DNA from: a virus
Taxonomy: Duplodnaviria > Caudoviricetes
Virus record (IMG/VR): IMGVR_UViG_3300033067_001837
Span: 32,001 to 96,000 of that record
Direction: 5' to 3' (one strand)
DNA length: 64,000 nucleotides
Shown here: positions 1 through 64,000 of the stretch, in pieces
Layout: the number at the start of each line of letters is the position of its first letter
How positions within the stretch are numbered: position 1 is the first letter of the stretch
The notes under the pieces: generated by a model
The model's input: only the letters and a program-made list of their open reading frames with translations
What the model was told of the DNA's origin: nothing
Databases searched by the model: none
Made by a program: the position numbers and the translations under genes

Positions 1-2500
1 GCGTTACTGTAATCGCCCTGGGTGAAAGCAATCGCTTTATAGGCGTAATCCTGAGCGATGCGATGCGCCTCTTCGCGGGGTTTATCCTTCAACTGTTCGC
101 GCATCAGACGATAAGCGGCAATCGCGGTCACTTCGCGGTTCGCGACTTCGGAATGATGGAACAGGAACGCGCCGGTCTTCATCGTTAAATCCCACAGACG
201 ACTGGCCTTACCCTGCCAGTTATCCCGCATCTGCCAGCTATCCTCACCCAGACCCGCTAACTGCGTCGTGGCGGAACGCGATACCCGTCCAGAACGCTCC
301 AGGAACTCCATAAGGCGGCCCATATCGCCCTGATACTCACCGCCCAGGATTTCCATTCCGGCAGCCTCTAATGGGCTAATAGCGCGGTCTATGGTGTAAC
401 CCTGAGCCTCCAGGGCTTTAATCGCTTGTTGATACTCCGCTTCATCCGTATAAGTGGAATACTTCACCTCATTCTGCGAAATCCCGTTCGCATCCGGTAC
501 GGTGCGGCTGGCTTTCAACGCCATCGGCGGTTTCAACGGATTGACACCCATCTTCCGCCAGCGATTCAAGACGCTGGAATAATCGTACATCGCTTTATGA
601 ATTGCGCCGAACGCGGCCCCACCGCCAAATTTGGACGCCAGTTCCGGGAAGGTCATCAGTGGCAACTGTGACAAGTTCACCATCGCCGTTGAGGGATTCG
701 TGAGGTGCCAGATAAAGCCCAGAGCGGTCAGACGGTTCGCCCAGGTCGCATTGGTGGGATTCATTAACCAGTCGTAGGACTTAATCAGTTCATTCAGAAT
801 TGCGCCAGCTTTTGCTTGATCATTTTCATGGGCCGATAGTCCCGTAACTTCTCGCTCCATCTGATAAAGTTGTTCCGACAGCACGTCCGCATAGCGTAGT
901 CGCGCTATCATGTTTGCGGAACCGTTCATAAACCTCCCGTAGGCCCGCAGCGCATCCCGGTTATAACCAAAGATGCCCTTGCGCCGCAGCAGGTGTTTCC
1001 GCACCGATAAGTCGGGCAAATTCTCCAGATAGAGATCGTACAGCGACTGTTTCAGCGCATCCCGTTCTTTCGGGTTGCGTACCGATTCATCAATGAACTG
1101 GTACATTTCACCCACGAACGTCCCACTGGGGGCAGACTCAATCTTGTCGCGTATGATCTGGTAATCTGTGTTGACTGTCCAACCGGCCTTTTCGAGTAAC
1201 TGGCGAGCCTGCTTCTGTTCGTGGATCGTCTCGAATTTCGAGAATGCCACTTCCTTCTCCAGCTTCGGCTGACCTGCCTCATCCAAGACCGGCTGTCCGG
1301 TACGCTTATTAATTTGCGGAATCATCCGTTCGGCAAAGACTTCGTACTTTCCATAGCGGGTCAGCGGGACATACGGCTGCCGACCTCGAGCAGCTTCAGC
1401 GTACAACTGAATCGACGCCATCATATTCTCTTGCCGGGCCTTGAACGCATAGTTCATAGCGCGATACAGCATTTGGGCATCTTCAGGGAGTTGCACCAAT
1501 TCAGCCCGCATCGCCGCGTGTTCTTCCGGCACAAAGGACTTCTGCGAGACCCGATCTACCAGGACGTTAATCGCCCGGCGTTGTGAACTGACAATCAAAT
1601 TTTCCAGCTTCCCGTAGGTCGCTCGATCCCGATCCATCAGTTCCCGCATCCGGGCCGCATGGGGTAGCTCATCGATCTTACGGCGCAACTGATAAAGCGC
1701 TTTCTGCTCATTGGAGAGCGTTTGATAGGTATTCTTCGCCTTTAAAATAGCTGAAGGATCAATTGGGCCGACCGGATCACTGATCTTGAAGCTTATCCCC
1801 GGTGAGTAGCGTTCCCCACGCTTAAACAACCGATACAGCGCCTCCACGACCGTCTTATCCTTGAGGGCTGCTGTCGCCCACTGCTGTTGAAGCTGCGCTG
1901 CCTCGGCCACATCCGCGTGATTATCGGCCATCCGCTTGGCGCGTTCCATCGTCACCCGAACCATCCCATAACCGGCCCGTCCCACTCGCTCCTTCATGGC
2001 GGCATACTTCATGTCATTGACGGACTGATAATTCTCAAACACCCGCTGTACCATATCCGCCAAAATAGGACTTTGCTTTTTCAGTTCCACAATCTTTTGC
2101 GTCAGCACCCCATACCAGCGCACTCGTTCAGCATAGGTGTAATCCGTGTCATCAATCTCACGGGGCGGGAGCGGTTTCGTAGGATCAATGCTGTGTAGCG
2201 TCGATCCATGAAGAATGTAGTCGAACAGATAAGCCGTCTGCCGATTACGCCCGGCCTCGCGCTGCCACTGTGGCACTAGACCATCGTACATATCGCGCTT
2301 AATGCGGCTCTTGGCACCGTCAATCAGTGAAGCAGCGTTCTCAAAGAACTCGGCAGACGGTAGCAACGTCCGTCCCAGTGCCGGGATTTTTCGGCTGGCG
2401 AGTTCAACTAACTGCTGGCGGGTCATCAGCCCCAACCCACGATTAAACCAGTCACGACCTTTATCCCACAACTTCTCCATCGTGAACGGGTCGGGCTGCT
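1..2500 (-). other. PLxRFG-like helical C-terminal region of the giant ORF
   Basis: PYVPLTRYGKY (~1345-1377), RKHLLRRKGIFGY, STAMVNLSQ, SEVANREVTAIAAYRL and TQGDYSN resemble C-terminal regions of large polyvalent phage proteins. Confidence 0.65.
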
Positions 2501-5500
2501 GGTCAAGAATCAACTGGCCAATATCGTCGTTGATGGATTGAGGGGTTGGAAGGGAGTAGCGGATGTCGGAATTAACGCTTAACGCCGTTCTGAAATTCGA
2601 CTGTAGCACCACATCCTTATCGGCGATGCCATCTCGGAACATCGTATTACGGTAAGGCGGGGTCGCTTGCCGTTCTTCCGGCGTCATCTCCAGACGGCTT
2701 GCGGTATCGCGAGCTTCAATTTCTCCAAAATTGCGCTTATAAAGCCCACCAGGACCCCATTTACTAATTTCAAGTGTAAGATTATTTTCTATTTTTACGG
2801 CAGCTTTACGTTTTTCTTCTGCATTCGCACGCTCTTGGCTACCGCGTGGCAGACTATCGCGTAGTCTGGCGAATTTAGTCTTATTGGTTCGCGCCTTTTT
2901 CTGCTGCTTGGTCAGTAGTTCAATCTCGCGCTTGGCGCGTTCGATAACTTCATAATCCTTTTTGAAAAATAAATCATCCTCATCATACAGTGACGAACTT
3001 GCTCCGGGGCTATGGCCTTCTATCGCCTGTACCGCGTGCTGCAATTCATGGATCAATGTCTTCTTAGCGTCTTCATACGTATGCGCCCTAATGTTAATCC
3101 GTTGATCGTTCCGGCCATATGAACCGCCTGCATCATGTATATTCGGATTAATGGTGAGATTAACATTTATACCCTGGAGTTGTGGATAATCAGAAAACAA
3201 TTGTGGATGAGAAACGATTTGCTCTAGTTGAGTCTGAATGCGATTTAGTGTTTCAGGCTGCTGTTGAATCCAGTCCGCGTTGAACGAAAAATCGCTATCG
3301 TCGATTTCAAATCTCCAACGATTATCGAATCCCTTGAACCAGCCTGTTTCCTTGCGTACCGTCTCTGCATCTTCACCGCTCTCAACTCGTTGTTTCGCTT
3401 GTTGCAGTAGCGGCTGATTCGCCGTAGTGGCTCGCACACCCGCATAGCTCTGCACCACGCTCTTTTTCCCGGAAAACACCCAGCGGCTCGTTGCCTCTTC
3501 ACCCTGATTCAGCTTCGCCTGAGATTCCCGCGCAAATTGCAGCACGTCGGTCATCGTTAGCGAGTTCACGAAGTCCTTGGCTAAACCGAATCGTCTCAAT
3601 ACCGCTTTAATCAAGTGCAGCAGCTTGTTCGTTGCCGCCAGCAACAGCCCGATCTTCTCATGCAGTCCGCGTTCAACAGTGACCGCAAAGATTTCACTGG
3701 CGCGATCCAGCTTACTTAAACCAGGCTGAGACGCATCGACTTGTGCGGCAATGGAACGAATTTCGCGATTATCGACCTTCTCCAGACGATCCAGTGCGTT
3801 CAGTACTTGAACGAACTCGGAAGAATCACGAAGATTCTGTGATGACCAATGACCTACAACCTCATGGGATAATACCTCTCTCGCTCTATCTAAAGAAGCA
3901 AGATTATCGGCAATTAGATAAATCTGATTGCTGCGTAAATCATAGAAACCTTCGGCGCGGGGGTCATTGAGGCGTTCCTGTAGGTCAGTAGACAGATCGG
4001 AAACGGACTGAACCACGTTCACCGTCAACCCGGCTCGTTGCCAAGCGACTCGATGCGGGTCAATCAGTTTTTCGACCCCAGAAGCAGAAACCCCGGAAGG
4101 GGCCGGGGTCTGTGGATTCGATTTGGAGTAAACCATGCCCGCAACGGGCGTTCCTGTTAAGCCTTCACGCAACTGTTGTACAACATCCGCCAGTAATCTT
4201 CTGGATTCTCCCACCCCTTCTCCGCTTCTTGATGAAAGGGTAAGCAGATAAGCTGTTCTCTTAAGCGTCGCGCTCCCTGCCTGCGCCGCTCGCGCTCCTG
4301 GGGACTCAGCGAGTGTTGTGAACAAATCTTCTCCAAACGCTCGCCCGGTGTCAGTGTTGATAAATCTTCTGTTTTCGAAGTCATAGCGAATCGCCTTTAA
4401 ATCAGGAACGTTCTCCAGTATATTCTGATTCGACTTTTCAATCAATGACTGGAAATCAGCTTCATCATTTCCTTTCCACTGAATGCCTTGTTTTTCATGC
4501 GGCCACAGGTGCTTGGTCGTACCATGTTTAATAGCTGACGCCAGCATATTCTCGGTGCGTCGGTAAACCGCAATATCGGTGAGTCCCATCGGGTCTCCGA
4601 TAAATACGAGGCCATTATTAGCAGCATAATCAGAGACGGCAGCATAGAAACGACTTCCTTGACCGCCCTCTTTCAGATTGGAGACGTTAATCCAAACGGA
4701 TTGCTTGCGCCGCATTACATAGCCGTGTCTTGTTTCTGAAACTCCACTTTCATCAGTATAAGGAACCCGAATCTCCCATGCCTGCTCAGCATCCACTTCT
4801 AGCGCTTCCGACTTCGGGAGTTCCCGGACAGTAAAATCGGGGACAACCTGCTGAAAGACCTCGGGTAGATTTTTGGAAGTAGCCTTCGGATTCTGGAACA
4901 GCGCCGGGTCTTGCGCCAACAAACGCAGGGCGGTCGTAACAATCTGAGGTTGTGGAGAATTAACGGTAGGCTCGATGATAGATGGGAGACTGTCAGAGCT
5001 AATGGACGGTAGGATAATCGGCTTTGGTTCAAACCCGCTGGCCGTCATCAGTTCTGGTTTCAGCAACGCTACCCAGCTTTCGCCGCCACTGGTGACATCC
5101 ACAGCGTCATAACCAGCGTCCAAAATCAGTTGAGTCAGTTCTGCTGTTAGCTCATCGCTTTGCTGTCCCCAAGTTTCGTCGGTAATCCCGATATTCAGAG
5201 CCGCCTGCTTGTTCAGCCGAATCCATGCGCTATCCGTAGACTCAATGGGCTGAAAGATGACTTCATCTTCCTGCAAGATCGGCAACACTTCTTCGTTGAC
5301 TATCAACGGATTGAGCGGTTGGCGATACTGAATTTTCTTGGTTTTCCCTAATGAGAAGAACGAAGCCGTCCCTTTCTTCTTGGCAATATACACGCCATGG
5401 CCTTCCGTGGCTCCGAAGCTGGGTCCGCCCTCTGGCATGACGCCACGATACCCGGTAACTTGGGGCTGTTGATCGTAAGCGTGTTCTTCCTGCCAGCGTT

Positions 5501-8500
5501 TAAATAACTGCTCTCCTTTCAGATGTACCCACTCTCGATCTGCGGCAGGAGTTCCGGTATACAGTCGCTGACCGTTCGGCGCATCAGCGACCCAGGCACC
5601 GTTGTTCTGGTAGACCTTAACCGGCGACTCCAGAACCTGCAACTCGGTCGTCCCGTACTGAATGGCACGATATCCGCGTTGACGCGCTTCCTGGGCCACC
5701 AGGGTATCCATGGCTACACCCATCGCTTGATAGGGGTCGCCGGGGAGTTCTAACTCAGCGACCTTTTTCAGCCAGTCCGTTTTCGGGAACCATTTACTTG
5801 CTAATGCTTCGGATGGCAACCCTTCAAACGCCTCGACTTCGCTTTCCGGCACCACCAGTAACTCATTGGGCTGGAAGGTGAAGGTGTTTTCCACCATATC
5901 CGGCTGCGCGTCGGCATCCAGGAAGTAGAAGGTGCCTGCCTGAATCGCTCCGGTAGCCGGGCTACTGACTTTACGGTAAGCGGTTACTCGATTTCCTCCA
6001 ATAGTGACGGACGCTTTCTTTGCGGCGTTCATCGCGGCCCGACTAAACAGCGGTTGGCCCTGCATGACCGACGCTACCATGTCGGGTGTAATGTCGATAC
6101 TATGAACCGACTCTATCGCATTCACAGTGTTAATCTTGGTCTGACCGACCTGAGTGCCCCACTTCTTGATGTACTTATTGATTTCGTTAGGGATCGTCTC
6201 ATTATACAGACGCTTTAAAAATTTATCTCCACCCCCTTTGTACCTTTTTGATTGCTGCTCACCCGTTGTCCAAGCAACTTTATCATACCCGTTTTCTGTT
6301 GCGTATCTCAGCATCCGCTTAAAGACAAGACCGGCCCAGCCGGAAAGAGTCTGTCCAGACCCTGTAATAGTTTGCTTAAAGGGAGCATTAGGGACTCCAT
6401 CTGCAATCTCATTTGCATCTTGTGCTGCTAATGCGATAGCTTCTTCTGGAGAATAAGCGAGATAGTGTACTTCACGTCCGGCACTTCTTCCTTCTGCGTC
6501 AGTTACATAATAGTTATGTTTGTTTTCTGGGGGTGCATTTGGGTTGGAATCAATAGCCGTCCATCCAGTTGTATCTGTTGTAAGTAATATATACCCCCTA
6601 TCCTTCCCCTCCTGATGTCTCTTGCTTTGAATCTCCTCAATAAACAATACCTGCTTTCCATTTTCATCAGTACGATCATTAAACCTTACCCATGCAATAG
6701 CCCGCCCATCTGCTATATCACCATAATGTGTTTCGTCTGTAGTATAGGGTTCAATGTTGGGATTTGTTATAACTAACTCCCGTTGATTTTTTCCACCAGG
6801 TAAAGTCCATTTTGTATTTCTATTTTGGCTGAGCTTGTATTCATTTATTAACTCAGGATAACGCTTTTCTAGAGCATCGTAATGATACGATCCATCTACA
6901 TAATTATTATTTTCATCAAAAATTTCCCAAAAACCTGTATCAACCCTATACTTTACTCTATTACTTGGAATTCCAAACTCAGTTTCTTCCACCTGAATCT
7001 CATTGCTCCGCACAAACGCCAACACATCCTCTTTCGGCACCAGCGTTTTCTGTCCGCGCAGCCATTCCAGCGTTCCCGTCCAGTCCAGTTCTTCCTGCTT
7101 CACCTGGCCTTTCTTCACCAAGTTTTCCAGGATCGACGCCCATTGCGGGCCAGGCGCTTTCTTTTGCGAAAGGTCGTTAATAACCTTGGATAATCCCGAA
7201 TAGAACATCGGATTCGGCTGATCACCGCGTGAAATCGCCGCTTGATCCGCAATCTGCACGTCACCCCGAGCCGCCTTTCGTACCCCGGCCTGCGCCCAGT
7301 TCACCAGATCTTCCAGGGTCAGCTTAGACGCATTGATCGGGTAGCCGCGCTGAATGAACCAGCCACGCATAGTGTTGACCAGTCGCCGTAGGAAATCGGC
7401 GATCTTCGGGCTGATGGTCTTAGCGACCCACTCAATGAACTTCCCGTCTGCTACCTGGAAGTCCGCTAAACGGCCCTGAGAGACCGCTTCTTCTACCAAG
7501 TAAGCGGTGTACTCCTTGGGATCGTTCGTGGCACCAGCGGCCTCCAGGCGGGCATACACGCGATTTAGGAATTGACGTAGCGCCGGATTCTTCTCCTGCG
7601 CCGGATTCTTCACCAGTTTCATCGCCGCCGCGTCAACATCGGCCTGTTGCTGGCCGTGAATCATCTCATGCAGCAGTACACTGGGCGCAGCTTCGGTAGA
7701 TAGATTCGGGAGAACCGCAAAGGTTAAACCGCTGCGGGGATCGAATATTCCAACCAATCGGCCATTACCACGAATTTCTTGAATAGCATCATCTTGTTGA
7801 CGCCCAGTCTTCTCCGCAAACACCCGTGCAATATCATCAACTTCTTTCGAGTTAATCAGCACCAGCCCGCCTTTCTGGCCTTTCTCGCCACGCGCTAGTA
7901 TCTTATCCAGCGCACCTGACAGGTGTGGGAATCGTTCACGGATGGCAGCAACGAATCCGGACTTTGACAGACCGGGGGCCGTGGCCTTAGTGCGAGATGC
8001 CTGAGCGCGTTGTCCCAGAATGTTATCCGCCGTCAAGCGACGGGTGGTGTCAGTGATTGCTCCTTTCACCACTGCCTGCTGATTATTCAGGCGTTCTTGC
8101 AGAATCTTCGCCCAACGGAAATCAAAGTCATCGGGCATATTATTGGCGAATAGCCAATGCACGTTCGCCTGGGATTTCAGACCGTACCGGGCGATGCGCC
8201 CGCTCACCTGTTCGAACTCAGACGCTTTATAAGGAATCGCGACGTTGTATTGGAAGGATGGACGGTTTCCGGTGGTATCATGCAGTGACAGCCCGGTTCC
8301 GCCCTTCGCCATTGTCGCAATCAAAATGCGGGGGCCAGTATTGGCTTGTTTCCAACTTTCACGATTCGTTGTGTTCTTCTGAGCGGTCAGCGCCCCAGTA
8401 TATTCCGCCACTGAACCTTTACCGAAAACAGGTTCAAGTAGTTCCATCATTGTTTTCACCGGCGATTCCAGCCGAGTCACCATGTCAGCGTTTTTAAACG

Positions 8501-11500
8501 CCTGTGCCATGTAGCGAGAATAAGCCGAAAAAAGTCCTTGGTTTTCAATGATCTGGTAAGGCATCCCGTCTGGTGAGAATTTAGTGACTTCCACCATTGC
8601 GCCCAAGGTGGATTTCCATTTATTCTCCAACTCCAGCATGTCGTCAATCGTAAACTGTTTATTTCTGATTTGATTAATCAGATACTTTAATGCGCCAATG
8701 GCTTGCGGTTTGTCGCCTTTAAATTTTTCGTTAGCTACTGCGGATAAAATGTCTGACCTTTCACCATTAATAGCCGCGTTAATTTTTGCTATAATCCGCT
8801 TTTCACCGGTGTCATCTGTAACATCATTCCAGATACCAAATGTACCTAATTCTAATGGAGCTTTTGCGCTCAAAAACACGACAGCCTTATTCGCCGGATT
8901 AGCTTGTAGGTCTTGTTCAATCATTCGCGCTGTGGGGGCCAGCTTACCGAACTCCGCTAACCGTTTTTTAGTATTTTCACGCTGCATCTTGATCATATCT
9001 TTAATGGGTGCCGCCTCTTCAGAGGGGTCAGCCATTGCCGCGTCAAACACACCAATAATCGGATTGTAGTACTTTTCGTAGAATTCGGCATCAATCGCAA
9101 CCGGCGTTAGATGGGTAATGCTCGCTTCCCGTCCGTCCGGTAAAGAACCAAGTTCAATCGGGCGATGAGACATTAAGTTACGGTCAACGAACCATTGGCG
9201 GGCTTTTTGTCCGGCTTCAAGCTGTTCAATCATAAACTCCAATTGAGCCGCTTCAAATAAACGAATACTGGCTAACCGTTCTTCTTGGCTGAGTTTTGGG
9301 TCAGCAATAAAGGTCGGTGAAGCGGGCCATTTAATAGTTAAACGAGGTTCGGCATTCCTTTTCTTGCGATCCTTGGTCAACTGAATATCTGCGCCATGTT
9401 CAATCGCCCAAATTTGGAAACCGTTTAGCGGTAAATCTTTATAGAGGATATTCTCACGCTTGGCGAGTTCGTCATAATCACTAAACAAACCACTATTAGC
9501 GAGGTATTCAGATTCACTAGGGGTTTCAAATGGGGTAGCGCTGGAATAGAAGGTAAACTTGGCGCGGCGCATTAATTCTCCGGCGTTGTTTGCGCCTTCG
9601 CTGCCGTCGATAATGTTTTTAACCTTATGGGCTTCATCAAAAATCAGAACCGTATCCTTATTAACCACAATCCGTTGCTCATCTTCACCGCCAAACTCAA
9701 TCGTACTATGGCTTTTATAGTGAGTAACTCTGGCATTGCGCGGATTTTGAATACGGGCGTAGGTAATAATATCGACTCGCGGATCATTAATCCCATAATC
9801 CGGTAAATCCTGCTGACGGACTTGGTCAATCAAAGCATTGCTGTTGGTAAAGTACAACACTCGAGCATCCGGGGAGCGCGCCAGAATTTCCTTAATTAGT
9901 CCACCGATCACAAATGTCTTACCACTACCAGGATCGGAAGACAGCATAAACGCCGGTTTCTTCTCGTAATTCGCTAATGCCTTACCAATATCTTCGATCT
10001 GCCAGTCTACCACCTGGCGCGGCATAAACTCTAATCCGCGTTCGATAAGACCAACGGTGTCCTGGCTAACTTGGCTGCGATAATCTTTTGTACGGGGAGA
10101 TTCAGTCCCCATGCTGACTCGATCACCTGATCCGGTATCTCCACGAGCGAGAGTTCGGATTCTTCCGCGTAACTGGTCAAGTACTGCATTACTGCTTGCT
10201 CGACGAGTTCCGGTTGCTCCTGTTTCAGTAAATATAGTTCCTCGGGAGACAGGGATTCCGAGGTTTTGGGCAATGGCATAAGCAAGTCCTTCTTGAATGG
10301 CTTGTTGGCGATATTCGACATCCGTCACCATACGATTCGCAATTTTCTTTATTTGCGATTGTATCGGCACACTGAAAGGATCGGATTTTAAATACTTATG
10401 AAAGATCGCCTCAACAAAAGCCGTGGTTTTATTCTTGAACGGCCCGAACGCATAGGTTTTTTTATCAAAGCGAGGACGGAAATAGAAGCCGGTTTCCTTG
10501 TCAAAATGGCGGGGTTGGTTCCATGGAGCTAATTCAGAATTTACTAAAATAGGTATCGTTTCGTTAGTTTCCGGCAACGTCACTAATACGGCATCGCCCA
10601 CGGAAAACGCCCATTCCCATTGACGATTTATAGTGGTTTCGACACCCCGTTCCTTGAGAATTTCCGCAACCGTTTTCGGAGCAACAACGGCTTCGGTAGC
10701 AGGAGCAGATGTGGGTTTCGTGGCTGGAGGTACGACCGTTTCAGCCTGCATGTCTTCAATAAAACGAACGACATAGGGCTGCATCCGCTTAACCATTTCT
10801 GGGTCTTTAAAGCGATCCAGCAACGCCCGGATCACCAGGCGCATCGCTTCACGAATATCCTCAGCGGCATTTTTGAAGTGAGCGATAGCCGATTGAAACA
10901 GCGGCTTAGCCTTGGCGTAAGTTTCCTCATCGAACGTCGGATTCATGGACAACCGACCATTCCCGCCAAATAATTCGGCCAGCGCATCCAGGGTATCGCT
11001 CAGACCTTTAGCGGTTTCACGAATAGCAGAAGCTGCAACTTGTCCAGCAGTCGGTTGTGGCTCGGGGGTAGGGGCAGGTTTGGGTTGTTTTTCATCCTGA
11101 TCTTTTGCGACCTCTTGATTAAGCAGGTCATCAAACATGGCATTAAGATCGGTTTCCGCTAGTGTTGGTGCAACGTCTTTCGGGGTAGCTTTAGGCGATT
11201 CAGTCGGTTTAGGCGCTTTAGCTTCTTTAGGCGGTGGGTTTAAAATGTCATCTGCATTCGGCAAATTCTCGGTTTCCAGAACCTCATCAGCTTCGGCATC
11301 CGGCACCGCATTTTCCTGTGGCGGTTGCGCCATAAGTAGCGTCTCTCCATCCGGGAAGGTCACGGTTTCCAGAGTATAGTATTTCAGCGCATCCTGGGCG
11401 GCGGGCGAGAGTTGCGACTTGAGACGCTCCAGGTCTTCGGCGATAAACGACTCGTTATTCTCAATCGACTCTTCATAATAAGTGAGTGTTATTTTATCGC

Positions 11501-14500
11501 TTTCGGGAATAACCTTATCATTTGACGCAGGTGTGGGTTCTTGGAAAGATTCAGCAAACAAATCGTCGTTCGTATTAACCGAAGCATCTTTAGCGTTTTT
11601 ACGAATTTGCTCATAGATCGATTTTATATCTTTTGTTGGGGTTCCTAGTCTCCGAAGTTCTGCTTTCGGGTCAGCTTGTTGCGTACCAAATAACTGCCAA
11701 AAACCAATCTGTGCTTCTGTCAATGCCGCTGCATTCGTTTTCGTCAGCGGATCATACGGACGAATCTCCCAACGCCATTTTCTACCTTCAACTTCTGCGT
11801 TGTAATGACGCACCGGCTGTTGTAGGTGCTCATCCAGTGCCTGCGCCAGTTTTTCCTGGTACTGATTTTCGCGATCCTGTTCAGCGTTTCGTGCTTGAGC
11901 AACCGCTGCATAAATCCGTTTACCACCGCCCCGATTCTTGGGTGCGTAGTCCGTGAGCGCTTGACGCAACGCTGCCAGCATGGCATTGGCATTATATCGG
12001 TTAGTTTCCCCGATCTGGTAAGTGTATTCCAGGCGATTATCGGGATCATTAAAGACCGGGTAATTATCTTGAGAGAGCGCTTCAGCCATTCCGTCCAGAG
12101 AAAGCCCGAACTCGGAAAATACATAGCGCATTTTACCATCGATATTACCCAACAGCAGGTTCTTATTGCCGTTCAGATCAATGTGTTCTTGATTGATAAT
12201 TTCGGAATCCAGACCGCCAAGCTTGCTGATCGCCAGCAGAAGATCGTCGGTTTCTGGATTCGGCGGTTCTACTACGGGAGCAGAGGGCGGACGACTTGCA
12301 GGAGTCCCTGATCCCACTCCGCTACTGGGCGGTGGATTAGGTTGTCCACTTGCTCCGGTGTCAGGTTTTCCAGTTGCCCCTGGAGTTGCAGGAGCAGCAG
12401 CAGGGCGCGGCGTTGAACTGGGTTGAGTTCTGGCAGGGTTGAGCTTGGCGGCTCCATCTTCATTCGCATAAACTCCTAAAATTTCGTAGCGTTCACCGAC
12501 TGGTAAAATTACCAGTGGCGTAATGGTTTGAATGTCTTGATAGATTCGATGCGCTTCACCCATTGCCATATCATTCGGCAACTCTTTATGTCCCCACCAG
12601 GGCGCATCGGTATAGATGATATGGTTGCCTGCCGCTTTGGCGCGAGCTAAAGCATCCCGAACTTGCCGATAGGTTTCAATCGGAACCAAATCTTGACCAT
12701 TATAGCTATTCGTACCATAGTACGGTGGATCATAAATCGCAAGAACATGAGCGCCAGTTTGTTGAGTTACCTGAAAACTATCTCCAGTATGTACAATAAT
12801 TTTGAAGTTAGGCCGGGTTTTCTTAATTTGTTCGATATTGTTTTGTATGCCATTAATATTATTAGAAATTACCCTAACAGCATTATCGTACAGTATATTG
12901 ACTTTAGCTGAATAATCTTCACCGGCTTGTATTCTATTCGGTGTCTGTTTATTACCTTGGTCAATTATCGCCTGTAAAACCGCTCGCAATTCATCTTGTG
13001 AAGCAGGAATGGAATCTAAAATGCCACTCAAATTGCGCGCTAAAGTTGCTTGTGAAAGTAAGCGAACACTGCCTTTTTCGTCACGTCCAGCCGCTTGGCT
13101 CTTAACCGCCATATCATTCAGTAATTGAGTAACTTGCGGTTCTGTGTTGCGGATATGACCCGCAATTTCAATAAATCGATCTGCGGTGATGCGGTTTTGG
13201 TTAACACTACCGTCAGGGTTAACACCCGCAAACATTTGAATTTTTTTGGAGCGATCTTCATTTAATTCATATAAATGAATCTCTTGGGTATTGATCGCAA
13301 CGCGAGCGGCAACCGCTAATCCCCATCCGCCACTGCCGCCGAAATAATCATGAATCGTGGTAATCGACGGAATTACGCCACGTAATTGATACCGAAAATA
13401 AGGAAATGCGACTTGCGCAACCTTCCGCTTCCCACCTTGGAAAGTCGGAATACCGTTTGCTGCGCTCAAGTCATCTTTAACAAGATTACCCTTTGTCGCT
13501 TCCTTGAGTTGCGGGTTTTGTTGTTCAAATTCTTGTACCACCTCATGCATCCAGGGTGGTGTCATTGATTTAGGTGAAGCGCCTTTACCGTCTTCCGTAG
13601 GAATAATGAGTTCGTAATTCGACAGACGATCTTTGGCGGTTTTCGGAACTTCTATTTTCGCATCTTTTGTGGGAGACGTTGTTGGGGTTTCTGCTGCCGA
13701 CGCTGTGGGCGTTGCAGTAGAACTAGCCGCTTTTTGTGCAGATGGTGTTACTGTCTTCTTTCCCTGCTTCTTGGCAGTCTCTACCGTCTGAGTATGCAGC
13801 GATTCAGTGAGTTCCGGCTCACCAACGATCCGCGCAATCCGGTTCCAGATCGGCAAGCTATGTTCCCACGGCAAGAACGGATGAGTCGCGTGAGCCGTGT
13901 GAATTTGTACCGGCGTCATCACCTGCGGGTGAATGGGGGCGGGAGCGACTTTGGGAGCAGCAGGCGGTGTCCGAGCGGCAGTGATTTGCGCAACTCGCTG
14001 TGCGGACACTTGAGCAGCGCGACGAAGTAGGCCCAGAGTGCGACTGGCACCGCTGGTGTCCAGGGTCGTAGTTTTCCCGGTCAATGGATTAGTGAGCGTA
14101 GAAACAGCCGGGGCTGGAGCAATCGACGGAGCGTTTGCATCATTCAGGCCGGAGAGCGCCTGTTGCTGGCTTTGCGGATTAACGGGTTGCCCACTATTGG
14201 GCGTTGCCATCAGTGGGGCATTGGCGGCGTTCAAACCAGACAACGCCTGTTGCCGATTCTCCAGAGCAGCAATTTCTGTATCAATATTCTGCTGGTCAGC
14301 CGCTGTTGGGGCCGACATCTGTAAGCCCTGTAAGGTTGCTAGACGCCCTTCTTCCTGCTGCGCCTGGCTCTGTAAACCGGCTTGCTGACCGATTTGTTGA
14401 GTCGCCAAGAAGTCCTGTTCACGTTGATTGCGCTGTGTAATGATGGTCTGCATCGCCCGCTGTACCACCGCTTTTTCCTGCGGGGTCGTGGGCTTAATCT

Positions 14501-16847
14501 GTTGCCAGATGGACAGTTGCGCATCTTCTTCGGTGCGTAGGGCTTTTTCTTCCGGGGTACTCACAAACGTCTGGAGACGTTGCTCTATGGTCGAGGGTGT
14601 GGGTGTAAACGATGGAGCGGTTTCGGTAGGCGTCTTAGGGGTGACAATCAGTGAGTCCAGCGGCTTTGTAGGCTTGCCGTTGATACTGTCCTGCAACTGT
14701 AAAAGCTGTCCATAAGCTTTCGCTTTACGCTGACGCAGTGGTTCAATATCGGGAGCAGACAATCCACGCAGTTGCGTTGATTCATTAATCTGTTGGTCAA
14801 TCTCAGCAATCTCGTTATTTAACAACGATCGCTGTTTCTCAACAACAGTTTCGTTGAGGGCGTCTAGATAGGAAATCGGAGTGTCAGTGCGGGCAGCTTG
14901 GCGAGCAGTCGCGGCTTGCGCTAAGGTTTCAGGGGCTTCTCCGATGACCTGAGCGTGTTTTCTCGTTGCTGTAACCTCATCGTCTAGCGTATCCAGACGA
15001 CGATCAAAGCGATCTTGCCATTCGGGAGTTTGGGCGTCAATCGCCTCGGGCGTGAGCGGTTGGCGAAGCGCGTCAAATTGGATGGGGTCGAGGGTCTGAA
15101 TGTCATTGAGACTAGGGAGGCCACCGACAGAAGTATTGCGGGCGGCTTCGGCTTGCTGTGTAGCCTGCTGCTTCGCTTGTTCTTGAGTACGAACTTCATC
15201 AGCGATACGCTGCTGCTCGGTCATTAAGTCGCGATTCACACCAAAAGCAGCGCCACCTTGTTCCAAGACGGGCCTGAGCTTCTGGAGACCTTGCAGATCA
15301 ATATCGCCGGTTGCAGCCCCTTCGCGGTCTACCCATCCAGTTAATCCTGGACTGTCATTACCCAAAAAACTGAGAATCCCGGCTTGCTGTTTTGGCTCCA
15401 TCGACTGCCAAAGCTCGCCCAGAACCTTTTGTCGCTCTGCTTGAATATCAGGTGATTCTTCCTTGCGGGACGTGATTTCAGCGTTGATATTCCCGATAGC
15501 ATTCGCCAAGTTTTCATTCTTGGTTTTCTTCTGTAACCACTGGCCGAGTACCGCCAGGTTATCCAGTGATTGTTCCGGCATCGCCGACAGGACGTTCGGG
15601 TCTTCGGCTAACCCCACCAGAGTTTCAGCATCACGCGGATTTTGTACGAATCGTTCGTGGATTTTTGAACCTGTCTTGACAGCACCGCCCACCAAGCCAA
15701 ACATACCTAACAGCGCCAGAGTCGGCGGCGCAACCTTCTTAAACGCCTCAACAGCGCCACTGAGACCCTGATAAGCAGGTAACGCGGAATCTATCGGCTG
15801 TCCTGCCAGGTACGCATCAATCTTGGCTTGGTTGTTTCCTTGGTTATATTCAGTAACGGTTTCGGTGGCTAACTCACCACCAACTGCTGTACCTGCGGCT
15901 GCTGCACGAATTCCTGCCTTCTTAAAAGCGTTTCCGGTGATTTTGGAAAGTGCAGACTTACCGAGTAATTTCAGGGCGATACCACCACCCACCATCGTCA
16001 GAGCATTACCTACTGCCTCGGGGCCGGCCTCCCATAAAGCGGAGTTTTCGGCAATCGGCAGCATATCGGCATAGAGTTTTGCCTTTTCTTCTTCATTCAA
16101 ACTACGCTGCTGTTTCTTTTGAGATTCCGCCTCAGCAGTTTGAAAAATATCATTCAAAACTTGGTTGCCCATCATGCGGAAAGCCGCAGTACCGGACGCA
16201 CCCATACTTGCTGCGATACCACCCACAATACCGGAACCCGGAATCGGAACCGCCGCTTGAGTTAATGCGCCACCGGCCAAGGCAGCCGGAATTGCAGCAC
16301 CCATCGAAACGCCGCTAAATCCGATACTGGGGATCGCTTCTCGAATTGACTCGCTAGTGGAATCCGTATTACCCGCAGCAATCTGCTGTTGAATAGCCTC
16401 GTTGTTCTTTTGTTCAAGTTCTTTTTGCGCAGCAAACGCAGCTACCGCTTCGGGTGAATACTCATCCGGGCGTTTCAGCCCTTCCTTCATCTGGTAATAG
16501 GCACTCGGTAACGTGGTGCCCAAGCTCTTTCCGGCATCCCATAGGGCGCTGGCGGTATTGCTGAGATCGAATAAAGGTTTATCTTCTTGAGATACTGCGG
16601 TCTGTACAGGCGGCAAACTCGCCGCGTACTCTTCCGGGGTCTTACCTGTAGGCGTCCCGTACTGACTCAATCCTTGCCGAACGCCAGGGGTTCCTGAATA
16701 GGTCGGTAGGTCTTGTAGCGCCGATAATCCCACACCGGACAAGCCTTGTTGATAAGCTTGCATCAGCGGATTTTCCGGGAGTGCCGGAGTTATGGTGGAC
16801 GGAACCTCGGTGGGGAGAGCAGATTCGTCGTCATACCAATTAGCCAT
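1..16847 (-). CDS. Giant polyvalent / DarB-like virion (ejection) protein, at least 5,615 aa, 3' end outside the window
   Basis: ATG at 16847 after AAGGGTG (MANWYDDESALPTEVP...). Hand translation stays in one frame to the left edge (...AIAFTQGDYSN). The ORF track shows no long ORF ending in this frame, which fits an absence of internal stops. Motifs seen: FQGGKRK/DYFGGSGG/DPPY; SDPGSGKT/DEAH/SATP/GGTGLSLHD/EQVSGRIAR; HEMIH, HEVVGH, HELQH; ETGWFKGFDNRWRFEIDD; PYVPLTRYG. Confidence 0.93.
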   Translation of the reverse strand, partial: MANWYDDESALPTEVPSTITPALPENPLMQAYQQGLSGVGLSALQDLPTYSGTPGVRQGLSQYGTPTGKTPEEYAASLPPVQTAVSQEDKPLFDLSNTASALWDAGKSLGTTLPSAYYQMKEGLKRPDEYSPEAVAAFAAQKELEQKNNEAIQQQIAAGNTDSTSESIREAIPSIGFSGVSMGAAIPAALAGGALTQAAVPIPGSGIVGGIAASMGASGTAAFRMMGNQVLNDIFQTAEAESQKKQQRSLNEEEKAKLYADMLPIAENSALWEAGPEAVGNALTMVGGGIALKLLGKSALSKITGNAFKKAGIRAAAAGTAVGGELATETVTEYNQGNNQAKIDAYLAGQPIDSALPAYQGLSGAVEAFKKVAPPTLALLGMFGLVGGAVKTGSKIHERFVQNPRDAETLVGLAEDPNVLSAMPEQSLDNLAVLGQWLQKKTKNENLANAIGNINAEITSRKEESPDIQAERQKVLGELWQSMEPKQQAGILSFLGNDSPGLTGWVDREGAATGDIDLQGLQKLRPVLEQGGAAFGVNRDLMTEQQRIADEVRTQEQAKQQATQQAEAARNTSVGGLPSLNDIQTLDPIQFDALRQPLTPEAIDAQTPEWQDRFDRRLDTLDDEVTATRKHAQVIGEAPETLAQAATARQAARTDTPISYLDALNETVVEKQRSLLNNEIAEIDQQINESTQLRGLSAPDIEPLRQRKAKAYGQLLQLQDSINGKPTKPLDSLIVTPKTPTETAPSFTPTPSTIEQRLQTFVSTPEEKALRTEEDAQLSIWQQIKPTTPQEKAVVQRAMQTIITQRNQREQDFLATQQIGQQAGLQSQAQQEEGRLATLQGLQMSAPTAADQQNIDTEIAALENRQQALSGLNAANAPLMATPNSGQPVNPQSQQQALSGLNDANAPSIAPAPAVSTLTNPLTGKTTTLDTSGASRTLGLLRRAAQVSAQRVAQITAARTPPAAPKVAPAPIHPQVMTPVQIHTAHATHPFLPWEHSLPIWNRIARIVGEPELTESLHTQTVETAKKQGKKTVTPSAQKAASSTATPTASAAETPTTSPTKDAKIEVPKTAKDRLSNYELIIPTEDGKGASPKSMTPPWMHEVVQEFEQQNPQLKEATKGNLVKDDLSAANGIPTFQGGKRKVAQVAFPYFRYQLRGVIPSITTIHDYFGGSGGWGLAVAARVAINTQEIHLYELNEDRSKKIQMFAGVNPDGSVNQNRITADRFIEIAGHIRNTEPQVTQLLNDMAVKSQAAGRDEKGSVRLLSQATLARNLSGILDSIPASQDELRAVLQAIIDQGNKQTPNRIQAGEDYSAKVNILYDNAVRVISNNINGIQNNIEQIKKTRPNFKIIVHTGDSFQVTQQTGAHVLAIYDPPYYGTNSYNGQDLVPIETYRQVRDALARAKAAGNHIIYTDAPWWGHKELPNDMAMGEAHRIYQDIQTITPLVILPVGERYEILGVYANEDGAAKLNPARTQPSSTPRPAAAPATPGATGKPDTGASGQPNPPPSSGVGSGTPASRPPSAPVVEPPNPETDDLLLAISKLGGLDSEIINQEHIDLNGNKNLLLGNIDGKMRYVFSEFGLSLDGMAEALSQDNYPVFNDPDNRLEYTYQIGETNRYNANAMLAALRQALTDYAPKNRGGGKRIYAAVAQARNAEQDRENQYQEKLAQALDEHLQQPVRHYNAEVEGRKWRWEIRPYDPLTKTNAAALTEAQIGFWQLFGTQQADPKAELRRLGTPTKDIKSIYEQIRKNAKDASVNTNDDLFAESFQEPTPASNDKVIPESDKITLTYYEESIENNESFIAEDLERLKSQLSPAAQDALKYYTLETVTFPDGETLLMAQPPQENAVPDAEADEVLETENLPNADDILNPPPKEAKAPKPTESPKATPKDVAPTLAETDLNAMFDDLLNQEVAKDQDEKQPKPAPTPEPQPTAGQVAASAIRETAKGLSDTLDALAELFGGNGRLSMNPTFDEETYAKAKPLFQSAIAHFKNAAEDIREAMRLVIRALLDRFKDPEMVKRMQPYVVRFIEDMQAETVVPPATKPTSAPATEAVVAPKTVAEILKERGVETTINRQWEWAFSVGDAVLVTLPETNETIPILVNSELAPWNQPRHFDKETGFYFRPRFDKKTYAFGPFKNKTTAFVEAIFHKYLKSDPFSVPIQSQIKKIANRMVTDVEYRQQAIQEGLAYAIAQNLGIPVSRGTIFTETGATGTRRASSNAVLDQLRGRIRTLARGDTGSGDRVSMGTESPRTKDYRSQVSQDTVGLIERGLEFMPRQVVDWQIEDIGKALANYEKKPAFMLSSDPGSGKTFVIGGLIKEILARSPDARVLYFTNSNALIDQVRQQDLPDYGINDPRVDIITYARIQNPRNARVTHYKSHSTIEFGGEDEQRIVVNKDTVLIFDEAHKVKNIIDGSEGANNAGELMRRAKFTFYSSATPFETPSESEYLANSGLFSDYDELAKRENILYKDLPLNGFQIWAIEHGADIQLTKDRKKRNAEPRLTIKWPASPTFIADPKLSQEERLASIRLFEAAQLEFMIEQLEAGQKARQWFVDRNLMSHRPIELGSLPDGREASITHLTPVAIDAEFYEKYYNPIIGVFDAAMADPSEEAAPIKDMIKMQRENTKKRLAEFGKLAPTARMIEQDLQANPANKAVVFLSAKAPLELGTFGIWNDVTDDTGEKRIIAKINAAINGERSDILSAVANEKFKGDKPQAIGALKYLINQIRNKQFTIDDMLELENKWKSTLGAMVEVTKFSPDGMPYQIIENQGLFSAYSRYMAQAFKNADMVTRLESPVKTMMELLEPVFGKGSVAEYTGALTAQKNTTNRESWKQANTGPRILIATMAKGGTGLSLHDTTGNRPSFQYNVAIPYKASEFEQVSGRIARYGLKSQANVHWLFANNMPDDFDFRWAKILQERLNNQQAVVKGAITDTTRRLTADNILGQRAQASRTKATAPGLSKSGFVAAIRERFPHLSGALDKILARGEKGQKGGLVLINSKEVDDIARVFAEKTGRQQDDAIQEIRGNGRLVGIFDPRSGLTFAVLPNLSTEAAPSVLLHEMIHGQQQADVDAAAMKLVKNPAQEKNPALRQFLNRVYARLEAAGATNDPKEYTAYLVEEAVSQGRLADFQVADGKFIEWVAKTISPKIADFLRRLVNTMRGWFIQRGYPINASKLTLEDLVNWAQAGVRKAARGDVQIADQAAISRGDQPNPMFYSGLSKVINDLSQKKAPGPQWASILENLVKKGQVKQEELDWTGTLEWLRGQKTLVPKEDVLAFVRSNEIQVEETEFGIPSNRVKYRVDTGFWEIFDENNNYVDGSYHYDALEKRYPELINEYKLSQNRNTKWTLPGGKNQRELVITNPNIEPYTTDETHYGDIADGRAIAWVRFNDRTDENGKQVLFIEEIQSKRHQEGKDRGYILLTTDTTGWTAIDSNPNAPPENKHNYYVTDAEGRSAGREVHYLAYSPEEAIALAAQDANEIADGVPNAPFKQTITGSGQTLSGWAGLVFKRMLRYATENGYDKVAWTTGEQQSKRYKGGGDKFLKRLYNETIPNEINKYIKKWGTQVGQTKINTVNAIESVHSIDITPDMVASVMQGQPLFSRAAMNAAKKASVTIGGNRVTAYRKVSSPATGAIQAGTFYFLDADAQPDMVENTFTFQPNELLVVPESEVEAFEGLPSEALASKWFPKTDWLKKVAELELPGDPYQAMGVAMDTLVAQEARQRGYRAIQYGTTELQVLESPVKVYQNNGAWVADAPNGQRLYTGTPAADREWVHLKGEQLFKRWQEEHAYDQQPQVTGYRGVMPEGGPSFGATEGHGVYIAKKKGTASFFSLGKTKKIQYRQPLNPLIVNEEVLPILQEDEVIFQPIESTDSAWIRLNKQAALNIGITDETWGQQSDELTAELTQLILDAGYDAVDVTSGGESWVALLKPELMTASGFEPKPIILPSISSDSLPSIIEPTVNSPQPQIVTTALRLLAQDPALFQNPKATSKNLPEVFQQVVPDFTVRELPKSEALEVDAEQAWEIRVPYTDESGVSETRHGYVMRRKQSVWINVSNLKEGGQGSRFYAAVSDYAANNGLVFIGDPMGLTDIAVYRRTENMLASAIKHGTTKHLWPHEKQGIQWKGNDEADFQSLIEKSNQNILENVPDLKAIRYDFENRRFINTDTGRAFGEDLFTTLAESPGARAAQAGSATLKRTAYLLTLSSRSGEGVGESRRLLADVVQQLREGLTGTPVAGMVYSKSNPQTPAPSGVSASGVEKLIDPHRVAWQRAGLTVNVVQSVSDLSTDLQERLNDPRAEGFYDLRSNQIYLIADNLASLDRAREVLSHEVVGHWSSQNLRDSSEFVQVLNALDRLEKVDNREIRSIAAQVDASQPGLSKLDRASEIFAVTVERGLHEKIGLLLAATNKLLHLIKAVLRRFGLAKDFVNSLTMTDVLQFARESQAKLNQGEEATSRWVFSGKKSVVQSYAGVRATTANQPLLQQAKQRVESGEDAETVRKETGWFKGFDNRWRFEIDDSDFSFNADWIQQQPETLNRIQTQLEQIVSHPQLFSDYPQLQGINVNLTINPNIHDAGGSYGRNDQRINIRAHTYEDAKKTLIHELQHAVQAIEGHSPGASSSLYDEDDLFFKKDYEVIERAKREIELLTKQQKKARTNKTKFARLRDSLPRGSQERANAEEKRKAAVKIENNLTLEISKWGPGGLYKRNFGEIEARDTASRLEMTPEERQATPPYRNTMFRDGIADKDVVLQSNFRTALSVNSDIRYSLPTPQSINDDIGQLILDQQPDPFTMEKLWDKGRDWFNRGLGLMTRQQLVELASRKIPALGRTLLPSAEFFENAASLIDGAKSRIKRDMYDGLVPQWQREAGRNRQTAYLFDYILHGSTLHSIDPTKPLPPREIDDTDYTYAERVRWYGVLTQKIVELKKQSPILADMVQRVFENYQSVNDMKYAAMKERVGRAGYGMVRVTMERAKRMADNHADVAEAAQLQQQWATAALKDKTVVEALYRLFKRGERYSPGISFKISDPVGPIDPSAILKAKNTYQTLSNEQKALYQLRRKIDELPHAARMRELMDRDRATYGKLENLIVSSQRRAINVLVDRVSQKSFVPEEHAAMRAELVQLPEDAQMLYRAMNYAFKARQENMMASIQLYAEAARGRQPYVPLTRYGKYEVFAERMIPQINKRTGQPVLDEAGQPKLEKEVAFSKFETIHEQKQARQLLEKAGWTVNTDYQIIRDKIESAPSGTFVGEMYQFIDESVRNPKERDALKQSLYDLYLENLPDLSVRKHLLRRKGIFGYNRDALRAYGRFMNGSANMIARLRYADVLSEQLYQMEREVTGLSAHENDQAKAGAILNELIKSYDWLMNPTNATWANRLTALGFIWHLTNPSTAMVNLSQLPLMTFPELASKFGGGAAFGAIHKAMYDYSSVLNRWRKMGVNPLKPPMALKASRTVPDANGISQNEVKYSTYTDEAEYQQAIKALEAQGYTIDRAISPLEAAGMEILGGEYQGDMGRLMEFLERSGRVSRSATTQLAGLGEDSWQMRDNWQGKASRLWDLTMKTGAFLFHHSEVANREVTAIAAYRLMREQLKDKPREEAHRIAQDYAYKAIAFTQGDYSN
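2640..3460 (-). other. LPD23-like domain followed by a zincin metallopeptidase-like domain within the giant ORF
   Basis: VRKETGWFKGFDNRWRFEIDD followed by TLIHELQHAVQAIEG and GEIEARDTASRL, a pairing typical of phage polyvalent proteins. Confidence 0.75.
4157..4384 (-). CDS. Candidate nested (+1 frame) small gene, 75 aa, inside the giant ORF just after the GNAT-like core
   Basis: AAAGGCG 7 nt upstream of ATG. Helical, E/L-rich product ending WENPEDYWRMLYNSCVKA. Confidence 0.5.
   Translation of the reverse strand: MTSKTEDLSTLTPGERLEKICSQHSLSPQERERRRQGARRLREQLICLPFHQEAEKGWENPEDYWRMLYNSCVKA
8030..10030 (-). other. SF2 helicase/ATPase domain (Strawberry-notch/DarB-like) within the giant ORF
   Basis: Walker A SDPGSGKT (~9916-9939), LIFDEAH (~9627-9647), motif III SSATP, motif V ATMAKGGTGLSLHD, motif VI FEQVSGRIARYG. 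Confidence 0.88.
10031..10279 (-). CDS. Candidate nested (+1 frame) small acidic gene, 82 aa from ATG 10279, inside the giant ORF just before the helicase
   Basis: GAAGGA 7 nt upstream of ATG (MPLPKTSESLSPEELYLLKQEQPELVEQAVMQYL...). The host frame turns into a G/R/T/S-rich linker over much of this interval. Confidence 0.6.
   Translation of the reverse strand: MPLPKTSESLSPEELYLLKQEQPELVEQAVMQYLTSYAEESELSLVEIPDQVIESAWGLNLPVQKIIAAKLARTPLVLSNAD
12272..12463 (-). CDS. Candidate nested (+1 frame) small gene, 63 aa, inside the giant ORF immediately after the methyltransferase domain
   Basis: AGGAG 9 nt upstream of ATG 12463. Product is L/Q/E-rich and helical. The host frame is a P/A/G/T low-complexity linker over the same span. 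Confidence 0.6.
   Translation of the reverse strand: MKMEPPSSTLPELNPVQRRALLLLLQLQGQLENLTPEQVDNLIHRPVAEWDQGLLQVVRPLLP
12480..13460 (-). other. Dam/D12-class N6-adenine DNA methyltransferase domain within the giant ORF
   Basis: Motif X-like FQGGKRKVA (~13420-13443), motif I HDYFGGSGG (~13327-13353) and catalytic IYDPPYY (DPPY 12720-12731), in the order used by Dam-family (alpha-class) enzymes. Confidence 0.85.
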
Positions 16848-16868
16848 ATCAATCACCCTTTAAAAACT

Positions 16869-16891
16869 AAAAAACCCACCGAAGCGGGTTG
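16869..16891 (-). terminator. Intrinsic terminator-like hairpin just upstream of the giant ORF
   Basis: Minus strand reads AACCCGC-TTCG-GTGGGTT followed by a T run. Confidence 0.6.
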
Positions 16892-16909
16892 AATAGAATA
16901 CTGCTTTGT

Positions 16910-18706
16910 TCAACGCATATTATGAATTTGTTGATAGCTTAACCCATCGACATACTGACCGGTTTTTGGATCAATCATGCCGTAAGTACCGCTACCTGAT
17001 TTGTAGATTTGACCCTGTTTGGCAGATTTACCGTCACCTAAAGGTTGGATGTTATTCCATTGTTCAAATAATTCCGTATTGAAAATTTCTCGACCGTTTT
17101 CATCCATGCTTTTATAAACACCAGGCATTTCATTAGAGCCTCCACTAGCAGGACGATTCGCCATAATCGCATTGCGCTGCGCTTCCAAAGCGCGACCTTG
17201 GCCTTTATCCATTATTTCCATATAAGCTTTAAGATCGTTAAGCTTTTGTTCAGCCTGCTTATCACCGCGTTCCGCTGCGTATTTCAAAGCAGCAAACTCA
17301 TTCGCTGCTGATTTAGAAGCCATCTCGTTTTCAGAACCTAACAGGTTTGACGCTATACCCGCCTGTACACCATGGCTCTGTTGTAAAGCTCGAGTGGCAC
17401 TATCATTTTGTGCTAGACCAATTTGTAATGCTTCTATGGCAGCACGACGCTGGCGTCCTTTACCCTTCCCATAGTCATTTGGCGCATCCTTGAGTTTCTG
17501 AATTAACGCAGCCCGCTCTTCCTGCAACGCGCTCATATCCGGGGACGGAGCCAGTTGGCTCATCATGGCCCGAATCGCGTTAGTTTGCGCTTCCTGTTCA
17601 ACCGTAGGTAGTCCTTGCGCTTTGCGGTTCGCATTGCGAATATCGCGCATCGCGGCTGTCTGAGAGTCAATCGTCTTGACCCGCGCATCAATCGCGGCTT
17701 GTTCTTCAGGGGTGCGTCCGCCGACAACGGAGAGGGTGCCGCCGCTTTGGCGTTGACCATAGAAGGTCGCTGATCCTTTGCCTGGAACAGCATATTCCGT
17801 AATAGCACCGCCATGTTCCATACCGGCTTTAGTGGCGTCGTTGGGTATATATCCTCTTGCTCCGAACGATTGTTCCAACCCCATTTGCTGACCAAACCGA
17901 GTAACATTTTCATTACTTTGGACAGCAGCAGTGTATTCTTTCGGTGTACCAAAACGTTCCTTCATCAATATATTTTCATCATAACCCGGTGGTTTTCCGC
18001 TAATAGCGTTATTGACTTCTGGGTTATTCAAGGAACGATAGCCATTAGATATTAAAGGCCCAGCTTCTTGTGCGACTTGACTTCTCTCTCGCATATCCTT
18101 AAGTGCAGCACCATCTCCAAGATAGGAAAGTACACCATTAATGTCGGTTCCCCCTAATTTCTTTGTAGGATCGGGAGGTGTTACTCCTACCTGATTAAGC
18201 GGCGCTGATACCGGAGCCTTAACAGATTGCATCTGCTTTTGAATAGTCTCTTTATTATTATAGACTTGTCCTTGTGGCCCCTGAATAATAGGTACATCAC
18301 CTTCAAACCCGATAACCTTATTAGCATTATTCGCTGCCATAGCCTGCTTCGCTTCTAGACTATCTAATGTTCCTTCGCCTAATGGAGATGGGTACATCAT
18401 CATCCCAACTCCACCTGCCACCCTACTTACAGGAGATGCGGCTATTTTTGTTAATCCGTTAGCTAACTGCGTTCCTACTCCTACAGGTTGTTTAGGAATA
18501 GCTGTGGTAGTTGTGCTAACTGGTTGTTTTGGGGCGTTTCGCAAATTACGCAATGCGTCATAATCAACAAGACCTCGAGTGGGTGCTTGAGAAAAATTAG
18601 CAGGTGTGGCACCCGATTTTATTTGGCTCGGAGTTACCGGGGTGCCTTGCATTAATGATCGCAATTCACTAGGGGTAAACGGTCTATCAAACATTAATCC
18701 AGCCAT
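16910..18706 (-). CDS. Putative internal virion/ejection protein (598 aa)
   Basis: Likely start ATG 18706 after AGGAG (MAGLMFDRP). A/Q/G-rich with coiled-coil segments, adjacent to the giant ORF. Confidence 0.65.
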   Translation of the reverse strand: MAGLMFDRPFTPSELRSLMQGTPVTPSQIKSGATPANFSQAPTRGLVDYDALRNLRNAPKQPVSTTTTAIPKQPVGVGTQLANGLTKIAASPVSRVAGGVGMMMYPSPLGEGTLDSLEAKQAMAANNANKVIGFEGDVPIIQGPQGQVYNNKETIQKQMQSVKAPVSAPLNQVGVTPPDPTKKLGGTDINGVLSYLGDGAALKDMRERSQVAQEAGPLISNGYRSLNNPEVNNAISGKPPGYDENILMKERFGTPKEYTAAVQSNENVTRFGQQMGLEQSFGARGYIPNDATKAGMEHGGAITEYAVPGKGSATFYGQRQSGGTLSVVGGRTPEEQAAIDARVKTIDSQTAAMRDIRNANRKAQGLPTVEQEAQTNAIRAMMSQLAPSPDMSALQEERAALIQKLKDAPNDYGKGKGRQRRAAIEALQIGLAQNDSATRALQQSHGVQAGIASNLLGSENEMASKSAANEFAALKYAAERGDKQAEQKLNDLKAYMEIMDKGQGRALEAQRNAIMANRPASGGSNEMPGVYKSMDENGREIFNTELFEQWNNIQPLGDGKSAKQGQIYKSGSGTYGMIDPKTGQYVDGLSYQQIHNMR

Positions 18707-18792
18707 TTTTCTTCTCCTACCTACCAGGCATAAAAAACCCCGAAATCTCAGGGTTGTCTTTAATCTACAGAAATTGTTTTGTTTGTTAATCA

Positions 18793-19524
18793 CTAACGAA
18801 ACAAAGCACGGGATGCATCCGTAGTTGCAAACGGATCGTTATTTAAACGACTAGTATCATTGTTTTTGTATGGATTTTTAAACCCGGAACCACCTGTAGA
18901 TGCCAATCCGGCACGATTCAAATCACTCTTCAATACGCTATCCATGGGTTTTTGCGGAGTCGCGCTTAATCCAAAAAGACTGGCTAATTGCGCCATTTGC
19001 TTGGGGTCATTCCAGTCTGGTATCGAGGGTGTTGTCGTTACAGCCGGGGTCTGCATCGATTGATAGGTACTGGCTGCTTTATTTAGTCGATCCGCCATGG
19101 ATAAATCTTGACCAGTGACACTCAAGTTGGTGGCAGGGGTAGGCAAAGCAGTGACAGGACTGCTTAATCCGCTGCTTACTCGCTCGTTCATATCCTTCCC
19201 AGCAGCCGATGAGTAATCAATAGTGGGAACGGATGTTTGCGGCAAGGCTGTGACAGACGCGCCAATACCCGGTGTGGTAATCGGCGCTGTGGTTACAGCA
19301 GGCGTTGCGGGACTAGCAGGTTTCTGTGGATTCGTAGCATCACTAAAACTATTGGGCTTTGTTGTAGCTGCCTTGTTAGGATCAGGTAAAGCGGCGATAC
19401 CGGCTTTAGCGCCACCGAGAATCGCGGCGTTATTAGCGGTTGACCCTGGTGGGAAATAGGTCGTTGAGGAACCACTGACGAAATTACCGTCGTTGTTTTT
19501 GTTCGGGGTTACTGATGTAATCAT
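18793..19524 (-). CDS. Putative internal virion/ejection protein (243 aa, low complexity)
   Basis: AGGA SD, T/P/A/S-rich, located in the ejection-gene cluster. Confidence 0.55.
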   Translation of the reverse strand: MITSVTPNKNNDGNFVSGSSTTYFPPGSTANNAAILGGAKAGIAALPDPNKAATTKPNSFSDATNPQKPASPATPAVTTAPITTPGIGASVTALPQTSVPTIDYSSAAGKDMNERVSSGLSSPVTALPTPATNLSVTGQDLSMADRLNKAASTYQSMQTPAVTTTPSIPDWNDPKQMAQLASLFGLSATPQKPMDSVLKSDLNRAGLASTGGSGFKNPYKNNDTSRLNNDPFATTDASRALFR

Positions 19525-19537
19525 TAGAATTCCTATA

Positions 19538-19563
19538 ATAAAAAACCCCGCAAGGGCGGGGTC
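19538..19563 (-). terminator. Intrinsic terminator after the KilA-N gene
   Basis: CCCCGCCCTTGCGGGG followed by a T run on the minus strand. Confidence 0.65.
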
Positions 19564-19605
19564 GTCAGGTTTGAATACTATTAGCGAATAACGGCTGCAA
19601 TCTTT

Positions 19606-20319
19606 TCAGCAGACCGCTGACAGGATTTGGCGCATGGGGTATTGCCGCGTATATCGTTTTTTTTCAATATCTTCGTCAGCCAGTATCTCAGCCAACAGGA
19701 TCGCCGCAATTTCCTTCAACGAGGCGTGATCTCGGAGGTTAGCTTTTGTGGGCAGATTCCGTTCTTTAACAATCTGGTTTTTGGTTCCGCCGAAAATAGG
19801 TTTGTAAGTGGCGTTCGTACAAATCGCAAACCCGGCAGCGCTGACATCGTGGGCCTGCAAAACAGCGGTATGGTGATTTCTAACCACCTTTCCTTGCGCC
19901 CTGGTGACGGCACGCTGCTGATCTTCGATAGGTGCCTTAGTATTATCAAACACCCGATCAACGATAGAGAGGTCGCCCTCTTCAACCTTTAAAAAGGTTT
20001 CGTTGACCTTGAACCGAAAATCTGGGGATAGGTAGCCAGAGTATTCTACGGCCAGCAGCTTGTGCGCCCAGGTTCCGCCACCGCGATCTACCCGTGCCTT
20101 ACTGGTTTTTAACACATCGATTTTGGCTACATGTAGATTTTTACAAACAGAATCAATGGCTTCTATTGAGCTTTCAGTATCAAGCCAACGTCTAGGCTCT
20201 TTGTTCGTCGGACTCCCTGCGGCCACATAAAGGTCGTTGAGGTTGACCATATCGCCGTCCGTGCGAATTTTAAATTGACCATCCAGGGTGAAAGTCGTGA
20301 TAGAATGTTGAGCAGTCAT
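19606..20319 (-). CDS. KilA-N domain DNA-binding protein, probable frameshift near the C-terminus
   Basis: MVNLNDLYVAAG...EPRRWL...GGGTWAHKLLAVEYSGYLSPDFRFKV is the KilA-N signature. A8 run at 19657-19664. Confidence 0.85.
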   Translation of the reverse strand: MTAQHSITTFTLDGQFKIRTDGDMVNLNDLYVAAGSPTNKEPRRWLDTESSIEAIDSVCKNLHVAKIDVLKTSKARVDRGGGTWAHKLLAVEYSGYLSPDFRFKVNETFLKVEEGDLSIVDRVFDNTKAPIEDQQRAVTRAQGKVVRNHHTAVLQAHDVSAAGFAICTNATYKPIFGGTKNQIVKERNLPTKANLRDHASLKEIAAILLAEILADEDIEKKRYTRQYPMRQILSAVC

Positions 20320-20435
20320 GTTGCTTCCTTAAAAGATTCAGCAGCGTTGATAGGCTCCCGTCTTAATGGAAGACGGGAGTTGTCTACTCAATGGATTAGT
20401 AGATGAACGCATCATAACTGCAATATTCTATGCTG

Positions 20436-21194
20436 TCAACTCTCCCACTCAGCGGTTTTTCGGCTGCGAACATAGGGTTCTGGCCGAATCGTGATATTCA
20501 AGTTCGCATTCGCCCGCCGACTCTCTAACGTCCGATAGTCCACCGGCTTACCTACCAGATTTTCAAATTCATGGGAATGGAAGCGTTGCCGACCGGCTTC
20601 AACCGTATCCGCATCCCGCTTCTGGTAGGCATAAGACAGCGCACCTTGTATTAAAGCTTCACGCAACTGTTCAGGCGGTTCATCCACGTCCGACTTTCTC
20701 CCTGCCCAGGTCATTTCTTCTAGTGGGAGTCGATAAACCGTCAAATACAGCTTGTCCGCCACAACTGGAATCGGATATAGTGCCAGCCGAAATGGCTTAT
20801 TTTCTTCCAGATAATGTGTCGGGGTTCCGGTGGTAGTACGATGATCCGCAGTTTCCCGATGATCGCGCAACTGAGTTTTAATCATCGAAATCCCGGTTGA
20901 GTTTAATAGTACGTCTTCAATAGACAGAATGCGCTGATCAAGCTCATAGATAGCTGTACCGGCCCACACGTTAATTTGACAGAGCTCCGCTTCGGTATCG
21001 CGGTAACAGTGAGTGCGAATGGCAATTTCACGGTGAGTATTGTTTAAATACTGAATTAATTCGGCATTCTTGAAAAGACAAGAACTATCATCGAACTCCC
21101 AAAAATAGGTAAATCCAGCCGGGGCAGCGCCGGTATCTCCGCCTAAATCATCACTGCGCAACCGAATATCGTAAACTAAAGAAAGGGGAGTCAT
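20436..21194 (-). CDS. Putative head-tail adaptor / connector protein
   Basis: ELIQYLNNTHREIAIRTHC, GTPTHY, LYPIP and ALIQGALSYAYQKRDAD resemble podophage adaptor proteins. Confidence 0.6.
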   Translation of the reverse strand: MTPLSLVYDIRLRSDDLGGDTGAAPAGFTYFWEFDDSSCLFKNAELIQYLNNTHREIAIRTHCYRDTEAELCQINVWAGTAIYELDQRILSIEDVLLNSTGISMIKTQLRDHRETADHRTTTGTPTHYLEENKPFRLALYPIPVVADKLYLTVYRLPLEEMTWAGRKSDVDEPPEQLREALIQGALSYAYQKRDADTVEAGRQRFHSHEFENLVGKPVDYRTLESRRANANLNITIRPEPYVRSRKTAEWES

Positions 21195-21378
21195 ATTAGG
21201 AACCTTCTTGAAAAACCAAGGACGTAATTGCGCATTGGGAAATTTTATGAAAAGTCTGTACTGCTTTCAATTGTTTCATTTTTTCTTCTTGTGTATTAGA
21301 GTATTTATAAGCTAGATCGCTTATCGTAGTTGCTCCGTAATTATTAAAAATCTAATAGTGGACGACAAAAAATATTCT

Positions 21379-23670
21379 TTAATAAAGACCTATGGGGTAA
21401 ATAGTCAGCGTAGGGTCAGTTACCGGTAATTCAGTTAATCTACCCTCATTATCAATTTGGTATACTAGCGGGCCATTCCTGATTCCGCAAGAAATCTTAT
21501 TAATAATTACCGAAAAATAATCAGATATTCCAGTAGTGTTATTATACACAGGGAAATATGATTTTATGTTAAAATTAGCGGAATATACAGCATAATCATA
21601 GCCCACATACTGCCTCGGATCAATAACGCACGAGAACCCGTATTTACTAGTATCTTTAACAGCCGCCGGAGGATTACTAACAATTATAGAGTACATCGCG
21701 TCTATAGCAGAGAATCTAATATTAACTGGCGTATTAGTTGTTAATTCAAAGTCATCTGATCCCACCGGAAAATAATAACCTTGATTAAACCGATCCGAAG
21801 TTATTCCTCGATCTACCGCGCCCTCCGTAGTGGCGCTAGTATCCTCGTTTCTACTATTTTCTTGACTGTTATTATTTTCGTTTACTATATCAATATTATC
21901 TATTTTTAATAGGCAAGTAGTATTTCCATACCACTTATAATTATAGTGTGAATCTACTGTTGAAGTTCCATTAGTAGCATTTGTGTTATAATGAGTAATA
22001 TAATCCGAGTTGTTTGTGTTTATTACACTTAAAATACTTTTATACTTTACATCAATAAATCCTATAAAAAATACCTGTTCTTTTTTATACTGCGTTTGAT
22101 TATCTTGTGTAGATAAATTATTAGATAATACCCCTCCAGTGTATTCGTCTAAAGTATAAGAAGAAACAGAGTCTAAGCTCATATCTGCTATAAAAGACGT
22201 TGTATTTACAAGGCTAACGTTAAAAATATTCTCATTATTAACCTTAAATATAACATTCTTTAGGGTATTTTGTACCCCAACTTCTTTCTTATGATAAGTA
22301 TTTGCTCGGCTTGCTAAATAATAAGTATCATCTTCTCTTTTATTGTATTGATTTACCTCAGTAAATGCTATTTCATTTTTATAATTATAAGGTGGATATA
22401 TTTCCTCTACCATCATATAAGTAATAACGTCAGAATCATTATAAGTCATTGCAATCGGATATTCAACCGAAGTTGCAGAGCTAGTTAAATTAGTATAATT
22501 ATAAGTTATATTCGCACTAAGCAACTGCCCGTTTTCGTGGTATGTTTTATCGGAATTATTAATTATGCTAATAGTATTTATTACTTCCACGTTATGCCAA
22601 TAACCTATTTCTGTCTTCGTAATTTCTACACTATCTGTATTATGAGTAACTAAACACTCTATAGCCCTAATCTCGTCAATATTTGTTGATGTTAAATTAT
22701 TATCTAAAAATGCAAACTTACTTCCATCCTTACTAAAACGCACCGGCCATAATAATTTACGAACGTTATACTCGCCGCCGATAAAGAACTTTTTTACTTC
22801 TCCAACTTTAGTTAAAGAATTTCCTGTTCCGGCCACGAAAGAGGTTAAAGAAAACTCATTATTATTTGCTACGGTAACAGCCACATAGCGATATTCTGTA
22901 ACACCCTCATCATCTTTTAGTTCTACATTTCCCGCCCAAAATCCAGCGATAAATCCTATTCCGATTAACTTACTAAAAAATTCTCCATTCTTATACAATA
23001 ACCCTGTTACGCCAATTGGAGACGATTTGCTAGATAATCTTAAATAACAGTCATACCCTGAAAAATAAGTTCTTGATTCTAGTAAAATACTCGTATTCTT
23101 AAAGCTACCCATCGGCCCATCGCCACAGGAGCTATGCCACCAAGAGTATAAATTATCACTACTATCTACAAAAAACTGATTGCCTGATTGTTTACGAGAT
23201 GGAGCTTTGGGAGTAGTTTTAAAAGTATGTTCTTTTTTATTATACTCTACAACTAATGTAGAAAATGGCAAATACGGATCGTAGTAATAAGTATTATCAA
23301 CTAACGGTAAAGTATTTAATGGGGATTTAGGAGTATAAATTCCGTTTAAATTATTATCTGTTTTTGGGTAAAAAATAAATCCCCTGCTTATTTTCTTGAA
23401 TACTTCGCCAAACGCAGGGTATGTTGCAACCTCAATAGTATTAATCCCGCTATTACTAATCACTCTTATCCTGGTTAAATCAGGTAAAATAACTACTCTA
23501 TGCCCGGATTCAATTCCGCCGAGATGCATCCGTTGAACTAGCCCGCCAAGAACGACTCGTGCTATCGGCAAATACCTCGCAGACAACACTGTGTCGCCAA
23601 TAAAACGCTTAATGGATTCTTTCCATTCACGCCCACCGACCGGCTGTTTTGCGAGGTGTTTCCAGTCCAC
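21379..23670 (-). CDS. Large tail-associated/virion protein, AT-rich
   Basis: Likely GTG start at 23670 after AAGGA. N-terminal ILPDLTRIRVISNSGINTIEV segment, then a beta-rich N/Y/T-rich body. Confidence 0.6.
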   Translation of the reverse strand: MDWKHLAKQPVGGREWKESIKRFIGDTVLSARYLPIARVVLGGLVQRMHLGGIESGHRVVILPDLTRIRVISNSGINTIEVATYPAFGEVFKKISRGFIFYPKTDNNLNGIYTPKSPLNTLPLVDNTYYYDPYLPFSTLVVEYNKKEHTFKTTPKAPSRKQSGNQFFVDSSDNLYSWWHSSCGDGPMGSFKNTSILLESRTYFSGYDCYLRLSSKSSPIGVTGLLYKNGEFFSKLIGIGFIAGFWAGNVELKDDEGVTEYRYVAVTVANNNEFSLTSFVAGTGNSLTKVGEVKKFFIGGEYNVRKLLWPVRFSKDGSKFAFLDNNLTSTNIDEIRAIECLVTHNTDSVEITKTEIGYWHNVEVINTISIINNSDKTYHENGQLLSANITYNYTNLTSSATSVEYPIAMTYNDSDVITYMMVEEIYPPYNYKNEIAFTEVNQYNKREDDTYYLASRANTYHKKEVGVQNTLKNVIFKVNNENIFNVSLVNTTSFIADMSLDSVSSYTLDEYTGGVLSNNLSTQDNQTQYKKEQVFFIGFIDVKYKSILSVINTNNSDYITHYNTNATNGTSTVDSHYNYKWYGNTTCLLKIDNIDIVNENNNSQENSRNEDTSATTEGAVDRGITSDRFNQGYYFPVGSDDFELTTNTPVNIRFSAIDAMYSIIVSNPPAAVKDTSKYGFSCVIDPRQYVGYDYAVYSANFNIKSYFPVYNNTTGISDYFSVIINKISCGIRNGPLVYQIDNEGRLTELPVTDPTLTIYPIGLY

Positions 23671-23672
23671 AA

Positions 23673-25622
23673 TTATCCTTCGTAGGTATAGGTTTCTGAA
23701 CAAGAATTACCGGACGAGAACGACGACCCTGACGAAACCGATGCTCCCACGTTCATTGCGCTCATTGCTGATCCCGCTAACTGCGCCGCAGTTCGAGCAA
23801 CAGCATCTAATGAATCCTGCGCAATCTTAGTAAGCTGCAACATTTTAGTTTGCTCTAAGTCTGCTTGTTTAATCGTTTTATCCGCGTTGAACTTATCTAC
23901 ATTCAGCAGATAATCAAGTTTCTGTAATTCGGTTCCGATATAAGCCTTTTCCGCTTCATGCTTTAACGCATACCCCTGCATTTGATTTCGGTATACATCA
24001 GACGCTGCCCCTAACCGGACGGATTCCGCTTGAACCTCGGCTTTATATTTTTCAAGCTGCGCTGTCCAAGTTTGTAGTCCAAGCTGCAACGTCTCTAATT
24101 GCAAAGAAGCCTCGGTTTTCGCAGCGTCTATGTTTTTCGCATACGCTTCTACTTCCGAAGAAAAACCTTGCACCAGCGCTTTATAGATTTCTACTTTCCC
24201 TTGCTCTGCGCGCACGGACTCCCCATAGGCTTTCCATTCAGCTTCCCAAGCACTAATCTCCGTAGCATACAACTTTACTCGCTCAGCGGCGTATTGCAAT
24301 TTACCTAGTTCACCTTGCAATAACGCATTTGTTGCTTCCACTTCAGCCTTATACAAGCTAACTCTACTATTAACTGATTCAATTTGCGTTTTATAAAGTT
24401 CAACTTCTTGCTGATTTAAATCAGAAATTAATTTCTGTCCCTCTAGCTGTGCTTTATACACTTCAATATTGCTTAACTCTAGTTGTATCTCGCTATTAAT
24501 TGTGCTAAATTGGATTTGCCACATTTGCCCTTTAGCCTGAAACACATTAACTGCCGCGTCCAACAGCTTTATCTGTACGTCTGCTGCCTTCGCTGCTAGA
24601 TCACCACAGACCCCATAAAGTTTAATTAGCGCATCTTTGTGCATCGCTTCATACGTAATCCCTTGCTGCACAGCAAACCGCATGTTCTCAATTTCAAGTT
24701 TCGCTTCCTCGATCCATAAATTAAGGTTCAACTCAGACTTTTTATCCACTGACTTCTGACGAATCTCCGTCAGCTTAACCTCTAACGATCCACCCGGTAG
24801 AGTAAAGCCACGAGCCAGCCAATCAGCTATTGCCGTTTGCTCGGCTTGATAAGCCATGCGATCTTCAATGAAGTACGCTCGATTTCGCATCGCTAACGCT
24901 ACATCATTAGGAATTCCCGTACCGCCTGATAGTAACGTATTAATTTTTTCCACAAGCCCTAACACTGTATCACTTATCTGTAATTTGGCTGACGAAAAAA
25001 ACTGATTCACAATGTCGGTAAAGCCAATATCCTGCGGAAGCGACGGGGCTTCTGGAAGATTGTCCCGTAGACCGGCAATAGTTGCTTGAATCCCTGAAAT
25101 ATCCGGGGGGTCTAACGTGGGCAATACAATATTTATAGGGGAAACTATCTGCGGTAATTCAATGGTCGGTTTATCTGGATATGTAGGAGCCTTAAACGGA
25201 TCAGGTTCATTTGGCGGATTAGGTAAATTTCGTGAAGGCACACCAATAAATTTTAACTCTGGGGATTTTCCTTGAAAGGTCGGGCGGGGTATCTCAAAAA
25301 AGTAATCGCTAAAATCCGCGTCTATAGTAGGCGGTTCAGTAGGGGCGTCCGTATCCTTCCAAGTCAAGTCAGGAACGTCAGGTTCTGGTTGTGGTCGCAT
25401 ATATTCCGGTAAACTACCCGAATTCACTGATGGATTTAGCGATGCTGAGTCTATCGTACTTATGTTTTGAGTAAACGACTGGCTAATCATTTGCAGCGCG
25501 TCCAGCGCGGTTTGATAAGCCTCATCGCCTTTCTCAGTAAAGTGACTAATCTGACTTTCGACAATATCGAAAGTCCCCGCACCTACTCCCGTCACCAACC
25601 CACAACCGCCGTCCAGACTCAT
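23673..25622 (-). CDS. Virion structural protein with Pro-rich linker and long coiled coil
   Basis: Start MSLDGGCG at 25622. Heptad-like YKAQ/YKAE repeats in the C-terminal half; lies in the tail cluster. Confidence 0.65.
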   Translation of the reverse strand: MSLDGGCGLVTGVGAGTFDIVESQISHFTEKGDEAYQTALDALQMISQSFTQNISTIDSASLNPSVNSGSLPEYMRPQPEPDVPDLTWKDTDAPTEPPTIDADFSDYFFEIPRPTFQGKSPELKFIGVPSRNLPNPPNEPDPFKAPTYPDKPTIELPQIVSPINIVLPTLDPPDISGIQATIAGLRDNLPEAPSLPQDIGFTDIVNQFFSSAKLQISDTVLGLVEKINTLLSGGTGIPNDVALAMRNRAYFIEDRMAYQAEQTAIADWLARGFTLPGGSLEVKLTEIRQKSVDKKSELNLNLWIEEAKLEIENMRFAVQQGITYEAMHKDALIKLYGVCGDLAAKAADVQIKLLDAAVNVFQAKGQMWQIQFSTINSEIQLELSNIEVYKAQLEGQKLISDLNQQEVELYKTQIESVNSRVSLYKAEVEATNALLQGELGKLQYAAERVKLYATEISAWEAEWKAYGESVRAEQGKVEIYKALVQGFSSEVEAYAKNIDAAKTEASLQLETLQLGLQTWTAQLEKYKAEVQAESVRLGAASDVYRNQMQGYALKHEAEKAYIGTELQKLDYLLNVDKFNADKTIKQADLEQTKMLQLTKIAQDSLDAVARTAAQLAGSAMSAMNVGASVSSGSSFSSGNSCSETYTYEG

Positions 25623-25623
25623 C

Positions 25624-27381
25624 TCACCGTCTCCGACTGAGCGGTTCAACCGCTACTCGTAATTGATCAATTTCTGCTGGGCCAACCCCTTGCAGACCTA
25701 ACGCATAGTACACTGACTGAATGCCACGACCCGGCTTAACTACCCCGTCTCGATAGCTCTCTCTAGTCATTGGTGGCAACCGATACTGCCACTGTTGTTT
25801 ACGCCCATACCGATCACTAATAACCTGCAATGTTATGTCACCCTTGGTGCGAGCCTGGCAATTCACGTCGCGAATCCGCTTCAATAAATCAGTCCCCAGG
25901 TTACTAAACCCAGTTTGCATCGTCCACACAATATCACCATCATCATCCTGCTCGGCGTCTACGGCAAACAGACCGTTAGCGGTAGCTAGATACAGTGTCC
26001 CCTGGAACTGCGCCATTCCGCGAACTGCATGGGTAAACAGATAGGTGCTCACTGCGCCGGTTTCTGCGTTCACCACATGAACGGTCTCAGTAGTCTGTCC
26101 GAGCAACATATCACTGGCAATCAAGGTGTCAGATAACACCCCCGCCAATACTAACGAACTCCCCAAGAGTTCGCTTATCAATAACGGTGCGTCTTCTTCC
26201 AAAGTCGGCGCGTAAACCGTTATCAGGTTAACCAACGTCTCTGTGATCAGTAATGCGTCAGCTAACACTGGCGCAGATGTTGCCTCATTACCAACCAGCG
26301 TTTCACTGATCGTTAGAACATCGACTATTTCAACCCAGGCAGACGAAGCAATTTCTTCCGTGATATAAACTACATCCGACAGTCCACCAAGAAGATGTTG
26401 GTGGCTATGCAACACATCAATAATCGCTAAAGTATCGACTAATTCAGGCAATAAAAACTGCGAATTCAGTGTTTCGCTGATCGCTAAAGTATCGACTAAC
26501 GGCCCATGTAGAACAACGCCAAGCTGTTCTGTCGGCTGCAAATCCTCCTGGATCGTTCCCTGGAGCCATACTGCCCCTGACAGGTTCTCAGTAATAACCG
26601 CCGCGTCTGCAAAAGGCAGTGCAGAATCATCTAGTTCCTCTGAAATCAGCAGCGTATCACGCAGTATGTCACTAACAACGACGCCAGTTAGCGTCTCACT
26701 AACAACTAGCGCATCTTCAATCGCTTCTACTTCTTGTCGATTAGTAAGAACCGTGATTTCGGTTTGGTCTACAAACTCTTCAGATATTAATGTCCCAGAA
26801 ACATCATAAACTAACCGAGCTAAAAGCCCTTCAACAATATCCGGCTTCTCCTTACCATTAATAAACCCTGGCCCAGTATATTCAATAAACCCAAAATTAA
26901 ACGATGCAACATCTTGAGTTTCTACCCCGGCAGCAGTTGCAACCCACTTCATTAAAAAGTTAGACGTTAAACTCGCAGCATCAGGTAACTCTATTGAAAC
27001 TAATGCTCCATGCCTTACACCAATTCCAACATATCCTTCCCCAGTAAATTCAACAACGTCTGAAGATTCTGTAGCTATTAGAGTTGTTGTAATATCCCTA
27101 GCATCCGTTACTCCTACTAAAGTAACTACATCATGGGCAGAAATGGATATTAGCGTTGCACTAATCGGCTCAACAGGCTGTGGAACAATAACTTCTAAAT
27201 ACCCAACATCCGCCTGCTCTACGGCTATTAAGCTCGCAGTTATCGGTTCAATATCAGGCGCGGATCGGAGAACTAGCAGAGTTCCAACAGGATGCTCATA
27301 AGGAGACTTTAAAACCAAGTCAGCCGTGTAAACGTGGCTAGTAGGTTCACCGCCGAAGTTAAGATTAACTATTGTTGCCAT
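25624..27381 (-). CDS. Tail/virion protein with acidic ~19-aa repeats
   Basis: Repeated LxD(T/A)LxISE(T)L units. Exact 20-bp direct repeat at 26423-26442 and 26480-26499. Confidence 0.65.
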   Translation of the reverse strand: MATIVNLNFGGEPTSHVYTADLVLKSPYEHPVGTLLVLRSAPDIEPITASLIAVEQADVGYLEVIVPQPVEPISATLISISAHDVVTLVGVTDARDITTTLIATESSDVVEFTGEGYVGIGVRHGALVSIELPDAASLTSNFLMKWVATAAGVETQDVASFNFGFIEYTGPGFINGKEKPDIVEGLLARLVYDVSGTLISEEFVDQTEITVLTNRQEVEAIEDALVVSETLTGVVVSDILRDTLLISEELDDSALPFADAAVITENLSGAVWLQGTIQEDLQPTEQLGVVLHGPLVDTLAISETLNSQFLLPELVDTLAIIDVLHSHQHLLGGLSDVVYITEEIASSAWVEIVDVLTISETLVGNEATSAPVLADALLITETLVNLITVYAPTLEEDAPLLISELLGSSLVLAGVLSDTLIASDMLLGQTTETVHVVNAETGAVSTYLFTHAVRGMAQFQGTLYLATANGLFAVDAEQDDDGDIVWTMQTGFSNLGTDLLKRIRDVNCQARTKGDITLQVISDRYGRKQQWQYRLPPMTRESYRDGVVKPGRGIQSVYYALGLQGVGPAEIDQLRVAVEPLSRRR

Positions 27382-28259
27382 TAGCTAGGCACCACTCGAT
27401 CTTGTATAACGGCTGTTTGCTGGGGTTCAGTATGATCAAACGCTACTACATAAAACTCGCGGGTAGTTGATAATCCGGTAAATGTGTATTGTCCGTTAGA
27501 ATCACTCCAAGTTGTTTGAACTAATGCTCCAGTCTCTGAATCATGTATACGAGCCATGTAGGCACCAGGAACTAAAAATTCCGTTATAGTCCCAGAAACT
27601 ACTCCTTCTCCCGCTATAACTTCCCCGCCGTTCGAGTCAAACTCAGGATATTCAATAGAATTGAACCCAGCCGGAGGAGTATAAGTAAAATCGGCTTCTG
27701 CAAAATGCGCCGTTATATACTGCACAATAGTATAGCTATATACATTAACCGCTGGGTAAAGCGGTAATGATATATTTAACCCAGAAACAGCCGGAGTAGC
27801 GTCAATACCCGGCGTTCCTCCGCCTACCCATACCCCGTCAATAGATACCCAAAAATCTCCAGAGTATAAATCATAAGCAATCCCTACAACATTATTTGTA
27901 ATCCATACAGGCAAATAGGCAATAATTTCACTATCCGAACTACCTATTTTCGTATATCTAATGGTACCCTTAGCTTCTACCCCAAATCCATCCTCTGTTC
28001 TAATAAAATGAGAAGTTCCTATATCTGAATTAAGTAAAACATGGTTTTTTGTTACTAATCCTATAGCCATAACTGGATTTTCTGCAAAATTTGTAACCAT
28101 ATGGCACTCAAAATACCATCGCCCTCCACCCAATTTTGCCCGAGTAGCCCGTGCAATTCTAGGAGTACCAGTTCCAGCTAACGGAGTAGCTTTTAAATTT
28201 CCATCAGACAATGCAACATTAGCATCTTTATCATCCGGGTTCCACGTTACAGTTGCCAT
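27381..28259 (-). CDS. SPRY/B30.2-like domain tail protein with C-terminal beta-sandwich
   Basis: TWNPDDKDANVALSDGNL, RATRAKLGGGRWYFE, VVGIAYDL and LYPAV are SPRY-like; C-terminal TTWSDSNGQYTFTGL. Confidence 0.7.
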   Translation of the reverse strand: MATVTWNPDDKDANVALSDGNLKATPLAGTGTPRIARATRAKLGGGRWYFECHMVTNFAENPVMAIGLVTKNHVLLNSDIGTSHFIRTEDGFGVEAKGTIRYTKIGSSDSEIIAYLPVWITNNVVGIAYDLYSGDFWVSIDGVWVGGGTPGIDATPAVSGLNISLPLYPAVNVYSYTIVQYITAHFAEADFTYTPPAGFNSIEYPEFDSNGGEVIAGEGVVSGTITEFLVPGAYMARIHDSETGALVQTTWSDSNGQYTFTGLSTTREFYVVAFDHTEPQQTAVIQDRVVPS

Positions 28260-28260
28260 T

Positions 28261-30045
28261 TTAAATTACCGTAATCGCGCCTAGTGCATCAAAATCCCGC
28301 GAGTATGTCTCATAATCAGACTGACTCGCTACTCCCACTACAAAATAATCCCCTGGAGCTACATTATTAAACTCCCAAGCACCCGTTAGGCCATCTGATA
28401 CCGTAGTGCCCACTTTATCTCCATTAGGGTAAGTGTAAAGATGTACCGTTCTAGCTGCAAAATTACCCAATGAAGTATCCAATCGCAAAGTGCCACTAAT
28501 TACTGAAGTATTTTCATTAACATTTACCTGTAACGGAACAATAGCTGAATCTGTTAAAGCAGGAACACTTGAATCTGTTACCATAACCTCTACATTTTCA
28601 CTACCATCAGTAGTAAACGTAGTAGTTAATAACCCGGCAGTAGATAAATTCGCGGCATCTGTCCAACTTTTACTAATTAAACTCCAAAAGTAAGGTGAAG
28701 TGCCTCCGATAGCTGTACCCACCGAAGCAGTATACGCCACATTAACTGTAGCATCTGGCATTATTGCTGGAACAATACTAAGTGCCGTCACTCCACCGCT
28801 CGTAGTTACAGAAAAAGTAGCTACTCCCGTATCGGTTTGAAGCAGAGCATCAGTAACCGTAACTTGAACTGTATACTCTCCTAAACTAATCGGAGTAAAT
28901 GAAATCACATTAGCTACTATTGTAAAAACTGTAACATTAGTCGAATCTTTAACTGTACCAGACCAACTAATAGGAACAATTCCTCCAGTAGTCGTACCAA
29001 TCGTTTCATTATATAATTCATTAACGATTGCTGTTGGTAAAGAATTAATTGATAAAATTGGCGGGCCAGATGAAACAGACACAACCGCTGTGGTATAAAT
29101 AGCGGTATAAACGTCGTGGTAACTAAAATCAACTTCTGTAAATGGTGTATAAGTAACAAAGTCAGTTGTTGTAGCCAAACTAGATACAGCCCCAACAATC
29201 ATATACTTTGAATCACCATACACAACATCGTTAATAATCTCTGTGTGTGTATAAACTAAAGTCCATGTTGTCCCGTTTGTTGACTTATATATCAAATTAT
29301 CAGATATAATATACAATCCATCACTTGTCGCAAGGCACCCGTTGTTTGTTAAAGGCGCACCACTTCCAATAACTGTCCAAGTTGTTCCGCCATTTAAAGT
29401 AAACACTGAAGTTCTTGGGAATCCAGTCGTGACAATCCCATAACTCCCTGAAATCATACTTACTTTTAATGTACCATCTATATAAAAAGTTCCAGAAGAT
29501 GTACTAGACTCGCTTGACCAAGTAATTCCATTCGTAGATGTTCTCCATTTTAAAGTAGTTAAAGCGCCTAATACCGTATAGAATGCATACAATGTGCTGC
29601 CGACAATAGTTAATACCGGTATAGAGTTAACAGGGTATGGAGATGGTGAGAACGTGTACATCAAAACCGGGCTACCAGTATCATACAATCGCATTAAATG
29701 GTAAGACGGACTTGATGAAGCATTTTTATACGGTAAAAAGTCAATTCCGTTAAACCGTAACGGTATCCCATATCTACTATCGCTAGAGATATAATACGAA
29801 TTAGAAAAATAATCAATATCTGATAATCGTGATTGCAGCGCACCGATAAACGAAGTTCCAACATAATAGGTAGGAGAAAAATAAAAGCTATTTTCCGTTA
29901 TATGGAGTTTAGTGGTAGAAATAATAGTATCTGTTATATTATTCCCAATAGTAACAATATCCGACACAGTATCGTAAACATATAATCGCCGTGCCCCATT
30001 AAAAGACCCACTAACCTCGCCAGCTATAAAGACCCAATTGCCCAT
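28261..30045 (-). CDS. Putative receptor-binding/tail protein with BNR-like and Ig-like repeats
   Basis: S-x-NG-x-TW repeats (STNGITW, LNGGTTW, STNGTTW), two LPxAxVxxxY...GGxxPxxW Ig-like units, C-terminal GAWEFNNVAPGDYFV. Confidence 0.65.
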   Translation of the reverse strand: MGNWVFIAGEVSGSFNGARRLYVYDTVSDIVTIGNNITDTIISTTKLHITENSFYFSPTYYVGTSFIGALQSRLSDIDYFSNSYYISSDSRYGIPLRFNGIDFLPYKNASSSPSYHLMRLYDTGSPVLMYTFSPSPYPVNSIPVLTIVGSTLYAFYTVLGALTTLKWRTSTNGITWSSESSTSSGTFYIDGTLKVSMISGSYGIVTTGFPRTSVFTLNGGTTWTVIGSGAPLTNNGCLATSDGLYIISDNLIYKSTNGTTWTLVYTHTEIINDVVYGDSKYMIVGAVSSLATTTDFVTYTPFTEVDFSYHDVYTAIYTTAVVSVSSGPPILSINSLPTAIVNELYNETIGTTTGGIVPISWSGTVKDSTNVTVFTIVANVISFTPISLGEYTVQVTVTDALLQTDTGVATFSVTTSGGVTALSIVPAIMPDATVNVAYTASVGTAIGGTSPYFWSLISKSWTDAANLSTAGLLTTTFTTDGSENVEVMVTDSSVPALTDSAIVPLQVNVNENTSVISGTLRLDTSLGNFAARTVHLYTYPNGDKVGTTVSDGLTGAWEFNNVAPGDYFVVGVASQSDYETYSRDFDALGAITVI

Positions 30046-30090
30046 CGTCTTTCTCCTACTCCCCGGAGAATCGGGGAGTGTTAGCTTTGA

Positions 30091-30504
30091 TTAAGCGTTG
30101 CCTTCGGTGATCTTCGAGATGCCGCCTGAAGTATCCAAACTCACCTCACCGCCTGTCACAATATTGACGTTGTTCAGGATGATCTCTTTTCCCGAACTCG
30201 TCGGGCCGACCGTGAAATCCGCTACCGCTGCATCTGCCGAAGTCGTCGCCCGTGCGTAACCTGCCGTACCATCAGCGACCGCTGTTCCTGCGGTGACTGC
30301 CGAAAAGGTCAACACGCCATTGGACACGGTACCAGACGGATCGGAGAACGTCAGCGTCACTAGAAGTGTCCCGGTTGCCGCACTGTTAACTCCAGGTGAC
30401 GTTCCGGTATAGATTTTCAGCTTCCCCGCACCGGAACCCGCATCAATCGCAGTCAGTACGTCAGTAATGCGCGTAGTCCGTAAACTTGTTATATAAGAAG
30501 GCAT
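30091..30504 (-). CDS. Small virion structural protein
   Basis: GKLKIYTG, GTLLVTL and ADGTAGYAR; T/G/A-rich; AGGAG SD. Confidence 0.7.
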   Translation of the reverse strand: MPSYITSLRTTRITDVLTAIDAGSGAGKLKIYTGTSPGVNSAATGTLLVTLTFSDPSGTVSNGVLTFSAVTAGTAVADGTAGYARATTSADAAVADFTVGPTSSGKEIILNNVNIVTGGEVSLDTSGGISKITEGNA

Positions 30505-30517
30505 CGGTTATTACTCC

Positions 30518-31114
30518 TTACGCATTCGCCAGGGACACAGAATAAGTCACCGATAGCTGATCACCGGTAGTCGGTAATGAGCGCACCGTTCCATACTTCA
30601 CAGCGGTTAACAAGACTCCAGACGTACTGGCTTTAGTTGAACTCGACAACAACCCGCAGCCCCATACGGACACGCTATCTGATGCAGTCGTAAACACCGC
30701 AGGATTACTGGTATTGTGAGTGGTTTTGCTGGCAGGAACAGATTCCACAAACTCAACACGAGTCGCTTGTGAATACTGCGTGGTCAACTCAGTGGCCGTA
30801 GACGAGAAAGTCGCTGCCGTTAGCGTATCCGCTAACGTTATGTTGCCGCTAAAAGGGGCCAGATAGAACGCTGTGTAGCGAGTTCCGTTCCCAATCGCCG
30901 CACTTAACAGATAGTTGATTCCTTCTGTTGTCAATAGGTTCGGGTATTTCTGAGTTCCTAGTCCATCCGGTGCGGTGACCTGGTAAACTCCCTTAATTGT
31001 CGCATGAGCGATCAGTAACTCACCCCGCTCATTAACGTCGTAATTAAAATTACGAAAGTGCCGATACAAATCACGCCAATATTTAGGCTTTAGCGCCTGT
31101 GTTATTTCCAACAT
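30518..31114 (-). CDS. Virion structural protein (NLLTTEG type)
   Basis: Likely start ATG 31114. PNLLTTEGINYLL...FYLAPF resembles 34091..34597. Confidence 0.7.
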   Translation of the reverse strand: MLEITQALKPKYWRDLYRHFRNFNYDVNERGELLIAHATIKGVYQVTAPDGLGTQKYPNLLTTEGINYLLSAAIGNGTRYTAFYLAPFSGNITLADTLTAATFSSTATELTTQYSQATRVEFVESVPASKTTHNTSNPAVFTTASDSVSVWGCGLLSSSTKASTSGVLLTAVKYGTVRSLPTTGDQLSVTYSVSLANA

Positions 31115-31133
31115 CGTTCTGTCCTCTCGACAG

Positions 31134-31310
31134 TTAAAATTTACCGACTGGACAACGGGTTGCCGTTCTCCCAATAATTAAACAACCGCAGTGTCCGCAG
31201 CGTTTAAACACAATTCCTTTTAGCGTCGAGCACCGAAGATGCTCACACTTTTCACAAATCGCTTTCCTCCGATCTCGCTCTTCTTTAGATCGCGTTAAGC
31301 GCCACACCAT
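31134..31310 (-). CDS. Small Cys-rich zinc-binding protein (DUF6171-like)
   Basis: RRKAICEKCEH...CGHCGC...CPVGKF. Confidence 0.6.
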   Translation of the reverse strand: MVWRLTRSKEERDRRKAICEKCEHLRCSTLKGIVFKRCGHCGCLIIGRTATRCPVGKF

Positions 31311-32556
31311 TAGCAAAAACCTCAGAAACAATAATGTCCGACGCTTGCTGTTCTGTATGATCTACGGAGTTCGCCATTAACACTTGTCGCAGCCCGTCAT
31401 GAACACAATAGGCGAGTACGCCCTGCTCACTATTCCCAGCGCTATACCTCTCCTGCGTAGTGCGAACCAGAATACCTCCCGGCTTCCCAACACAGAGATA
31501 CCCATCCCGATCTAAAAACGCACACTGGCGAGAGGGAAAAGAACCTTGCCCCAGGAATAAATCATAAGGAACTTCCAGGACTGACCCTCGAGCCGCTCCA
31601 ACACTGGCGACCGGGCGCTGCGTCATTTCGTAAGCATTACTGCCCTGTAGATAATAGATTCTATCCGCCAGGCCCACATAGATTCCGTCCTCGGCGGCTC
31701 CTAATAATTGAATCGATGATTCAAACTGGTAGAATCCACGCGACGGAAAAACACAGTGCGGGGATAATTCGCTGGTAAACCATAATACGTTCCCAGTCGC
31801 GCACCACAGCCGCCCTTTAAACGCTACCAAGCACTGCCCAGCAAACGGGCGAACCGCATAAAGACCTTCCAACCGTTTACCAATGGGTGCGTTACTCAAC
31901 AGCACCGTTGTAGCCTGTGGGGCGATAACAGCCTGCCGCAACAACTCGACTGGCCCGTTTTGTTCAGTTCGATAAATCGCAAAATTCACCCCGGATGCTG
32001 TAGGGGTCGTAACGCTCACCCCCCACCCATCTGGAACATCCAGCGTCACCACTTCAGAAGCAGGTGACTCTAACCCACTGGCATTTACCGCTGTCATCGC
32101 AACCCGGTATGATCCGCCAATCAGCCCTCCCGCCTCTACCAAACTGGCCTGGGGTGGTGGTGGTGAGTTGAGTCCCCAAGTCGCTAATTCGCCCTGTGAA
32201 GTAATTCGCCCAATCGAACCTTGATCCATCCAGTAAATTTCGTCATTCAGTACTGCGTAGTAAACCGTACCAACCACATCAGATAGCTCAACAATCTGAT
32301 TATCTTTAGTAAGACGACAAAGACTATTATCCTTAACGACTACCGCAAACTGCCCACGCGGATGGACAAAAAACGAATGAAAATCTCCACTCAGTATTGA
32401 TCGCAATCCTTTCCGGCATAGCAACCCGCCATCTCGAGTCACATCCAGATTGCTCGCAGTCCGCAACGCTCCTTCAGGAAGCGCATATTCTCGGCTACGG
32501 TTATCGATCCCGTTAGGAAACTTAAAGGTTAGAGCCTTGTTTTCGGCTTCGGCCAT
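31285..32556 (-). CDS. Putative tail nozzle / tubular protein
   Basis: Likely start ATG 32556. FPNGIDNR...LRTASNLDVTRDGGLLCRKG N-terminus; beta-rich with AFKGRLW. Confidence 0.6.
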   Translation of the reverse strand: MAEAENKALTFKFPNGIDNRSREYALPEGALRTASNLDVTRDGGLLCRKGLRSILSGDFHSFFVHPRGQFAVVVKDNSLCRLTKDNQIVELSDVVGTVYYAVLNDEIYWMDQGSIGRITSQGELATWGLNSPPPPQASLVEAGGLIGGSYRVAMTAVNASGLESPASEVVTLDVPDGWGVSVTTPTASGVNFAIYRTEQNGPVELLRQAVIAPQATTVLLSNAPIGKRLEGLYAVRPFAGQCLVAFKGRLWCATGNVLWFTSELSPHCVFPSRGFYQFESSIQLLGAAEDGIYVGLADRIYYLQGSNAYEMTQRPVASVGAARGSVLEVPYDLFLGQGSFPSRQCAFLDRDGYLCVGKPGGILVRTTQERYSAGNSEQGVLAYCVHDGLRQVLMANSVDHTEQQASDIIVSEVFANGVALNAI

Positions 32557-32557
32557 G

Positions 32558-32764
32558 TTATAAATTACCCGATGGCTGAATATATAGATAGGGAAGACCA
32601 TCCATCTTCTGCAATCGCTGGCACAATTCCTGTCCATCTTTTGCAGTGAACCGTGCGCCTTTATTGCGGAACAGCAAATAATCGCCCATAACGAATACAG
32701 CGAGAAGGATAATTAAGATAAATAGAGCCACGGAGAAGCGCCAATGCTGTGTCAATTTCCCCAA
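32558..32764 (-). CDS. Small single-TM membrane protein
   Basis: Hydrophobic stretch FSVALFILIILLAVFVMG; AAGGAG SD. Confidence 0.55.
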   Translation of the reverse strand: MGKLTQHWRFSVALFILIILLAVFVMGDYLLFRNKGARFTAKDGQELCQRLQKMDGLPYLYIQPSGNL

Positions 32765-33240
32765 CTCCTTACCGTAAATGGAATCGCTGGACTCACAAAT
32801 ACCTGTCGCTGCAACAAAAAATCAAACGGATTGCAGTAATAACGCGCATGGATTTGAAAAACACACTGTCCAGGAATAGCTTCATATGGGACTTGCACCG
32901 GAATCGTCAAGCGTCCTTCAAATCCAGCTTCCAGCGTTGAATGTTTGTCACTAATAACGAAATACCCGCATTGTCCCGTCACAACGCGATGAATCATCCC
33001 GTCGCAGTTTCGCAGCTTCTTGACAGGCTGGTAGAAAACAATTACTTCACTCGGATACGCTAAGTCATTATCGGCGACTGTTCCTTGCGAAAACTCCACA
33101 GCGGGCGCGGTATCTTCATACCAGATGGAGACCTCCCGCCAGCCCCACACGCCCCAGGCAACGAATACCAGGGTGAGGATGGAGACGATCAGCCATTTGG
33201 CTTGCTGGCAAAATTGACAGGTATCTTCCCATAGGTTCAT
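32752..33240 (-). CDS. Membrane-anchored protein with Cys-containing domain
   Basis: TAATG-coupled start at 33240, N-terminal TM helix, YYCNPF motif. Confidence 0.6.
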   Translation of the reverse strand: MNLWEDTCQFCQQAKWLIVSILTLVFVAWGVWGWREVSIWYEDTAPAVEFSQGTVADNDLAYPSEVIVFYQPVKKLRNCDGMIHRVVTGQCGYFVISDKHSTLEAGFEGRLTIPVQVPYEAIPGQCVFQIHARYYCNPFDFLLQRQVFVSPAIPFTVRSWGN

Positions 33241-33656
33241 TACTGATTCCCCATCCACTTCCGAAACGCTTCAATGCTGGCGGCGGTTCCGCCAATCGTC
33301 ATGAGGATTGCAATGATAATTGCCATGGCCTTTTGCATCGTACGACTGGCTTCCGACATCGCTTGTGCGGCTTCCAGCGGTTTCCTATTTGCTTCCTGAT
33401 ACTGAATAAACTCCGTTCGCAACTGCACGAACTCACCTTGCAGCTTTAGAATCAACCGATCTTTGGCAGAGGATTCTTCACGCAACTGACGTATTTCTGC
33501 CCGATATTCCCGCTCGACTTCCTGCTTAAACTGCCGTGCCGAATCAGGTTCACGCAGATCTCGGATAGACCGCCGCTGCTCACTCAACTGTTTTTCTAAT
33601 GAGATTAATGAACCTGTGAGATCGTCAGCGAGTTCAGTGATAGCATCTTGGGTCAT
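33240..33656 (-). CDS. Coiled-coil protein with C-terminal TM helix
   Basis: ATGA-coupled start at 33656 (MTQDAITEL); C-terminal AMAIIIAILMTIGG. Confidence 0.6.
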   Translation of the reverse strand: MTQDAITELADDLTGSLISLEKQLSEQRRSIRDLREPDSARQFKQEVEREYRAEIRQLREESSAKDRLILKLQGEFVQLRTEFIQYQEANRKPLEAAQAMSEASRTMQKAMAIIIAILMTIGGTAASIEAFRKWMGNQ

Positions 33657-34012
33657 AGCTGTTTCACTACCAGCGTTGCGGAATGATCGATATTCAACCG
33701 ACCGAGATTCACGCTGCCGACCGTTTCCGTAGATTTGCGATGGGTCACGGTCACGGTCGTTACACACCTAGTAACAGAGAATTGCACCCCGTAGACCTCG
33801 GTAAATGCAGTACCTTCACTATCTGTCATATCGCCCAGGTAAGTGGAATCCGTTACCACGGTTCCACCTTCGCACAAGGCTGAATGCGCGGTGATCGTCT
33901 CGCCATCGCGCAACCAGTCGCCATAACTGAAATACACCCAGTCGGTTCCATCAGGATCAACTGGGTCGTATTTCAGTACAACCGGGGTTTTCTTTGTGTG
34001 CGTGTAGGCCAT
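33653..34012 (-). CDS. Small virion protein (fiber/tail adaptor-like)
   Basis: DPVDPDGTDWVYFSYGDWLRDGETIT N-terminus; AGGA SD. Confidence 0.55.
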   Translation of the reverse strand: MAYTHTKKTPVVLKYDPVDPDGTDWVYFSYGDWLRDGETITAHSALCEGGTVVTDSTYLGDMTDSEGTAFTEVYGVQFSVTRCVTTVTVTHRKSTETVGSVNLGRLNIDHSATLVVKQL

Positions 34013-34090
34013 TTAGGTTGTTCCTATCCAGTCAAATCATGTGCTTTCATGCGCCACTCCAAGATACAGTTAAAATGGCGCACTATAACA

Positions 34091-34597
34091 TTAAGTAGCA
34101 GCAGCAGTTAACGTAATTGTTACAGTTAAACTGTCGCCACTAGAAGCAGCCTTGTTCCCACCCGTAAACGCCCCAGCCCCGTACAGGGTTCCGGTACTGC
34201 CTGACTTGGTGCTGTTGGATACCACAAACCCGCCACCAATAGTGACGGTGCCATTAATGCTGAACGTGGCTTTCGATGCGGTATTGCTGACACTTCCTCC
34301 GCTCACAGAACCCAACGTCAAGGTCTGACGAACCGACTCAGAGTAATCAGCAATCTCCGTCCAGCCGCTATGGGAACTCATAGTATCGCCCGCTGCGACG
34401 GTCGGCGTTCCACTGGTCAGCCCGACATACCACGCTGCTGTGTAGGTAGACCCTTTCAAATACTTGTCGAGAATGTCATTCAGTCCCTCCGTGGTGACGA
34501 GGTTTTCAATCGTTTCCCGCCACTTCAACTGGCCATCGGGGCCATGGCATTCGATTTCGTAGTAGTTCTCTAACTTGATGGGATTACCGAGTTCCAT
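34091..34597 (-). CDS. Virion structural protein (NLVTTEG type)
   Basis: LKWRETIENLVTTEGLNDIL...WYVGL; resembles 30518..31114. Confidence 0.7.
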   Translation of the reverse strand: MELGNPIKLENYYEIECHGPDGQLKWRETIENLVTTEGLNDILDKYLKGSTYTAAWYVGLTSGTPTVAAGDTMSSHSGWTEIADYSESVRQTLTLGSVSGGSVSNTASKATFSINGTVTIGGGFVVSNSTKSGSTGTLYGAGAFTGGNKAASSGDSLTVTITLTAAAT

Positions 34598-34618
34598 AAT
34601 TACACCTGTACAAAAGAA

Positions 34619-36469
34619 TCAAGGTTGAATAAAAATGAGCCGTTCATTGGCTTGAATAGAAATGAGTCTTTCGCTGGATTGAATAACCACCAGCCGGCCC
34701 GTGGATAACGTAACGATGATCTCAAAGAACGCGCCGTCGAGATTTGTCCTGAGCGTCCAAACCAGGCTAATCTCATCGTCCATCGCCAAGCCGCCCGTGA
34801 TCGGCGCGGCTAACGTAGTAGGTAAGGTCAGGTCGGCTTGAAACGCCGCCAGAGCGCTTTGTACTTGCGACAGCACCGCGCCGAGTTCCAATGAGCCGCC
34901 CAGCGAGATTGCTGCGGCATCGGCCAGCGCCAACGACACCGCCAACGACAGAGAAGACGTAATAGCGTTGCCGGTCGTGAACAGCGCATTGAGTTGATTC
35001 GCCAGGGTCAGCGCGGTTCGGAAGCTCCCGACACCCGCAGGCGTTGCCAGTAATTGCGTAGCGAGAGTCAACTGCGCACTGAGAATCGCCGTGGCCGTGG
35101 TGCTAATTCCAGTCTGAACGTTCAGCGCCAACACGAGGTCGTTGATACCAAACCGTTCACCGTCAATCGTAACCGTAAAAATTGCAGGCAGCGTCAGAGT
35201 CGCAGAGGTCGATAACGCCGCGTTTAATGCCGTTTGCAGAGTGGTTAGTAACGAAAACTGCGTTGCATATCCTGCGGTCGATGATGGCGTCAACGTGGCA
35301 TTGAGCGCCAATGTCAGCGCTTTATTCAGCGTTGCGCTCGTGCTACTCAACAACCCTTGCGAAATCGCTAGCGACAAACCGGCCAATAGATTTGCGGTGA
35401 CGCTACTGGTATAAGAACAAGAAATACTTTCGGTAATTGCCGCCACCGCCGCATTCAACGCCGATACCGACTGTCCTACCGTCATATCCATCTGCACAGT
35501 CGCTAATGCCGTCAGCGCTCGTTGCAGGGTGATACTAACATTCGTATCAAGTGTTAGCGCACTATTAAACTGTGCCGATGGCCCTGACATCGCTCCAGCG
35601 AGAGTTGAGAGCGTCAGACCGGCATTGAACCGAGCGTTTACAGAAGGATAGATACTGGCAATATAAGCAAAAGTTAGCGCGGAATCATGAGTGGTTGCGC
35701 CTCCACTCGGAATAGAATAAAATAGCGGGACACGGGGGGAAAAGAGTTGCCATGGATTTTCTTGAAACAAACTGAGTTCTTCATTTCTCAGCGCGCGCGC
35801 CCATGCCGCAACATAGAGGATCGCCCCGTCCAGGTAAGTCAATCCATCCGATCGTTTTCCGATATAGAGATTTCCGTTTCCCGCTGTCGGAGTGCCTGTA
35901 CCCGTTCCTGAAACAGAAGACATTGTGTAATATGTTGATCTGACAAACGCCTCCGGCGTGATTTCAATTCCTCCTGATGGCTGTCTGACGCCAAAAAAAG
36001 TTCTATCCCCCGCAGAAATGATATCCGCAGGATACGCCCATATTCTATAGCCGGCGTTAGAACGGATAAAACCAATTTTCCCATCCGTAGCAGTACGTCC
36101 CACACGAAATTCAAAAGGAAGATTTGTCGTTGTCCCCAATCCCGAAGTGATAATTTGCCCGTAGTTCGTCAGCGCGTCTACCCGAGCATAAGTGGCAATT
36201 GTAATCGGCCCAAGAATATTATACGAATCGTCTGAATTAATAATCGTTTGCTGGTTCGTATAATCGCGGGAAACCCCCAATGGGCTTACTGTGGGAATCG
36301 ACGTATCTGTGGATACGGTATGCATTTTTACCCACTCAACCATTTTTCCTGCACAGTGGGTAACGAAAACACGCAAACCCGCCGCTAAGGGGTTTTGGTA
36401 ATCAATGCGCACCGGCCCCGATGGCTGCCGTTTCCACGCAGCACGGGGCATCCCAATTAATCCAGCCAT
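34619..36469 (-). CDS. LamG/concanavalin-like domain tail protein with repetitive A/T/L/S-rich C-terminus
   Basis: LYIGKRSDG...LDGAILYVAAWARALRNEEL...ENPWQLF LamG-type signature, followed by ~19-20 aa LTL repeats. Confidence 0.7.
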   Translation of the reverse strand: MAGLIGMPRAAWKRQPSGPVRIDYQNPLAAGLRVFVTHCAGKMVEWVKMHTVSTDTSIPTVSPLGVSRDYTNQQTIINSDDSYNILGPITIATYARVDALTNYGQIITSGLGTTTNLPFEFRVGRTATDGKIGFIRSNAGYRIWAYPADIISAGDRTFFGVRQPSGGIEITPEAFVRSTYYTMSSVSGTGTGTPTAGNGNLYIGKRSDGLTYLDGAILYVAAWARALRNEELSLFQENPWQLFSPRVPLFYSIPSGGATTHDSALTFAYIASIYPSVNARFNAGLTLSTLAGAMSGPSAQFNSALTLDTNVSITLQRALTALATVQMDMTVGQSVSALNAAVAAITESISCSYTSSVTANLLAGLSLAISQGLLSSTSATLNKALTLALNATLTPSSTAGYATQFSLLTTLQTALNAALSTSATLTLPAIFTVTIDGERFGINDLVLALNVQTGISTTATAILSAQLTLATQLLATPAGVGSFRTALTLANQLNALFTTGNAITSSLSLAVSLALADAAAISLGGSLELGAVLSQVQSALAAFQADLTLPTTLAAPITGGLAMDDEISLVWTLRTNLDGAFFEIIVTLSTGRLVVIQSSERLISIQANERLIFIQP

Positions 36470-36471
36470 GA

Positions 36472-36990
36472 TTACACGCTCTGGCCTTGGATACGAGCGT
36501 ACTGGAACGAGTGATTCCCTCCCGTCGAATCCAGATTGACGCCAGAATCATGCATAACGAATAATCCCCAGTACGTAGGAAGTTGTCCGAATACAGACGC
36601 AATTGATGTTGGAGGCATTTCTAATACCAGCCCCGTTGTTGCGTCTGTCGTTCCTGCCCACAAAAAGCGTAAGCAGCCATACGCCACATTGGCGCTGGTC
36701 ATGGTTTTTACGGCGTCCGTCCCGGTGATGCTGTCTGGATAAGTTGGCGTCCCGCTGGAAATAGATTGCGCCGCATACGCATAAACTTGAACGGTTCTCG
36801 AGGCTGTCGGCGATGTTCCCAGCTTAATTTTCCCACTAACCAAATGATCTAAATCTAAATTACTGGAATTACTGATGGCTGTGGACGCTCGCCCGGCCCA
36901 CGCCGTTGAACTCGCTAAACTAGCGAGTGTAATTGTGATCGCAACAGTATCCGCATTTGATGCTGGATATTTTATCTTAATATCCGCCAT
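36472..36990 (-). CDS. Virion structural protein
   Basis: TITLASLASS N-terminus; S/T/A-rich beta protein in the tail cluster. Confidence 0.6.
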   Translation of the reverse strand: MADIKIKYPASNADTVAITITLASLASSTAWAGRASTAISNSSNLDLDHLVSGKIKLGTSPTASRTVQVYAYAAQSISSGTPTYPDSITGTDAVKTMTSANVAYGCLRFLWAGTTDATTGLVLEMPPTSIASVFGQLPTYWGLFVMHDSGVNLDSTGGNHSFQYARIQGQSV

Positions 36991-36996
36991 AAATTA

Positions 36997-37296
36997 TCAT
37001 CCGATGTTGACGAGTTCAGGCCAAATCTGTTTGATTTGCCAATCAATATCCGAATCACTGGCCGTCGATGGGCTTGACGCAATCGTCGCATTTCGCAGGA
37101 CTTGCATAGCAATCTGCCTTTCCGTGACAGACGACTCGTCACGTAATAGCTTCAACGCATAATTCTTACTCGCCAAAGAGACATCATATCCCTCGTCTTC
37201 GACAATGACGTGTTGCGCTGTGATAGTTGCGGCGGCCCAACACCGCCCTTGGAATTCTGCATCGTTCGACGCAATATAAACATCAAGAAGTGACAT
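36997..37296 (-). CDS. Hypothetical protein
   Basis: GGAG SD; closely spaced with the downstream gene. Confidence 0.6.
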   Translation of the reverse strand: MSLLDVYIASNDAEFQGRCWAAATITAQHVIVEDEGYDVSLASKNYALKLLRDESSVTERQIAMQVLRNATIASSPSTASDSDIDWQIKQIWPELVNIG

Positions 37297-37397
37297 AAAA
37301 ACTCCGCTAAAATTTGAAGGTTAAATTCAAAATCGGTTAGGTGTTCAATCTAAACGCCTGGCGCATTCGCACGACAGACGGGTCGGTCTCCACATTA

Positions 37398-37565
37398 TTA
37401 TCCATCGGGCAAGAAGACGCCCAGAAGCCCCGCGACCGCTGCCCCGCCGGTAAGGATGGCCTCGACCTGCTCCGGGTTCAGAGAAATTCCCGCAACGGTC
37501 AATAGCCATACAATCCCTCTCCAGGTCGATGGCTCTGAAGCTCGGGAAATAAGCCATTTTTTCAT
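37398..37565 (-). CDS. Putative holin, 55 aa, two TM helices (not in ORF track)
   Basis: Hand translation MKKWLISRASEPSTWRGIVWLLTVAGISLNPEQVEAILTGGAAVAGLLGVFLPDG; GGGAG SD; EPSTWRG small-holin pattern; near the lysozyme. Confidence 0.75.
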   Translation of the reverse strand: MKKWLISRASEPSTWRGIVWLLTVAGISLNPEQVEAILTGGAAVAGLLGVFLPDG

Positions 37566-37961
37566 ACGGTGGCTCCCGGCGAGTCATTATACGCCAATTT
37601 TACGGTTTTTTTGGATAGGCACAGTCGATTCAGCATTCTACTGGGGTTTGATAAGCGGAATGAATTGATCATGTTTTACATCCTCACGGAAGACAAAGCG
37701 ACAAACTATGCGACTGATAAAATAGCGTTGATAATGGCGTAACGAAACTCCGAATCAATCCAGATGTACGCATTATGTTTCCGCACTAAATTAATCCACT
37801 ATCCAGACAACCACCAAGGTCAAAAATAGCACATTCGTTTAACGTAATTCGACAGGCACTATCAAACCAACAATTCATTTGAACTCCGAAAAACTCAGTA
37901 ACGTTCGTTGCTATTCCTAATTCCAGCAGAGTTAAAATCGTAAATCTACATCTAATCAACA

Positions 37962-38216
37962 TTAGATTAAATCTCCCTTCGCACTCATATCATACTGCAT
38001 TTCTAAGTCAATCAATTTCACCAATCCCATAAACGCATTCCAATCGTCCCTATAAATCTCAATGTTCGGATTACTGTATCCGATATGACCAATCACTACG
38101 GTACTGTATTCTGGATTTTCTTGGTTGGCTTCAACTTCAGCAATAAACGGGCAATCTTCTGTCATCAACAGCACGTTCTTGGTTTTAGGATGAACAACTC
38201 TCATACTCCATCCCAC
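37962..38216 (-). CDS. Hypothetical protein
   Basis: Overlaps the lysozyme stop codon; protein-like composition. Confidence 0.5.
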   Translation of the reverse strand: MGWSMRVVHPKTKNVLLMTEDCPFIAEVEANQENPEYSTVVIGHIGYSNPNIEIYRDDWNAFMGLVKLIDLEMQYDMSAKGDLI

Positions 38217-38647
38217 TCGGTTCCAGTACGAATTGCATGAACAATCCGTGGCCCACGTAACTTCACTTGCTTAAACCAGCGCGATTGGATCAGCGCATCC
38301 GCCGCTTTGTCCCAATCACCACTCTTCGCGGCATGAAGAAATCGCCGGAAGTCACCGAGCTTGTAACCCAGGTTCACTGAAAGGTTGATCATTGATCTTT
38401 GCCTTACGTCATCTAGCTTTCTCCATCCTGGTAAAATACTATCTAGCTTCCTTTCCGCATCTTTGATGTCATTTTCCAAGATAGAAATCGCCTGGTCTTT
38501 CGTAATCTCGCCAAACGACTCTCCTTTTTTTATGAGATGACCAACCCCTATTGTCAAAAAACCTAAAGAATCACGATAAGGCTTTAAAACCATTCCTTCG
38601 TCACGAATAAGCTCCTTAACCAACAACTCAAAATTATATAATTCCAT
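38201..38647 (-). CDS. Endolysin, GH24 (T4-like) lysozyme
   Basis: LIRDEG...YRDSLGFLTIGVGHL gives the E/D/T catalytic pattern; also SRWFKQV. Confidence 0.92.
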   Translation of the reverse strand: MELYNFELLVKELIRDEGMVLKPYRDSLGFLTIGVGHLIKKGESFGEITKDQAISILENDIKDAERKLDSILPGWRKLDDVRQRSMINLSVNLGYKLGDFRRFLHAAKSGDWDKAADALIQSRWFKQVKLRGPRIVHAIRTGTEWDGV

Positions 38648-38689
38648 GCTTTACTGACTCCAAAGCTTTACCGTTCTTTATTTTCCCTA

Positions 38690-38905
38690 CTACCGTTTCG
38701 GTATTGCAGGGGGATCATCGTTTGCTGTCCATTTCGTGCGGACATCAGCCCATTCTCCAACTTTCTGATATTCATCACAGAGTCCAGGGAATTCTTCCCG
38801 CTGAAGTTCACAGTAGAAAATATCGGGGTCGTCATCTTTAAACCAGCGGCAAGAATAGCAAGCTAAGGCCGAAGAATCTGTACGTTTTTGCAATTGCCCT
38901 TTCAC
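38690..38905 (-). CDS. Small Cys-rich protein (71 aa)
   Basis: GTGA-coupled start at 38905; CYSC...YC...LC. Confidence 0.45.
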   Translation of the reverse strand: MKGQLQKRTDSSALACYSCRWFKDDDPDIFYCELQREEFPGLCDEYQKVGEWADVRTKWTANDDPPAIPKR

Positions 38906-39015
38906 GACATCAGCACCGCGATACCTGCAAATAGGCCCATTACGCCGCCAATAATCACGATGAAGGTGGTTAGGATGATGGCGATGAATCCGAGCAATCC
39001 AATGATGACTTTCAT
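38902..39015 (-). CDS. 37-aa hydrophobic membrane peptide (not in ORF track)
   Basis: ATGA-coupled to the upstream stop; MKVIIGLLGFIAIILTTFIVIIGGVMGLFAGIAVLMS. Confidence 0.55.
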   Translation of the reverse strand: MKVIIGLLGFIAIILTTFIVIIGGVMGLFAGIAVLMS

Positions 39016-39656
39016 GTCGCTTTTTCAATCACAGTGAAGGTAGCGGTTCCACCCACCCACGGATTCACCACAAAGCGAATGGCGCGAGCCACATGAGTAA
39101 TGGTGTGCGCGGCAGATGCCGTTCCTGTGACCACGGCGCTGGCAATGGGGTAAGCGTCCCATTCCTGGAAACCCACAGCTTGTACGTCGTCATAGGTGGA
39201 TTGCATGGTAAACGTCAGATTGGCGCTGGTGCTGAGTTCAATGCCAATACCGATCACCGGACTGGAATACTGATCCAGAGGAATCCAGCCGGTTGCGCCT
39301 TGCGCGGCAAAGCCCACGGTAATCGCGCCCGTGGTGGCGTCGCTGACATACACCGAAGTAATGGTTTGGAAATTGACGTTGTAAACCGTTGTCGCCGCGC
39401 CACTGGCTCCTGCCGTGGTATACACCATCGGATTGCCGTTGCGATCCGTTCCGGTAATCGTGAAAGTTTTAGTGTTTTCCGCAGCAGCGGTGACGATAGT
39501 GAGATGACGGGGATTGGTGGGCGCAGTATAGACGCCACCCGAGGTATTCGCGCCGTCAATATCCAGGAACCCGGCCCCTGTGGGCGTTTGAGAAGCACAA
39601 ACAGCATTGCCTACGGCGGCGCTGAGAGTAATTGATTGGGTGGTGACTCGTTGCAT
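39012..39656 (-). CDS. Virion structural protein (head-associated)
   Basis: T/A/G-rich beta protein; FTITGTDRNG resembles VLVTGYDQY in the neighbouring gene. Confidence 0.7.
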   Translation of the reverse strand: MQRVTTQSITLSAAVGNAVCASQTPTGAGFLDIDGANTSGGVYTAPTNPRHLTIVTAAAENTKTFTITGTDRNGNPMVYTTAGASGAATTVYNVNFQTITSVYVSDATTGAITVGFAAQGATGWIPLDQYSSPVIGIGIELSTSANLTFTMQSTYDDVQAVGFQEWDAYPIASAVVTGTASAAHTITHVARAIRFVVNPWVGGTATFTVIEKAT

Positions 39657-39714
39657 TCCTACACCTCAAGAATCCATCAATGGAAGCGGGCTGTCCTCTC
39701 GACAGTCCAAAACG

Positions 39715-39736
39715 AAAAAGCCCCTTGCGGGGCTTC
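39715..39736 (-). terminator. Intrinsic terminator
   Basis: AAGCCCC-GCAA-GGGGCTT-TT on the minus strand. Confidence 0.65.
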
Positions 39737-39743
39737 GTTAAAT

Positions 39744-40520
39744 TCAGGCTTGCGTAATACCACGTAAACCCGTGGTGCTGTTAGGATCAGCAACGTGCAT
39801 CCAGCCTTTATAGGTCTTGGTACCGTTCATATTGCCGACTGTCGCCACTGCAATAGTCCCTCTTGGGTCACCAGTTACTGTGGTGGCCGGGTCGGTAGTG
39901 ACCGCAATCGCAATCGCCGATGGAACATCCAGAGCGCCATCAAAAAACATCGACAGCAAGTCAGACTTTTCTGCCAGTTTGTAGGGCAACCCTAACAGCG
40001 AACCAAAACCGACATTGATCACTTTAGCTGAATCATCGGCGTCCGAAGTCAGTGCAATACTGCGGATATACTTGAATGCCTTAAGACCCACGACCGCTGT
40101 TCCTGCTGCGGCAATTGCTAGTGATTCAGTCATAGGTGCTTTATATTGGTCGTACCCGGTAACAAGAACCGTAATATTACCTACCGCTGTATTAATCGCA
40201 GCAGTCACATTTCGCGGGACATCCAATGGCATCACGGTCTGTCCGTTAACGGTCGTGGTGCCTAATAGTGCAGTTTGATCCAGCGGGGAGGCAGGATAGG
40301 TGTCGGCGGTAATAGTAATTGTATTCGCGTTAGGGGCTTCGGTAGCACCCGTTGCGCCTTTTACAATACCGGCTGCTACAGCCAGCTTGGGAGCGCCCAA
40401 ATCAATCTTGGTCATGATATTAACCGGAACACCAGCGCGGCCATTGACGCCATAAACGCCACCGTCATAACCAGCACCAATATAAACTTGATCCGCACGG
40501 GAAAGGGTTTGTTTCGACAT
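39744..40520 (-). CDS. Virion structural protein (capsid decoration-like)
   Basis: Follows the capsid gene; LDVPRNV, GLKAFKYI, LGLPYKL and TGDPRGT; GGAG SD. Confidence 0.7.
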   Translation of the reverse strand: MSKQTLSRADQVYIGAGYDGGVYGVNGRAGVPVNIMTKIDLGAPKLAVAAGIVKGATGATEAPNANTITITADTYPASPLDQTALLGTTTVNGQTVMPLDVPRNVTAAINTAVGNITVLVTGYDQYKAPMTESLAIAAAGTAVVGLKAFKYIRSIALTSDADDSAKVINVGFGSLLGLPYKLAEKSDLLSMFFDGALDVPSAIAIAVTTDPATTVTGDPRGTIAVATVGNMNGTKTYKGWMHVADPNSTTGLRGITQA

Positions 40521-40666
40521 ATTTGTTCTCCATTGTCTGCTCTCTCAGCAGTCAACGCTCACATGAGCAGAGATTAAAAAAATCCGCCGTTAGGGCAGAT
40601 GGGGAAGGTAGGAAAAGTTAAACAAAAACAGATGGTTTTGTCAATAGATTCATGAATCGCAAGCAC

Positions 40667-40702
40667 AAAAAAATCCCCGAGTTGGGGAAACAACTCGGGG
40701 CT
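40667..40702 (-). terminator. Intrinsic terminator of the major capsid gene
   Basis: 10-bp stem CCCCGAGTTG/CAACTCGGGG followed by a T run on the minus strand. Confidence 0.75.
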
Positions 40703-40812
40703 TAGGTTTTTCAATCAGGCGAGATTAAAAATCCCGTTTATCAACTACAGACTCCATTAACAATTGAGTCTGTAGTTTACATTAGGCTTGTCTAAACGCC
40801 AACAAGTTTACA

Positions 40813-41721
40813 TCAGGCGCCCTCTGAGCCATACATACCGCGAGGGTCAGAAAATCCGAACGCGAACCGCTGACGAGCGCGGAACACCAGATTACCAGTG
40901 TTAAAATCTTCATCAGAGCCGCGTTCCAGCGCCTTCCGATTGAAGAACTTCATGCCGTCCATGCAGTCGGTTTTCACGAACCATTGATCAGCATCGGTCA
41001 ACCGAGTCACCACGGCAGGCATTTCCGGGAATACACCCAGAGTGCGAATCGCGTTGATGTCGTTGTCATTCGTCCCGGTGCGCAGGGTAGAACGCAGCAG
41101 CCGAGCGGCTACATACTCCAACTGCGGGGGGATAATGATTTTCTTCGGCTTCAACGAAATCGGCAGTCCGCGATCATCCACCGCCGTCCGAATCTGAATC
41201 GAAATATCTTCCAGCGCTGTTTCCGACAGGTCAGATGCCGTAGACAGCTTGTTGCTGAACGTACCGCCCCACAGCAGCGGGTGATCCGTTGCCAACAGTG
41301 ACTTGCCGTCGCCGCCCAGGTAGCTGCCGCTTGTCGCCCGGTTCAGGACGTTAGCACCCATCACCTCGACGGTTTCGCGCATCGACCGGGCCATGGCGCG
41401 AGCGTAACGAGAACCCAGTTGCATGTACAGATTATCTTCCAGAGCTTCCTGGGTGACACTGAATTTCATGCCCACAGTAACCATCTGATACCGAGAAGAC
41501 CAACCCTGGCGGGCCTCGTCCTCAGCAAAGGCTTCACCCTCACCCTTCAGCGGGGCCGGGCCAAATCCGGTCATCAGGACATCTTCCTCGAATGCTTTGT
41601 TCGAGGTAAAGGTATCGAACACCTCGGTATATTCCACCGGATATTCATTGTAAGACATACCGAAGTGCGCATTAAGACCTTCGGTCAGGTCGCGTGGAAA
41701 TGAAGCTCTTGTAATTGCCAT
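40813..41721 (-). CDS. Major capsid protein
   Basis: MAITRASF...EGLNAHFG...FEED...K-x-EG...GGDGKSLLATDHP...RQRFAFGFSDPRGMYGSEGA; position after the scaffold. Confidence 0.9.
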   Translation of the reverse strand: MAITRASFPRDLTEGLNAHFGMSYNEYPVEYTEVFDTFTSNKAFEEDVLMTGFGPAPLKGEGEAFAEDEARQGWSSRYQMVTVGMKFSVTQEALEDNLYMQLGSRYARAMARSMRETVEVMGANVLNRATSGSYLGGDGKSLLATDHPLLWGGTFSNKLSTASDLSETALEDISIQIRTAVDDRGLPISLKPKKIIIPPQLEYVAARLLRSTLRTGTNDNDINAIRTLGVFPEMPAVVTRLTDADQWFVKTDCMDGMKFFNRKALERGSDEDFNTGNLVFRARQRFAFGFSDPRGMYGSEGA

Positions 41722-41754
41722 GATATGTTTTCCTTAGCGGTCAGGGGTCAGCGA

Positions 41755-42324
41755 TTAAACGCCAATAACGCCAGCAGTCGGGGTGCCAGTCTTATAAGCA
41801 TGTTCCACAAAAATACCCTCAACCTTTGCATAAGCGCCATAAGCGTTATTGGGGCGAGGCACTAACCGTATAATCTGGAAATTCTTGCCGGAAGTTGCAC
41901 CAGCACTGGCGATAATATAGCTACCACTCATTCCCGTGGTTGCACTACCTGTTCCCGCATGAACATCCGCCAATAGACCAATATCGGCCTCATTGACCGT
42001 ATCACCCTGTACTTCAAAAACAATCGTCGGGTCGTCATAAACCAGAGCGACCGCATTGGTTGCGCTGACGCTACCCGGCCAATAAGCGGAAAACTTCACA
42101 CTACCGTCCGCAGCAATATAACGGCAACCGGCGAAAACGCCGATATTGAGTTCATCCGTTTCATCCGCCTTGGCAATACCGTTACCAGTACCGGTCAGCT
42201 TTACTTTGTCGCCGCTATAAATAACGGCGGTAGTCGTAGCAATCGAGTATTCGGTCAGACTAATATTGCCGCCACCCAGTTTGCGAACAGCTTTCAGGCC
42301 GCGAGGCCCATTAGTGTTAGCCAT
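41755..42324 (-). CDS. Capsid-associated (minor capsid/decoration) protein
   Basis: MANTNGPRGL...IYSGD...GVFAGC...VYDDP, directly upstream of the capsid gene. Confidence 0.75.
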   Translation of the reverse strand: MANTNGPRGLKAVRKLGGGNISLTEYSIATTTAVIYSGDKVKLTGTGNGIAKADETDELNIGVFAGCRYIAADGSVKFSAYWPGSVSATNAVALVYDDPTIVFEVQGDTVNEADIGLLADVHAGTGSATTGMSGSYIIASAGATSGKNFQIIRLVPRPNNAYGAYAKVEGIFVEHAYKTGTPTAGVIGV

Positions 42325-42365
42325 GTTTCAACTCCATACTGTCTCACGACAGTCATTAGTAAAAG

Positions 42366-42932
42366 TTAATCGTCGGCAATCTTGGGACGCCGACCAGTTG
42401 ATATTTTGCGTTCAAACTTATCGACTTCACCGGCGCTAAACCCATGTCCACCCGGCATGGTTTGCGACAGATAGCGTTCAATCCCGGAGGTTTGGTTGCG
42501 CGTAAGTCGATCTATAAACTCTTTCTGACGCTGATGGATGTTTTCAGGGCGCTCCATCAGAATCATGTCGCCATTACTGATCACTTCGCCATACCGGGCG
42601 TGCTGCACGGTCGGGCAAAAGAACCCAGGCGGGACCGTATCCGCAGCGCGGGGGTTCCAACCCTCATTGCGCTTGCGCATCATATTGGATACGTCGTCAG
42701 TACCCAGCGTCGAAATCCTGACCCATCGTTGCACAAAACCCGGTCGCGCCTCGGGAGCGCTGGTCATCATCGGTTGCTGCCACTGATCATCACCTGAAGG
42801 TTCATGGATCGGTTCAGCATCCCGTGTTTCCTGAGTGCGGGAAAGACGTTGACGGTCGTTTTTTTCGACGGCCTCTTTGAGAAGGGTGTCTGCCATAAGA
42901 ATCTCCTGAGAAGTGGTTTTAGAGCGGGTCAT
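42366..42932 (-). CDS. Conserved head-cluster protein
   Basis: PEARPGFVQRWVR...GW...GDMILMERP; lies between scaffold and capsid genes. The start could instead be ATG 42896. Confidence 0.7.
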   Translation of the reverse strand: MTRSKTTSQEILMADTLLKEAVEKNDRQRLSRTQETRDAEPIHEPSGDDQWQQPMMTSAPEARPGFVQRWVRISTLGTDDVSNMMRKRNEGWNPRAADTVPPGFFCPTVQHARYGEVISNGDMILMERPENIHQRQKEFIDRLTRNQTSGIERYLSQTMPGGHGFSAGEVDKFERKISTGRRPKIADD

Positions 42933-43881
42933 TCCGCTTTATCCACGCTTTACGATGTTCGGGTTTATTGGGATCGAAGCCATACTTCCGCATAGTTTCC
43001 AAATCCCCACTGGTCAGGCGACGAGCGGGCGTTCGGGTTTCAGCGGTCGATTGACCGTCTGCCGAAGAACCGGCGACACGAGCCTTGGGGGCGGGACGGG
43101 GTGGCGGGGCGTCTGCAACCTTTTCAGCTACGGAAGCTGATTTCTTGGCTAGACGAGGCACCACAGTATGAAGCCGCCGATCCAATTCCTGATACATCTC
43201 AGAATCATCTGGGCTAAACCCTTCTTCCTGCAAGTCCGCATCCAATTGGCGCGCATAGTTCGCGGCTTTTGGATCGTGACCATCGACATACCAGCGATTC
43301 TGTTTCAACCACTCGCGAGTTCCTGACGGTAAATTCTCGGGAATCGTTGGCACGTCAGCCGGTTTCTCAGAGGCCGGAGGCTGCTGGAATTTCTGTGCTT
43401 GTTCCTTGGCGAGTTCGGTCTGCCTGCGCTTTTCAGCCCATTGCTCCCGTAACTCAAACATCTGATCCTGTGCGGAAATTTGGGCCTCAATATCACCCTC
43501 TTCGACCGCCTTGCGATAATTCGCACGAGCCGCATCCAGTTGGCTCTTGACTTGATATTCCGAATAAGCGACCTGTTGCTGCAATTCAGAAAACTCGCGT
43601 GCCGTATGCTTTGCCTCGATGGTTTCCACCTTAGCTTGCATTTGCTGCACTCGCATTTCGAGTTCCCGTTTTTCGCGGGTCAGCTTATCAATACGCTTTT
43701 GAACCTTGCGTCCGTAAGATTCCTTTCCCTCGCCGCTGGCCGATTCGGTTTGGGTAGGAGATTCTTCTTTCTTGGGTTCAGGAATTTCGGGTTCAGAGGT
43801 TGTTTCCTCTTCCGAAAACTCTTCGTCTAAAACATCATCCTCAAAGAGATCGTCACCATCTCTATCATCAATTTTTGACAC
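42919..43881 (-). CDS. Putative scaffolding protein
   Basis: Acidic N-terminus, YGRKVQKRIDKLT coiled coil, WLKQNRWY; GGAG SD with GTG start. Confidence 0.75.
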   Translation of the reverse strand: MSKIDDRDGDDLFEDDVLDEEFSEEETTSEPEIPEPKKEESPTQTESASGEGKESYGRKVQKRIDKLTREKRELEMRVQQMQAKVETIEAKHTAREFSELQQQVAYSEYQVKSQLDAARANYRKAVEEGDIEAQISAQDQMFELREQWAEKRRQTELAKEQAQKFQQPPASEKPADVPTIPENLPSGTREWLKQNRWYVDGHDPKAANYARQLDADLQEEGFSPDDSEMYQELDRRLHTVVPRLAKKSASVAEKVADAPPPRPAPKARVAGSSADGQSTAETRTPARRLTSGDLETMRKYGFDPNKPEHRKAWIKRNDPL

Positions 43882-43963
43882 AAAGGCTCCGTCTGTCTCA
43901 CGACAGTCAACGCGATAGCGAATCGCGAGTTACGCTAGGCAATCACCGAAGTGATTGAATGAC

Positions 43964-44038
43964 TGGTAGCAGAAACTGGATTTGCACCAGTGATCTTTGG
44001 TTTATGAGACCAACGAGATACTACTTCTCTATTCTGCA
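43964..44038 (-). tRNA. tRNA with CAT anticodon (Met; 1:72 mismatch as in initiator tRNAs), CCA encoded
   Basis: Cloverleaf: acceptor GCAGAA/TTCTGC, D-stem GAG/CTC, anticodon arm TTGGT-CTCATAA-ACCAA, T-arm ACTGG-TGCAAAT-CCAGT, 3' ACCA. Confidence 0.8.
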
Positions 44039-44247
44039 ATTGTTTTTTTCTGTGCTTCCTGGATAATCGTGAATAGCGTTTGCACGTTGGAAGCGTTTGG
44101 ATTAGGAACTTTATTCATCAACTCCGTAATCACCGCGTTCACCGATTCTTGTTGGGCATCGGTAGCCCAGACATGACGCTGGTGAATTTTCAGAGAGTTG
44201 TGTTCGGAAACCGCCACAGTAACGATAAACAGCAGTTCGTCGTTCAT
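44029..44247 (-). CDS. Hypothetical protein
   Basis: TGATG-coupled to groES; its stop lies inside the 5' end of the tRNA. Confidence 0.5.
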   Translation of the reverse strand: MNDELLFIVTVAVSEHNSLKIHQRHVWATDAQQESVNAVITELMNKVPNPNASNVQTLFTIIQEAQKKTIAE

Positions 44248-44606
44248 CAGATGTAAATCCGCACGACATTGGGATTATCTACCCGTGCCAAAACCTCATC
44301 GTCGTTCAATAGGCGATAGGCGATATAACCGCCCGATCCGTCTTTCACTTCCATCTTCTGACCGGCATAGCGTCCGTGGGCGACATAATCCCCCACCTGG
44401 CACCAGCGGCGCTGATTGAATTTGGGATGCTGATAACAATCGTCGCCCATGGCCACGACTTTACCGACATACGTTAAATGTCCTTGCGCCTCTTGCGTTT
44501 CGGTCGCCAGGATAATGCCGCCCTTGGATTTCTCTTCGGCGCGCAGGGGTTCAATCAGCAGGCGATAGCCCACCGGCTCAATCGGAAGATTGGATTCTGA
44601 GTTCAT
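44247..44606 (-). CDS. groES: GroES-like co-chaperonin
   Basis: PVGYRLLI...KSKGGIIL...GKVVAMG...VGDYV...YAG...LLNDDEVLA. Confidence 0.9.
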   Translation of the reverse strand: MNSESNLPIEPVGYRLLIEPLRAEEKSKGGIILATETQEAQGHLTYVGKVVAMGDDCYQHPKFNQRRWCQVGDYVAHGRYAGQKMEVKDGSGGYIAYRLLNDDEVLARVDNPNVVRIYI

Positions 44607-44768
44607 AGGTCTCGCCGCTGTGAAGCGGTAATAAAAAATAGGGCATAAAAAAACCTGCTTTTCTCAGGTTTTTTCCATTCGTCACCACTTGTGACAAAAA
44701 TAATTTGTTTTGTCAATACCTTTGTTCATCTTTTTCTCCACGAGAGACTCCGGCATGTTAACTTGGTA

Positions 44769-44824
44769 CGCTAGTTGGTTAATCCAGCTTGGCAAGCCCC
44801 GTACTTTAGGGCGGGGTTATTAAC
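44769..44824 (-). mobile_element. Possible remnant end of an IS200/IS605-superfamily (IscB/HEARO-type) element
   Basis: Minus strand reads GTTAATAACCCCGCCCTAAAGTACGGGGCTTG...AAGC...ATTAACCA, resembling the terminal hairpin of such elements; no associated ORF. Confidence 0.35.
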
Positions 44825-45005
44825 CTTCCATCACAAATTGCTGAATCGTGTCGTTTAACTTATCCAGCGCGTAAACTAATCCTTTACGAAAACCAATGCG
44901 GAACTTGTAGTCGTCAAAGGTACTGCAACTTCCGCTGGCAATCGATTCTGCTTGTTCCTGGATCAGTTCGCGCAAGGTCGTTTGGTAGGACTCGATAAAA
45001 TCCAT
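44820..45005 (-). CDS. Small conserved head-cluster protein
   Basis: IASGSCSTFDDYKFRIGFRKGL, of the kind often found just before phage groES; GGGAGG SD. Confidence 0.7.
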   Translation of the reverse strand: MDFIESYQTTLRELIQEQAESIASGSCSTFDDYKFRIGFRKGLVYALDKLNDTIQQFVMEG

Positions 45006-45178
45006 TATCCCTCCCGTTTCTTGGTAGGCTTACGAACTAGCCTCTCGCTATCTACTTTAGGAAGCGATGGTTTACGAATCGGCCTTTCACCATCAATCAT
45101 CATCGATAATGGCTTGGTTCTACGCTTCATCGGACGAGGTCCATCGGGAAGGTCGGCGATTTTGCGGGGGATCATCAT
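45005..45178 (-). CDS. Small basic protein, 57 aa (not in ORF track)
   Basis: MMIPRKIADLPDGPRPMKRRTKP...KPTKKREG; translationally coupled on both sides. Confidence 0.55.
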   Translation of the reverse strand: MMIPRKIADLPDGPRPMKRRTKPLSMMIDGERPIRKPSLPKVDSERLVRKPTKKREG

Positions 45179-45366
45179 CACCGCTTTCTCTTTGGGTTCA
45201 GTACATCCTTGGGCTTGGTCGGAGACGGCATTGCTGTACCGACCTTTGCACCTTCTACCATATCCGCCGCCCCGGCTTTTCGCGACCGGGTTTTCATGGC
45301 GCTTTCGGTGGCCTTGGGTGGAGAGGGGGATTTAATGAAATTAGGCATCTTGTCACGAGTCATCAT
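45178..45366 (-). CDS. Small basic protein
   Basis: GGAG SD; K/P-rich. Confidence 0.55.
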   Translation of the reverse strand: MMTRDKMPNFIKSPSPPKATESAMKTRSRKAGAADMVEGAKVGTAMPSPTKPKDVLNPKRKR

Positions 45367-45559
45367 GGGCTACTCCATAAATATAAAACGGGTAGTTGTT
45401 TTCTACAAACTGACTGGATTTACACATGCGATAAGCATGGAACCCCATCAGCGGGTGTTGTTGATATTCAATATAGCGCTGACAGTCTGCTTGTTTCAGA
45501 CAACCTTTCAACGCCATACACCCAGATAGAGGGCGTCCATCGTGGGTGCCATCCATCAA
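45353..45559 (-). CDS. Hypothetical small Cys-containing protein
   Basis: Its start overlaps the stop of the upstream gene. Confidence 0.4.
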   Translation of the reverse strand: MMDGTHDGRPLSGCMALKGCLKQADCQRYIEYQQHPLMGFHAYRMCKSSQFVENNYPFYIYGVAHDDS

Positions 45560-45939
45560 GGGTTAACGCCCATTGGCGTCACCGCTTCCCAATGCGGTGC
45601 AGACAATGGATCGTCCGTAATCACTGCCTCTGCTTCCGCTTCACGATAGGAACGCAGCGCATTGGCTAAAACCAACAGGGTGGCGTTGTTCACCAGTGCT
45701 TGTGAAGGATGATCGTCATCTTCAGGGAATAACGACCATTCGACTTCGCTTGCCGCTTCCCAGACATCGAGTAGTCGCCCATCGGCATTCAAAACGCACG
45801 CTTCGGCGTCAATCTCGTCGAACGTCTGAGCCACCGCCTCTCCTAATTCAATCAAAGGATGAACGGGAACCTCCATCAAACACTGAGTCACTGCGTTTTC
45901 AACAGCGGTCAAAAAGCTTTCTTTCAATTCGCGGTTCAT
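45556..45939 (-). CDS. Acidic hypothetical protein
   Basis: Likely start ATG 45939 after GGAGG; has its own promoter at 45977-46006. Confidence 0.6.
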   Translation of the reverse strand: MNRELKESFLTAVENAVTQCLMEVPVHPLIELGEAVAQTFDEIDAEACVLNADGRLLDVWEAASEVEWSLFPEDDDHPSQALVNNATLLVLANALRSYREAEAEAVITDDPLSAPHWEAVTPMGVNP

Positions 45940-45976
45940 CAATTCCTCCGAGAGAAACCTGTGGCTTGAGGATAAG

Positions 45977-46006
45977 ATTATATACTCTACCAATGTGGTT
46001 AGTCAA
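45977..46006 (-). promoter_or_regulatory. Sigma70-like promoter with operator-like motif in the spacer
   Basis: TTGACT-N18-TATAAT with AACCACATTGGTAG in the spacer. Confidence 0.65.
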
Positions 46007-46029
46007 TTTCAAGTTAAAACATGGGTCAA

Positions 46030-46051
46030 CAAAAACCCCGCAAGCGGGGGT
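46030..46051 (-). terminator. Intrinsic terminator
   Basis: CCCCGC-TT-GCGGGG followed by TTTTT. Confidence 0.6.
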
Positions 46052-46068
46052 CATTGGGAAACTAAAAT

Positions 46069-46704
46069 TTAACCAAATCCTTCTGGAAAATATCGTGGTA
46101 AAGAACCTGCGGCAGGAGGCGCAAACCATTCACCTCGTACCAGATAAGTTGCTGCATCAGTATGTAATGCATGTTCATCACAAAAATGATTATGTGCTTT
46201 ACGGTAAGCAACCAGTTCCAATTCCGAACTATTACCTACTTGCAATTCGCGTAATCTATATTCGGGATTGCGAGAAATTCCTAACTTGATATTTCCTGTC
46301 GCCTTCTCGCGGATTGCGTACACATACATATCTGGAAAGTCGTCTGGAATCTCAAAACTACGCAGTGCATTAATAATTACTGTTGCATCCTGAATTGAGT
46401 CAATCATTTCTACGAGCATATCAACGCCACCTAACCAAGCAGAAAATGCTATAGCAAGTTTTGGATGCATCCATGTCGATCCTTTAATTCAGCCTCTTGT
46501 GGTTGTGCAGTACGATGATATGTTCTCGTGTTTACGCTTTAGAACCTCGATGTATTTCTGTGTACTAGCTAATACCAACCAATCTACAGGACGCTTACCA
46601 AAATGCGCCGCAGCCTTGGTGGCGTTAAGCCAACCCTCTTCGTTGAATTCGCAAACCAAATCATTGTGATCCATGGAAATTATAGTAGACTGGGCGCTGC
46701 TCAT
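46069..46704 (-). pseudogene. KilA-N + GIY-YIG/T5orf172-like gene interrupted by one in-frame TGA (46489-46491)
   Basis: One frame reads ...WLNATKAA...TTRG*IKGSTWMHPKLAIAFSAWL (KilA-N), then YVYAIRE...IKLGISRNPEYRLRELQVGN...RGEWF (T5orf172/GIY-YIG-like). Confidence 0.75.
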
Positions 46705-46802
46705 AATCGACTCCTGTGTTGTCGGTTATCGGGAAGTCTGCCCGGTTGCATGAACAGTCGGGCAGGCGACATTATTCTATCAAAATTTAAGACTTAACGC
46801 TA

Positions 46803-49800
46803 TCAGCGCACTGGGCAAAATCCGCCCGAACATTCTTGGGATTCGATTTCAAGCAGGGACTCGGTATGGTTCAGATTCACCGGGAGCAAGGTCTGAACGT
46901 AAGCGTCATACGTCTCCTGGGTTACTACCTCTTGGGGCAGATAGGGGTATCCGAGGTCAGCAGCGGTTTTCGTGGGGTCATTGCGCAGAAGGAAGGCGGT
47001 CGCGACGTAACTGTCCCAATGTGTGTCCAACCAGTCAATAATGGCGGGTATCTCAGTCGGGTCGTAGGAAACCGTGATACTAACGTTCTGGTCAACGTAG
47101 TTTCCCATCAGCATCCGATAGCGTTCCAACTGCACTATTGCAGTCTCTCGATTAACAAATCGACCATCTACTTCCTCAAAATCCACATTATCCCAACACA
47201 CGGGCAAACGAACAATCGTTCCTGTTGGGTCGTATGGATTTTCAAAAGTATGATAATTAGAAGCCTGTAAGGTCTTCACTAACGGATCATGTTTTGAAAA
47301 ATTGATATTGTTAAAAATATACTTACCTAGCGGCTTATGAACACCCTCAGTACAATCCATAATCTTTGACAGTGAATTATGGCTTTTCACTGATCCTGAG
47401 TAATACCAATGGGTATTTTCAACTTCTACGTCATACGTTCTCGTTGGTTCTAGGTATTCAATACTCGTAATCTTTCCTGTAATTGCTTTTTGTGTTTTCA
47501 TATTAAATCGACTGTCTTCAGGCAAAGCAGTCATTTTTAAAGAATGTTTTCGGAAAATCTCAAACGATTCTGGTAAAACAGAAGCGCCAAGCGATAACAA
47601 CCACATGGATTTATACTTCTGGCAGTTTTTCCCACCAGTATTATGGGATCGACTAAATCCCAAACCAACCGCCCAAGCAACATCCTGAAAATGCTGTGCG
47701 AACGCAGCATCTGCTGTAGTGTAAGAGATAGAAACAAAATCATCATTTTTATGTTGACTGGCGCAACCATCCGCGTCAAACAGCCCTGCAATAAATGCAA
47801 TAATCACTTCGGTTGAGGCTTGGCGGACTTTTGCGGGAATATGAGCTAGACCATCAAAATACCCATATTTAAAGAATCCATTAGCGTCCAACCAATACCA
47901 TAACTTAGTTGAAGAAATATCGCATATCCAAGCGCATCTTCCTCCGCTTACTGGCAAAACACTCCCAGAAACTCCAAATAATGACTGTGATAATTCAGCA
48001 ACTCTATCAATATGCGCTTTATAAGCAGACATAAACCGAGTGCGCTTACCACTTTCCGACTGCGCTCCATTACCCCACAAATAGCCTAACCACCATGCCA
48101 GGTCGGTATTCATGTGCGTCGGTGGATTCAATTCGTAAGCGTCAGAACGAATACTACGAGTTCGCGACCTTTCCATAGGAACGATATTTTCTGATCTATA
48201 AACACCAAGTTCTACATCAAGAATATCGTCAACACATAACCCATCCGCCCTAACCCAACGGTCTTCGCTGACTACCATCTTCTTGTATTTGTCTTTAGGA
48301 ACTTGTCGCCCAATTACTTTCCATAAATGCTCTGTGGTACTTTCTACGGACATCCCGTAAACCATATTAATCTTAATAACCGGAGCAACTCCATTATCGT
48401 AAGTCTTCGTGATGCGCTGACTTCCTTCTTTCTGAATAACCTTAACGTCTTTTTGAAAATACGCCCAATCACCTTCCAAGTGGTCAGTAAATAATTCATC
48501 CATAGACAGAATACCCTGATCGGTCGTAACCAGCGCATACCAAGGACGGCAACCACTAGGCTTAATTACTGAAACACGCTTACTGTATGGTAGGTCGAGT
48601 TCCTCTGCCATCCCATCTGTTCCTTCCCGAACGAATAAATACAACTCTTTCATTTTTTCAGGGTTATCTTGATATTCCCATTGAACATATCCTGTTAAAC
48701 CAACACCGCATAAATGCAGGTATTGATTAAGTTCATGCCAAGTCTTCTGCAATACACCATCGCATAGATTAACGGTGGTCTGACGATAATTAGCGCGAGC
48801 AATATATCTTGCGGTTTCGCACAACTGTTCAAACCGACCGTTAAATTTAGCTAAATTAATTTCTGTTAAATTACATAAAGACTTATCTCCAAGTATCGCC
48901 TCTCCGCATTGGCCGGTTACAATCCCGTTAAATGTTCCCCGGTGAGCGAGAGGTTCAGTAAAGCAAAAAGTCTCTTCCTCTTCGCAGGGAATGACAGCCA
49001 CCACAGTCACAAAACGACAGGCGTTCTGTCGGGGAAGACCCTGTGAGTATGCATCGGTACGATAATCTTCACCGCCTGTTACGACAGGCATAGCGTACTT
49101 TGTTAGTCGATCTCCAACGCGCAAGTCTTTTGCTTCAACGCGGCGTTCAACGCCCACATGAGTAGATGTACCATCGAGGATTAGCCATTTATGATTAGGT
49201 GTGCAGTTCAGGCTAGAACCGTCACTCAGTTCAACGCGCAATATTGGATTTACGCCGGTACTAAATGGAGTCACAAATGACCAATTTTCGCCGTTCCAAA
49301 CTTTAATCTCTTCCCCGATAGTGTCCTGTATAGGACGGTATCCATCGCTTGTTAATATCTGTGTTTCTCCGGTCACGCAAGGGTTCAATACTGCAAAATC
49401 TGGTGCTCTGCGTACCGCTTCTTGACCGTTAATGATTCCGGGTTCGCTGCCGCCACTATTAACCATCAACTGAAACACCTCGCGCAACCGTTCTTTCGAT
49501 GGCTTGGTATAGAACACTAGAGAGTTGTTTGATTGTGCGCGTTGCGGGTTATCGGAAAAATGATTCTGCTTTGCGGTTGCGAACTCCCGCCATTGCGGGT
49601 GATTGGCTGACAGCATCGCCAACTCAGCGCTGCGTCGGCTGGATAAAATAGAACCAATCCAATTTGCAATATCCAAAATATCAATCGCAGTCAAAAGTTT
49701 CCCCGCAGAGTGATTCATAATTTTAGTAATACCTTCCAACGCTCGCGACAACTGTTCATCACCACTACTGATCCATCCGTAGCCGCGCAACCTGGCTCCC

Positions 49801-50417
49801 GCAGGGCGAATCTGGCTCAGGTCGATAATAAGATGGTTTGCTGGATACTTTCCTGCAATTAGCTTACCAATTGCTTTAGCCCAAGCTTTTGCTGAGTCAC
49901 CAACTTGAATGATCCATGTTTTTGATTCATGCAACCATGTTTCGGTGTTATTTTCAGCACCACCTTTAATGGTTCTCGTAGAGCGAATAATCTCTATACT
50001 GTCAATCGGCTTGCAAAATCCATTTAACACTCCGACAACTGGCATAAATCCAACGCCCGCACCTTGTAGGAGTTGCCAGGTTAAATCAACAATATCAAAA
50101 ACCGTCTTAATTAATAGTCCACAGCAATTGAAATTACTTCCTTCTCTTGTTCTTGAAATCTCAGTACCACCTAACCATAGTGTTCTTCCGGCAACGCTAC
50201 CTTCTCGTTTTAACAAGATACTCTGCAACTGCGCTAATTCGTTTTCCTCCTGCTGCGTCAAATCCTTCCTCTTCGCTCTCTCCCAGAGCCATCGTTGATG
50301 TCGTATCACTCGAGCGACGGTTTGCTCCCAGGTTTCAAAGATGGTTCCTTCTTCATTGAGCGGGCGATTGTAAGTACGACGGGTAACGATTTCAGCACGG
50401 AGGGATGGTGTGGACAT
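46803..50417 (-). CDS. nrdJ: Class II (B12-dependent) ribonucleotide reductase with two inteins
   Basis: RRTYNRP...ETWEQTV, AGRTLWLGG, NFNC, RRSAEL, RAQSNNS, NP|CGE, CNLTEINL, KPSG|SLSK, QNVSITV, C-terminal ECSGGFCPVR. Confidence 0.92.
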   Translation of the reverse strand: MSTPSLRAEIVTRRTYNRPLNEEGTIFETWEQTVARVIRHQRWLWERAKRKDLTQQEENELAQLQSILLKREGSVAGRTLWLGGTEISRTREGSNFNCCGLLIKTVFDIVDLTWQLLQGAGVGFMPVVGVLNGFCKPIDSIEIIRSTRTIKGGAENNTETWLHESKTWIIQVGDSAKAWAKAIGKLIAGKYPANHLIIDLSQIRPAGARLRGYGWISSGDEQLSRALEGITKIMNHSAGKLLTAIDILDIANWIGSILSSRRSAELAMLSANHPQWREFATAKQNHFSDNPQRAQSNNSLVFYTKPSKERLREVFQLMVNSGGSEPGIINGQEAVRRAPDFAVLNPCVTGETQILTSDGYRPIQDTIGEEIKVWNGENWSFVTPFSTGVNPILRVELSDGSSLNCTPNHKWLILDGTSTHVGVERRVEAKDLRVGDRLTKYAMPVVTGGEDYRTDAYSQGLPRQNACRFVTVVAVIPCEEEETFCFTEPLAHRGTFNGIVTGQCGEAILGDKSLCNLTEINLAKFNGRFEQLCETARYIARANYRQTTVNLCDGVLQKTWHELNQYLHLCGVGLTGYVQWEYQDNPEKMKELYLFVREGTDGMAEELDLPYSKRVSVIKPSGCRPWYALVTTDQGILSMDELFTDHLEGDWAYFQKDVKVIQKEGSQRITKTYDNGVAPVIKINMVYGMSVESTTEHLWKVIGRQVPKDKYKKMVVSEDRWVRADGLCVDDILDVELGVYRSENIVPMERSRTRSIRSDAYELNPPTHMNTDLAWWLGYLWGNGAQSESGKRTRFMSAYKAHIDRVAELSQSLFGVSGSVLPVSGGRCAWICDISSTKLWYWLDANGFFKYGYFDGLAHIPAKVRQASTEVIIAFIAGLFDADGCASQHKNDDFVSISYTTADAAFAQHFQDVAWAVGLGFSRSHNTGGKNCQKYKSMWLLSLGASVLPESFEIFRKHSLKMTALPEDSRFNMKTQKAITGKITSIEYLEPTRTYDVEVENTHWYYSGSVKSHNSLSKIMDCTEGVHKPLGKYIFNNINFSKHDPLVKTLQASNYHTFENPYDPTGTIVRLPVCWDNVDFEEVDGRFVNRETAIVQLERYRMLMGNYVDQNVSITVSYDPTEIPAIIDWLDTHWDSYVATAFLLRNDPTKTAADLGYPYLPQEVVTQETYDAYVQTLLPVNLNHTESLLEIESQECSGGFCPVR
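47376..48551 (-). mobile_element. LAGLIDADG-containing intein (392 aa) in NrdJ
   Basis: KPSG|CRPWYALV...STTEHLW...LAWWLGYLWGNG...FIAGLFDADG...TYDVEVENTHWYYSGSVKSHN|S. Confidence 0.92.
48909..49379 (-). mobile_element. Mini-intein (157 aa) in NrdJ ending in Gly-Gln, inserted just before the catalytic Cys
   Basis: NP|CVTGETQILT...CTPNHKW...TFCFTEP...GIVTGQ|CGE. Confidence 0.88.
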
Positions 50418-50447
50418 GGCGTATTTTGGGGTGTTGATCGGACGATC

Positions 50448-50476
50448 ATTGTACTACCAACGTGGTTGGTAGAAAA
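50448..50476 (-). promoter_or_regulatory. nrdJ promoter region with perfect palindromic operator
   Basis: CTACCAAC-GTG-GTTGGTAG (50454-50472) abuts a TACAAT -10 box; the -35 box is poor. Confidence 0.6.
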
Positions 50477-50503
50477 CCCCGCAGAGCGGGGTCTGGTGCT
50501 ATT

Positions 50504-50539
50504 TCAGCACGGCTTCGGCTTAGGCTTACCTTTCTTCAT
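50504..50539 (-). CDS. Candidate 11-aa basic micro-peptide MKKGKPKPKPC
   Basis: GGAGA SD; flanked by terminator-like hairpins at 50473-50492 and 50560-50582. Confidence 0.35.
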   Translation of the reverse strand: MKKGKPKPKPC

Positions 50540-50758
50540 GGAGATTCTCCAGTGGGATTAAAAAACCCAGCTTTCGCTGGGGACGGGTATTATTATAGCG
50601 GTTGACCTATGCGAGCCAGGGAGACACAGATACGATCCAAAACATCATGCAGTGGACACCTTGTGTAGCGTGAACGTCCATCTCCTAGAGCAACAATTCG
50701 GGAGGGGTGATACCGAGCGCCAGGATTCGCTGGAAAATGTGGCTGTATTTTACGGCAG

Positions 50759-51361
50759 TCATTCCATAACCCCCACAAAAACAACATTATCTGGAATTGT
50801 TATGGTTATTGTTTTTGCTACCAATATCCCTGTGCTCCTATTAAAAACACGCATATAACGTATTAGCTGGCTTAACGCACTTTTATCTGCTTTAGTACGT
50901 TTAGCCTCAACAGGACATATATCACCGGACGGTAGTTTTATCCACGCATCCGGTATATGGTTACGGAGTGTTGGCCCTTCTGTGATTGAAGCGCCCGGAA
51001 TATAGGTTGAAATATTTTTCTTGAACTTATCTACAATCGCATATTCAGAATAGTCGCGTGATTCCGTTTGCAACTGTCGCGCTACTGCCGCACGATAAGC
51101 ATGAGAAAAAATCGCGCAATCTGGTTGATTGTGTCCAAACTTACCAACAAACTGAATCCAATCAAAAAAATCTATATCCCCTCCCAATAGATTATAGCAA
51201 AACAAAGCCTCCATGCATGTAAATAGTTCTTTAGAAAAGAAATCATCTTCTTTTCCAAAAGCTACAGCAATATCTGTAGCAAAAAACATTGGCTCGTTAT
51301 CAACAACGATAACGCGAATAGGCGAGGATTCAAACATGAAGGGAACAACTTGAGTCGTCAT
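50759..51361 (-). CDS. Bro-N-like N-terminus fused to a PD-(D/E)xK nuclease-like domain
   Basis: PFMFESSPIRVIVVDNEPMFFATDIA (Bro-N start); HIPDAW...PVEAK...ALSQLIRYM (PD...ExK...QxxxY). Confidence 0.75.
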   Translation of the reverse strand: MTTQVVPFMFESSPIRVIVVDNEPMFFATDIAVAFGKEDDFFSKELFTCMEALFCYNLLGGDIDFFDWIQFVGKFGHNQPDCAIFSHAYRAAVARQLQTESRDYSEYAIVDKFKKNISTYIPGASITEGPTLRNHIPDAWIKLPSGDICPVEAKRTKADKSALSQLIRYMRVFNRSTGILVAKTITITIPDNVVFVGVME

Positions 51362-51369
51362 AACAACAC

Positions 51370-51530
51370 CTATGGTTTAAGGAGTTCCGCCATTTGCGCT
51401 GGCGGGGTAGGCGCTCCTAACGACCATAGATCGTCCCGGCCCTTACGGGTACCGGACGCCTCCCCATTGAGGGCAAGGCTATAGACACAAAAACCGCCTA
51501 ACAGGGCGGGGACTGCTATGGTGCTAGGAG
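51370..51530 (-). ncRNA. C4-like antisense RNA leader with upstream and downstream target sites
   Basis: Site 1 CTCCTAGCACCATAG (51516-51530), terminator hairpin, structured RNA with CCC-GTAA-GGG, complementary segment CTATGGTCGTTAGGAG (51414-51429), site 2 CTCCTTAAACCATAG (51370-51384) next to the start codon. Confidence 0.7.
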
Positions 51531-51535
51531 ATTTC

Positions 51536-51564
51536 TTTATACGCTAAAATCACAAAGAAATCAA
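51536..51564 (-). promoter_or_regulatory. Sigma70-like promoter for the C4-like leader
   Basis: TTGATT-N17-TATAAA. Confidence 0.6.
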
Positions 51565-51589
51565 CAGCCGAAATAAAACCTGTCAGCGT

Positions 51590-51618
51590 ATTCTACCAAC
51601 GTGGTTGGTACTTTTCAA
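51590..51618 (-). promoter_or_regulatory. Second sigma70-like promoter carrying the palindromic operator
   Basis: TTGAAA-N17-TAGAAT; TACCAAC-GTG-GTTGGTA at 51594-51610. Confidence 0.65.
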
Positions 51619-51638
51619 GTATCAAAATCACACTATAA

Positions 51639-51673
51639 CAAAAAAGGCTAGTACGAATTTCGTCCAAGCCTTT
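51639..51673 (-). terminator. Intrinsic terminator after the portal gene
   Basis: AAGGCT...AGCCTT stem followed by a T run. Confidence 0.55.
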
Positions 51674-51698
51674 AAAATCAACAACATACAAACAAAAC

Positions 51699-54128
51699 TT
51701 ACACCATCGGTGGCAGTCCTTCATCAACTTGCAGGGCATTCTTCTGTAGCGCCCCGTTCTGAGAGATGAATTTCATCAGCAGGTCAGCCTCTTGCTGCGC
51801 GGCCTTTCGATTTAAATCCGAAGCTGTCACCGCATTTTTGCGTTCCAGGTCAGCCGCCGTTACCGCATCCCGCCGCCGAATCTCCGCTCGCACCCGTTCT
51901 TCTTCCATCGCAGCACGTCGAGCCGCTTCAGTCTCTTGCGGATCAGGGCCGGGTTTCTCTTCCGGGCGAATTGTCTGAGCCGCCGCTGCTGCTGCTTGAG
52001 AAATCTGCGCCTCGACTTCGGGTGGGACTTCCTGATCAGGTAGCTGAACACCCTGTTGCGCCAGCGCCTGCTGATACTGAATGCGGGTCTTCTCAGCAAT
52101 GTGACGGGCAACGTGATCAAGCAGCGTTTCTTCAATCCGCATCCGCTTTGCGGAGCCTTTTGCGCCGGTATCGAGTTGACTAATGCGCGGAATCATATCC
52201 AAATGCACAGCGATATGCGCGTCATGCAGTTGATCAGGAAACACCTGAACGGGTTCGCCGGACAAAATCGCGGAATTCTCACTGACTGGATCAAGCCTAG
52301 GGATCGGCTTCTCGGTCGGCATAAACCGCTCAGGATTTTGCACACGTATTGCCTGGAGCATATCCATGTGAACCGCCCGCATGTCATACAAATCTGGTCG
52401 AGAGTTCGCCAAATCCAAAACCGCTTGGCTCATGGCGATTCGGTGACTGGATGAGACGATGTTTGGATTTGAAACCGGAATCACATCCACCCGCTCATCA
52501 AAATCTTCCGACATGACGACCATGTCTTGACCGGGGATGGAGTACGGATAGCTTTCCGGCATCGACTCGTAGCACAGTTCCGCGAACCGATGCAGTTCTT
52601 GCTGCTGACTACGATGCAGGCGCATGTGAATCGCGCTCATCACCTTCAAGCCCTGTTCAATCAGCGCCAGGGTAGTGCCTACCGGGCCGTTGTTGTTTGC
52701 GTCACCCACCAGAACCTCGGTAGCGCCACCCATACGCCGCCCCAGTTGATCCAGCAGGCCAAGCAAATTGAATAATACCGGACTCGGTTCCTTATAGGGC
52801 AGCGGGAAGAAAGCTTTACTGAGTTCTTCTATCGTGGACTCGACTTGTTTCCACTCGCCAGGAGATACCGTAGTATCTTTACCGCTCAACTTGGCGTCCC
52901 GACTGCGATAACCCCCTTGCAGGTTCGCAAACTGCGCTGAATCCAGCAGCGCCCGCAGCGCTCCAGTCGCCGAACGAGTCAATCCGCCCATTACATGCAG
53001 CAGGCCAAACCCATAGAAGCCTAATCCGGGAAGGAACTTGTAATGCACGACATGCTGCTTGGGTGTACGGGTCGAGTCGTCCTCTTTCCAGTTCCGATAG
53101 ATCGCCAGCACCTTCTGCTGTTCTTTTTCGACATGGACAACATAAGGTGATTCCAGACCATCCTCTTCATCAAATCCCTTCAGCTTCAGGTAACAGGTCT
53201 GTTCCAGAATCACATGGCGCTGTGAGCTATCGTCCCAGGTCAACGGACTGCGCGAATCCGCCGCATCCTCTTCTTCACGCAGCGTCATATCGGTCTGAAA
53301 ATCCTCATCTGAGGGTTCAAACAACTTTATATCCCGATAGAACCCGGAACGTTGCAGCTTGCGCACGTCGTTGTGAATCATGCGCAAAACGTGGGTCGTT
53401 CGTGGAGCGGACTCCAGGGAATCGCAATGATAGGGCACTACAAAATCGCTGGGGTGAATCAGTTGTCTGGAAATCTTCTGCTTGATCGGGCACCAATACA
53501 GCTTAATGAACGCCGAACCTGATAGCGGCAGGCGGAACAACATCTGGTCGGTGATCGAGAAGGCATCCTTCATCTCAATCGTATAAGCGTAATTGATATA
53601 ATCCTGGACGCGCTTGGCCTGACTTTCCTTCTCGGGACTGAGTTCACCCATCACTACTGTCTTGCAGGGGCCGTTAGAGGGCCAAATCTCTGACAGGGCG
53701 CGCGACTGGAACTGTAAGGTGGCTTCCATCATTAGTGGGTGAACGACCTCACTAGCACCGTCAAAACTAGCCCCACCTTCAACGTTCTCCGAGACACCCA
53801 GGAGACGAATCCCCATCGCTTCACGTTCAAACCAGTCTTTGCGCGACTGTTGATCCCAGTCAAATCGCTGAATCACGTCATCAGCAATTCGGGAGAGTTC
53901 GGATTCATCCATCTCCAGCGCCAAATTTTCATCAAATGCGCCCGTACTTCCGGCAGGAAGCAGGTCGCCCATCAGCGCCTGCTCTTCATCAGTCAATATC
54001 TCCATCCCACCCTGTTCCATGAGCGCGAACAACCCAGCCATAGCAGGGTCTTCTGGGGCTGGAACCGGAACGGGGAGAGCGGATTCGAGGGTGGGTTGTT
54101 CTATCAGTTCTTCAGCCAAGATGACCAT
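51699..54128 (-). CDS. Portal protein
   Basis: FDENLA...SRKDW...VVHPLMMEATLQFQSRA...LPLSGSAFIKLYW...HYKFLPGLGFYGFGL...GPVGTTLALIE; follows terL. Confidence 0.9.
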   Translation of the reverse strand: MVILAEELIEQPTLESALPVPVPAPEDPAMAGLFALMEQGGMEILTDEEQALMGDLLPAGSTGAFDENLALEMDESELSRIADDVIQRFDWDQQSRKDWFEREAMGIRLLGVSENVEGGASFDGASEVVHPLMMEATLQFQSRALSEIWPSNGPCKTVVMGELSPEKESQAKRVQDYINYAYTIEMKDAFSITDQMLFRLPLSGSAFIKLYWCPIKQKISRQLIHPSDFVVPYHCDSLESAPRTTHVLRMIHNDVRKLQRSGFYRDIKLFEPSDEDFQTDMTLREEEDAADSRSPLTWDDSSQRHVILEQTCYLKLKGFDEEDGLESPYVVHVEKEQQKVLAIYRNWKEDDSTRTPKQHVVHYKFLPGLGFYGFGLLHVMGGLTRSATGALRALLDSAQFANLQGGYRSRDAKLSGKDTTVSPGEWKQVESTIEELSKAFFPLPYKEPSPVLFNLLGLLDQLGRRMGGATEVLVGDANNNGPVGTTLALIEQGLKVMSAIHMRLHRSQQQELHRFAELCYESMPESYPYSIPGQDMVVMSEDFDERVDVIPVSNPNIVSSSHRIAMSQAVLDLANSRPDLYDMRAVHMDMLQAIRVQNPERFMPTEKPIPRLDPVSENSAILSGEPVQVFPDQLHDAHIAVHLDMIPRISQLDTGAKGSAKRMRIEETLLDHVARHIAEKTRIQYQQALAQQGVQLPDQEVPPEVEAQISQAAAAAAQTIRPEEKPGPDPQETEAARRAAMEEERVRAEIRRRDAVTAADLERKNAVTASDLNRKAAQQEADLLMKFISQNGALQKNALQVDEGLPPMV

Positions 54129-54258
54129 AAAGTCTCTCTATCCGTCTCACGACGGTTTTGGTGGATCAAGTTCTACGCCAGCAACCAGTGCGGCGATGCG
54201 TTGGAGTTGAGCCGCTAAATCCTGGCTACGATCCGGGAGCGACTGCTGATCCAGTTGT

Positions 54259-54558
54259 TTAAGCCAGGAATGGAGCGATTGAGAGCGTGCCCGATGGGGG
54301 AAAAGGTGAATCCGGGATTGAACCCGTTGGAATCGTGCGTTCATCAGATACCTGTTGATTGAAGCGTTCTTGAATGCTCTGCACTATATCAAATAATTCC
54401 TGGAGGTCTTCCGCATTATTCATATCCAGCAACCTCAGACGGGCTGTTAGATTTATTAGATCGCCTTGTAATTCATTCGTGCGGCGCTCCAGTTGTTTGA
54501 AGAGTTTTAAAGCTTCGCAGTCGCATTTTTTCAATTCAGGAATTCCTGACGATACCAA
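54259..54558 (-). CDS. Hypothetical coiled-coil protein
   Basis: Helical ORF between terL and portal; start uncertain. Confidence 0.45.
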   Translation of the reverse strand: MVSSGIPELKKCDCEALKLFKQLERRTNELQGDLINLTARLRLLDMNNAEDLQELFDIVQSIQERFNQQVSDERTIPTGSIPDSPFPPSGTLSIAPFLA

Positions 54559-54782
54559 CCTGAAATAAGGGAGGTGTCCTCACAGGAGGTATTAGTAAAC
54601 GTCATCCAGTCCTGTAACGCCCCATTTAATTCATTCGTACGCACATGACTACGAATGATCTCAACAAGAATCTCAAGTTGTTTGTCGCGAGAAGTCCGAT
54701 CTAAAGACGGATTCAGTGAGCGATTGAGGATTTCTTGCAGTGTCTTGGAAAACTGTGCGGCGCGAGCGGGATCATTAACCAT
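54531..54782 (-). CDS. Hypothetical protein
   Basis: Overlaps the terL stop; protein-like composition. Confidence 0.5.
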   Translation of the reverse strand: MVNDPARAAQFSKTLQEILNRSLNPSLDRTSRDKQLEILVEIIRSHVRTNELNGALQDWMTFTNTSCEDTSLISGWYRQEFLN

Positions 54783-57700
54783 AAGCAGCTTTTCTCGGTT
54801 TTAAGCGTTTAACATTACTGGGGAGTTCTTCTTCTTTCTCGGCGTCTACGTCAGCGGAGTTGCGCACCAACCATGAATTCGTCAACCAGATAAACGCTTG
54901 AGAAATCGTATCGGCGGTGTCATTGGGATTACCGGGTCGAAAGGTACACATCTCGTCAATCACATCTTCCGCCCATTTCCGATCTGGATAATAAACCCGA
55001 CCGTTCTCAAACAAAGACTGTGCTCGATAGGCACGAGCAATCTTATCATGTTCGGGGTTAAACGCATGAATCGGCAATCCTGCCTTTCTTAAATCCTGCA
55101 CCAGAGAGATACCGGAGGATTTCTTTTCGATAATAATCTTGTCTGGACTGTATTCTCGATAAGCAGCTAATGCCTCTTTCCGTAGAGCCGAATAATCTAC
55201 CTGTCCTTTCCAACGTTCCAGCAAGATCACGTTCGCATAATCTTCATCGGCATGTTGAAACACACCCCACGTTGTGCGGGCGCTAAAAGAATTTGCCTTA
55301 ATGTCCTGTTCGGTATAGGCAGTATCCCAGGATTGAATAATATAACTGCATTCAGGAAGTGGTTTGCTGTCGGGCCATTTCTTCCACCAACCGCGCCGGA
55401 AGATTTCACCCTCTTCAACGAACGGCTTTTGTTGATAAAGAGCTTCCCAATCTCGCGCTGGGAGGGTGCGGCGAATCTTCTCCAGTTCTTCTATCGGGTA
55501 ACGCTCTGGCCACAGCGCCTCGCCTTTCTCGTTAATGGCGGGTAAGTCCAGATGTATCCAGTTTTCGTGACGATGTTCTTTAAGTAACCAACCCGCCAAA
55601 TCCTCAAGTTGCCACCGAGTCTGACAGACAATAATAGAACCACTATCCATTAAACGAGTGTAGGCAACGCTCGTATACCAGTCTTTGAGTTTGCGGCGAC
55701 TTGACTCCGAGTCACTGATTTCTCTCGATTTTATAGGATCATCTACGATTAAACAGTTTTTTACAACCAGGGGCGTCCCCTGGTCTGTCAGTGCTACGAA
55801 ATTATGGTGTTCAAAAACCTCTATGTCATACACTTCGACTAAATCGTTGTATACAGGCTCAACCATGCAAATGATGGCCGTCCCAACTTGTGAACCCTCA
55901 TGTGGCAGGAATGGCAAATAGTCACCATATTCTCCATTACATTGTTTGCTGGATTCTGGTCGATATGATGGATATGAAGAGTCTCCGTTGCATGGCAAGC
56001 CACACACCGCGACCCATCTCTCGCTAGAATCTCCGGTGTCATCCTCCTTAATGTACCTCGATCTATTTCCGTTCCGTCTTGATAATTCGAGTTGTTCTCT
56101 CCCATCATTCTTGTTGAATGACCCTTGTCTGCACATTCCTTTGAGCAATACCATATTCCCGTCCTTCCCCGTTTCTTCGCATACTCCATTTCCCTTCGAT
56201 CCTTCATAAACTCCTTCTGGTATTTCTAGCATTTCGTAGGCAAGTATATTCTGGCCTGCCGTAAGCGATTGGGCTTCGATGTAGCCGACCCCTGCAATGT
56301 AAAATGGGTGTTCTGGTGTGCAGGTGATTGACCCTCTGTTAGTGACAACTCTAACAAGCTCATGTGATTTTCTCCGAGATACGGCCACAATCGGCGACCA
56401 AACAAACGCATTGTTCTTTTCAGAAAACGACAATGCCATTACCGGAGAATTATATCTTAATATATCGGAAATATATATAATACCATGACTTGTTAATATC
56501 TTTGTGTCTCCTGGTAGACAATTTGCGCCACGACCCGTGAGCGCCCCGCCGACACCGACTGCGAAGTAGCCACCTGTTTTCGGATGCGCCAGATTGAATT
56601 TATCGACAGCCGCCGAGTCTTCGGCCAGTTTCACGTCAGGAAAGATTTCTTGAAACAGCGGATCAGCGATTTGGTTGCGGACTTTTCGTCCAAAGTCAGA
56701 GGCGAGGTCTTGCCCGTAGGAAGCCGCGATCACTCGTTTATCGGGGTTGCGTCCTAAATACCAGGCCGGAAAATACTCACTTAGGAGCATGGAATTGTGG
56801 GTAGGGATTAGGGTTCGACCTACAAGGTAGAGGCCGTCTGGAGAATCGACTTGAATACACTTACCTTGCTCACCGTTGGGCTGATAAATAACCTCAGTAA
56901 TCGCCAACCTTCTACGATCAATGGCTATCCAGTCGATTTGCTTCCTTGGAATTTTTGTTGGAATATCCAGTGTCGGCTGAAATCCAATATAGAAAACCGG
57001 CCTTTTTCCTACAATCCCACTACTGCTTGTGCAGGGCTGCTGTTCAGTAACATAAGGTCGTTGCCCAAGTCCTGTTAGTAGATCAACAATGGCGTCTTTA
57101 AGTATAACCGACACCGTAGAAATACGAACCCGCCCGGTTGAACGCTCAACATGTCCATCAGTATCAATCAGTCCTGCCAGCAAATCCAAGCGTTGATCTA
57201 ACGATGACCGAAGATAAATTTCCGGTATATTCTTTTCACCAAGAATTCTCAGTTCTCGCAGGGTTTGTCTAATACCTTGCCAACCAAACCCAACACTAAC
57301 AACACCTGTTGTTGCATGAGTGTTTTCGCTGGTCACCACAAACCCGCGCCGTTCGATCTCTTCTCTCGGCTCACGATCCTTTGGATGATAAACAAAATCT
57401 GATCCAGTAGATGTCCCGTCGCCCAACCAGACTCCCAGAAAATAAGGGTCTAATGGAAGATCGGCGTGATCAAACAACACTGAGCTAGTATCTGGTAGCT
57501 TAAATCTATAGTGATAACCACGTTTCCCAACCGGCCCGTGTCCTGGAGGTTGGGAAAAAAGATACTGAGTTTCTACCACGCGCCACTGGTGCATAAGGCG
57601 ATCAAAAACCCGCCATTCGTGTCTAGCGTGACAACGGATGGTTTCTCCAGAAGTTGTTTTAACCAAAAAATCATCTTGGTGAGTTTCAAACATATCACCA

Positions 57701-58380
57701 CTCGATATAGATTCCGCCAGCACCTCAACCGGATTGCCGGATGGATGAAAAACAAAGTCGCCAACCTTGAGTTCGCCGTGTGTTTTCCAGCCATCCATCG
57801 TTAAAACTGGGGTACTGTGGGCACATTCCTTTCCGTGCCTCGGTGGAACCGTGATCATCAACCGCTTAATCTCTCCCCGCTCCACTCGCTCCAGGTACTG
57901 CGCGATCAGACGATGATGCGTAGCAGGTTCATAGTTCGCCCACTGCAAGCAGGCGTAGGACAATAGGGCATCGTGCGCGAACGCCACCGCAGGATCACCG
58001 TCCACAATAATAGGAGGGTCTTGAATCGGGACGCCAGCCCTCATGCGTTTAATGATGGTGTGCCGCTTCTTGATCGACTTCCTGAGCGCTGCATCGCCCT
58101 TGCGCCCCACAGGATTTAAACACCCGCAGCTTTTACGTTTATTGTTCTGTAAGGCATAGGCTGACACCTCGCACAGCGTCCCGCAGTCGCACCAGCACTT
58201 CCAGTACACCCGCCCCTCCGTATGATGCGAAAAGGCGTATACCGTCAGGTGATGAATGTTCTTCCCGCGCATATCAAGAATGCGATGATTCTTGATCAGG
58301 GTTGTTTCAATCTCGGGGCAGGGAACCGGGTTCGGTTGCGGTTCGCGTTCGCGTTTAGGTCTCGGCTGTTTCTTGATCAT
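54775..58380 (-). CDS. terL: Terminase large subunit with two inteins and an N-terminal Cys-rich extension
   Basis: RLMITVPPRHGK|SMLLSEYFPAW, ALTGRGAN|CLIVDDPIK, QTRWQLEDLAG, LWPERY, ALYQQKP, IQSWDTA, IEKKSSG, NDTADTISQA. Confidence 0.95.
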   Translation of the reverse strand: MIKKQPRPKREREPQPNPVPCPEIETTLIKNHRILDMRGKNIHHLTVYAFSHHTEGRVYWKCWCDCGTLCEVSAYALQNNKRKSCGCLNPVGRKGDAALRKSIKKRHTIIKRMRAGVPIQDPPIIVDGDPAVAFAHDALLSYACLQWANYEPATHHRLIAQYLERVERGEIKRLMITVPPRHGKECAHSTPVLTMDGWKTHGELKVGDFVFHPSGNPVEVLAESISSGDMFETHQDDFLVKTTSGETIRCHARHEWRVFDRLMHQWRVVETQYLFSQPPGHGPVGKRGYHYRFKLPDTSSVLFDHADLPLDPYFLGVWLGDGTSTGSDFVYHPKDREPREEIERRGFVVTSENTHATTGVVSVGFGWQGIRQTLRELRILGEKNIPEIYLRSSLDQRLDLLAGLIDTDGHVERSTGRVRISTVSVILKDAIVDLLTGLGQRPYVTEQQPCTSSSGIVGKRPVFYIGFQPTLDIPTKIPRKQIDWIAIDRRRLAITEVIYQPNGEQGKCIQVDSPDGLYLVGRTLIPTHNSMLLSEYFPAWYLGRNPDKRVIAASYGQDLASDFGRKVRNQIADPLFQEIFPDVKLAEDSAAVDKFNLAHPKTGGYFAVGVGGALTGRGANCLPGDTKILTSHGIIYISDILRYNSPVMALSFSEKNNAFVWSPIVAVSRRKSHELVRVVTNRGSITCTPEHPFYIAGVGYIEAQSLTAGQNILAYEMLEIPEGVYEGSKGNGVCEETGKDGNMVLLKGMCRQGSFNKNDGREQLELSRRNGNRSRYIKEDDTGDSSERWVAVCGLPCNGDSSYPSYRPESSKQCNGEYGDYLPFLPHEGSQVGTAIICMVEPVYNDLVEVYDIEVFEHHNFVALTDQGTPLVVKNCLIVDDPIKSREISDSESSRRKLKDWYTSVAYTRLMDSGSIIVCQTRWQLEDLAGWLLKEHRHENWIHLDLPAINEKGEALWPERYPIEELEKIRRTLPARDWEALYQQKPFVEEGEIFRRGWWKKWPDSKPLPECSYIIQSWDTAYTEQDIKANSFSARTTWGVFQHADEDYANVILLERWKGQVDYSALRKEALAAYREYSPDKIIIEKKSSGISLVQDLRKAGLPIHAFNPEHDKIARAYRAQSLFENGRVYYPDRKWAEDVIDEMCTFRPGNPNDTADTISQAFIWLTNSWLVRNSADVDAEKEEELPSNVKRLKPRKAAYG
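55756..56520 (-). mobile_element. Intein (255 aa) in TerL just before Walker B, ending Lys-Asn
   Basis: GAN|CLPGDTKILT...CTPEHPF...VYDIEVFEHHNFVA...VVKN|CLIVDD; the in-frame central insert shows no endonuclease motif. Confidence 0.88.
55839..56207 (-). CDS. HNH endonuclease encoded in the +1 frame inside the TerL intein
   Basis: WYCSKEC...GENNSNYQDG...ILARDGSRCVAC...LHIHHIDQNPANNVMENMVTICHSCHMRVH; AAGGAG and AAGGA SD-like sequences before the first two ATGs. Confidence 0.85.
   Translation of the reverse strand: MKDRREMEYAKKRGRTGIWYCSKECADKGHSTRMMGENNSNYQDGTEIDRGTLRRMTPEILARDGSRCVACHATETLHIHHIDQNPANNVMENMVTICHSCHMRVHKLGRPSFAWLSLYTTI
56794..57828 (-). mobile_element. Class 3-type LAGLIDADG intein (345 aa) in the TerL Walker A motif
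   Basis: PPRHGK|ECAHSTPVLT...HARHEW...YFLGVWLGDG...LAGLIDTDG...KCIQVD...LIPTHN|S; W-C-T triad present. Confidence 0.88.
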
Positions 58381-58416
58381 GGGTTCTAAAAAAATGGCAG
58401 AGCCACAGTTCTTTTT

Positions 58417-58444
58417 ATTATGCGAAAAACCATTGTTTTGTCAA
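58417..58444 (-). promoter_or_regulatory. Putative terL promoter
   Basis: TTGACA-N16-CATAAT followed by a short hairpin and T7. Confidence 0.55.
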
Positions 58445-58890
58445 TCACATTGCTCAATAACCGCTTTATCGGGTTTTTCTAGCGATACCGATTTTTTCGT
58501 AGTCGATAGGGTGTTTAAACAATCAGCACCTTTAAATATCGCCAGCCCTTTCTGATAATCCCGCCATGAATACCGCCAGAGTATTTGTGGGTTAATCATT
58601 AATCGCATATTGCGGTTTGGCTGCGATAGCTGTTTCACATAGCCTTCATCTTTCAGGATAGAGAGCGCCCGTCTGATATGACTGACATCCATATCGGTCA
58701 TCTCCCCAAGCTCCCGATAAGTCAGATTGACATAATTCATCCTACCCATCTTCGACACCAGCGCCCCAAACACCCGATGTGCTCCAGCGTTAAGCTTCGG
58801 ATTCATCTGCATCGCTGTCCACTCTGTTAGGTTAGCTAACAGGTATAGACGATACGGGATAGGACTCCGATTAATTTCAAAAAGCGCCAT
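58441..58890 (-). CDS. RepL-like winged-HTH protein
   Basis: NYVNLTYRELGEMTDMDVSHIRRALSILKDEGYV...LMINPQILWR. Confidence 0.7.
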   Translation of the reverse strand: MALFEINRSPIPYRLYLLANLTEWTAMQMNPKLNAGAHRVFGALVSKMGRMNYVNLTYRELGEMTDMDVSHIRRALSILKDEGYVKQLSQPNRNMRLMINPQILWRYSWRDYQKGLAIFKGADCLNTLSTTKKSVSLEKPDKAVIEQCD

Positions 58891-58903
58891 TTTACCGCCT
58901 ATT

Positions 58904-59001
58904 TAACTTATTGATTTCTAAGAAAAAACGGTTTTTTATGGATCATTTAACGCAAATATTTGGGTTAAATGTACCATAAATGATACGTTAAGTCATTGAT
59001 T
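58904..59001. promoter_or_regulatory. 40-bp imperfect palindrome flanked by two IHF-consensus sites
   Basis: TAACTTATTGATT (58904-58916) and TAAGTCATTGATT (58989-59001) match YAANNNNTTGATW; palindrome at 58938-58977. Confidence 0.55.
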
Positions 59002-59105
59002 TCAAAGGAATTTTATATTTACCTTTATGATTTAATGGGGCATCGTAGCCAACGTGGCCCATGTAGCCAGGCCGTAGGCCCTAGAGGCGTAGCCACCAAG
59101 ATTAT

Positions 59106-59135
59106 TTGTAAATCTACTAACCACCTTGGTAAACT
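59106..59135 (+). promoter_or_regulatory. Putative plus-strand promoter with an operator variant
   Basis: TTGTAA-N18-TAAACT containing CTACTAACCACCTTGGTA. Confidence 0.45.
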
Positions 59136-59214
59136 ATAGCACAAAAATAGCAGGCTGTTCAAGGCACAGCCTGCTAGCCCCATCCATTCACTGTCCTTTC
59201 ACGGAGAACAGATC

Positions 59215-59358
59215 ATGGCTCAACGTGGCCCTAAGAAATTACCACCTGTCAAATGTACTGTCAATGGTTGCGAAACTCTAACCAACCGAAAAACAAAAGG
59301 CGTTTACTACTGTAACCACCCCATTGATTTCATGCAAGAACGAGGATTTTTACTATGA
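59215..59358 (+). CDS. 47-aa zinc-finger-like peptide (not in ORF track)
   Basis: GGAGA SD; MAQRGPKKLPPVKCTVNGCETLTNRKTKGVYYCNHPIDFMQERGFLL (C-x4-C...C-x-H). Confidence 0.5.
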   Translation: MAQRGPKKLPPVKCTVNGCETLTNRKTKGVYYCNHPIDFMQERGFLL

Positions 59359-59763
59359 AATCAAAAATAGGTGCGAAATGTCGAGGATATAACATATAAA
59401 TACATACCCGAGGCGCGGACGGGCGGGGGGGGTCGCATCGCGCAGGCCGGGGGGTGCCCGCGCAGGCCGCCGGATCGTGTGGGCTGGCGAGATTTCACAG
59501 AGGCATCTAAACAAGAAGTGTAGGAAAATTTAGTAAACTTTTTTTATTCTGTTCGCTGGGGCAAGCGAACGGAATATATTTATTCTCTCTATAAAGTCAG
59601 CAAAGCTTTGAGGGTAGGTCATGAACATCCTTGGCTGGATCGGAAATTTTGCCCTGTAGAAATTCACGATAATAACAATAATCTTGAATTTCTATGCGAG
59701 CTACGCGAAATCTGGCGGGTTATCCCCTTGCTCGACTCACAGATTTCACGTACAGCGCCGTTT

Positions 59764-60432
59764 TTATTTATTCTTTTGCGCTTTCTTTATTAGTTTTTTA
59801 TCCGGGCCGCTCGTTTCGGCAGTTCCGGTTATCAAAATAGGCTCATTTTTATTCGTTTCTGCCATAATCCATTCAGTAGCAATGCGTTTTTTTTGATCTT
59901 CTGTTAAAGAAAGCGTGTGTGTGTGCTTTATTTCTCCCGAAATATCTATTTTTCGCGTATCGCCGAACATTTGTGGATTAAATCTAGCCGCTATCCATCG
60001 TTTTGTTTCCGCCTTCAATCTGAGCAGTCCAACCTGCTCGGGCCTATCTTCTGTTTCAATATCTTCCATCATCTGTTCCACTATCGATGTAGCGGCACAA
60101 GATCGCGCTTCGTGATAGCGTTTCGCAAAATCTGGTTTCGTGGTAATCCAGAAATGGACAGATGCAGGATCAGGCATTCCTTCGTCTCTCGCAATGCGGA
60201 GGATGGTTTCGCCAGAAGCAAGCCTAGCGATAATCTGGTCAGCGATTTGGGGGGTATAGATATAGAGTGATGAAGATCGGCTAATCTGACGTGGTTCCTG
60301 TTCCTGCTGCTGCTGCTGGCGTCGTGCGCTGTCTATTATTTTTTTCAGATTGCTACCTGGTGCGGATTTTTTAGTTTTTCTCTTTGTGGCTACAGGTACT
60401 TCCTTATGTATCGCCGTTGTTTCAGTCATCAT
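59764..60432 (-). CDS. terS: Terminase small subunit (Sf6-like)
   Basis: YTPQIADQIIARLASGETILRIARDEGMP...FW...DFAKRYHEAR...KRWIAARFNPQMFGD. Confidence 0.85.
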   Translation of the reverse strand: MMTETTAIHKEVPVATKRKTKKSAPGSNLKKIIDSARRQQQQQEQEPRQISRSSSLYIYTPQIADQIIARLASGETILRIARDEGMPDPASVHFWITTKPDFAKRYHEARSCAATSIVEQMMEDIETEDRPEQVGLLRLKAETKRWIAARFNPQMFGDTRKIDISGEIKHTHTLSLTEDQKKRIATEWIMAETNKNEPILITGTAETSGPDKKLIKKAQKNK

Positions 60433-60520
60433 TCAGTCGTTGGGTAGTTGTTGTTGTTTTTTCCCTAGTCTTTTTTTTATTGAGCGTCAATATTATTTTC
60501 TATTTATTTTCAAAAGGGGG

Positions 60521-60549
60521 TTGTATTCTGGTTTCTTATGGGCTAATAT
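60521..60549 (+). promoter_or_regulatory. Putative sigma70 promoter for the rightward early-type operon
   Basis: TTGTAT-N17-TAATAT with an AT-rich upstream region. Confidence 0.5.
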
Positions 60550-60620
60550 TCTCCTTAGTTCGTTAGGAGGTGGGTTCAGGGAAAGAGGTGATAGTTCTTT
60601 CTAGGTCTTGGAGGTGTGTA

Positions 60621-60950
60621 ATGATGACGAAACTTTCTATTTCTGATTGTCGGTGCCTGGCGTCTAGGGCTTGGGCTATTCGCAGGTTCCATGCTGCGAG
60701 GCTAGGTGTTCCGATACGTTCAGTATCGTGGCGCGAATGTTTGTTGCTGGCTCGGGATGAATGGTTCAGGGCCGAAGAGGATCGTAAGCGTGCTTCTTCT
60801 CGGTCGGGGTGGTTTCCTCTGGTTCGGGTGAATTTAAACCCGGTTTGTTTGGAGGTTCGGTCTGCTCATTCTGCTCATAGTAGTTGTTCCTGGAGGACTA
60901 TAGGGTGTTCGCTGGTTTTGTTTCTTGTAGGGGGGGTAAGTATATGCTAG
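60621..60950 (+). CDS. Hypothetical early protein
   Basis: GGAGGTG SD before ATG 60621; C-terminal hydrophobic stretch. Confidence 0.6.
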   Translation: MMTKLSISDCRCLASRAWAIRRFHAARLGVPIRSVSWRECLLLARDEWFRAEEDRKRASSRSGWFPLVRVNLNPVCLEVRSAHSAHSSCSWRTIGCSLVLFLVGGVSIC

Positions 60951-61219
60951 TCGTTCCACTAATAGAGTCCTATAAAACTCTATTTCCTGGGCCAAAGCGG
61001 GCTTCACGTAAGGCGCTATATGCTGACATTATGGCACGTTGCGGTGGAAGTCGGAAGGTAGAGCATCGGATTATCAGGAAATGGGGAACGCGCGAGGTAG
61101 CGATTCCTGATGATGCACGGGAGGCCATGCAGGACGCAGTGATCGAGGCATGGACAGGGGAGTTCGACAAGGAGGGTTTGAAATTGGCGATTTCGGTATA
61201 TCCGAAAGAAATTTCTTGA
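60944..61219 (+). CDS. Hypothetical early protein
   Basis: G-rich SD; overlaps the upstream stop. Confidence 0.55.
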   Translation: MLVVPLIESYKTLFPGPKRASRKALYADIMARCGGSRKVEHRIIRKWGTREVAIPDDAREAMQDAVIEAWTGEFDKEGLKLAISVYPKEIS

Positions 61220-61315
61220 TTTTAGTGTAATTTTTCACTGGGGTGAGTAGATCGAACTACTCACCAAACCAGTCTTTCAACTGAACAACTACCTGGGGCA
61301 ACAGAGGAAAGCATC

Positions 61316-61426
61316 ATGGCATTCGTACCGGTGAAAGACCTCCGCAAATTGGAGGGTGAAGAGTTCGAGGCGGCCCATGCTAAAAACATGGAAATCATGA
61401 GCGCTGATGGGGGTGCCAAATCATGA
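61316..61426 (+). CDS. 36-aa hypothetical protein (not in ORF track)
   Basis: GAGGA SD; MAFVPVKDLRKLEGEEFEAAHAKNMEIMSADGGAKS. Confidence 0.5.
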   Translation: MAFVPVKDLRKLEGEEFEAAHAKNMEIMSADGGAKS

Positions 61427-61767
61427 TGAGCAAATTGGAGGGTACAGTTATGTTGCGTAGTCTACAGACTAATAATTCATCTACGCGTAAAGCGTGGTCA
61501 GATGCATATCGAGCGGCTCGGTCTTCTTCGAGGTCTTCTCTTCCAATATCAATATCATTGGACATGCCGTTATTCTTCGAGGCTTTAATGCTTGTTGTGG
61601 ACACAGCATCTGCTCTTCGTCATCGGCGCTGGTTGAGCCGTTCCATTCCTGAACTCGTTTCTTCTTCCTCTGCTTCTAACTCTACTGAAGTAGCGCGCTG
61701 GGTAGTTCCAGCGAGGTCAGCGCTGTACAGCCTGTGGAATCTACGTCGGTCGGGGGGTGCATCATGA
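61423..61767 (+). CDS. Hypothetical early protein
   Basis: ATGA-coupled on both sides; an alternative start at 61450 follows GGAGG. Confidence 0.5.
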   Translation: MMSKLEGTVMLRSLQTNNSSTRKAWSDAYRAARSSSRSSLPISISLDMPLFFEALMLVVDTASALRHRRWLSRSIPELVSSSSASNSTEVARWVVPARSALYSLWNLRRSGGAS

Positions 61768-62267
61768 TTATTCCGGTGATCAATTCTTTCAAGTTTTCGC
61801 ATCAAGGAATGATGTTTCTTGCGAACGTACTCAGTGATGAGTTCGCCGGAACACCATGGGAGGGTGATAGGGCAGACTTTCATGGGTTAGTCTCTGAATG
61901 GACTCAACGGGAACGGGTATGTGGTGAACGTGTTTTATGGAGGGATGATGGTTTTCGGAGGCTGTACGATCATCGCGCTTCCGTACAGCGATTTATGAAG
62001 GATTGCGTTTGTACTCGTGATCGGGCGCATGAAATTGCCAGAGAAGATTTCAAGCGTCTTAAAGCATGGTGTAATGGGGAGTGGGAATATTGTGGACTTG
62101 AAGTCAGTTTGCTAGATGACTTCAATGATGAAATCAATGGGTTTGAACAGACATTGTGGGGGCTTGAAAGCGATAATGGTGAATACTTGCGAGTTGTGGC
62201 AAGTGATTTAGCGGAGGAAATGATCGCGAAAGCGAGTTGCTTTGAAACAGCGGCAGGGGGTGTGTGA
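61764..62267 (+). CDS. Conserved-looking phage early protein
   Basis: ATGA-coupled start 61764; PWE...DFKRLKAWCNGEWEYCG...LWGLESD. Confidence 0.7.
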   Translation: MIIPVINSFKFSHQGMMFLANVLSDEFAGTPWEGDRADFHGLVSEWTQRERVCGERVLWRDDGFRRLYDHRASVQRFMKDCVCTRDRAHEIAREDFKRLKAWCNGEWEYCGLEVSLLDDFNDEINGFEQTLWGLESDNGEYLRVVASDLAEEMIAKASCFETAAGGV

Positions 62268-62536
62268 TGAAGTATCGCGTATACTTTCATGGGGGGTCTA
62301 GTTATGGTTGTGCAGATTGGAACGGAGAGCCTGACTATACTGTCTCATCGATAAAAAGGGCATGTGAGTTGCTAGATCGGATACCTAATAGTCGGCGATT
62401 TCCATGTGTTGATGCAATTCCACCTGAAGCAGGTGGTCCTGAATTAATTCTGTTTAAGGATGGGAATGATAGTGACTATCCTGACTTCGCAGTTTTTTTC
62501 GGGAAGCGTGGTGGTATTCGGATATCGCGATTATGA
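62264..62536 (+). CDS. Hypothetical early protein
   Basis: Coupled start; FHGGSSYG...YPD...GKRGGIR. Confidence 0.65.
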   Translation: MMKYRVYFHGGSSYGCADWNGEPDYTVSSIKRACELLDRIPNSRRFPCVDAIPPEAGGPELILFKDGNDSDYPDFAVFFGKRGGIRISRL

Positions 62537-62742
62537 GTAACATTATTATGAAAGCCGTACACAGTTATCTGTCCGCTGATGGCGCGAATAGCCTGGATGA
62601 AGTCCATGCCGTTTTGCGTGGACTCCCGCATCAGGATATAGCGGATCAGATTATCGCTGGGGATGAAAGCCAGCGCGATGCCGTATTGGCCGAACTGGCC
62701 GAAATACTAAGTGATCTTAACAGCCGGGGGGGGTGTAGTTGA
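62533..62742 (+). CDS. Hypothetical early protein
   Basis: ATGA-coupled. Confidence 0.55.
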   Translation: MSNIIMKAVHSYLSADGANSLDEVHAVLRGLPHQDIADQIIAGDESQRDAVLAELAEILSDLNSRGGCS

Positions 62743-62906
62743 TGAATCGAGTTAATTATTCTCTGTTCGGCTGGTATTGGCTTGATTGGAAGAACTACGA
62801 GCCTGGCTTGATGGATGATGAGGGTCGCTTTGTTTCGGTCTATCGTCTATTCGATAATACCCCAGCCTCTTTGTTTCTTTATCTGGCCGAAAAAGGTTTT
62901 TTCTAA
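62742..62906 (+). CDS. 54-aa hypothetical protein (not in ORF track)
   Basis: TGATG-coupled; MNRVNYSLFGWYWLDWKNYEPG... Confidence 0.45.
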   Translation: MNRVNYSLFGWYWLDWKNYEPGLMDDEGRFVSVYRLFDNTPASLFLYLAEKGFF

Positions 62907-62943
62907 TGCATCCTCAAAACGTAGACACTACGGAGAAAATGAC

Positions 62944-63162
62944 ATGAACGCAAAAAACTTTGCGAGAAAAGCTTTTGACGTGCTTACTGTGACGGGAGAC
63001 GGCGTTGAACTCTGGAAAAACGATCTGACATTTGACGAAGCGTTGGAGGAAATTAAAAACGCGAAATCTGAATTTGGCGGGCGTTATTGGATAGAGGAAG
63101 GTCGGATAAATCCTCTAGACCGAAAATTTTCTTTTTATGAGAGGTATCTTGATGGATGCTGA
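62944..63162 (+). CDS. Hypothetical early protein
   Basis: GGAGA SD before ATG 62944. Confidence 0.6.
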   Translation: MNAKNFARKAFDVLTVTGDGVELWKNDLTFDEALEEIKNAKSEFGGRYWIEEGRINPLDRKFSFYERYLDGC

Positions 63163-63364
63163 ATTTGATCGTGAAATCAATAGGGTGTTAACGCAGGTGG
63201 CGAAAGATCAGTTACAGCTCACTTCGTTGCATAATATCGATCAAAGCCCAGAGGATCGTAAGCGATTTTATCTCTGGGATATTCGGAGAGCATTGTTGGA
63301 TGCTTATCTTCGCGGATTTAAGGACGGAAAAGACGGGGTGTGTGATGACAGTAGTAGTCAGTAG
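63152..63364 (+). CDS. Hypothetical protein (DUF6900-like)
   Basis: GAGG SD; LWDIRRALLDAYLRG. Confidence 0.55.
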   Translation: MDAEFDREINRVLTQVAKDQLQLTSLHNIDQSPEDRKRFYLWDIRRALLDAYLRGFKDGKDGVCDDSSSQ

Positions 63365-63578
63365 TTATGATGGGGTGGCTCATCTGATTGAGGCGTGTTT
63401 CGATCTTCGGGGGGCGCCGTACCTTCCGGACGTGTTACCTATCGGATACGTCTACTTGGATGCAGATTTTCAGGTGCATTGTCCAGCGTGCGCAAACTTG
63501 CCGGAGGTGCGGACGTTTATGGAGTCCGCCGACCTAGTCGATGCTGACGATAAATGTGTGGTCTGCGGGGGTCTGTAA
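63345..63578 (+). CDS. Small zinc-finger protein
   Basis: CPAC...CVVC. Confidence 0.55.
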   Translation: MTVVVSSYDGVAHLIEACFDLRGAPYLPDVLPIGYVYLDADFQVHCPACANLPEVRTFMESADLVDADDKCVVCGGL

Positions 63579-63668
63579 TCCTCTCTTCTGCGCCTGGGAT
63601 TTTTATTCCGGGCGCATCGGAGAGGGTTGCATGGGGCGGCTCTCTGTTGAACTTAGAGGTGTGTAATA

Positions 63669-64000
63669 ATGACTGCTATGACTCTTTCTGCCGCCAAACA
63701 AATAATCCGGGATGCTCGCGAGCATGTATCTCGGTTAGGGAAATTTGAAGGTCAGGAACCGTGGGTAGCGGCGCTCTATTGCTCGGACTGGTGGGGGTGT
63801 GAGGATGAATATGCAGGTGATGAGATGACGTGGTGTGGTCTCTGGATCATGCCGTGGGATGAAGTACGGGCCGAACAGGCGGATGATTCATACTGGTTTT
63901 TGCTATTCCGTGAATTACGGGGTTCTACGTGTATCACTGTATCTGAATCAGAATACGGGTTTGTGACAGGGGAGGTTCACTTCGAGTCCGTGGATAAGGT
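63669..64000 (+). CDS. Hypothetical protein, runs off the window
   Basis: GAGGTG SD; MTAMTLSAAKQ...GKFEG...SEYGFV open to the edge. Confidence 0.6.
   Translation, partial: MTAMTLSAAKQIIRDAREHVSRLGKFEGQEPWVAALYCSDWWGCEDEYAGDEMTWCGLWIMPWDEVRAEQADDSYWFLLFRELRGSTCITVSESEYGFVTGEVHFESVDK

What the first reader, a model, noticed from the sequence alone, without database searches (positions are those of the whole stretch)
4157..12477. Three small genes nested in the +1 frame of the giant polyvalent gene, each directly behind a domain: possible built-in partner or immunity genes
Seen: ORFs 12272-12463, 10031-10279 and 4157-4384 lie on the same strand in the +1 frame. Each has an SD-like sequence at 7-9 nt (AGGAG, GAAGGA, AAAGGCG) and encodes a helical L/E/Q-rich protein, unlike the S/R-rich shadow ORFs nearby. 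Over the first two the giant frame becomes a P/A/G/T/R-rich linker, as expected if the nested frame is the constrained one; the effect is weaker for the third. They follow the Dam-like methyltransferase, an unknown domain (~10300-10650) and the GNAT-like core. Inference: modules were captured as effector-plus-partner pairs and fused in frame by reading through the partner gene. The small proteins could inhibit or chaperone the adjacent domain during virion assembly, as immunity genes do for polymorphic toxins.
Basis: partly seen in the sequence, partly recalled or inferred. Interest (0 to 1): 0.85.

Follow-up and report, generated by a model that had tools for sequence, protein, structure and literature searches.

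The report
Conserved hidden genes inside giant gene
Three small reading frames, each one base out of step inside a 5,972-codon phage gene, stay open in distant relatives and keep their own ribosome-binding sites and protein sequences, so they are most likely real, unannotated genes that travel with particular domains of the giant protein.

Summary
The three +1-frame ORFs exist as described. By length alone they are unremarkable. The giant gene has 20 +1 stretches of 60 codons or more, and codon shuffles give about as many.

Comparison with relatives changes the verdict. At the homologous places in divergent polyvalent-protein genes, the same +1 frames are open, begin at a conserved SD plus start codon, and encode alignable peptides. 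Host-frame identity in these relatives is 28-50%.
- **ORF B (3 lineages):** host-frame third-position identity is 0.54 against a null of 0.28 (z 9.4). The signal rises and falls at the ORF borders. The +1 similarity has z 11.4.
- **ORF C (3-4 lineages, including Erwinia phages PEp14 and Pavtok):** z 6-7.
- **ORF A (5 of 7 lineages):** it lies at the end of a DPPY methyltransferase-like domain, always behind a GGAG-containing SD.
- **Controls:** six other long +1 stretches of the same gene all fail these tests.
- **Structure:** AlphaFold gives compact helical folds for A and B.
- **Database searches:** no known family, fold or paper matches.

Real nested genes are therefore well supported. Their role as partners of the adjacent domain remains inference. 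This scan earlier found tnpV genes nested in polyvalent genes of Firmicute conjugative elements, on other DNA. These three are different families.

The parts
3..16856 (-). Host gene: giant polyvalent-protein ORF. 5,618 codons lie in the window and 5,972 in the full record; it runs off the window start.
   Evidence: Pfam LPD37, LPD23, LPD39, ResIII helicase and DUF6782/M91-like peptidase. Virion structural genes lie upstream.
12272..12463 (-). Nested ORF A. +1 frame, 63 aa, pI 5.1, predicted three-helix protein. An alternative ATG lies at 12469.
   Evidence: Homologous +1 ORFs in P0156, P0123, P0149 and P0105 share the motif L(T/S)xxExxxLxxxP(V/F)x(E/D)W. Leave-one-out HMM E 1e-7 to 0.12, always the top hit. 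WIN-P0156 +1 score z 3.3 and pos3 z 4.1. AF2 pLDDT 83, pTM 0.61.
12473..12477 (-). SD of ORF A: AGGAG, 9 nt before the ATG. The preceding +1 stop TAG overlaps it (TAGGAG).
   Evidence: TAGGAG, TAGGAGG or GGAGGTGA lies 5-9 nt before the ATG in all five lineages, with dG -6.8 to -10.6.
12459..12899 (-). DPPY methyltransferase-like domain, C-terminal half (giant aa ~1320-1466). ORF A starts inside its last conserved strand (ERYEILGVYANE).
   Evidence: Alignment A5 of 7 lineages has invariant DPPY, YTD and WW. Pfam and PDB sequence searches are silent.
10031..10279 (-). Nested ORF B. +1 frame, 82 aa, pI 4.3, net charge about -8.5, predicted four-helix protein. A longer form starts at ATG 10321 (96 aa).
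   Evidence: Open at the homologous place in P0004/P0155 and P0156, with the same stop. pos3 identity 0.54 against null 0.28 (z 9.4) and +1 score z 11.4. P(open) is 0.028, 0.002 and 0.037. Leave-one-out E 1e-13 to 2e-22. AF2 pLDDT 77.8, pTM 0.64.
10287..10292 (-). SD of ORF B: GAAGGA, 7 nt before ATG 10279.
   Evidence: GAAGGA, GAGGGA and GGAGGA, each followed by 7 nt and ATG, sit in the same alignment columns in three lineages. dG is -5.4, -6.1 and -9.3.
10323..10673 (-). Conserved segment of unknown family upstream of ORF B (giant aa ~2062-2178).
   Evidence: Aligned to P0004/P0155 and P0156. No Pfam family.
9447..10007 (-). ResIII/AAA_34 helicase core directly downstream. ORF B overlaps its conserved N-terminal extension.
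   Evidence: Pfam. Distant helicase homologues begin to align at giant aa ~2232-2262.
4157..4384 (-). Nested ORF C. +1 frame, 75 aa, pI 7.8.
   Evidence: Open with a similar peptide in P0156, Erwinia phages PEp14, Stean and Pavtok, and a Massilia plasmid. Shared motifs are (R/L)L(R/K)Ex(L/Y/F)xx(I/L)P(F/W)(H/Y) and (D/N)(Y/F)W. z 6.1-6.9 and pos3 z 3.8-4.9. Leave-one-out E 3e-9 to 2e-6. The PEp14-Pavtok substitution pattern supports it.
4392..4398 (-). SD-like AAAGGCG, 7 nt before the ATG of ORF C (weak).
   Evidence: dG -4.2. P0156 has AGAGGA plus 8 nt plus ATG at the same codon, dG -5.8. Pavtokviruses have GGAG plus 7 nt plus GTG four codons upstream.
4230..4931 (-). LPD37 domain (giant aa 3976-4209). 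ORF C overlaps its last ~52 residues.
   Evidence: Pfam PF18853, E 2.4e-61.

Best explanation
The three ORFs are real, unannotated protein-coding genes nested in the +1 frame of the giant polyvalent-protein gene.

How they are made: ribosomes start independently at an internal Shine-Dalgarno site plus start codon on the giant gene's mRNA. They produce small proteins of 63, 82 (or 96) and 75 residues. A and B are predicted to be helical; C was not folded. Each nested gene starts inside the end of, or just after, one conserved module:
- A: a DPPY methyltransferase-like domain.
- B: the segment in front of the ResIII helicase.
- C: LPD37.
Each is inherited together with its module in distant phages and plasmids.

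Shown here: dual coding under selection and conserved initiation signals.

Inferred: each small protein is a module-specific partner made in the producing cell from the same message. It might be an inhibitor, a holder or chaperone, or a docking adaptor. It would keep its domain harmless, soluble or packaging-competent until the giant protein is loaded into the virion. I put the partner role at about 0.35-0.4. The stated confidence refers to the genes being real nested coding sequences (about 0.95 for B, 0.85 for A, 0.8 for C).
For: ORF B
- In WIN, P0155 and P0156 (host-frame identity 40-50%) the +1 frame is open over the same span and ends at the same TAG inside the host-frame RGL.
- Host-frame third-position identity is 0.55, against 0.33-0.40 everywhere else in 900 aligned codons.
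- The signal switches on at aa 2179 and off at aa 2276, which are the ORF borders.
- Identical residues use the same codon in 63-70% of cases, against 35-43% elsewhere (Fisher p 0.008, 0.0025, 2e-5).
- Against synonymous-codon resampling, the +1 similarity has z 11.4 and pos3 has z 9.4. Seven control windows give z -0.7 to 2.1.
- First and second positions are not more alike than in the flanks, so recent exchange is excluded.

ORF A
- Five lineages (WIN, P0156, P0123, P0149, P0105) carry a +1 ORF right after the same domain.
- Each starts 5-9 nt behind a GGAG-containing SD (TAGGAG, TAGGAGG or GGAGGTGA), with dG -6.8 to -10.6.
- The peptides align, while the host frame there is an unalignable low-complexity linker.
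- Every left-out member is the top hit of the leave-one-out HMM among 3,082 six-frame segments.

ORF C
- It is open with an alignable peptide in P0156, the Pavtokviruses and (weakly, E 7.6e-4) a Massilia plasmid. z is 6.1-6.9.
- Between PEp14 and Pavtok, nucleotide differences by host codon position are 20/8/16 inside the ORF and 66/40/277 outside.
- In that pair the +1 frame is as conserved as the host frame inside the ORF. This is true in 0 of 106 control windows.

Controls and structure
- Six other long +1 stretches of the same gene, including the longest (143 codons), have stops in homologues and z -0.4 to 1.6.
- AF2 on alignments of 3-4 sequences gives compact helical models: pLDDT 77.8 and 83, pTM 0.64 and 0.61.
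Against: - There is no direct evidence of translation.
- Only 3-5 independent lineages exist per ORF, mostly metagenomic.
- Two lineages with the DPPY domain (P0146, P0150) lack ORF A.
- Within this genome alone the ORF lengths are at chance level.
- The SD of C is weak here. The ATG of C is missing in the Pavtokviruses, which need a GTG start.
- The resampling null ignores codon-context effects. One control window in the LPD37 core reached z 2.8.
- No known family, fold or free-standing homologue gives a functional handle.
- The partner role rests on co-inheritance only.
Confidence: 0.8

Rival explanations
1. The nested genes are real, but their products work independently of the adjacent domain. 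They could be, for example, small regulators or anti-defence proteins. On this view they arose by overprinting because linkers and loosely constrained segments tolerate a second frame, and the link to a module is only physical.
For: - No binding evidence exists.
- The host frame over B is older than the nested frame in its 3' part. Distant helicase homologues align from aa ~2232 on, which fits overprinting rather than capture.
- No free-standing homologues were found.
- Weak, unverified HTH-like fold rows appear for A.
- The scan's earlier tnpV-in-polyvalent cases concern a gene with a function of its own.
Against: - ORF A follows the same DPPY domain in five lineages whose downstream domains differ.
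- The SD and start are built into the last conserved strand of that domain.
- Three different nested families each keep to one module.
Confidence: 0.4
2. The +1 frames are reached by programmed ribosomal frameshifting from the giant frame. This would give truncated polyvalent isoforms with alternative helical C-termini. The SD-like strings would act as frameshift stimulators rather than initiation sites.
For: - Internal SD-like elements stimulate frameshifting in prfB and dnaX (established knowledge).
- The conserved +1 sequence would be explained equally well.
- For B the +1 frame is conserved for 14 codons upstream of the SD-supported ATG.
Against: - A +1 stop lies 1-5 codons before the conserved start in A and C, which leaves almost no room for a shift site.
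- A start codon 5-9 nt after the SD is present in every lineage, even where the SD has moved relative to the host-frame alignment (P0149, P0105).
- No slippery motif or in-frame stop or hungry codon is conserved at the junctions (read by eye).
Confidence: 0.06
3. The synonymous-site conservation reflects a nucleic-acid signal and the +1 peptides are by-products. The signal could be RNA structure, an internal promoter, or ribosome loading that protects an 18-kb message.
For: - Promoter-like -strand sites lie just upstream of B (10414-10385) and C (4445-4417), though each matches only 9 of 12 positions.
- Internal SD sites could serve ribosome loading.
Against: - The conserved span equals the ORF from start to stop.
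- The +1 frame stays free of stops in every lineage: P about 2e-6 for B, the product of the three P(open) values.
- +1 substitutions are conservative: mean BLOSUM at mismatches is +0.35, against -1.06 in controls.
- The peptides of A align where the nucleotides and host frame do not.
- The peptides fold confidently.
Confidence: 0.04
4. These are chance open frames: shadow ORFs produced by the codon composition of linkers that lack T at codon position 2.
For: - Shuffles of this gene give as many and as long +1 ORFs.
- Over ORF A only 6% of host codons have T at position 2, so +1 stops can hardly arise there. P(open) is 0.13-0.5 under resampling.
Against: - Chance does not explain conserved SD plus ATG, conserved +1 peptides, excess third-position identity or a conserved stop position.
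- All of these are present for the three ORFs and absent from six other long +1 stretches.
Confidence: 0.03

Closest known systems
tnpV genes nested out of frame in the linker of polyvalent-protein genes of Firmicute conjugative elements
   Same: - A small gene with its own SD sits in a second frame of a giant polyvalent gene, over a low-complexity linker.
- It is conserved across relatives and missed by annotation.
   Different: - These three are not TnpV. PF14198 finds nothing in the whole virus record at E up to 10, and Pfam finds nothing in the peptides.
- Here three different nested families occur in one phage gene.
- Two of them overlap conserved host-frame sequence rather than only a linker.
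Rz/Rz1 spanin genes of phage lambda (own knowledge)
   Same: - A small gene lies wholly embedded in the +1 frame of a larger gene on the same strand.
- It is translated from its own start.
- The two products are functionally linked.
   Different: - Rz1 is a lipoprotein with a signal sequence, and the pair is a lysis device.
- Here the host is a ~6,000-residue multi-domain protein carrying three separate embedded genes.
- No signal peptides are evident and the function is unknown.
[quoted passage not shown]
   Same: A small ORF sits in another frame inside a giant multi-module gene and is expressed from the same operon message.
   Different: - ComS is a regulatory peptide unrelated to the enzymology of the module it overlaps. 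It is a single case in one lineage.
- Here each nested gene co-occurs with a particular module in distant mobile elements.
Immunity genes of polymorphic toxin systems and antitoxins of TA pairs (own knowledge)
   Same: A small protein gene is placed at the 3' side of an effector module and inherited with it as a cassette.
   Different: - Immunity genes lie downstream as separate, non-overlapping genes.
- Neutralisation and binding define the class and are untested here.
- The adjacent modules (DPPY domain, helicase N-terminus, LPD37) are not known toxins.

Membership tests
Same-strand nested (overlapping) protein-coding gene | The alternative frame is kept open at the homologous place in divergent relatives | tested here: met
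   - B: 3 lineages, with P(open) 0.028, 0.002 and 0.037 under resampling.
- A: 5 of 7 lineages.
- C: P0156, PEp14/Stean/Pavtok and Massilia.
- Six control stretches are not open in homologues.
Same-strand nested (overlapping) protein-coding gene | Reduced synonymous variability of the host frame, confined to the overlap | tested here: met
   - B: pos3 identity 0.54 against null 0.28 (z 9.4), with borders at the ORF ends.
- A: z 4.1.
- C: z 3.8-4.9.
- C is not met in the close PEp14-Pavtok pair. There host-frame non-synonymous change is raised instead.
Same-strand nested (overlapping) protein-coding gene | Protein-like conservation of the alternative-frame product | tested here: met
   - +1 BLOSUM z is 11.4 (B), 6.1-6.9 (C) and 3.3 (A, one pair).
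- Leave-one-out HMMs recover each member as the top hit.
- Substitutions are conservative in PEp14-Pavtok.
Same-strand nested (overlapping) protein-coding gene | Own translation initiation signal | tested here: met
   An SD plus start codon at 5-9 nt is conserved in all lineages of A and B and in WIN and P0156 for C. Pavtokviruses have GGAG plus 7 nt plus GTG.
Same-strand nested (overlapping) protein-coding gene | The product is detected (ribosome profiling, mass spectrometry, tagged protein) | not testable with these tools
   No expression data could be reached.
Polyvalent protein (host gene) | A giant multi-domain protein of a phage or conjugative element with LPD domains and enzymatic modules | tested here: met
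   Pfam LPD37 (E 2.4e-61), LPD23 (1.4e-21), LPD39 (just below the cut-off) and ResIII. Relatives are 2,000-6,000-residue proteins with ART-PolyVal, ddrB-ParB, MuF_C and LPD domains.
TnpV (PF14198) | Match to the family profile | tested here: not met
   There is no match anywhere in the virus record at E up to 10. Pfam scans of all members of A and B, and of C, show none.
Toxin-immunity / effector-partner pair | The small protein binds and neutralises the adjacent domain | not testable with these tools
   Only co-inheritance is shown. Binding and rescue need experiments.
Programmed +1 ribosomal frameshift | A conserved shift site (slippery or hungry codon or stop) with an open path from the host frame into the +1 frame | tested here: not met
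   A +1 stop lies 1-5 codons before the start of A and C in every lineage, and no conserved slip motif is seen. This is a reading of the alignments by eye, not a formal search.
Dam / D12-class N6-adenine methyltransferase (domain upstream of ORF A) | Match to MethyltransfD12 and the catalytic DPPY motif | tested here: inconclusive
   DPPY and IIYTDxxWW are invariant in 7 lineages. PF02086 does not match the giant gene, and Pfam is silent at E up to 1.
RIIa-type dimerisation/docking domain (lead for ORF B) | Match to the RIIa profile or fold | tested here: inconclusive
   - The profile of B hits PKA RII-alpha D/D chains over LRxxxPDLxExAV. E is 0.006 for a chain fused to a designed repeat and 0.3-0.6 for natural chains.
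- Pfam RIIa finds nothing in the record.
- The fold searches do not list it.

The most novel reading that the evidence does not exclude
Polyvalent proteins of phages and conjugative elements may be built from cassettes of 'domain plus nested partner gene'. In this reading the alternative frame of the linker or junction after a module routinely encodes a small module-specific protein, such as a holder, inhibitor or docking adaptor. That protein is made in cis from the same message and shuffles together with the module between elements. Linkers would then be read-through of these small genes, and a hidden layer of many small protein families would exist inside the largest genes of mobile elements.
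Probability: 0.3. Interest if true: 0.9.

Novelty: new variant of a known kind. Interest (0 to 1): 0.8.

Why it matters
Long same-strand nested genes are few in bacteria and phages, and each known case is a one-off (Rz/Rz1, comS in srfAB, the phiX174 genes). Here one gene carries three. Each belongs to a protein family with no match in the libraries searched, and each is conserved across relatives that share only 28-50% host-frame identity.

Consequences:
- Gene callers and domain databases would be missing a class of small proteins inside the largest genes of mobile elements.
- 'Linkers' of polyvalent proteins would not be neutral spacers.
- Module shuffling in these proteins may move two genes at once.

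The claim can be tested directly. Each nested start can be removed by a change that is silent in the giant frame, and ORF C has cultured relatives (Erwinia phages PEp14, Pavtok, Stean).

Tried and rejected
1. Compensated-frameshift fossil for ORF B (the +1 peptide being the ancestral host frame). Rejected. The host frame over B aligns at 46% identity to P0004 and is conserved in three lineages. None of 160 polyvalent proteins carries A, B or C in frame.
2. Close relatives in public phage records and IMG/VR. No match by megablast, tblastn or pattern scans for regions A and B. One word-index search was limited to proteins of 512-2000 aa and found nothing.
3. Free-standing homologues of family A among proteins of 33-132 aa. 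None. The sensitivity of that search is limited.
4. Pfam, PHROGs and PDB-sequence searches of the small proteins. Nothing significant.
5. Fold searches of both AF2 models. Foldseek E is at least 3 and VIA-align Z is at most 4.2. The top rows are antitoxin or HTH-type proteins (PezA, HipB) at chance level.
6. ESM Atlas. For B the nearest clusters are MshEN/GSPE_N1E at 0.89, below the 0.9 lead threshold. For A there is nothing. Pfam does not confirm MshEN.
7. A and B as paralogues. hhalign probability is 0.4%.
8. Complex prediction of the DPPY-domain alignment with the family A alignment. No verdict: score 0.27, below the mark of 0.32, and controls were not run. This is neither for nor against binding.
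9. A host-frame segment of PEp14 after LPD37 resembles the ORF A peptide (BLAST E 5e-4 in a small database). The family HMM does not confirm it.
10. RIIa docking-domain lead for B. Not confirmed by Pfam.
P0158 is too long to look up.

Full report
**What is in the window.** The minus strand of window 3-16856 carries one uninterrupted ORF of 5,618 codons, or 5,972 in the full 110,582-bp virus record. Pfam finds LPD37, LPD23, LPD39, a ResIII/AAA_34 helicase and an M91/DUF6782-like peptidase, so the gene encodes a polyvalent protein. Virion structural genes lie just upstream. The three ORFs of the finding are present on the same strand in the +1 frame.

**Chance within this genome.** The +1 frame of the giant gene has 239 stop-free stretches, and 20 of them are 60 codons or longer. 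The three chosen rank 2nd, 7th and 11th. The longest (11744-12172, 143 codons) was not chosen. I ran three nulls: global codon permutation, synonymous shuffling and local permutation. They give 14-15 stretches of 60 or more, about 10 of 68 or more, 5-6 of 80 or more, and a maximum near 120-130. Length and openness are therefore not evidence. Over ORF A the host frame is a P/A/S/T/G linker in which only 6% of codons have T at position 2. All three stop codons start with T, so +1 stops can hardly arise there. At this point I rated chance ORFs at about 85%.

**The turn: relatives.** Public phage records and IMG/VR pattern scans gave no close relatives. An exhaustive HMMER search of 1.84 billion representatives and a region-restricted word search did find divergent polyvalent proteins. 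I fetched their DNA. tblastn also found the LPD37 region in Erwinia phages PEp14, Stean and Pavtok and in a Massilia plasmid.

**ORF B.** WIN, P0004/P0155 (one lineage) and P0156 share 40-50% host-frame identity here.
- All have an open +1 frame of 98-108 codons at the same place.
- All end at the same TAG inside the host-frame RGL.
- The peptides are 39-44% identical.
- The SD (GAAGGA, GAGGGA, GGAGGA), a 7-nt spacer and the ATG occupy the same alignment columns. Duplex energies are -5.4, -6.1 and -9.3.
- Host-frame third-position identity is 0.55 in the ORF and 0.33-0.40 in every other window of 900 aligned codons, including the best conserved helicase motifs.
- The fraction of columns with the third base identical in all three is 0.41 against 0.15. 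It rises at aa 2179 and falls at aa 2276, which are the ORF borders.
- First and second positions are not raised, so this is not a recently exchanged segment.
- Against a null that keeps each host protein and redraws synonymous codons from that gene's usage, the +1 similarity is z 11.4 and pos3 identity is z 9.4. P(open) is 0.028, 0.002 and 0.037. Seven control windows give z -0.7 to 2.1.

The host frame is itself conserved there (GLAYAIA, VLDxLRxxIR, RGL, MPxxVVDWQI), so both frames are constrained.

**ORF A.** The domain upstream has invariant DPPY and YTDxxWW in seven lineages (alignment A5). Pfam, including MethyltransfD12, does not match it. In five of the seven lineages (WIN, P0156, P0123, P0149, P0105) a +1 ORF of 61-75 codons starts at the end of this domain.
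- Each lies 5-9 nt behind a GGAG-containing SD (TAGGAG, TAGGAGG or GGAGGTGA), with dG -6.8 to -10.6.
- A +1 stop overlaps the SD itself.
- The SD sits at different host-frame columns in P0149 and P0105, which argues for selection on initiation rather than inheritance of a host-frame motif.
- The peptides share A(L)xLL...L(T/S)xxExxxLxxxP(V/F)x(E/D)W...L, while the host frame is an unalignable low-complexity linker.
- Leave-one-out HMMs rank each omitted member first among 3,082 six-frame segments, with E 1e-7, 2e-8, 1e-3, 3.5e-4 and 0.12. The best unrelated hits have E 0.7-3.
- For the one pair alignable in the host frame, +1 similarity is z 3.3 and pos3 is z 4.1. Controls give -1.3 to 1.3.
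- P0146 and P0150 lack the ORF.

**ORF C.** It overlaps the last ~52 residues of the LPD37 match.
- P0156 has the same ATG (MTS...), an AGAGGA SD, and an 89-codon ORF ending four codons later.
- PEp14 and Stean, and more weakly the Massilia plasmid (HMM E 7.6e-4), have open +1 frames with the shared motifs (R/L)L(R/K)Ex(L/Y/F)xx(I/L)P(F/W)(H/Y) and (D/N)(Y/F)W.
- The host-frame Arg of the conserved (T/D)(L/V/I)KR motif is AGA in all five sequences shown.
- z is 6.1 with four lineages and 6.9 with three. pos3 z is 3.8-4.9. Controls give 0.3-2.8.
- In the close pair PEp14-Pavtok (91% identity), differences by host codon position are 66/40/277 outside the ORF and 20/8/16 inside.
- In that pair the +1 frame is as well conserved as the host frame inside the ORF, which happens in 0 of 106 control windows. 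+1 mismatches are conservative: mean BLOSUM is +0.35, against -1.06 in controls.
- Synonymous change is not reduced in that pair.
- The ATG seen in PEp14 is absent in Pavtok. A GGAG plus 7 nt plus GTG start is shared by both.

C is therefore the least secure of the three.

**Controls.** Six other long +1 stretches of the same gene lie in alignable blocks: 11744-12172, 15341-15607, 1052-1321, 4442-4672, 4799-5044 and 10628-10831. All have stops in homologues and z between -0.4 and 1.6.

**The proteins.** A is 63 aa with pI 5.1. B is 82 aa with pI 4.3 and net charge about -8.5. C is 75 aa with pI 7.8. AF2 with only 3-4 sequences gives compact helical models. B has four helices, pLDDT 77.8 and pTM 0.64. 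A has three helices, pLDDT 83 and pTM 0.61. No Pfam, PHROG, PDB-sequence or fold match is significant. A and B are not detectably related. Two leads remain unconfirmed. One is an RIIa-like LRxxxPDLxExAV helix-turn-helix in B (against 132). The other is MshEN-like features.

**Mechanism.** Shown: dual coding under purifying selection, and conserved canonical initiation signals. The best reading is independent internal initiation on the giant gene's message. Frameshifting is unlikely, because a +1 stop lies 1-5 codons before the start of A and C and every lineage keeps a start codon at SD distance. An RNA-level signal does not explain stop avoidance, conservative +1 substitutions, or peptide similarity where the nucleotides do not align.

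Inferred only: each small protein works with the module it is inherited with. For B, the 3' part of the host frame is shared with distant helicases, which points to overprinting instead.

**Comparison with what is known.** Full-text searches found no paper linking polyvalent proteins or DarB-like proteins with nested genes. The closest textbook cases are Rz/Rz1 and comS in srfAB. This scan has already reported tnpV nested in polyvalent genes of Firmicute conjugative elements on other DNA. The present ORFs are not TnpV. They extend the theme to a phage, to three families in one gene, and to overlaps with conserved host sequence.

**Verdict.** The 'captured pairs' origin and the inhibitor or chaperone function remain open. 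This is a new variant of a known kind, of high interest.

Noticed in passing
L014:4890-5156 (protein P0157, a more distant helicase-bearing polyvalent gene): At the column where ORF B starts, this gene also has a strong SD (AGAGGTGA, 5 nt, ATG; dG -7.1) and an 88-codon +1 ORF ending five codons earlier. The peptide has no detectable similarity to family B, and P(open) by resampling is 0.135. It may be a positional analogue or chance.
   Followed up: partly
window 10414-10385 and 4445-4417, minus strand: Sigma-70-like promoter matches (9 of 12 positions) lie about 60-100 nt upstream of ORF B and 33 nt upstream of ORF C. The region has 17 such matches against 9.7 +/- 3.0 in shuffles. Conservation in relatives was not checked.
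   Followed up: no
L013:10934-11158 (PEp14) against L015 (Pavtok): The stretch that holds the ORF C homologue is a divergence hotspot of the DarB-like protein. Host-frame identity is 0.72 there against 0.92 elsewhere, with first-position changes outnumbering third-position changes.
   Followed up: yes
window 3-16856, minus strand: The +1 frame has about half the stop density of the +2 frame (239 against 448 stop-free stretches). Every same-strand ORF of 50 aa or more inside the giant gene is therefore in +1. This is a codon-usage effect that makes +1 shadow ORFs common.
   Followed up: yes
window 3245-3508, minus strand (+1 stretch of 88 codons over LPD23, giant aa 4450-4537): This is another long +1 stretch with an 85-codon GTG-start ORF, overlapping a Pfam domain. 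No homologue with DNA covered it, so it could not be tested for conservation. The same holds for 14984-15220 and 14339-14560.
   Followed up: no
L008:1690-1836 (PEp14, host frame, just after LPD37): An in-frame segment reads LPxxNxxQ...L..ITPEE...IADW and resembles the ORF A peptide (BLAST E 5e-4 in a small database). The family HMM does not confirm it. It may hint that such helical units also occur in frame.
   Followed up: partly
window 12459-12899, minus strand: The domain upstream of ORF A keeps DPPY, GDSY and IIYTDxxWW in seven lineages but matches no Pfam methyltransferase model. It may be an undescribed methyltransferase-like family of polyvalent proteins.
   Followed up: partly

Follow-up and report, generated by a model that had tools for sequence, protein, structure and literature searches.

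We analyzed a 64,000-nt stretch of phage DNA, hereafter the window, whose large terminase subunit gene, terL, encodes two inteins. The following features lie at this locus.

54775..58380, minus strand: terL, large terminase subunit; a single ORF encoding a 1201-aa precursor with two inteins.
56794..57825, minus strand: intein 1, 344 aa from Cys186, with an in-frame LAGLIDADG endonuclease; outside the present finding.
55756..56520, minus strand: intein 2, 255 aa, class-1-type, between ..TGRGAN and CLIVDDP of TerL.
56221..56520, minus strand: IntN, the N-terminal splicing domain; intein residues 1-100 in the terL frame, pLDDT 81-97.
55897..56211, minus strand: linker, intein residues 104-208; stop-free in the terL frame, the same DNA being the predicted HNH core in the +1 frame.
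55756..55890, minus strand: IntC, the C-terminal splicing domain with blocks F and G, in the terL frame; pLDDT 85-95.
55839..56207, minus strand: predicted HNH ORF in the +1 frame, 122 aa, from ATG 56207 to TAG 55839-55841; catalytic core and half a zinc ribbon.
56226..56411, minus strand: cut-off former N-terminal part of the HNH ORF, +1 frame, 61 codons from ATG 56411 to a TAG; overlaps block B.
56226..56228, minus strand: this TAG, a nonsense codon in the HNH frame inside the remaining zinc knuckle; in the terL frame the base change is silent (Leu).
56220..56222, minus strand: TAC (Tyr) codon in the HNH frame, at the second Cys position of the CxxC knuckle.

The terL product matched Terminase_6C at 2.9e-07, over the Pfam cut-off, and its extein shares 31-39% identity with TerL proteins annotated in phages. 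Intein 1 matched LAGLIDADG_3 and Hom_end and has the junctions GKE/C...THN/SML (slashes mark splice junctions here and below); it is absent from two related loci, L088 and L089. Intein 2 extends from Cys621 to Asn875 of the terL product (56520 down to 55756). Its blocks A, B, F, and G were all found (C1, TPEH, VYDIEV..HNF, and VVKN/C), and the nucleophile C621 and the N875/C876 junction are those required of class 1. In an alignment of 14 inteins, C1 and the terminal Asn are invariant, but the penultimate residue of intein 2 is Lys where its relatives have His, and its block G contains a 5-aa insert. The initial annotation, made from the sequence alone, had called the splicing blocks normal, which holds for TPEH, VYDIEV, and the N/C junction and needs qualifying for the Lys and the insert. 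A penultimate His is common in inteins and not obligatory. The Pfam Intein_splicing score of 25.2 bits, under the 35.8 cut-off, is a sensitivity limit and no argument against intein membership. In the AlphaFold2 model, residues 1-100 and 211-255 reach pLDDT 81-97, and the model resembles mini-inteins such as Ssp DnaB and Mtu RecA (Foldseek E 2e-7 to 1e-5, target TM-scores 0.77-0.87). Residues 104-208 fall below pLDDT 50 and lack secondary structure, and the in-frame center has no Pfam or PHROG match, in line with the earlier description of a center without a recognizable domain. The prediction shows a HINT fold with a disordered center. Since terL is essential, intein 2 must still splice, and we assign it putative protein-splicing activity.

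The initial annotation had placed a complete HNH nuclease in the +1 frame across this center and had suggested an HMM search of both frames. That search matched the HNH frame to phrog_1271 ("HNH endonuclease") at 5.1e-16 and the in-frame center to nothing. The catalytic core is intact, with C68, C71, H80, H81, N93, C98, H102, and H106 in place. In alignments of 24 and 39 sequences these residues occupy invariant or almost invariant columns, and the ORF keeps every invariant catalytic and zinc-binding residue. The nuclease is, however, not complete: the ORF spans only positions 221-318 of the 361-position phrog_1271 profile, and what is left of its ribbons is the second half of one zinc ribbon (YCSKEC). 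It gave 7234 phmmer matches in a representative library (best 2e-23). PF01844 was matched by 17 of the 24 aligned HNH homologues, the window ORF alone scoring 17.3 bits, below the 21.4 cut-off, and the family profile resembles the HNH domains of IscB, GVE2, and McrA in the PDB (1e-9 to 7e-5). AlphaFold2 modeled the ORF at an overall pLDDT of 83, rising to 90-97 in the core, and residues 77-108 form two strands and then a helix; the Foldseek matches of this model in the PDB are mostly HNH nucleases and weak (E 0.02-0.3). Conserved residues, profile matches, and the core model support the prediction that the +1 ORF is an HNH endonuclease.

The stop-to-stop open stretch of the HNH frame covers 55842-56225 (384 nt, 128 codons). 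Across it the terL frame has 0 stops and the third frame has 10; both frames are thus stop-free, as had been noticed at first sight. When the synonymous codons of the HNH ORF were redrawn, the terL frame stayed open in 2 of 20,000 trials, and the dual openness is therefore not due to chance. Separate translation of the HNH ORF is putative, and so is the origin suggested in the initial annotation, in which a free-standing HNH gene would have invaded a mini-intein. An SD-like AAGGAG (56211-56216, minus strand) lies 3 nt before ATG 56207, so the SD-like sequence of the initial annotation is present, but its codons specify Lys-Glu in the conserved ribbon motif (K/Q)EF, and it is weak evidence for a start at 56207. 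At the equivalent place the nearest relative, L096, has GGAAAGGAATTT, coding G-K-E-F. A second candidate start, ATG 56189 (116-aa product), has GAAGGA 10 nt upstream. RNA run X5 contained two pieces of the stretch as contigs only and is unable to show transcription. Runs X6-X15, whose word shares are small, were left out of account, and so were the parts of the stretch that X2, X3, and X5 do not cover.

Relatives were gathered by an alignment-based scan of viral contigs; a scan of viral contigs with the single HNH protein found nothing. The HNH lies inside an ORF of 527-1219 aa in 17 of 80 IMG/VR loci, the 13 best matches (13/13) among them, and the offset is always +1; in most of these 17 loci the host ORF has TerL-intein junctions. 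Embedded copies have 0 host-frame stops per 100 codons vs. 13 in free-standing relatives. Of the top 150 database homologues, the majority terminate in a sequence such as SMTSKWKE..FSSTTA, in which blocks F and G are read in the +1 frame. At the same TerL site, the HNH-in-+1 layout is shared by every Brucella phage of the Tb/Pr group. A nested +1 HNH is the normal state of a large TerL intein lineage that includes Brucella Tb/Pr and many uncultured phages.

The two frames carry different signatures of selection. Nucleotide entropy is 1.21, 1.08, and 1.54 at the first, second, and third positions of the HNH codons, and differences between the related locus L009 and Tb at the same positions number 57, 37, and 108. 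When the same bases are translated, amino acid identity is 39% for the HNH frame vs. 20% for the intein frame. In the comparison of the window with L096, synonymous/non-synonymous differences in the HNH core region are 43/37 in the HNH frame and 15/65 in the terL frame; in IntN they are 42/51 in the terL frame and 26/67 in +1, and in IntC 14/4 in the terL frame. Judged from these alignments, selection is shown to act on the HNH frame in mid-intein and, at either end, on the intein frame. The initial annotation had proposed a dual-coding intein and had named homologs without conservation of the HNH frame as evidence against it; compared frame by frame at the same TerL site, the HNH frame is conserved. 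The proposal stands, with an intein frame held open by selection and an HNH frame under purifying selection.

Within one TerL clade (74-89% extein identity), the genes variously carry the window intein, an intein of a second lineage (L005), a mini-intein, or an empty site. L088 and L089 have no insert for intein 2 and read ..TGRGAH/CIIVDDP, L087 has a 137-aa mini-intein in TerL, and all three are without a nested HNH. This sporadic distribution, read from the alleles themselves, is consistent with homing. The two splicing halves of intein 2 are in the terL frame, in which the ∼105 codons between them form no more than a stop-free linker, predicted to be unstructured. The same DNA one base later (+1) encodes a zinc-ribbon HNH, a putative homing endonuclease. 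In the mechanism that we propose, this nuclease would cut intein-less terL alleles at ..GRGA[N/H]/C[LI]I[VI]DDP, and repair would copy the intein in. Cleavage and homing by the nested HNH are putative activities.

The window copy departs from its relatives in ways that show decay. The L096 intein, which belongs to the same lineage, is 340 aa long, and its ORF of 290 codons encodes three zinc ribbons; the window has 255 nt fewer, in in-frame deletions, and two of the three zinc-ribbon modules are gone. Its HNH ORF has 122 aa vs. 245-354 codons in related loci, which have an ATG equivalent to the start at 56411. In strain X3, known from Logan contigs at depth 2.9-4.5, TCG (Ser) replaces the window TAG and TGC (Cys) replaces the window TAC, giving C-S-K-C, and the 61-codon ORF and the HNH ORF form one continuous frame. 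The family consensus at the position of the TAC codon is likewise CxxC. Two sequencing errors that restore CxxC exactly and remove the stop in X3 are very unlikely. In word-sharing searches of called proteins, the HNH gave no candidate, so the X3-type allele has no confirmation there, and the intein region gave, apart from the protein of the window itself, a single relative (49% identity). The C-S-K-C of X3 and the three full ribbons of L096 uphold the suggestion of the initial annotation that the upstream TAG marks the loss of an N-terminal zinc finger. The comparisons indicate that in-frame deletions totaling 255 nt removed two of three ribbon modules from the window copy, that the TAG and the Cys-to-Tyr change then arose in its last remaining knuckle, and that the 122-aa ORF, with the catalytic core only, is the remnant of this decay. 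Read-through or recoding of the TAG was dropped as an explanation: the 110.6-kb genome has no suppressor tRNA, only tRNA-Met and tRNA-Tyr. Its long ORFs are open under code 11, and TAG terminates only 1 of 25 of them.

By its sequence, then, the window HNH is a decayed allele, and the endonuclease is probably weakened or dead. A remnant that is still made and active could nevertheless be imagined: the 122-aa (or 116-aa) product would be an active homing endonuclease with its own start at ATG 56207 or 56189, possibly by re-initiation after termination at the TAG; this corresponds to the complete HNH of the initial annotation. The product retains all of the invariant catalytic and zinc-binding residues in a confidently modeled core (pLDDT 90-97), AAGGAG and then an ATG follow 18 nt downstream of the TAG with the second ATG and its GAAGGA behind them, and the core has the ratio of 43 synonymous to 37 non-synonymous differences in the HNH frame vs. 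L096 given above. However, the two to four N-terminal zinc ribbons of the family, likely the DNA-recognition part, are lost, the last knuckle is broken by the stop and the Cys-to-Tyr change, the SD-like hexamer is a by-product of K-E-F codons only 3 nt from the ATG, and the selection signal comes mostly from the history before truncation. We consider an active remnant doubtful. An assembly artifact, in which two compensating indels mask an ordinary in-frame HNH intein, is a different kind of explanation. Single frameshifts do occur in the related contigs L005 and L006, but nothing favors one at the window itself, and the compensating indels that the initial annotation had named as grounds for refutation do not show in other assemblies: an independent Logan assembly (a 110,612-bp contig at depth 19), though perhaps from the source sample, is identical, and strain X3, from a second study, differs by 21 SNPs and no indel. 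The +1 offset, moreover, recurs across 17 IMG/VR loci and over 40 records of Brucella phages, and the HNH frame extends without an internal junction from a point before block B to one past block F. The artifact is effectively refuted.

The HNH might also be reached by ribosomes that translate terL and shift +1 inside the intein, producing a TerL-N/IntN/HNH fusion. The candidate starts in 15 related loci lack a consistent SD, and the database proteins P0005 and P0041 encode N-extein, IntN, and HNH in one frame, as such a fusion would. Yet stops inside IntN close the HNH frame, almost every locus has an ATG within the next ∼20 codons, no slippery site stood out as conserved, and in the window the TAG stands between IntN and the core; a frameshift fusion of this kind is very improbable. 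The in-frame fusions of L005 and L006 were rejected as cases of programmed frameshifting, that of L005 being one T lost in CCTTAT just after block B. Coupling of the HNH to terL translation in a broader sense, either by the +1 shift or by termination at the TAG and re-initiation 18 nt on, is improbable too. If it were true, the nuclease would be made only alongside terL, possibly as a TerL-N/IntN/HNH fusion, and the two fusion-encoding database loci would be fixed versions of the coupled product. A role in packaging, as a terminase accessory nuclease of the HK97 gp74 type and not in homing, is suggested by the location inside terL and was raised by the authors of the Brucella phage paper (PMC4422536). 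Here, however, the HNH is nested in the intein and is not a stand-alone gene beside terminase and portal as in HK97 gp74, it occurs only where the intein is (the empty sisters L088 and L089 and the mini-intein sister L087 lack it), it is decaying in the window, and the genome has a paralogue of it inside a methylase gene. We regard this role as very improbable. Our preferred explanation, an HNH endonuclease overprinted in a TerL intein with a decayed copy in the window, has in our estimate a probability of about 0.85.

The initial annotation had suspected that similar architectures were already reported, and the literature bears this out. The Brucella phage Tb/Pr case was annotated in 2012 (NC_019446 F354_gp07, gp08) and discussed in 2015 (PMC4422536). 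These phages (Perisivirus) have the same insertion site as the window, ..GNRAD/C ... HN/CVIIDDP; in Tb the HNH lies at +1 to the intein frame, as in the window. The two HNH sequences are homologues of the zinc-ribbon type with 42.6% identity over 93 aa, and homology extends to the splicing domains. The Tb HNH ORF has 228 aa and is intact with several zinc ribbons, whereas the window has a core and half a ribbon, and the phages themselves are unrelated (38-41 kb vs. 110.6 kb, TerL exteins <40% identical). In actinobacteriophages, non-canonical inteins, many of them in terL, have an endonuclease gene that is flanked by the splicing blocks but lies out of frame or on the opposite strand, and invasion by a free-standing endonuclease has been proposed as their origin (Gosselin, Arsenault, Gogarten, bioRxiv 10.1101/2025.01.02.630785). 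There the same-strand, out-of-frame case is an endonuclease VII-like protein in "frame 3", in contrast to the +1 HNH of the window, and inteins with an HNH have it in frame; no classic HNH of the zinc-ribbon type at +1 is described (bioRxiv 10.1101/2025.01.02.630785).

A cyanobacterial dnaX intein has an out-of-frame LAGLIDADG endonuclease (Phillips et al., bioRxiv 10.64898/2026.09.14.751524), and an out-of-frame endonuclease in the dnaX intein goes back to Gorbalenya 1998, as that source is cited in bioRxiv 10.64898/2026.09.14.751524. Like the window, the dnaX intein has an overlapping endonuclease ORF, frame-switching purifying selection, and coexisting full, mini, and empty alleles; unlike the window, it lies in a cellular host gene and has another nuclease family and another frame offset. 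The ShiLan domain is an HNH concealed in another frame of a phage DNA methylase gene (PMC11855218), where the host frame is likewise kept stop-free. It has no splicing domain, and the insert stays in the host protein, whereas the window element is a true intein. The HNH paralogue in the methylase of the window genome resembles ShiLan. Finally, the dCTP deaminase intein of cyanophage CL131 is canonical, with an in-frame HNH (PMC6293099); inteins of this type share with the window a HINT splicing domain and an HNH nuclease as a mobile unit, but their HNH is a domain of the intein polypeptide and that of the window is a separate reading frame. The dual-frame intein/HNH layout is thus not new, having been published in 2012-2015, with sister architectures from 1998 and 2025-26.

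The window adds one more well-documented endonuclease overprinted on an intein linker. Public data show that the pairing of a zinc-ribbon HNH with a TerL intein, known first from Brucella phages, is widespread in uncultured phages. For annotation, it means that many database "HNH endonucleases" have a tail that is just intein blocks F and G read in +1, and gene callers usually miss the nuclease or the overlap at such loci. The alleles form a series from a three-ribbon nuclease through a one-ribbon deletion form and the nonsense and Cys-loss form of the window to a mini-intein and the empty site. With all its members in a single TerL clade, the series gives a natural picture of how an overprinted endonuclease passes through the homing cycle.

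The source record is a 110,582-bp IMG/VR virus rated complete by CheckV, with bases 32001–96000 making up the window, and its large terminase gene is interrupted by two inteins. Within the second, an HNH nuclease is overprinted in the +1 frame, as the initial annotation had proposed; its coordinates, frames, upstream TAG, and AAGGAG all fall where that annotation had placed them. The TerL exteins are 31–39% identical to annotated phage large terminases.

Features of terL and its second intein (slashes mark splice junctions)
54775–58380, minus strand: terL, a single 1201-aa ORF with a Terminase_6C nuclease domain that passes the Pfam cut-off
56794–57825, minus strand: intein 1 of terL, with an in-frame LAGLIDADG domain
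56520 down to 55756, minus strand: intein 2 of terL, Cys621 to Asn875, 255 aa, junctions ..TGRGAN/CLPGDT and VVKN/CLIVDDP
ATG 56207 to TAG 55839–55841, minus strand: +1-frame ORF, 122 aa, HNH nuclease
56226–56228, minus strand: upstream in-frame TAG of the HNH frame
56211–56216, minus strand: AAGGAG, 3 nt before ATG 56207

At intein 1 (56794–57828, minus strand), the N-extein ends GKE/C, and the intein-free loci L088 and L089 read GK/S. The one extra residue accompanying this intein is E in the window, Q in locus L087, and M in L096, an ENA contig carrying the nearest relative; the residues found at the block B, F, and G positions (Trp, Cys, and Thr) may point to a class 3 intein starting one residue earlier. 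L096 also has an in-frame stop in its C-extein (3072–3074; Ile in the window), likely a sequencing error in a contig of ∼1x coverage.

The +1 frame is open from stop to stop over 128 codons (55842–56225), across which the terL frame contains no stops and the third frame ten. Profile searches of both frames found an HNH match in the +1 frame (phrog_1271 "HNH endonuclease," 5e-16), although the Pfam HNH match was weak (17–18 bits, below cut-off), and no Pfam or PHROG match for the centre of intein 2 in the terL frame. All residues invariant in the HNH family are retained in the 122-aa ORF, PF01844 matches 17 of 24 aligned homologues, and among PDB structures the family profile picks up the HNH domains of IscB, McrA, and the phage GVE2 HNH. 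With phmmer, the ORF had 7234 matches at E 0.001 or better (best 2e-23) in a representative library of 1.8 billion proteins. Its AlphaFold2 model had a pLDDT of 83 overall and 90–97 in the core; Foldseek matches to the model were mostly HNH nucleases, but weak. An AlphaFold2 model of intein 2, built from an alignment of 14 related inteins, was confident for residues 1–100 and 211–255 (pLDDT 81–97) and had a pLDDT below 50 and no secondary structure for residues 104–208. The structured part resembles the solved mini-inteins Ssp DnaB, Mtu RecA, and Npu DnaE (Foldseek E 2e-7 to 1e-5; target TM-scores 0.77–0.87). All three stops bounding or following the HNH ORF are TAG, a codon that ends 1 of the 25 ORFs of 200 codons or more in the window (TGA 13, TAA 11); no suppressor tRNA was found in the virus genome.

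Two open frames over the same bases could reflect chance, an assembly artefact, or selection, and comparative data from IMG/VR loci and database homologues settle the question. When the 128 HNH-frame codons were redrawn synonymously, the terL frame stayed open in 2 of 20,000 trials. The pair of compensating indels that the initial annotation had raised was not seen: an independent Logan assembly (110,612-bp contig, depth 19, possibly from the same source sample) is identical over 55600–56700, and strain X3, a near-identical strain in Logan contigs from another study's freshwater metagenome, differs by 21 substitutions and no insertions or deletions. Scanning IMG/VR with the HNH-family profile gave 80 loci, and in all 13 best matches plus four more, the HNH ORF (145–354 codons) lies wholly within an ORF of 527–1219 codons, always at +1 and never at +2. 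In most of these 17 host ORFs, the same site carries the junctions of a TerL intein, with the pattern G.RAD or GGN/C[FL]..G[TS] ... VYDIQVE..NFFA.G.LVHN/C[ILV]I[IV]DDP. Host-frame stops per 100 codons number 0 in the embedded copies and 13 in the other 63 loci, whereas the third frame has ∼5 in both groups. HNH ORFs of the IMG/VR loci stop no more than a few tens of bases short of the intein end, and among the top 150 database homologues most carry an SMTSKWKE...FSSTTA-like C-terminal tail, which blocks F (VYDLEVE) and G (LVHN) yield when read at +1. Many of these public "proteins" (P0004–P0153) also carry N-terminal stretches (..QLGY.GSPL.L.EWL..) that arise when conserved intein blocks are read at +1. 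Protein databases alone might then suffice for finding overprinted inteins by such signatures.

Selection acts on the two frames in different parts of the intein. An alignment of 18 sequences covering 107 codons gave nucleotide entropies of 1.21, 1.08, and 1.54 at positions 1, 2, and 3 of the HNH codons, the usual coding pattern for the HNH frame and the reverse for the intein frame; mean pairwise amino-acid identity from the same bases was 38.7% in the HNH frame versus 20.3% in the intein frame. Locus L009 and Brucella phage Tb differ at 57, 37, and 108 sites at HNH codon positions 1, 2, and 3 (73% identity in the HNH frame, 42% in the intein frame). Counts between the window and L096 show that constraint lies on the terL frame at both ends of the intein and on the HNH frame in between.

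Synonymous/non-synonymous differences between the window and L096
N-terminal splicing part: terL frame 42/51; +1 frame 26/67
HNH core: terL frame 15/65; +1 frame 43/37
Blocks F–G: terL frame 14/4; +1 frame 2/16

The HNH copy in the window is a decayed allele. Family members carry two to four N-terminal zinc-ribbon modules, CxxC..(K/Q)EF....[YF]CSxxC, before the core, and the 122-aa ORF covers only positions 221–318 of the 361-position PHROG profile. L096 (TerL exteins 84–88% and splicing halves 80–84% identical to the window) carries an intein of the same lineage, 340 aa long, with a 290-codon +1 ORF containing three complete ribbons. Compared with L096, 153 + 99 + 3 nt are missing from the window, in gaps that are all multiples of three; the junction, near 56161, fuses the knuckle of the first ribbon to the YCSKEC of the last. 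Strain X3 reads TCG (Ser) in place of the TAG owing to 56227 T>G, a change that is synonymous (Leu) in the terL frame, and TGC (Cys) in place of TAC (Tyr) owing to 56221 T>C; the pair restores ..PTKCSKCQKEF....WYCSKEC and fuses a 61-codon ORF starting at ATG 56411 with the HNH ORF. Although the X3 contigs are of low depth (2.9–4.5), error is a very unlikely source of two changes that exactly recreate a CxxC and abolish a stop. At 56134–56151, just upstream of the YCSKEC codons, low-depth X3 contigs part from the window in loose ends; translated by hand in the HNH frame (..EFHKKRAKQMYCSKEC), these would be a third ribbon-linker allele in that sample. The comparisons with L096 and X3 therefore uphold the initial annotation's guess of a lost N-terminal zinc finger, but not its description of the HNH as complete; the architecture it described is right. 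The SD-like AAGGAG it noted is present, yet argues only weakly for a designed start, since it lies 3 nt from ATG 56207 and supplies the Lys and Glu codons of the conserved (K/Q)EF (L096 has GGAAAGGAATTT there). In related loci, an ATG comes within ∼20 codons after the upstream stop; it overlaps block B and usually lacks an SD, and its counterpart in the window is ATG 56411. Ribosomes that terminate at the TAG may re-initiate 18 nt later at ATG 56207, and the separately translated HNH product first suggested is putative.

Within a TerL clade with exteins 74–89% identical, the intein-2 site is found in several states.

States of the intein-2 site
L096: same intein lineage with full three-ribbon nuclease
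Strain X3: one-ribbon form
The window: nonsense plus Cys-loss form
L005: different, Brucella-like intein lineage (32–40% identical), full +1 HNH, 1-nt deletion
L087: 137-aa mini-intein without nuclease
L088, L089 (114-kb sister phage): empty site, ..TGRGAH/CIIVDDP

This range of states matches what is expected of a putative homing element passing from invasion through decay to loss. In two related contigs, L005 (1532–1560) and L006 (698–1565), the HNH shares its reading frame with the N-extein and the N-terminal half of the intein, and the C-terminal half lies at −1; the cause in L005 is the loss of one T (CCTTAT to CCTAT) directly after block B. Such a contig may have been misassembled, hold a dead allele, or encode a real fusion.

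The same virus genome (G000:C1) contains two more nested endonucleases, one in a methylase locus (L002) and a putative one in a helicase-like locus (L095).

Other nested endonucleases
L002 824–2587 (about G000:C1:107880–109643, outside the window), minus strand: 587-aa N6/N4 DNA methylase ORF (PF01555, 4.7e-34)
L002 1288–1824, plus strand: 178-aa HNH gene (PF01844, 2e-8)
L095 3–4694 (G000:C1:9000–14500), minus strand: helicase-like ORF, at least 1564 aa, apparently three inteins
L095 1955–2635, minus strand: 226-aa +1-frame ORF in the middle intein, resembling a zinc finger plus Vsr/DUF559-type nuclease

The methylase ORF, in which no intein motifs are visible, remains open across the opposite-strand HNH gene, whose product is 30% identical to the HNH of the window; it resembles the ShiLan-type hidden HNH but is antisense. 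The middle L095 intein (CFPAGT...VLVKN/C) has a penultimate Lys, as in intein 2, and would bring the overprinted-endonuclease inteins of this phage to two.

The literature check that the initial annotation called for shows that similar layouts are already on record. In Brucella phage Tb, terL (RefSeq, 2347–4893, "intein present") overlaps an HNH CDS (3170–3856) at +1; across 93 aa this HNH is 42.6% identical to that of the window, and the two inteins share their insertion site. An out-of-frame LAGLIDADG lies in a cyanobacterial dnaX intein (Phillips et al., bioRxiv 10.64898/2026.09.14.751524, citing Gorbalenya 1998 for this intein), with the same between-frame switch of selection as in intein 2. 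A hidden out-of-frame HNH lies within a phage methylase (Arsenault et al., PMC11855218), and invasion by free-standing endonucleases has been proposed (Gosselin et al., bioRxiv 10.1101/2025.01.02.630785). Intein 2 with its overprinted HNH is thus a further example of an already known kind of element, and its local interest lies in the allelic decay series.
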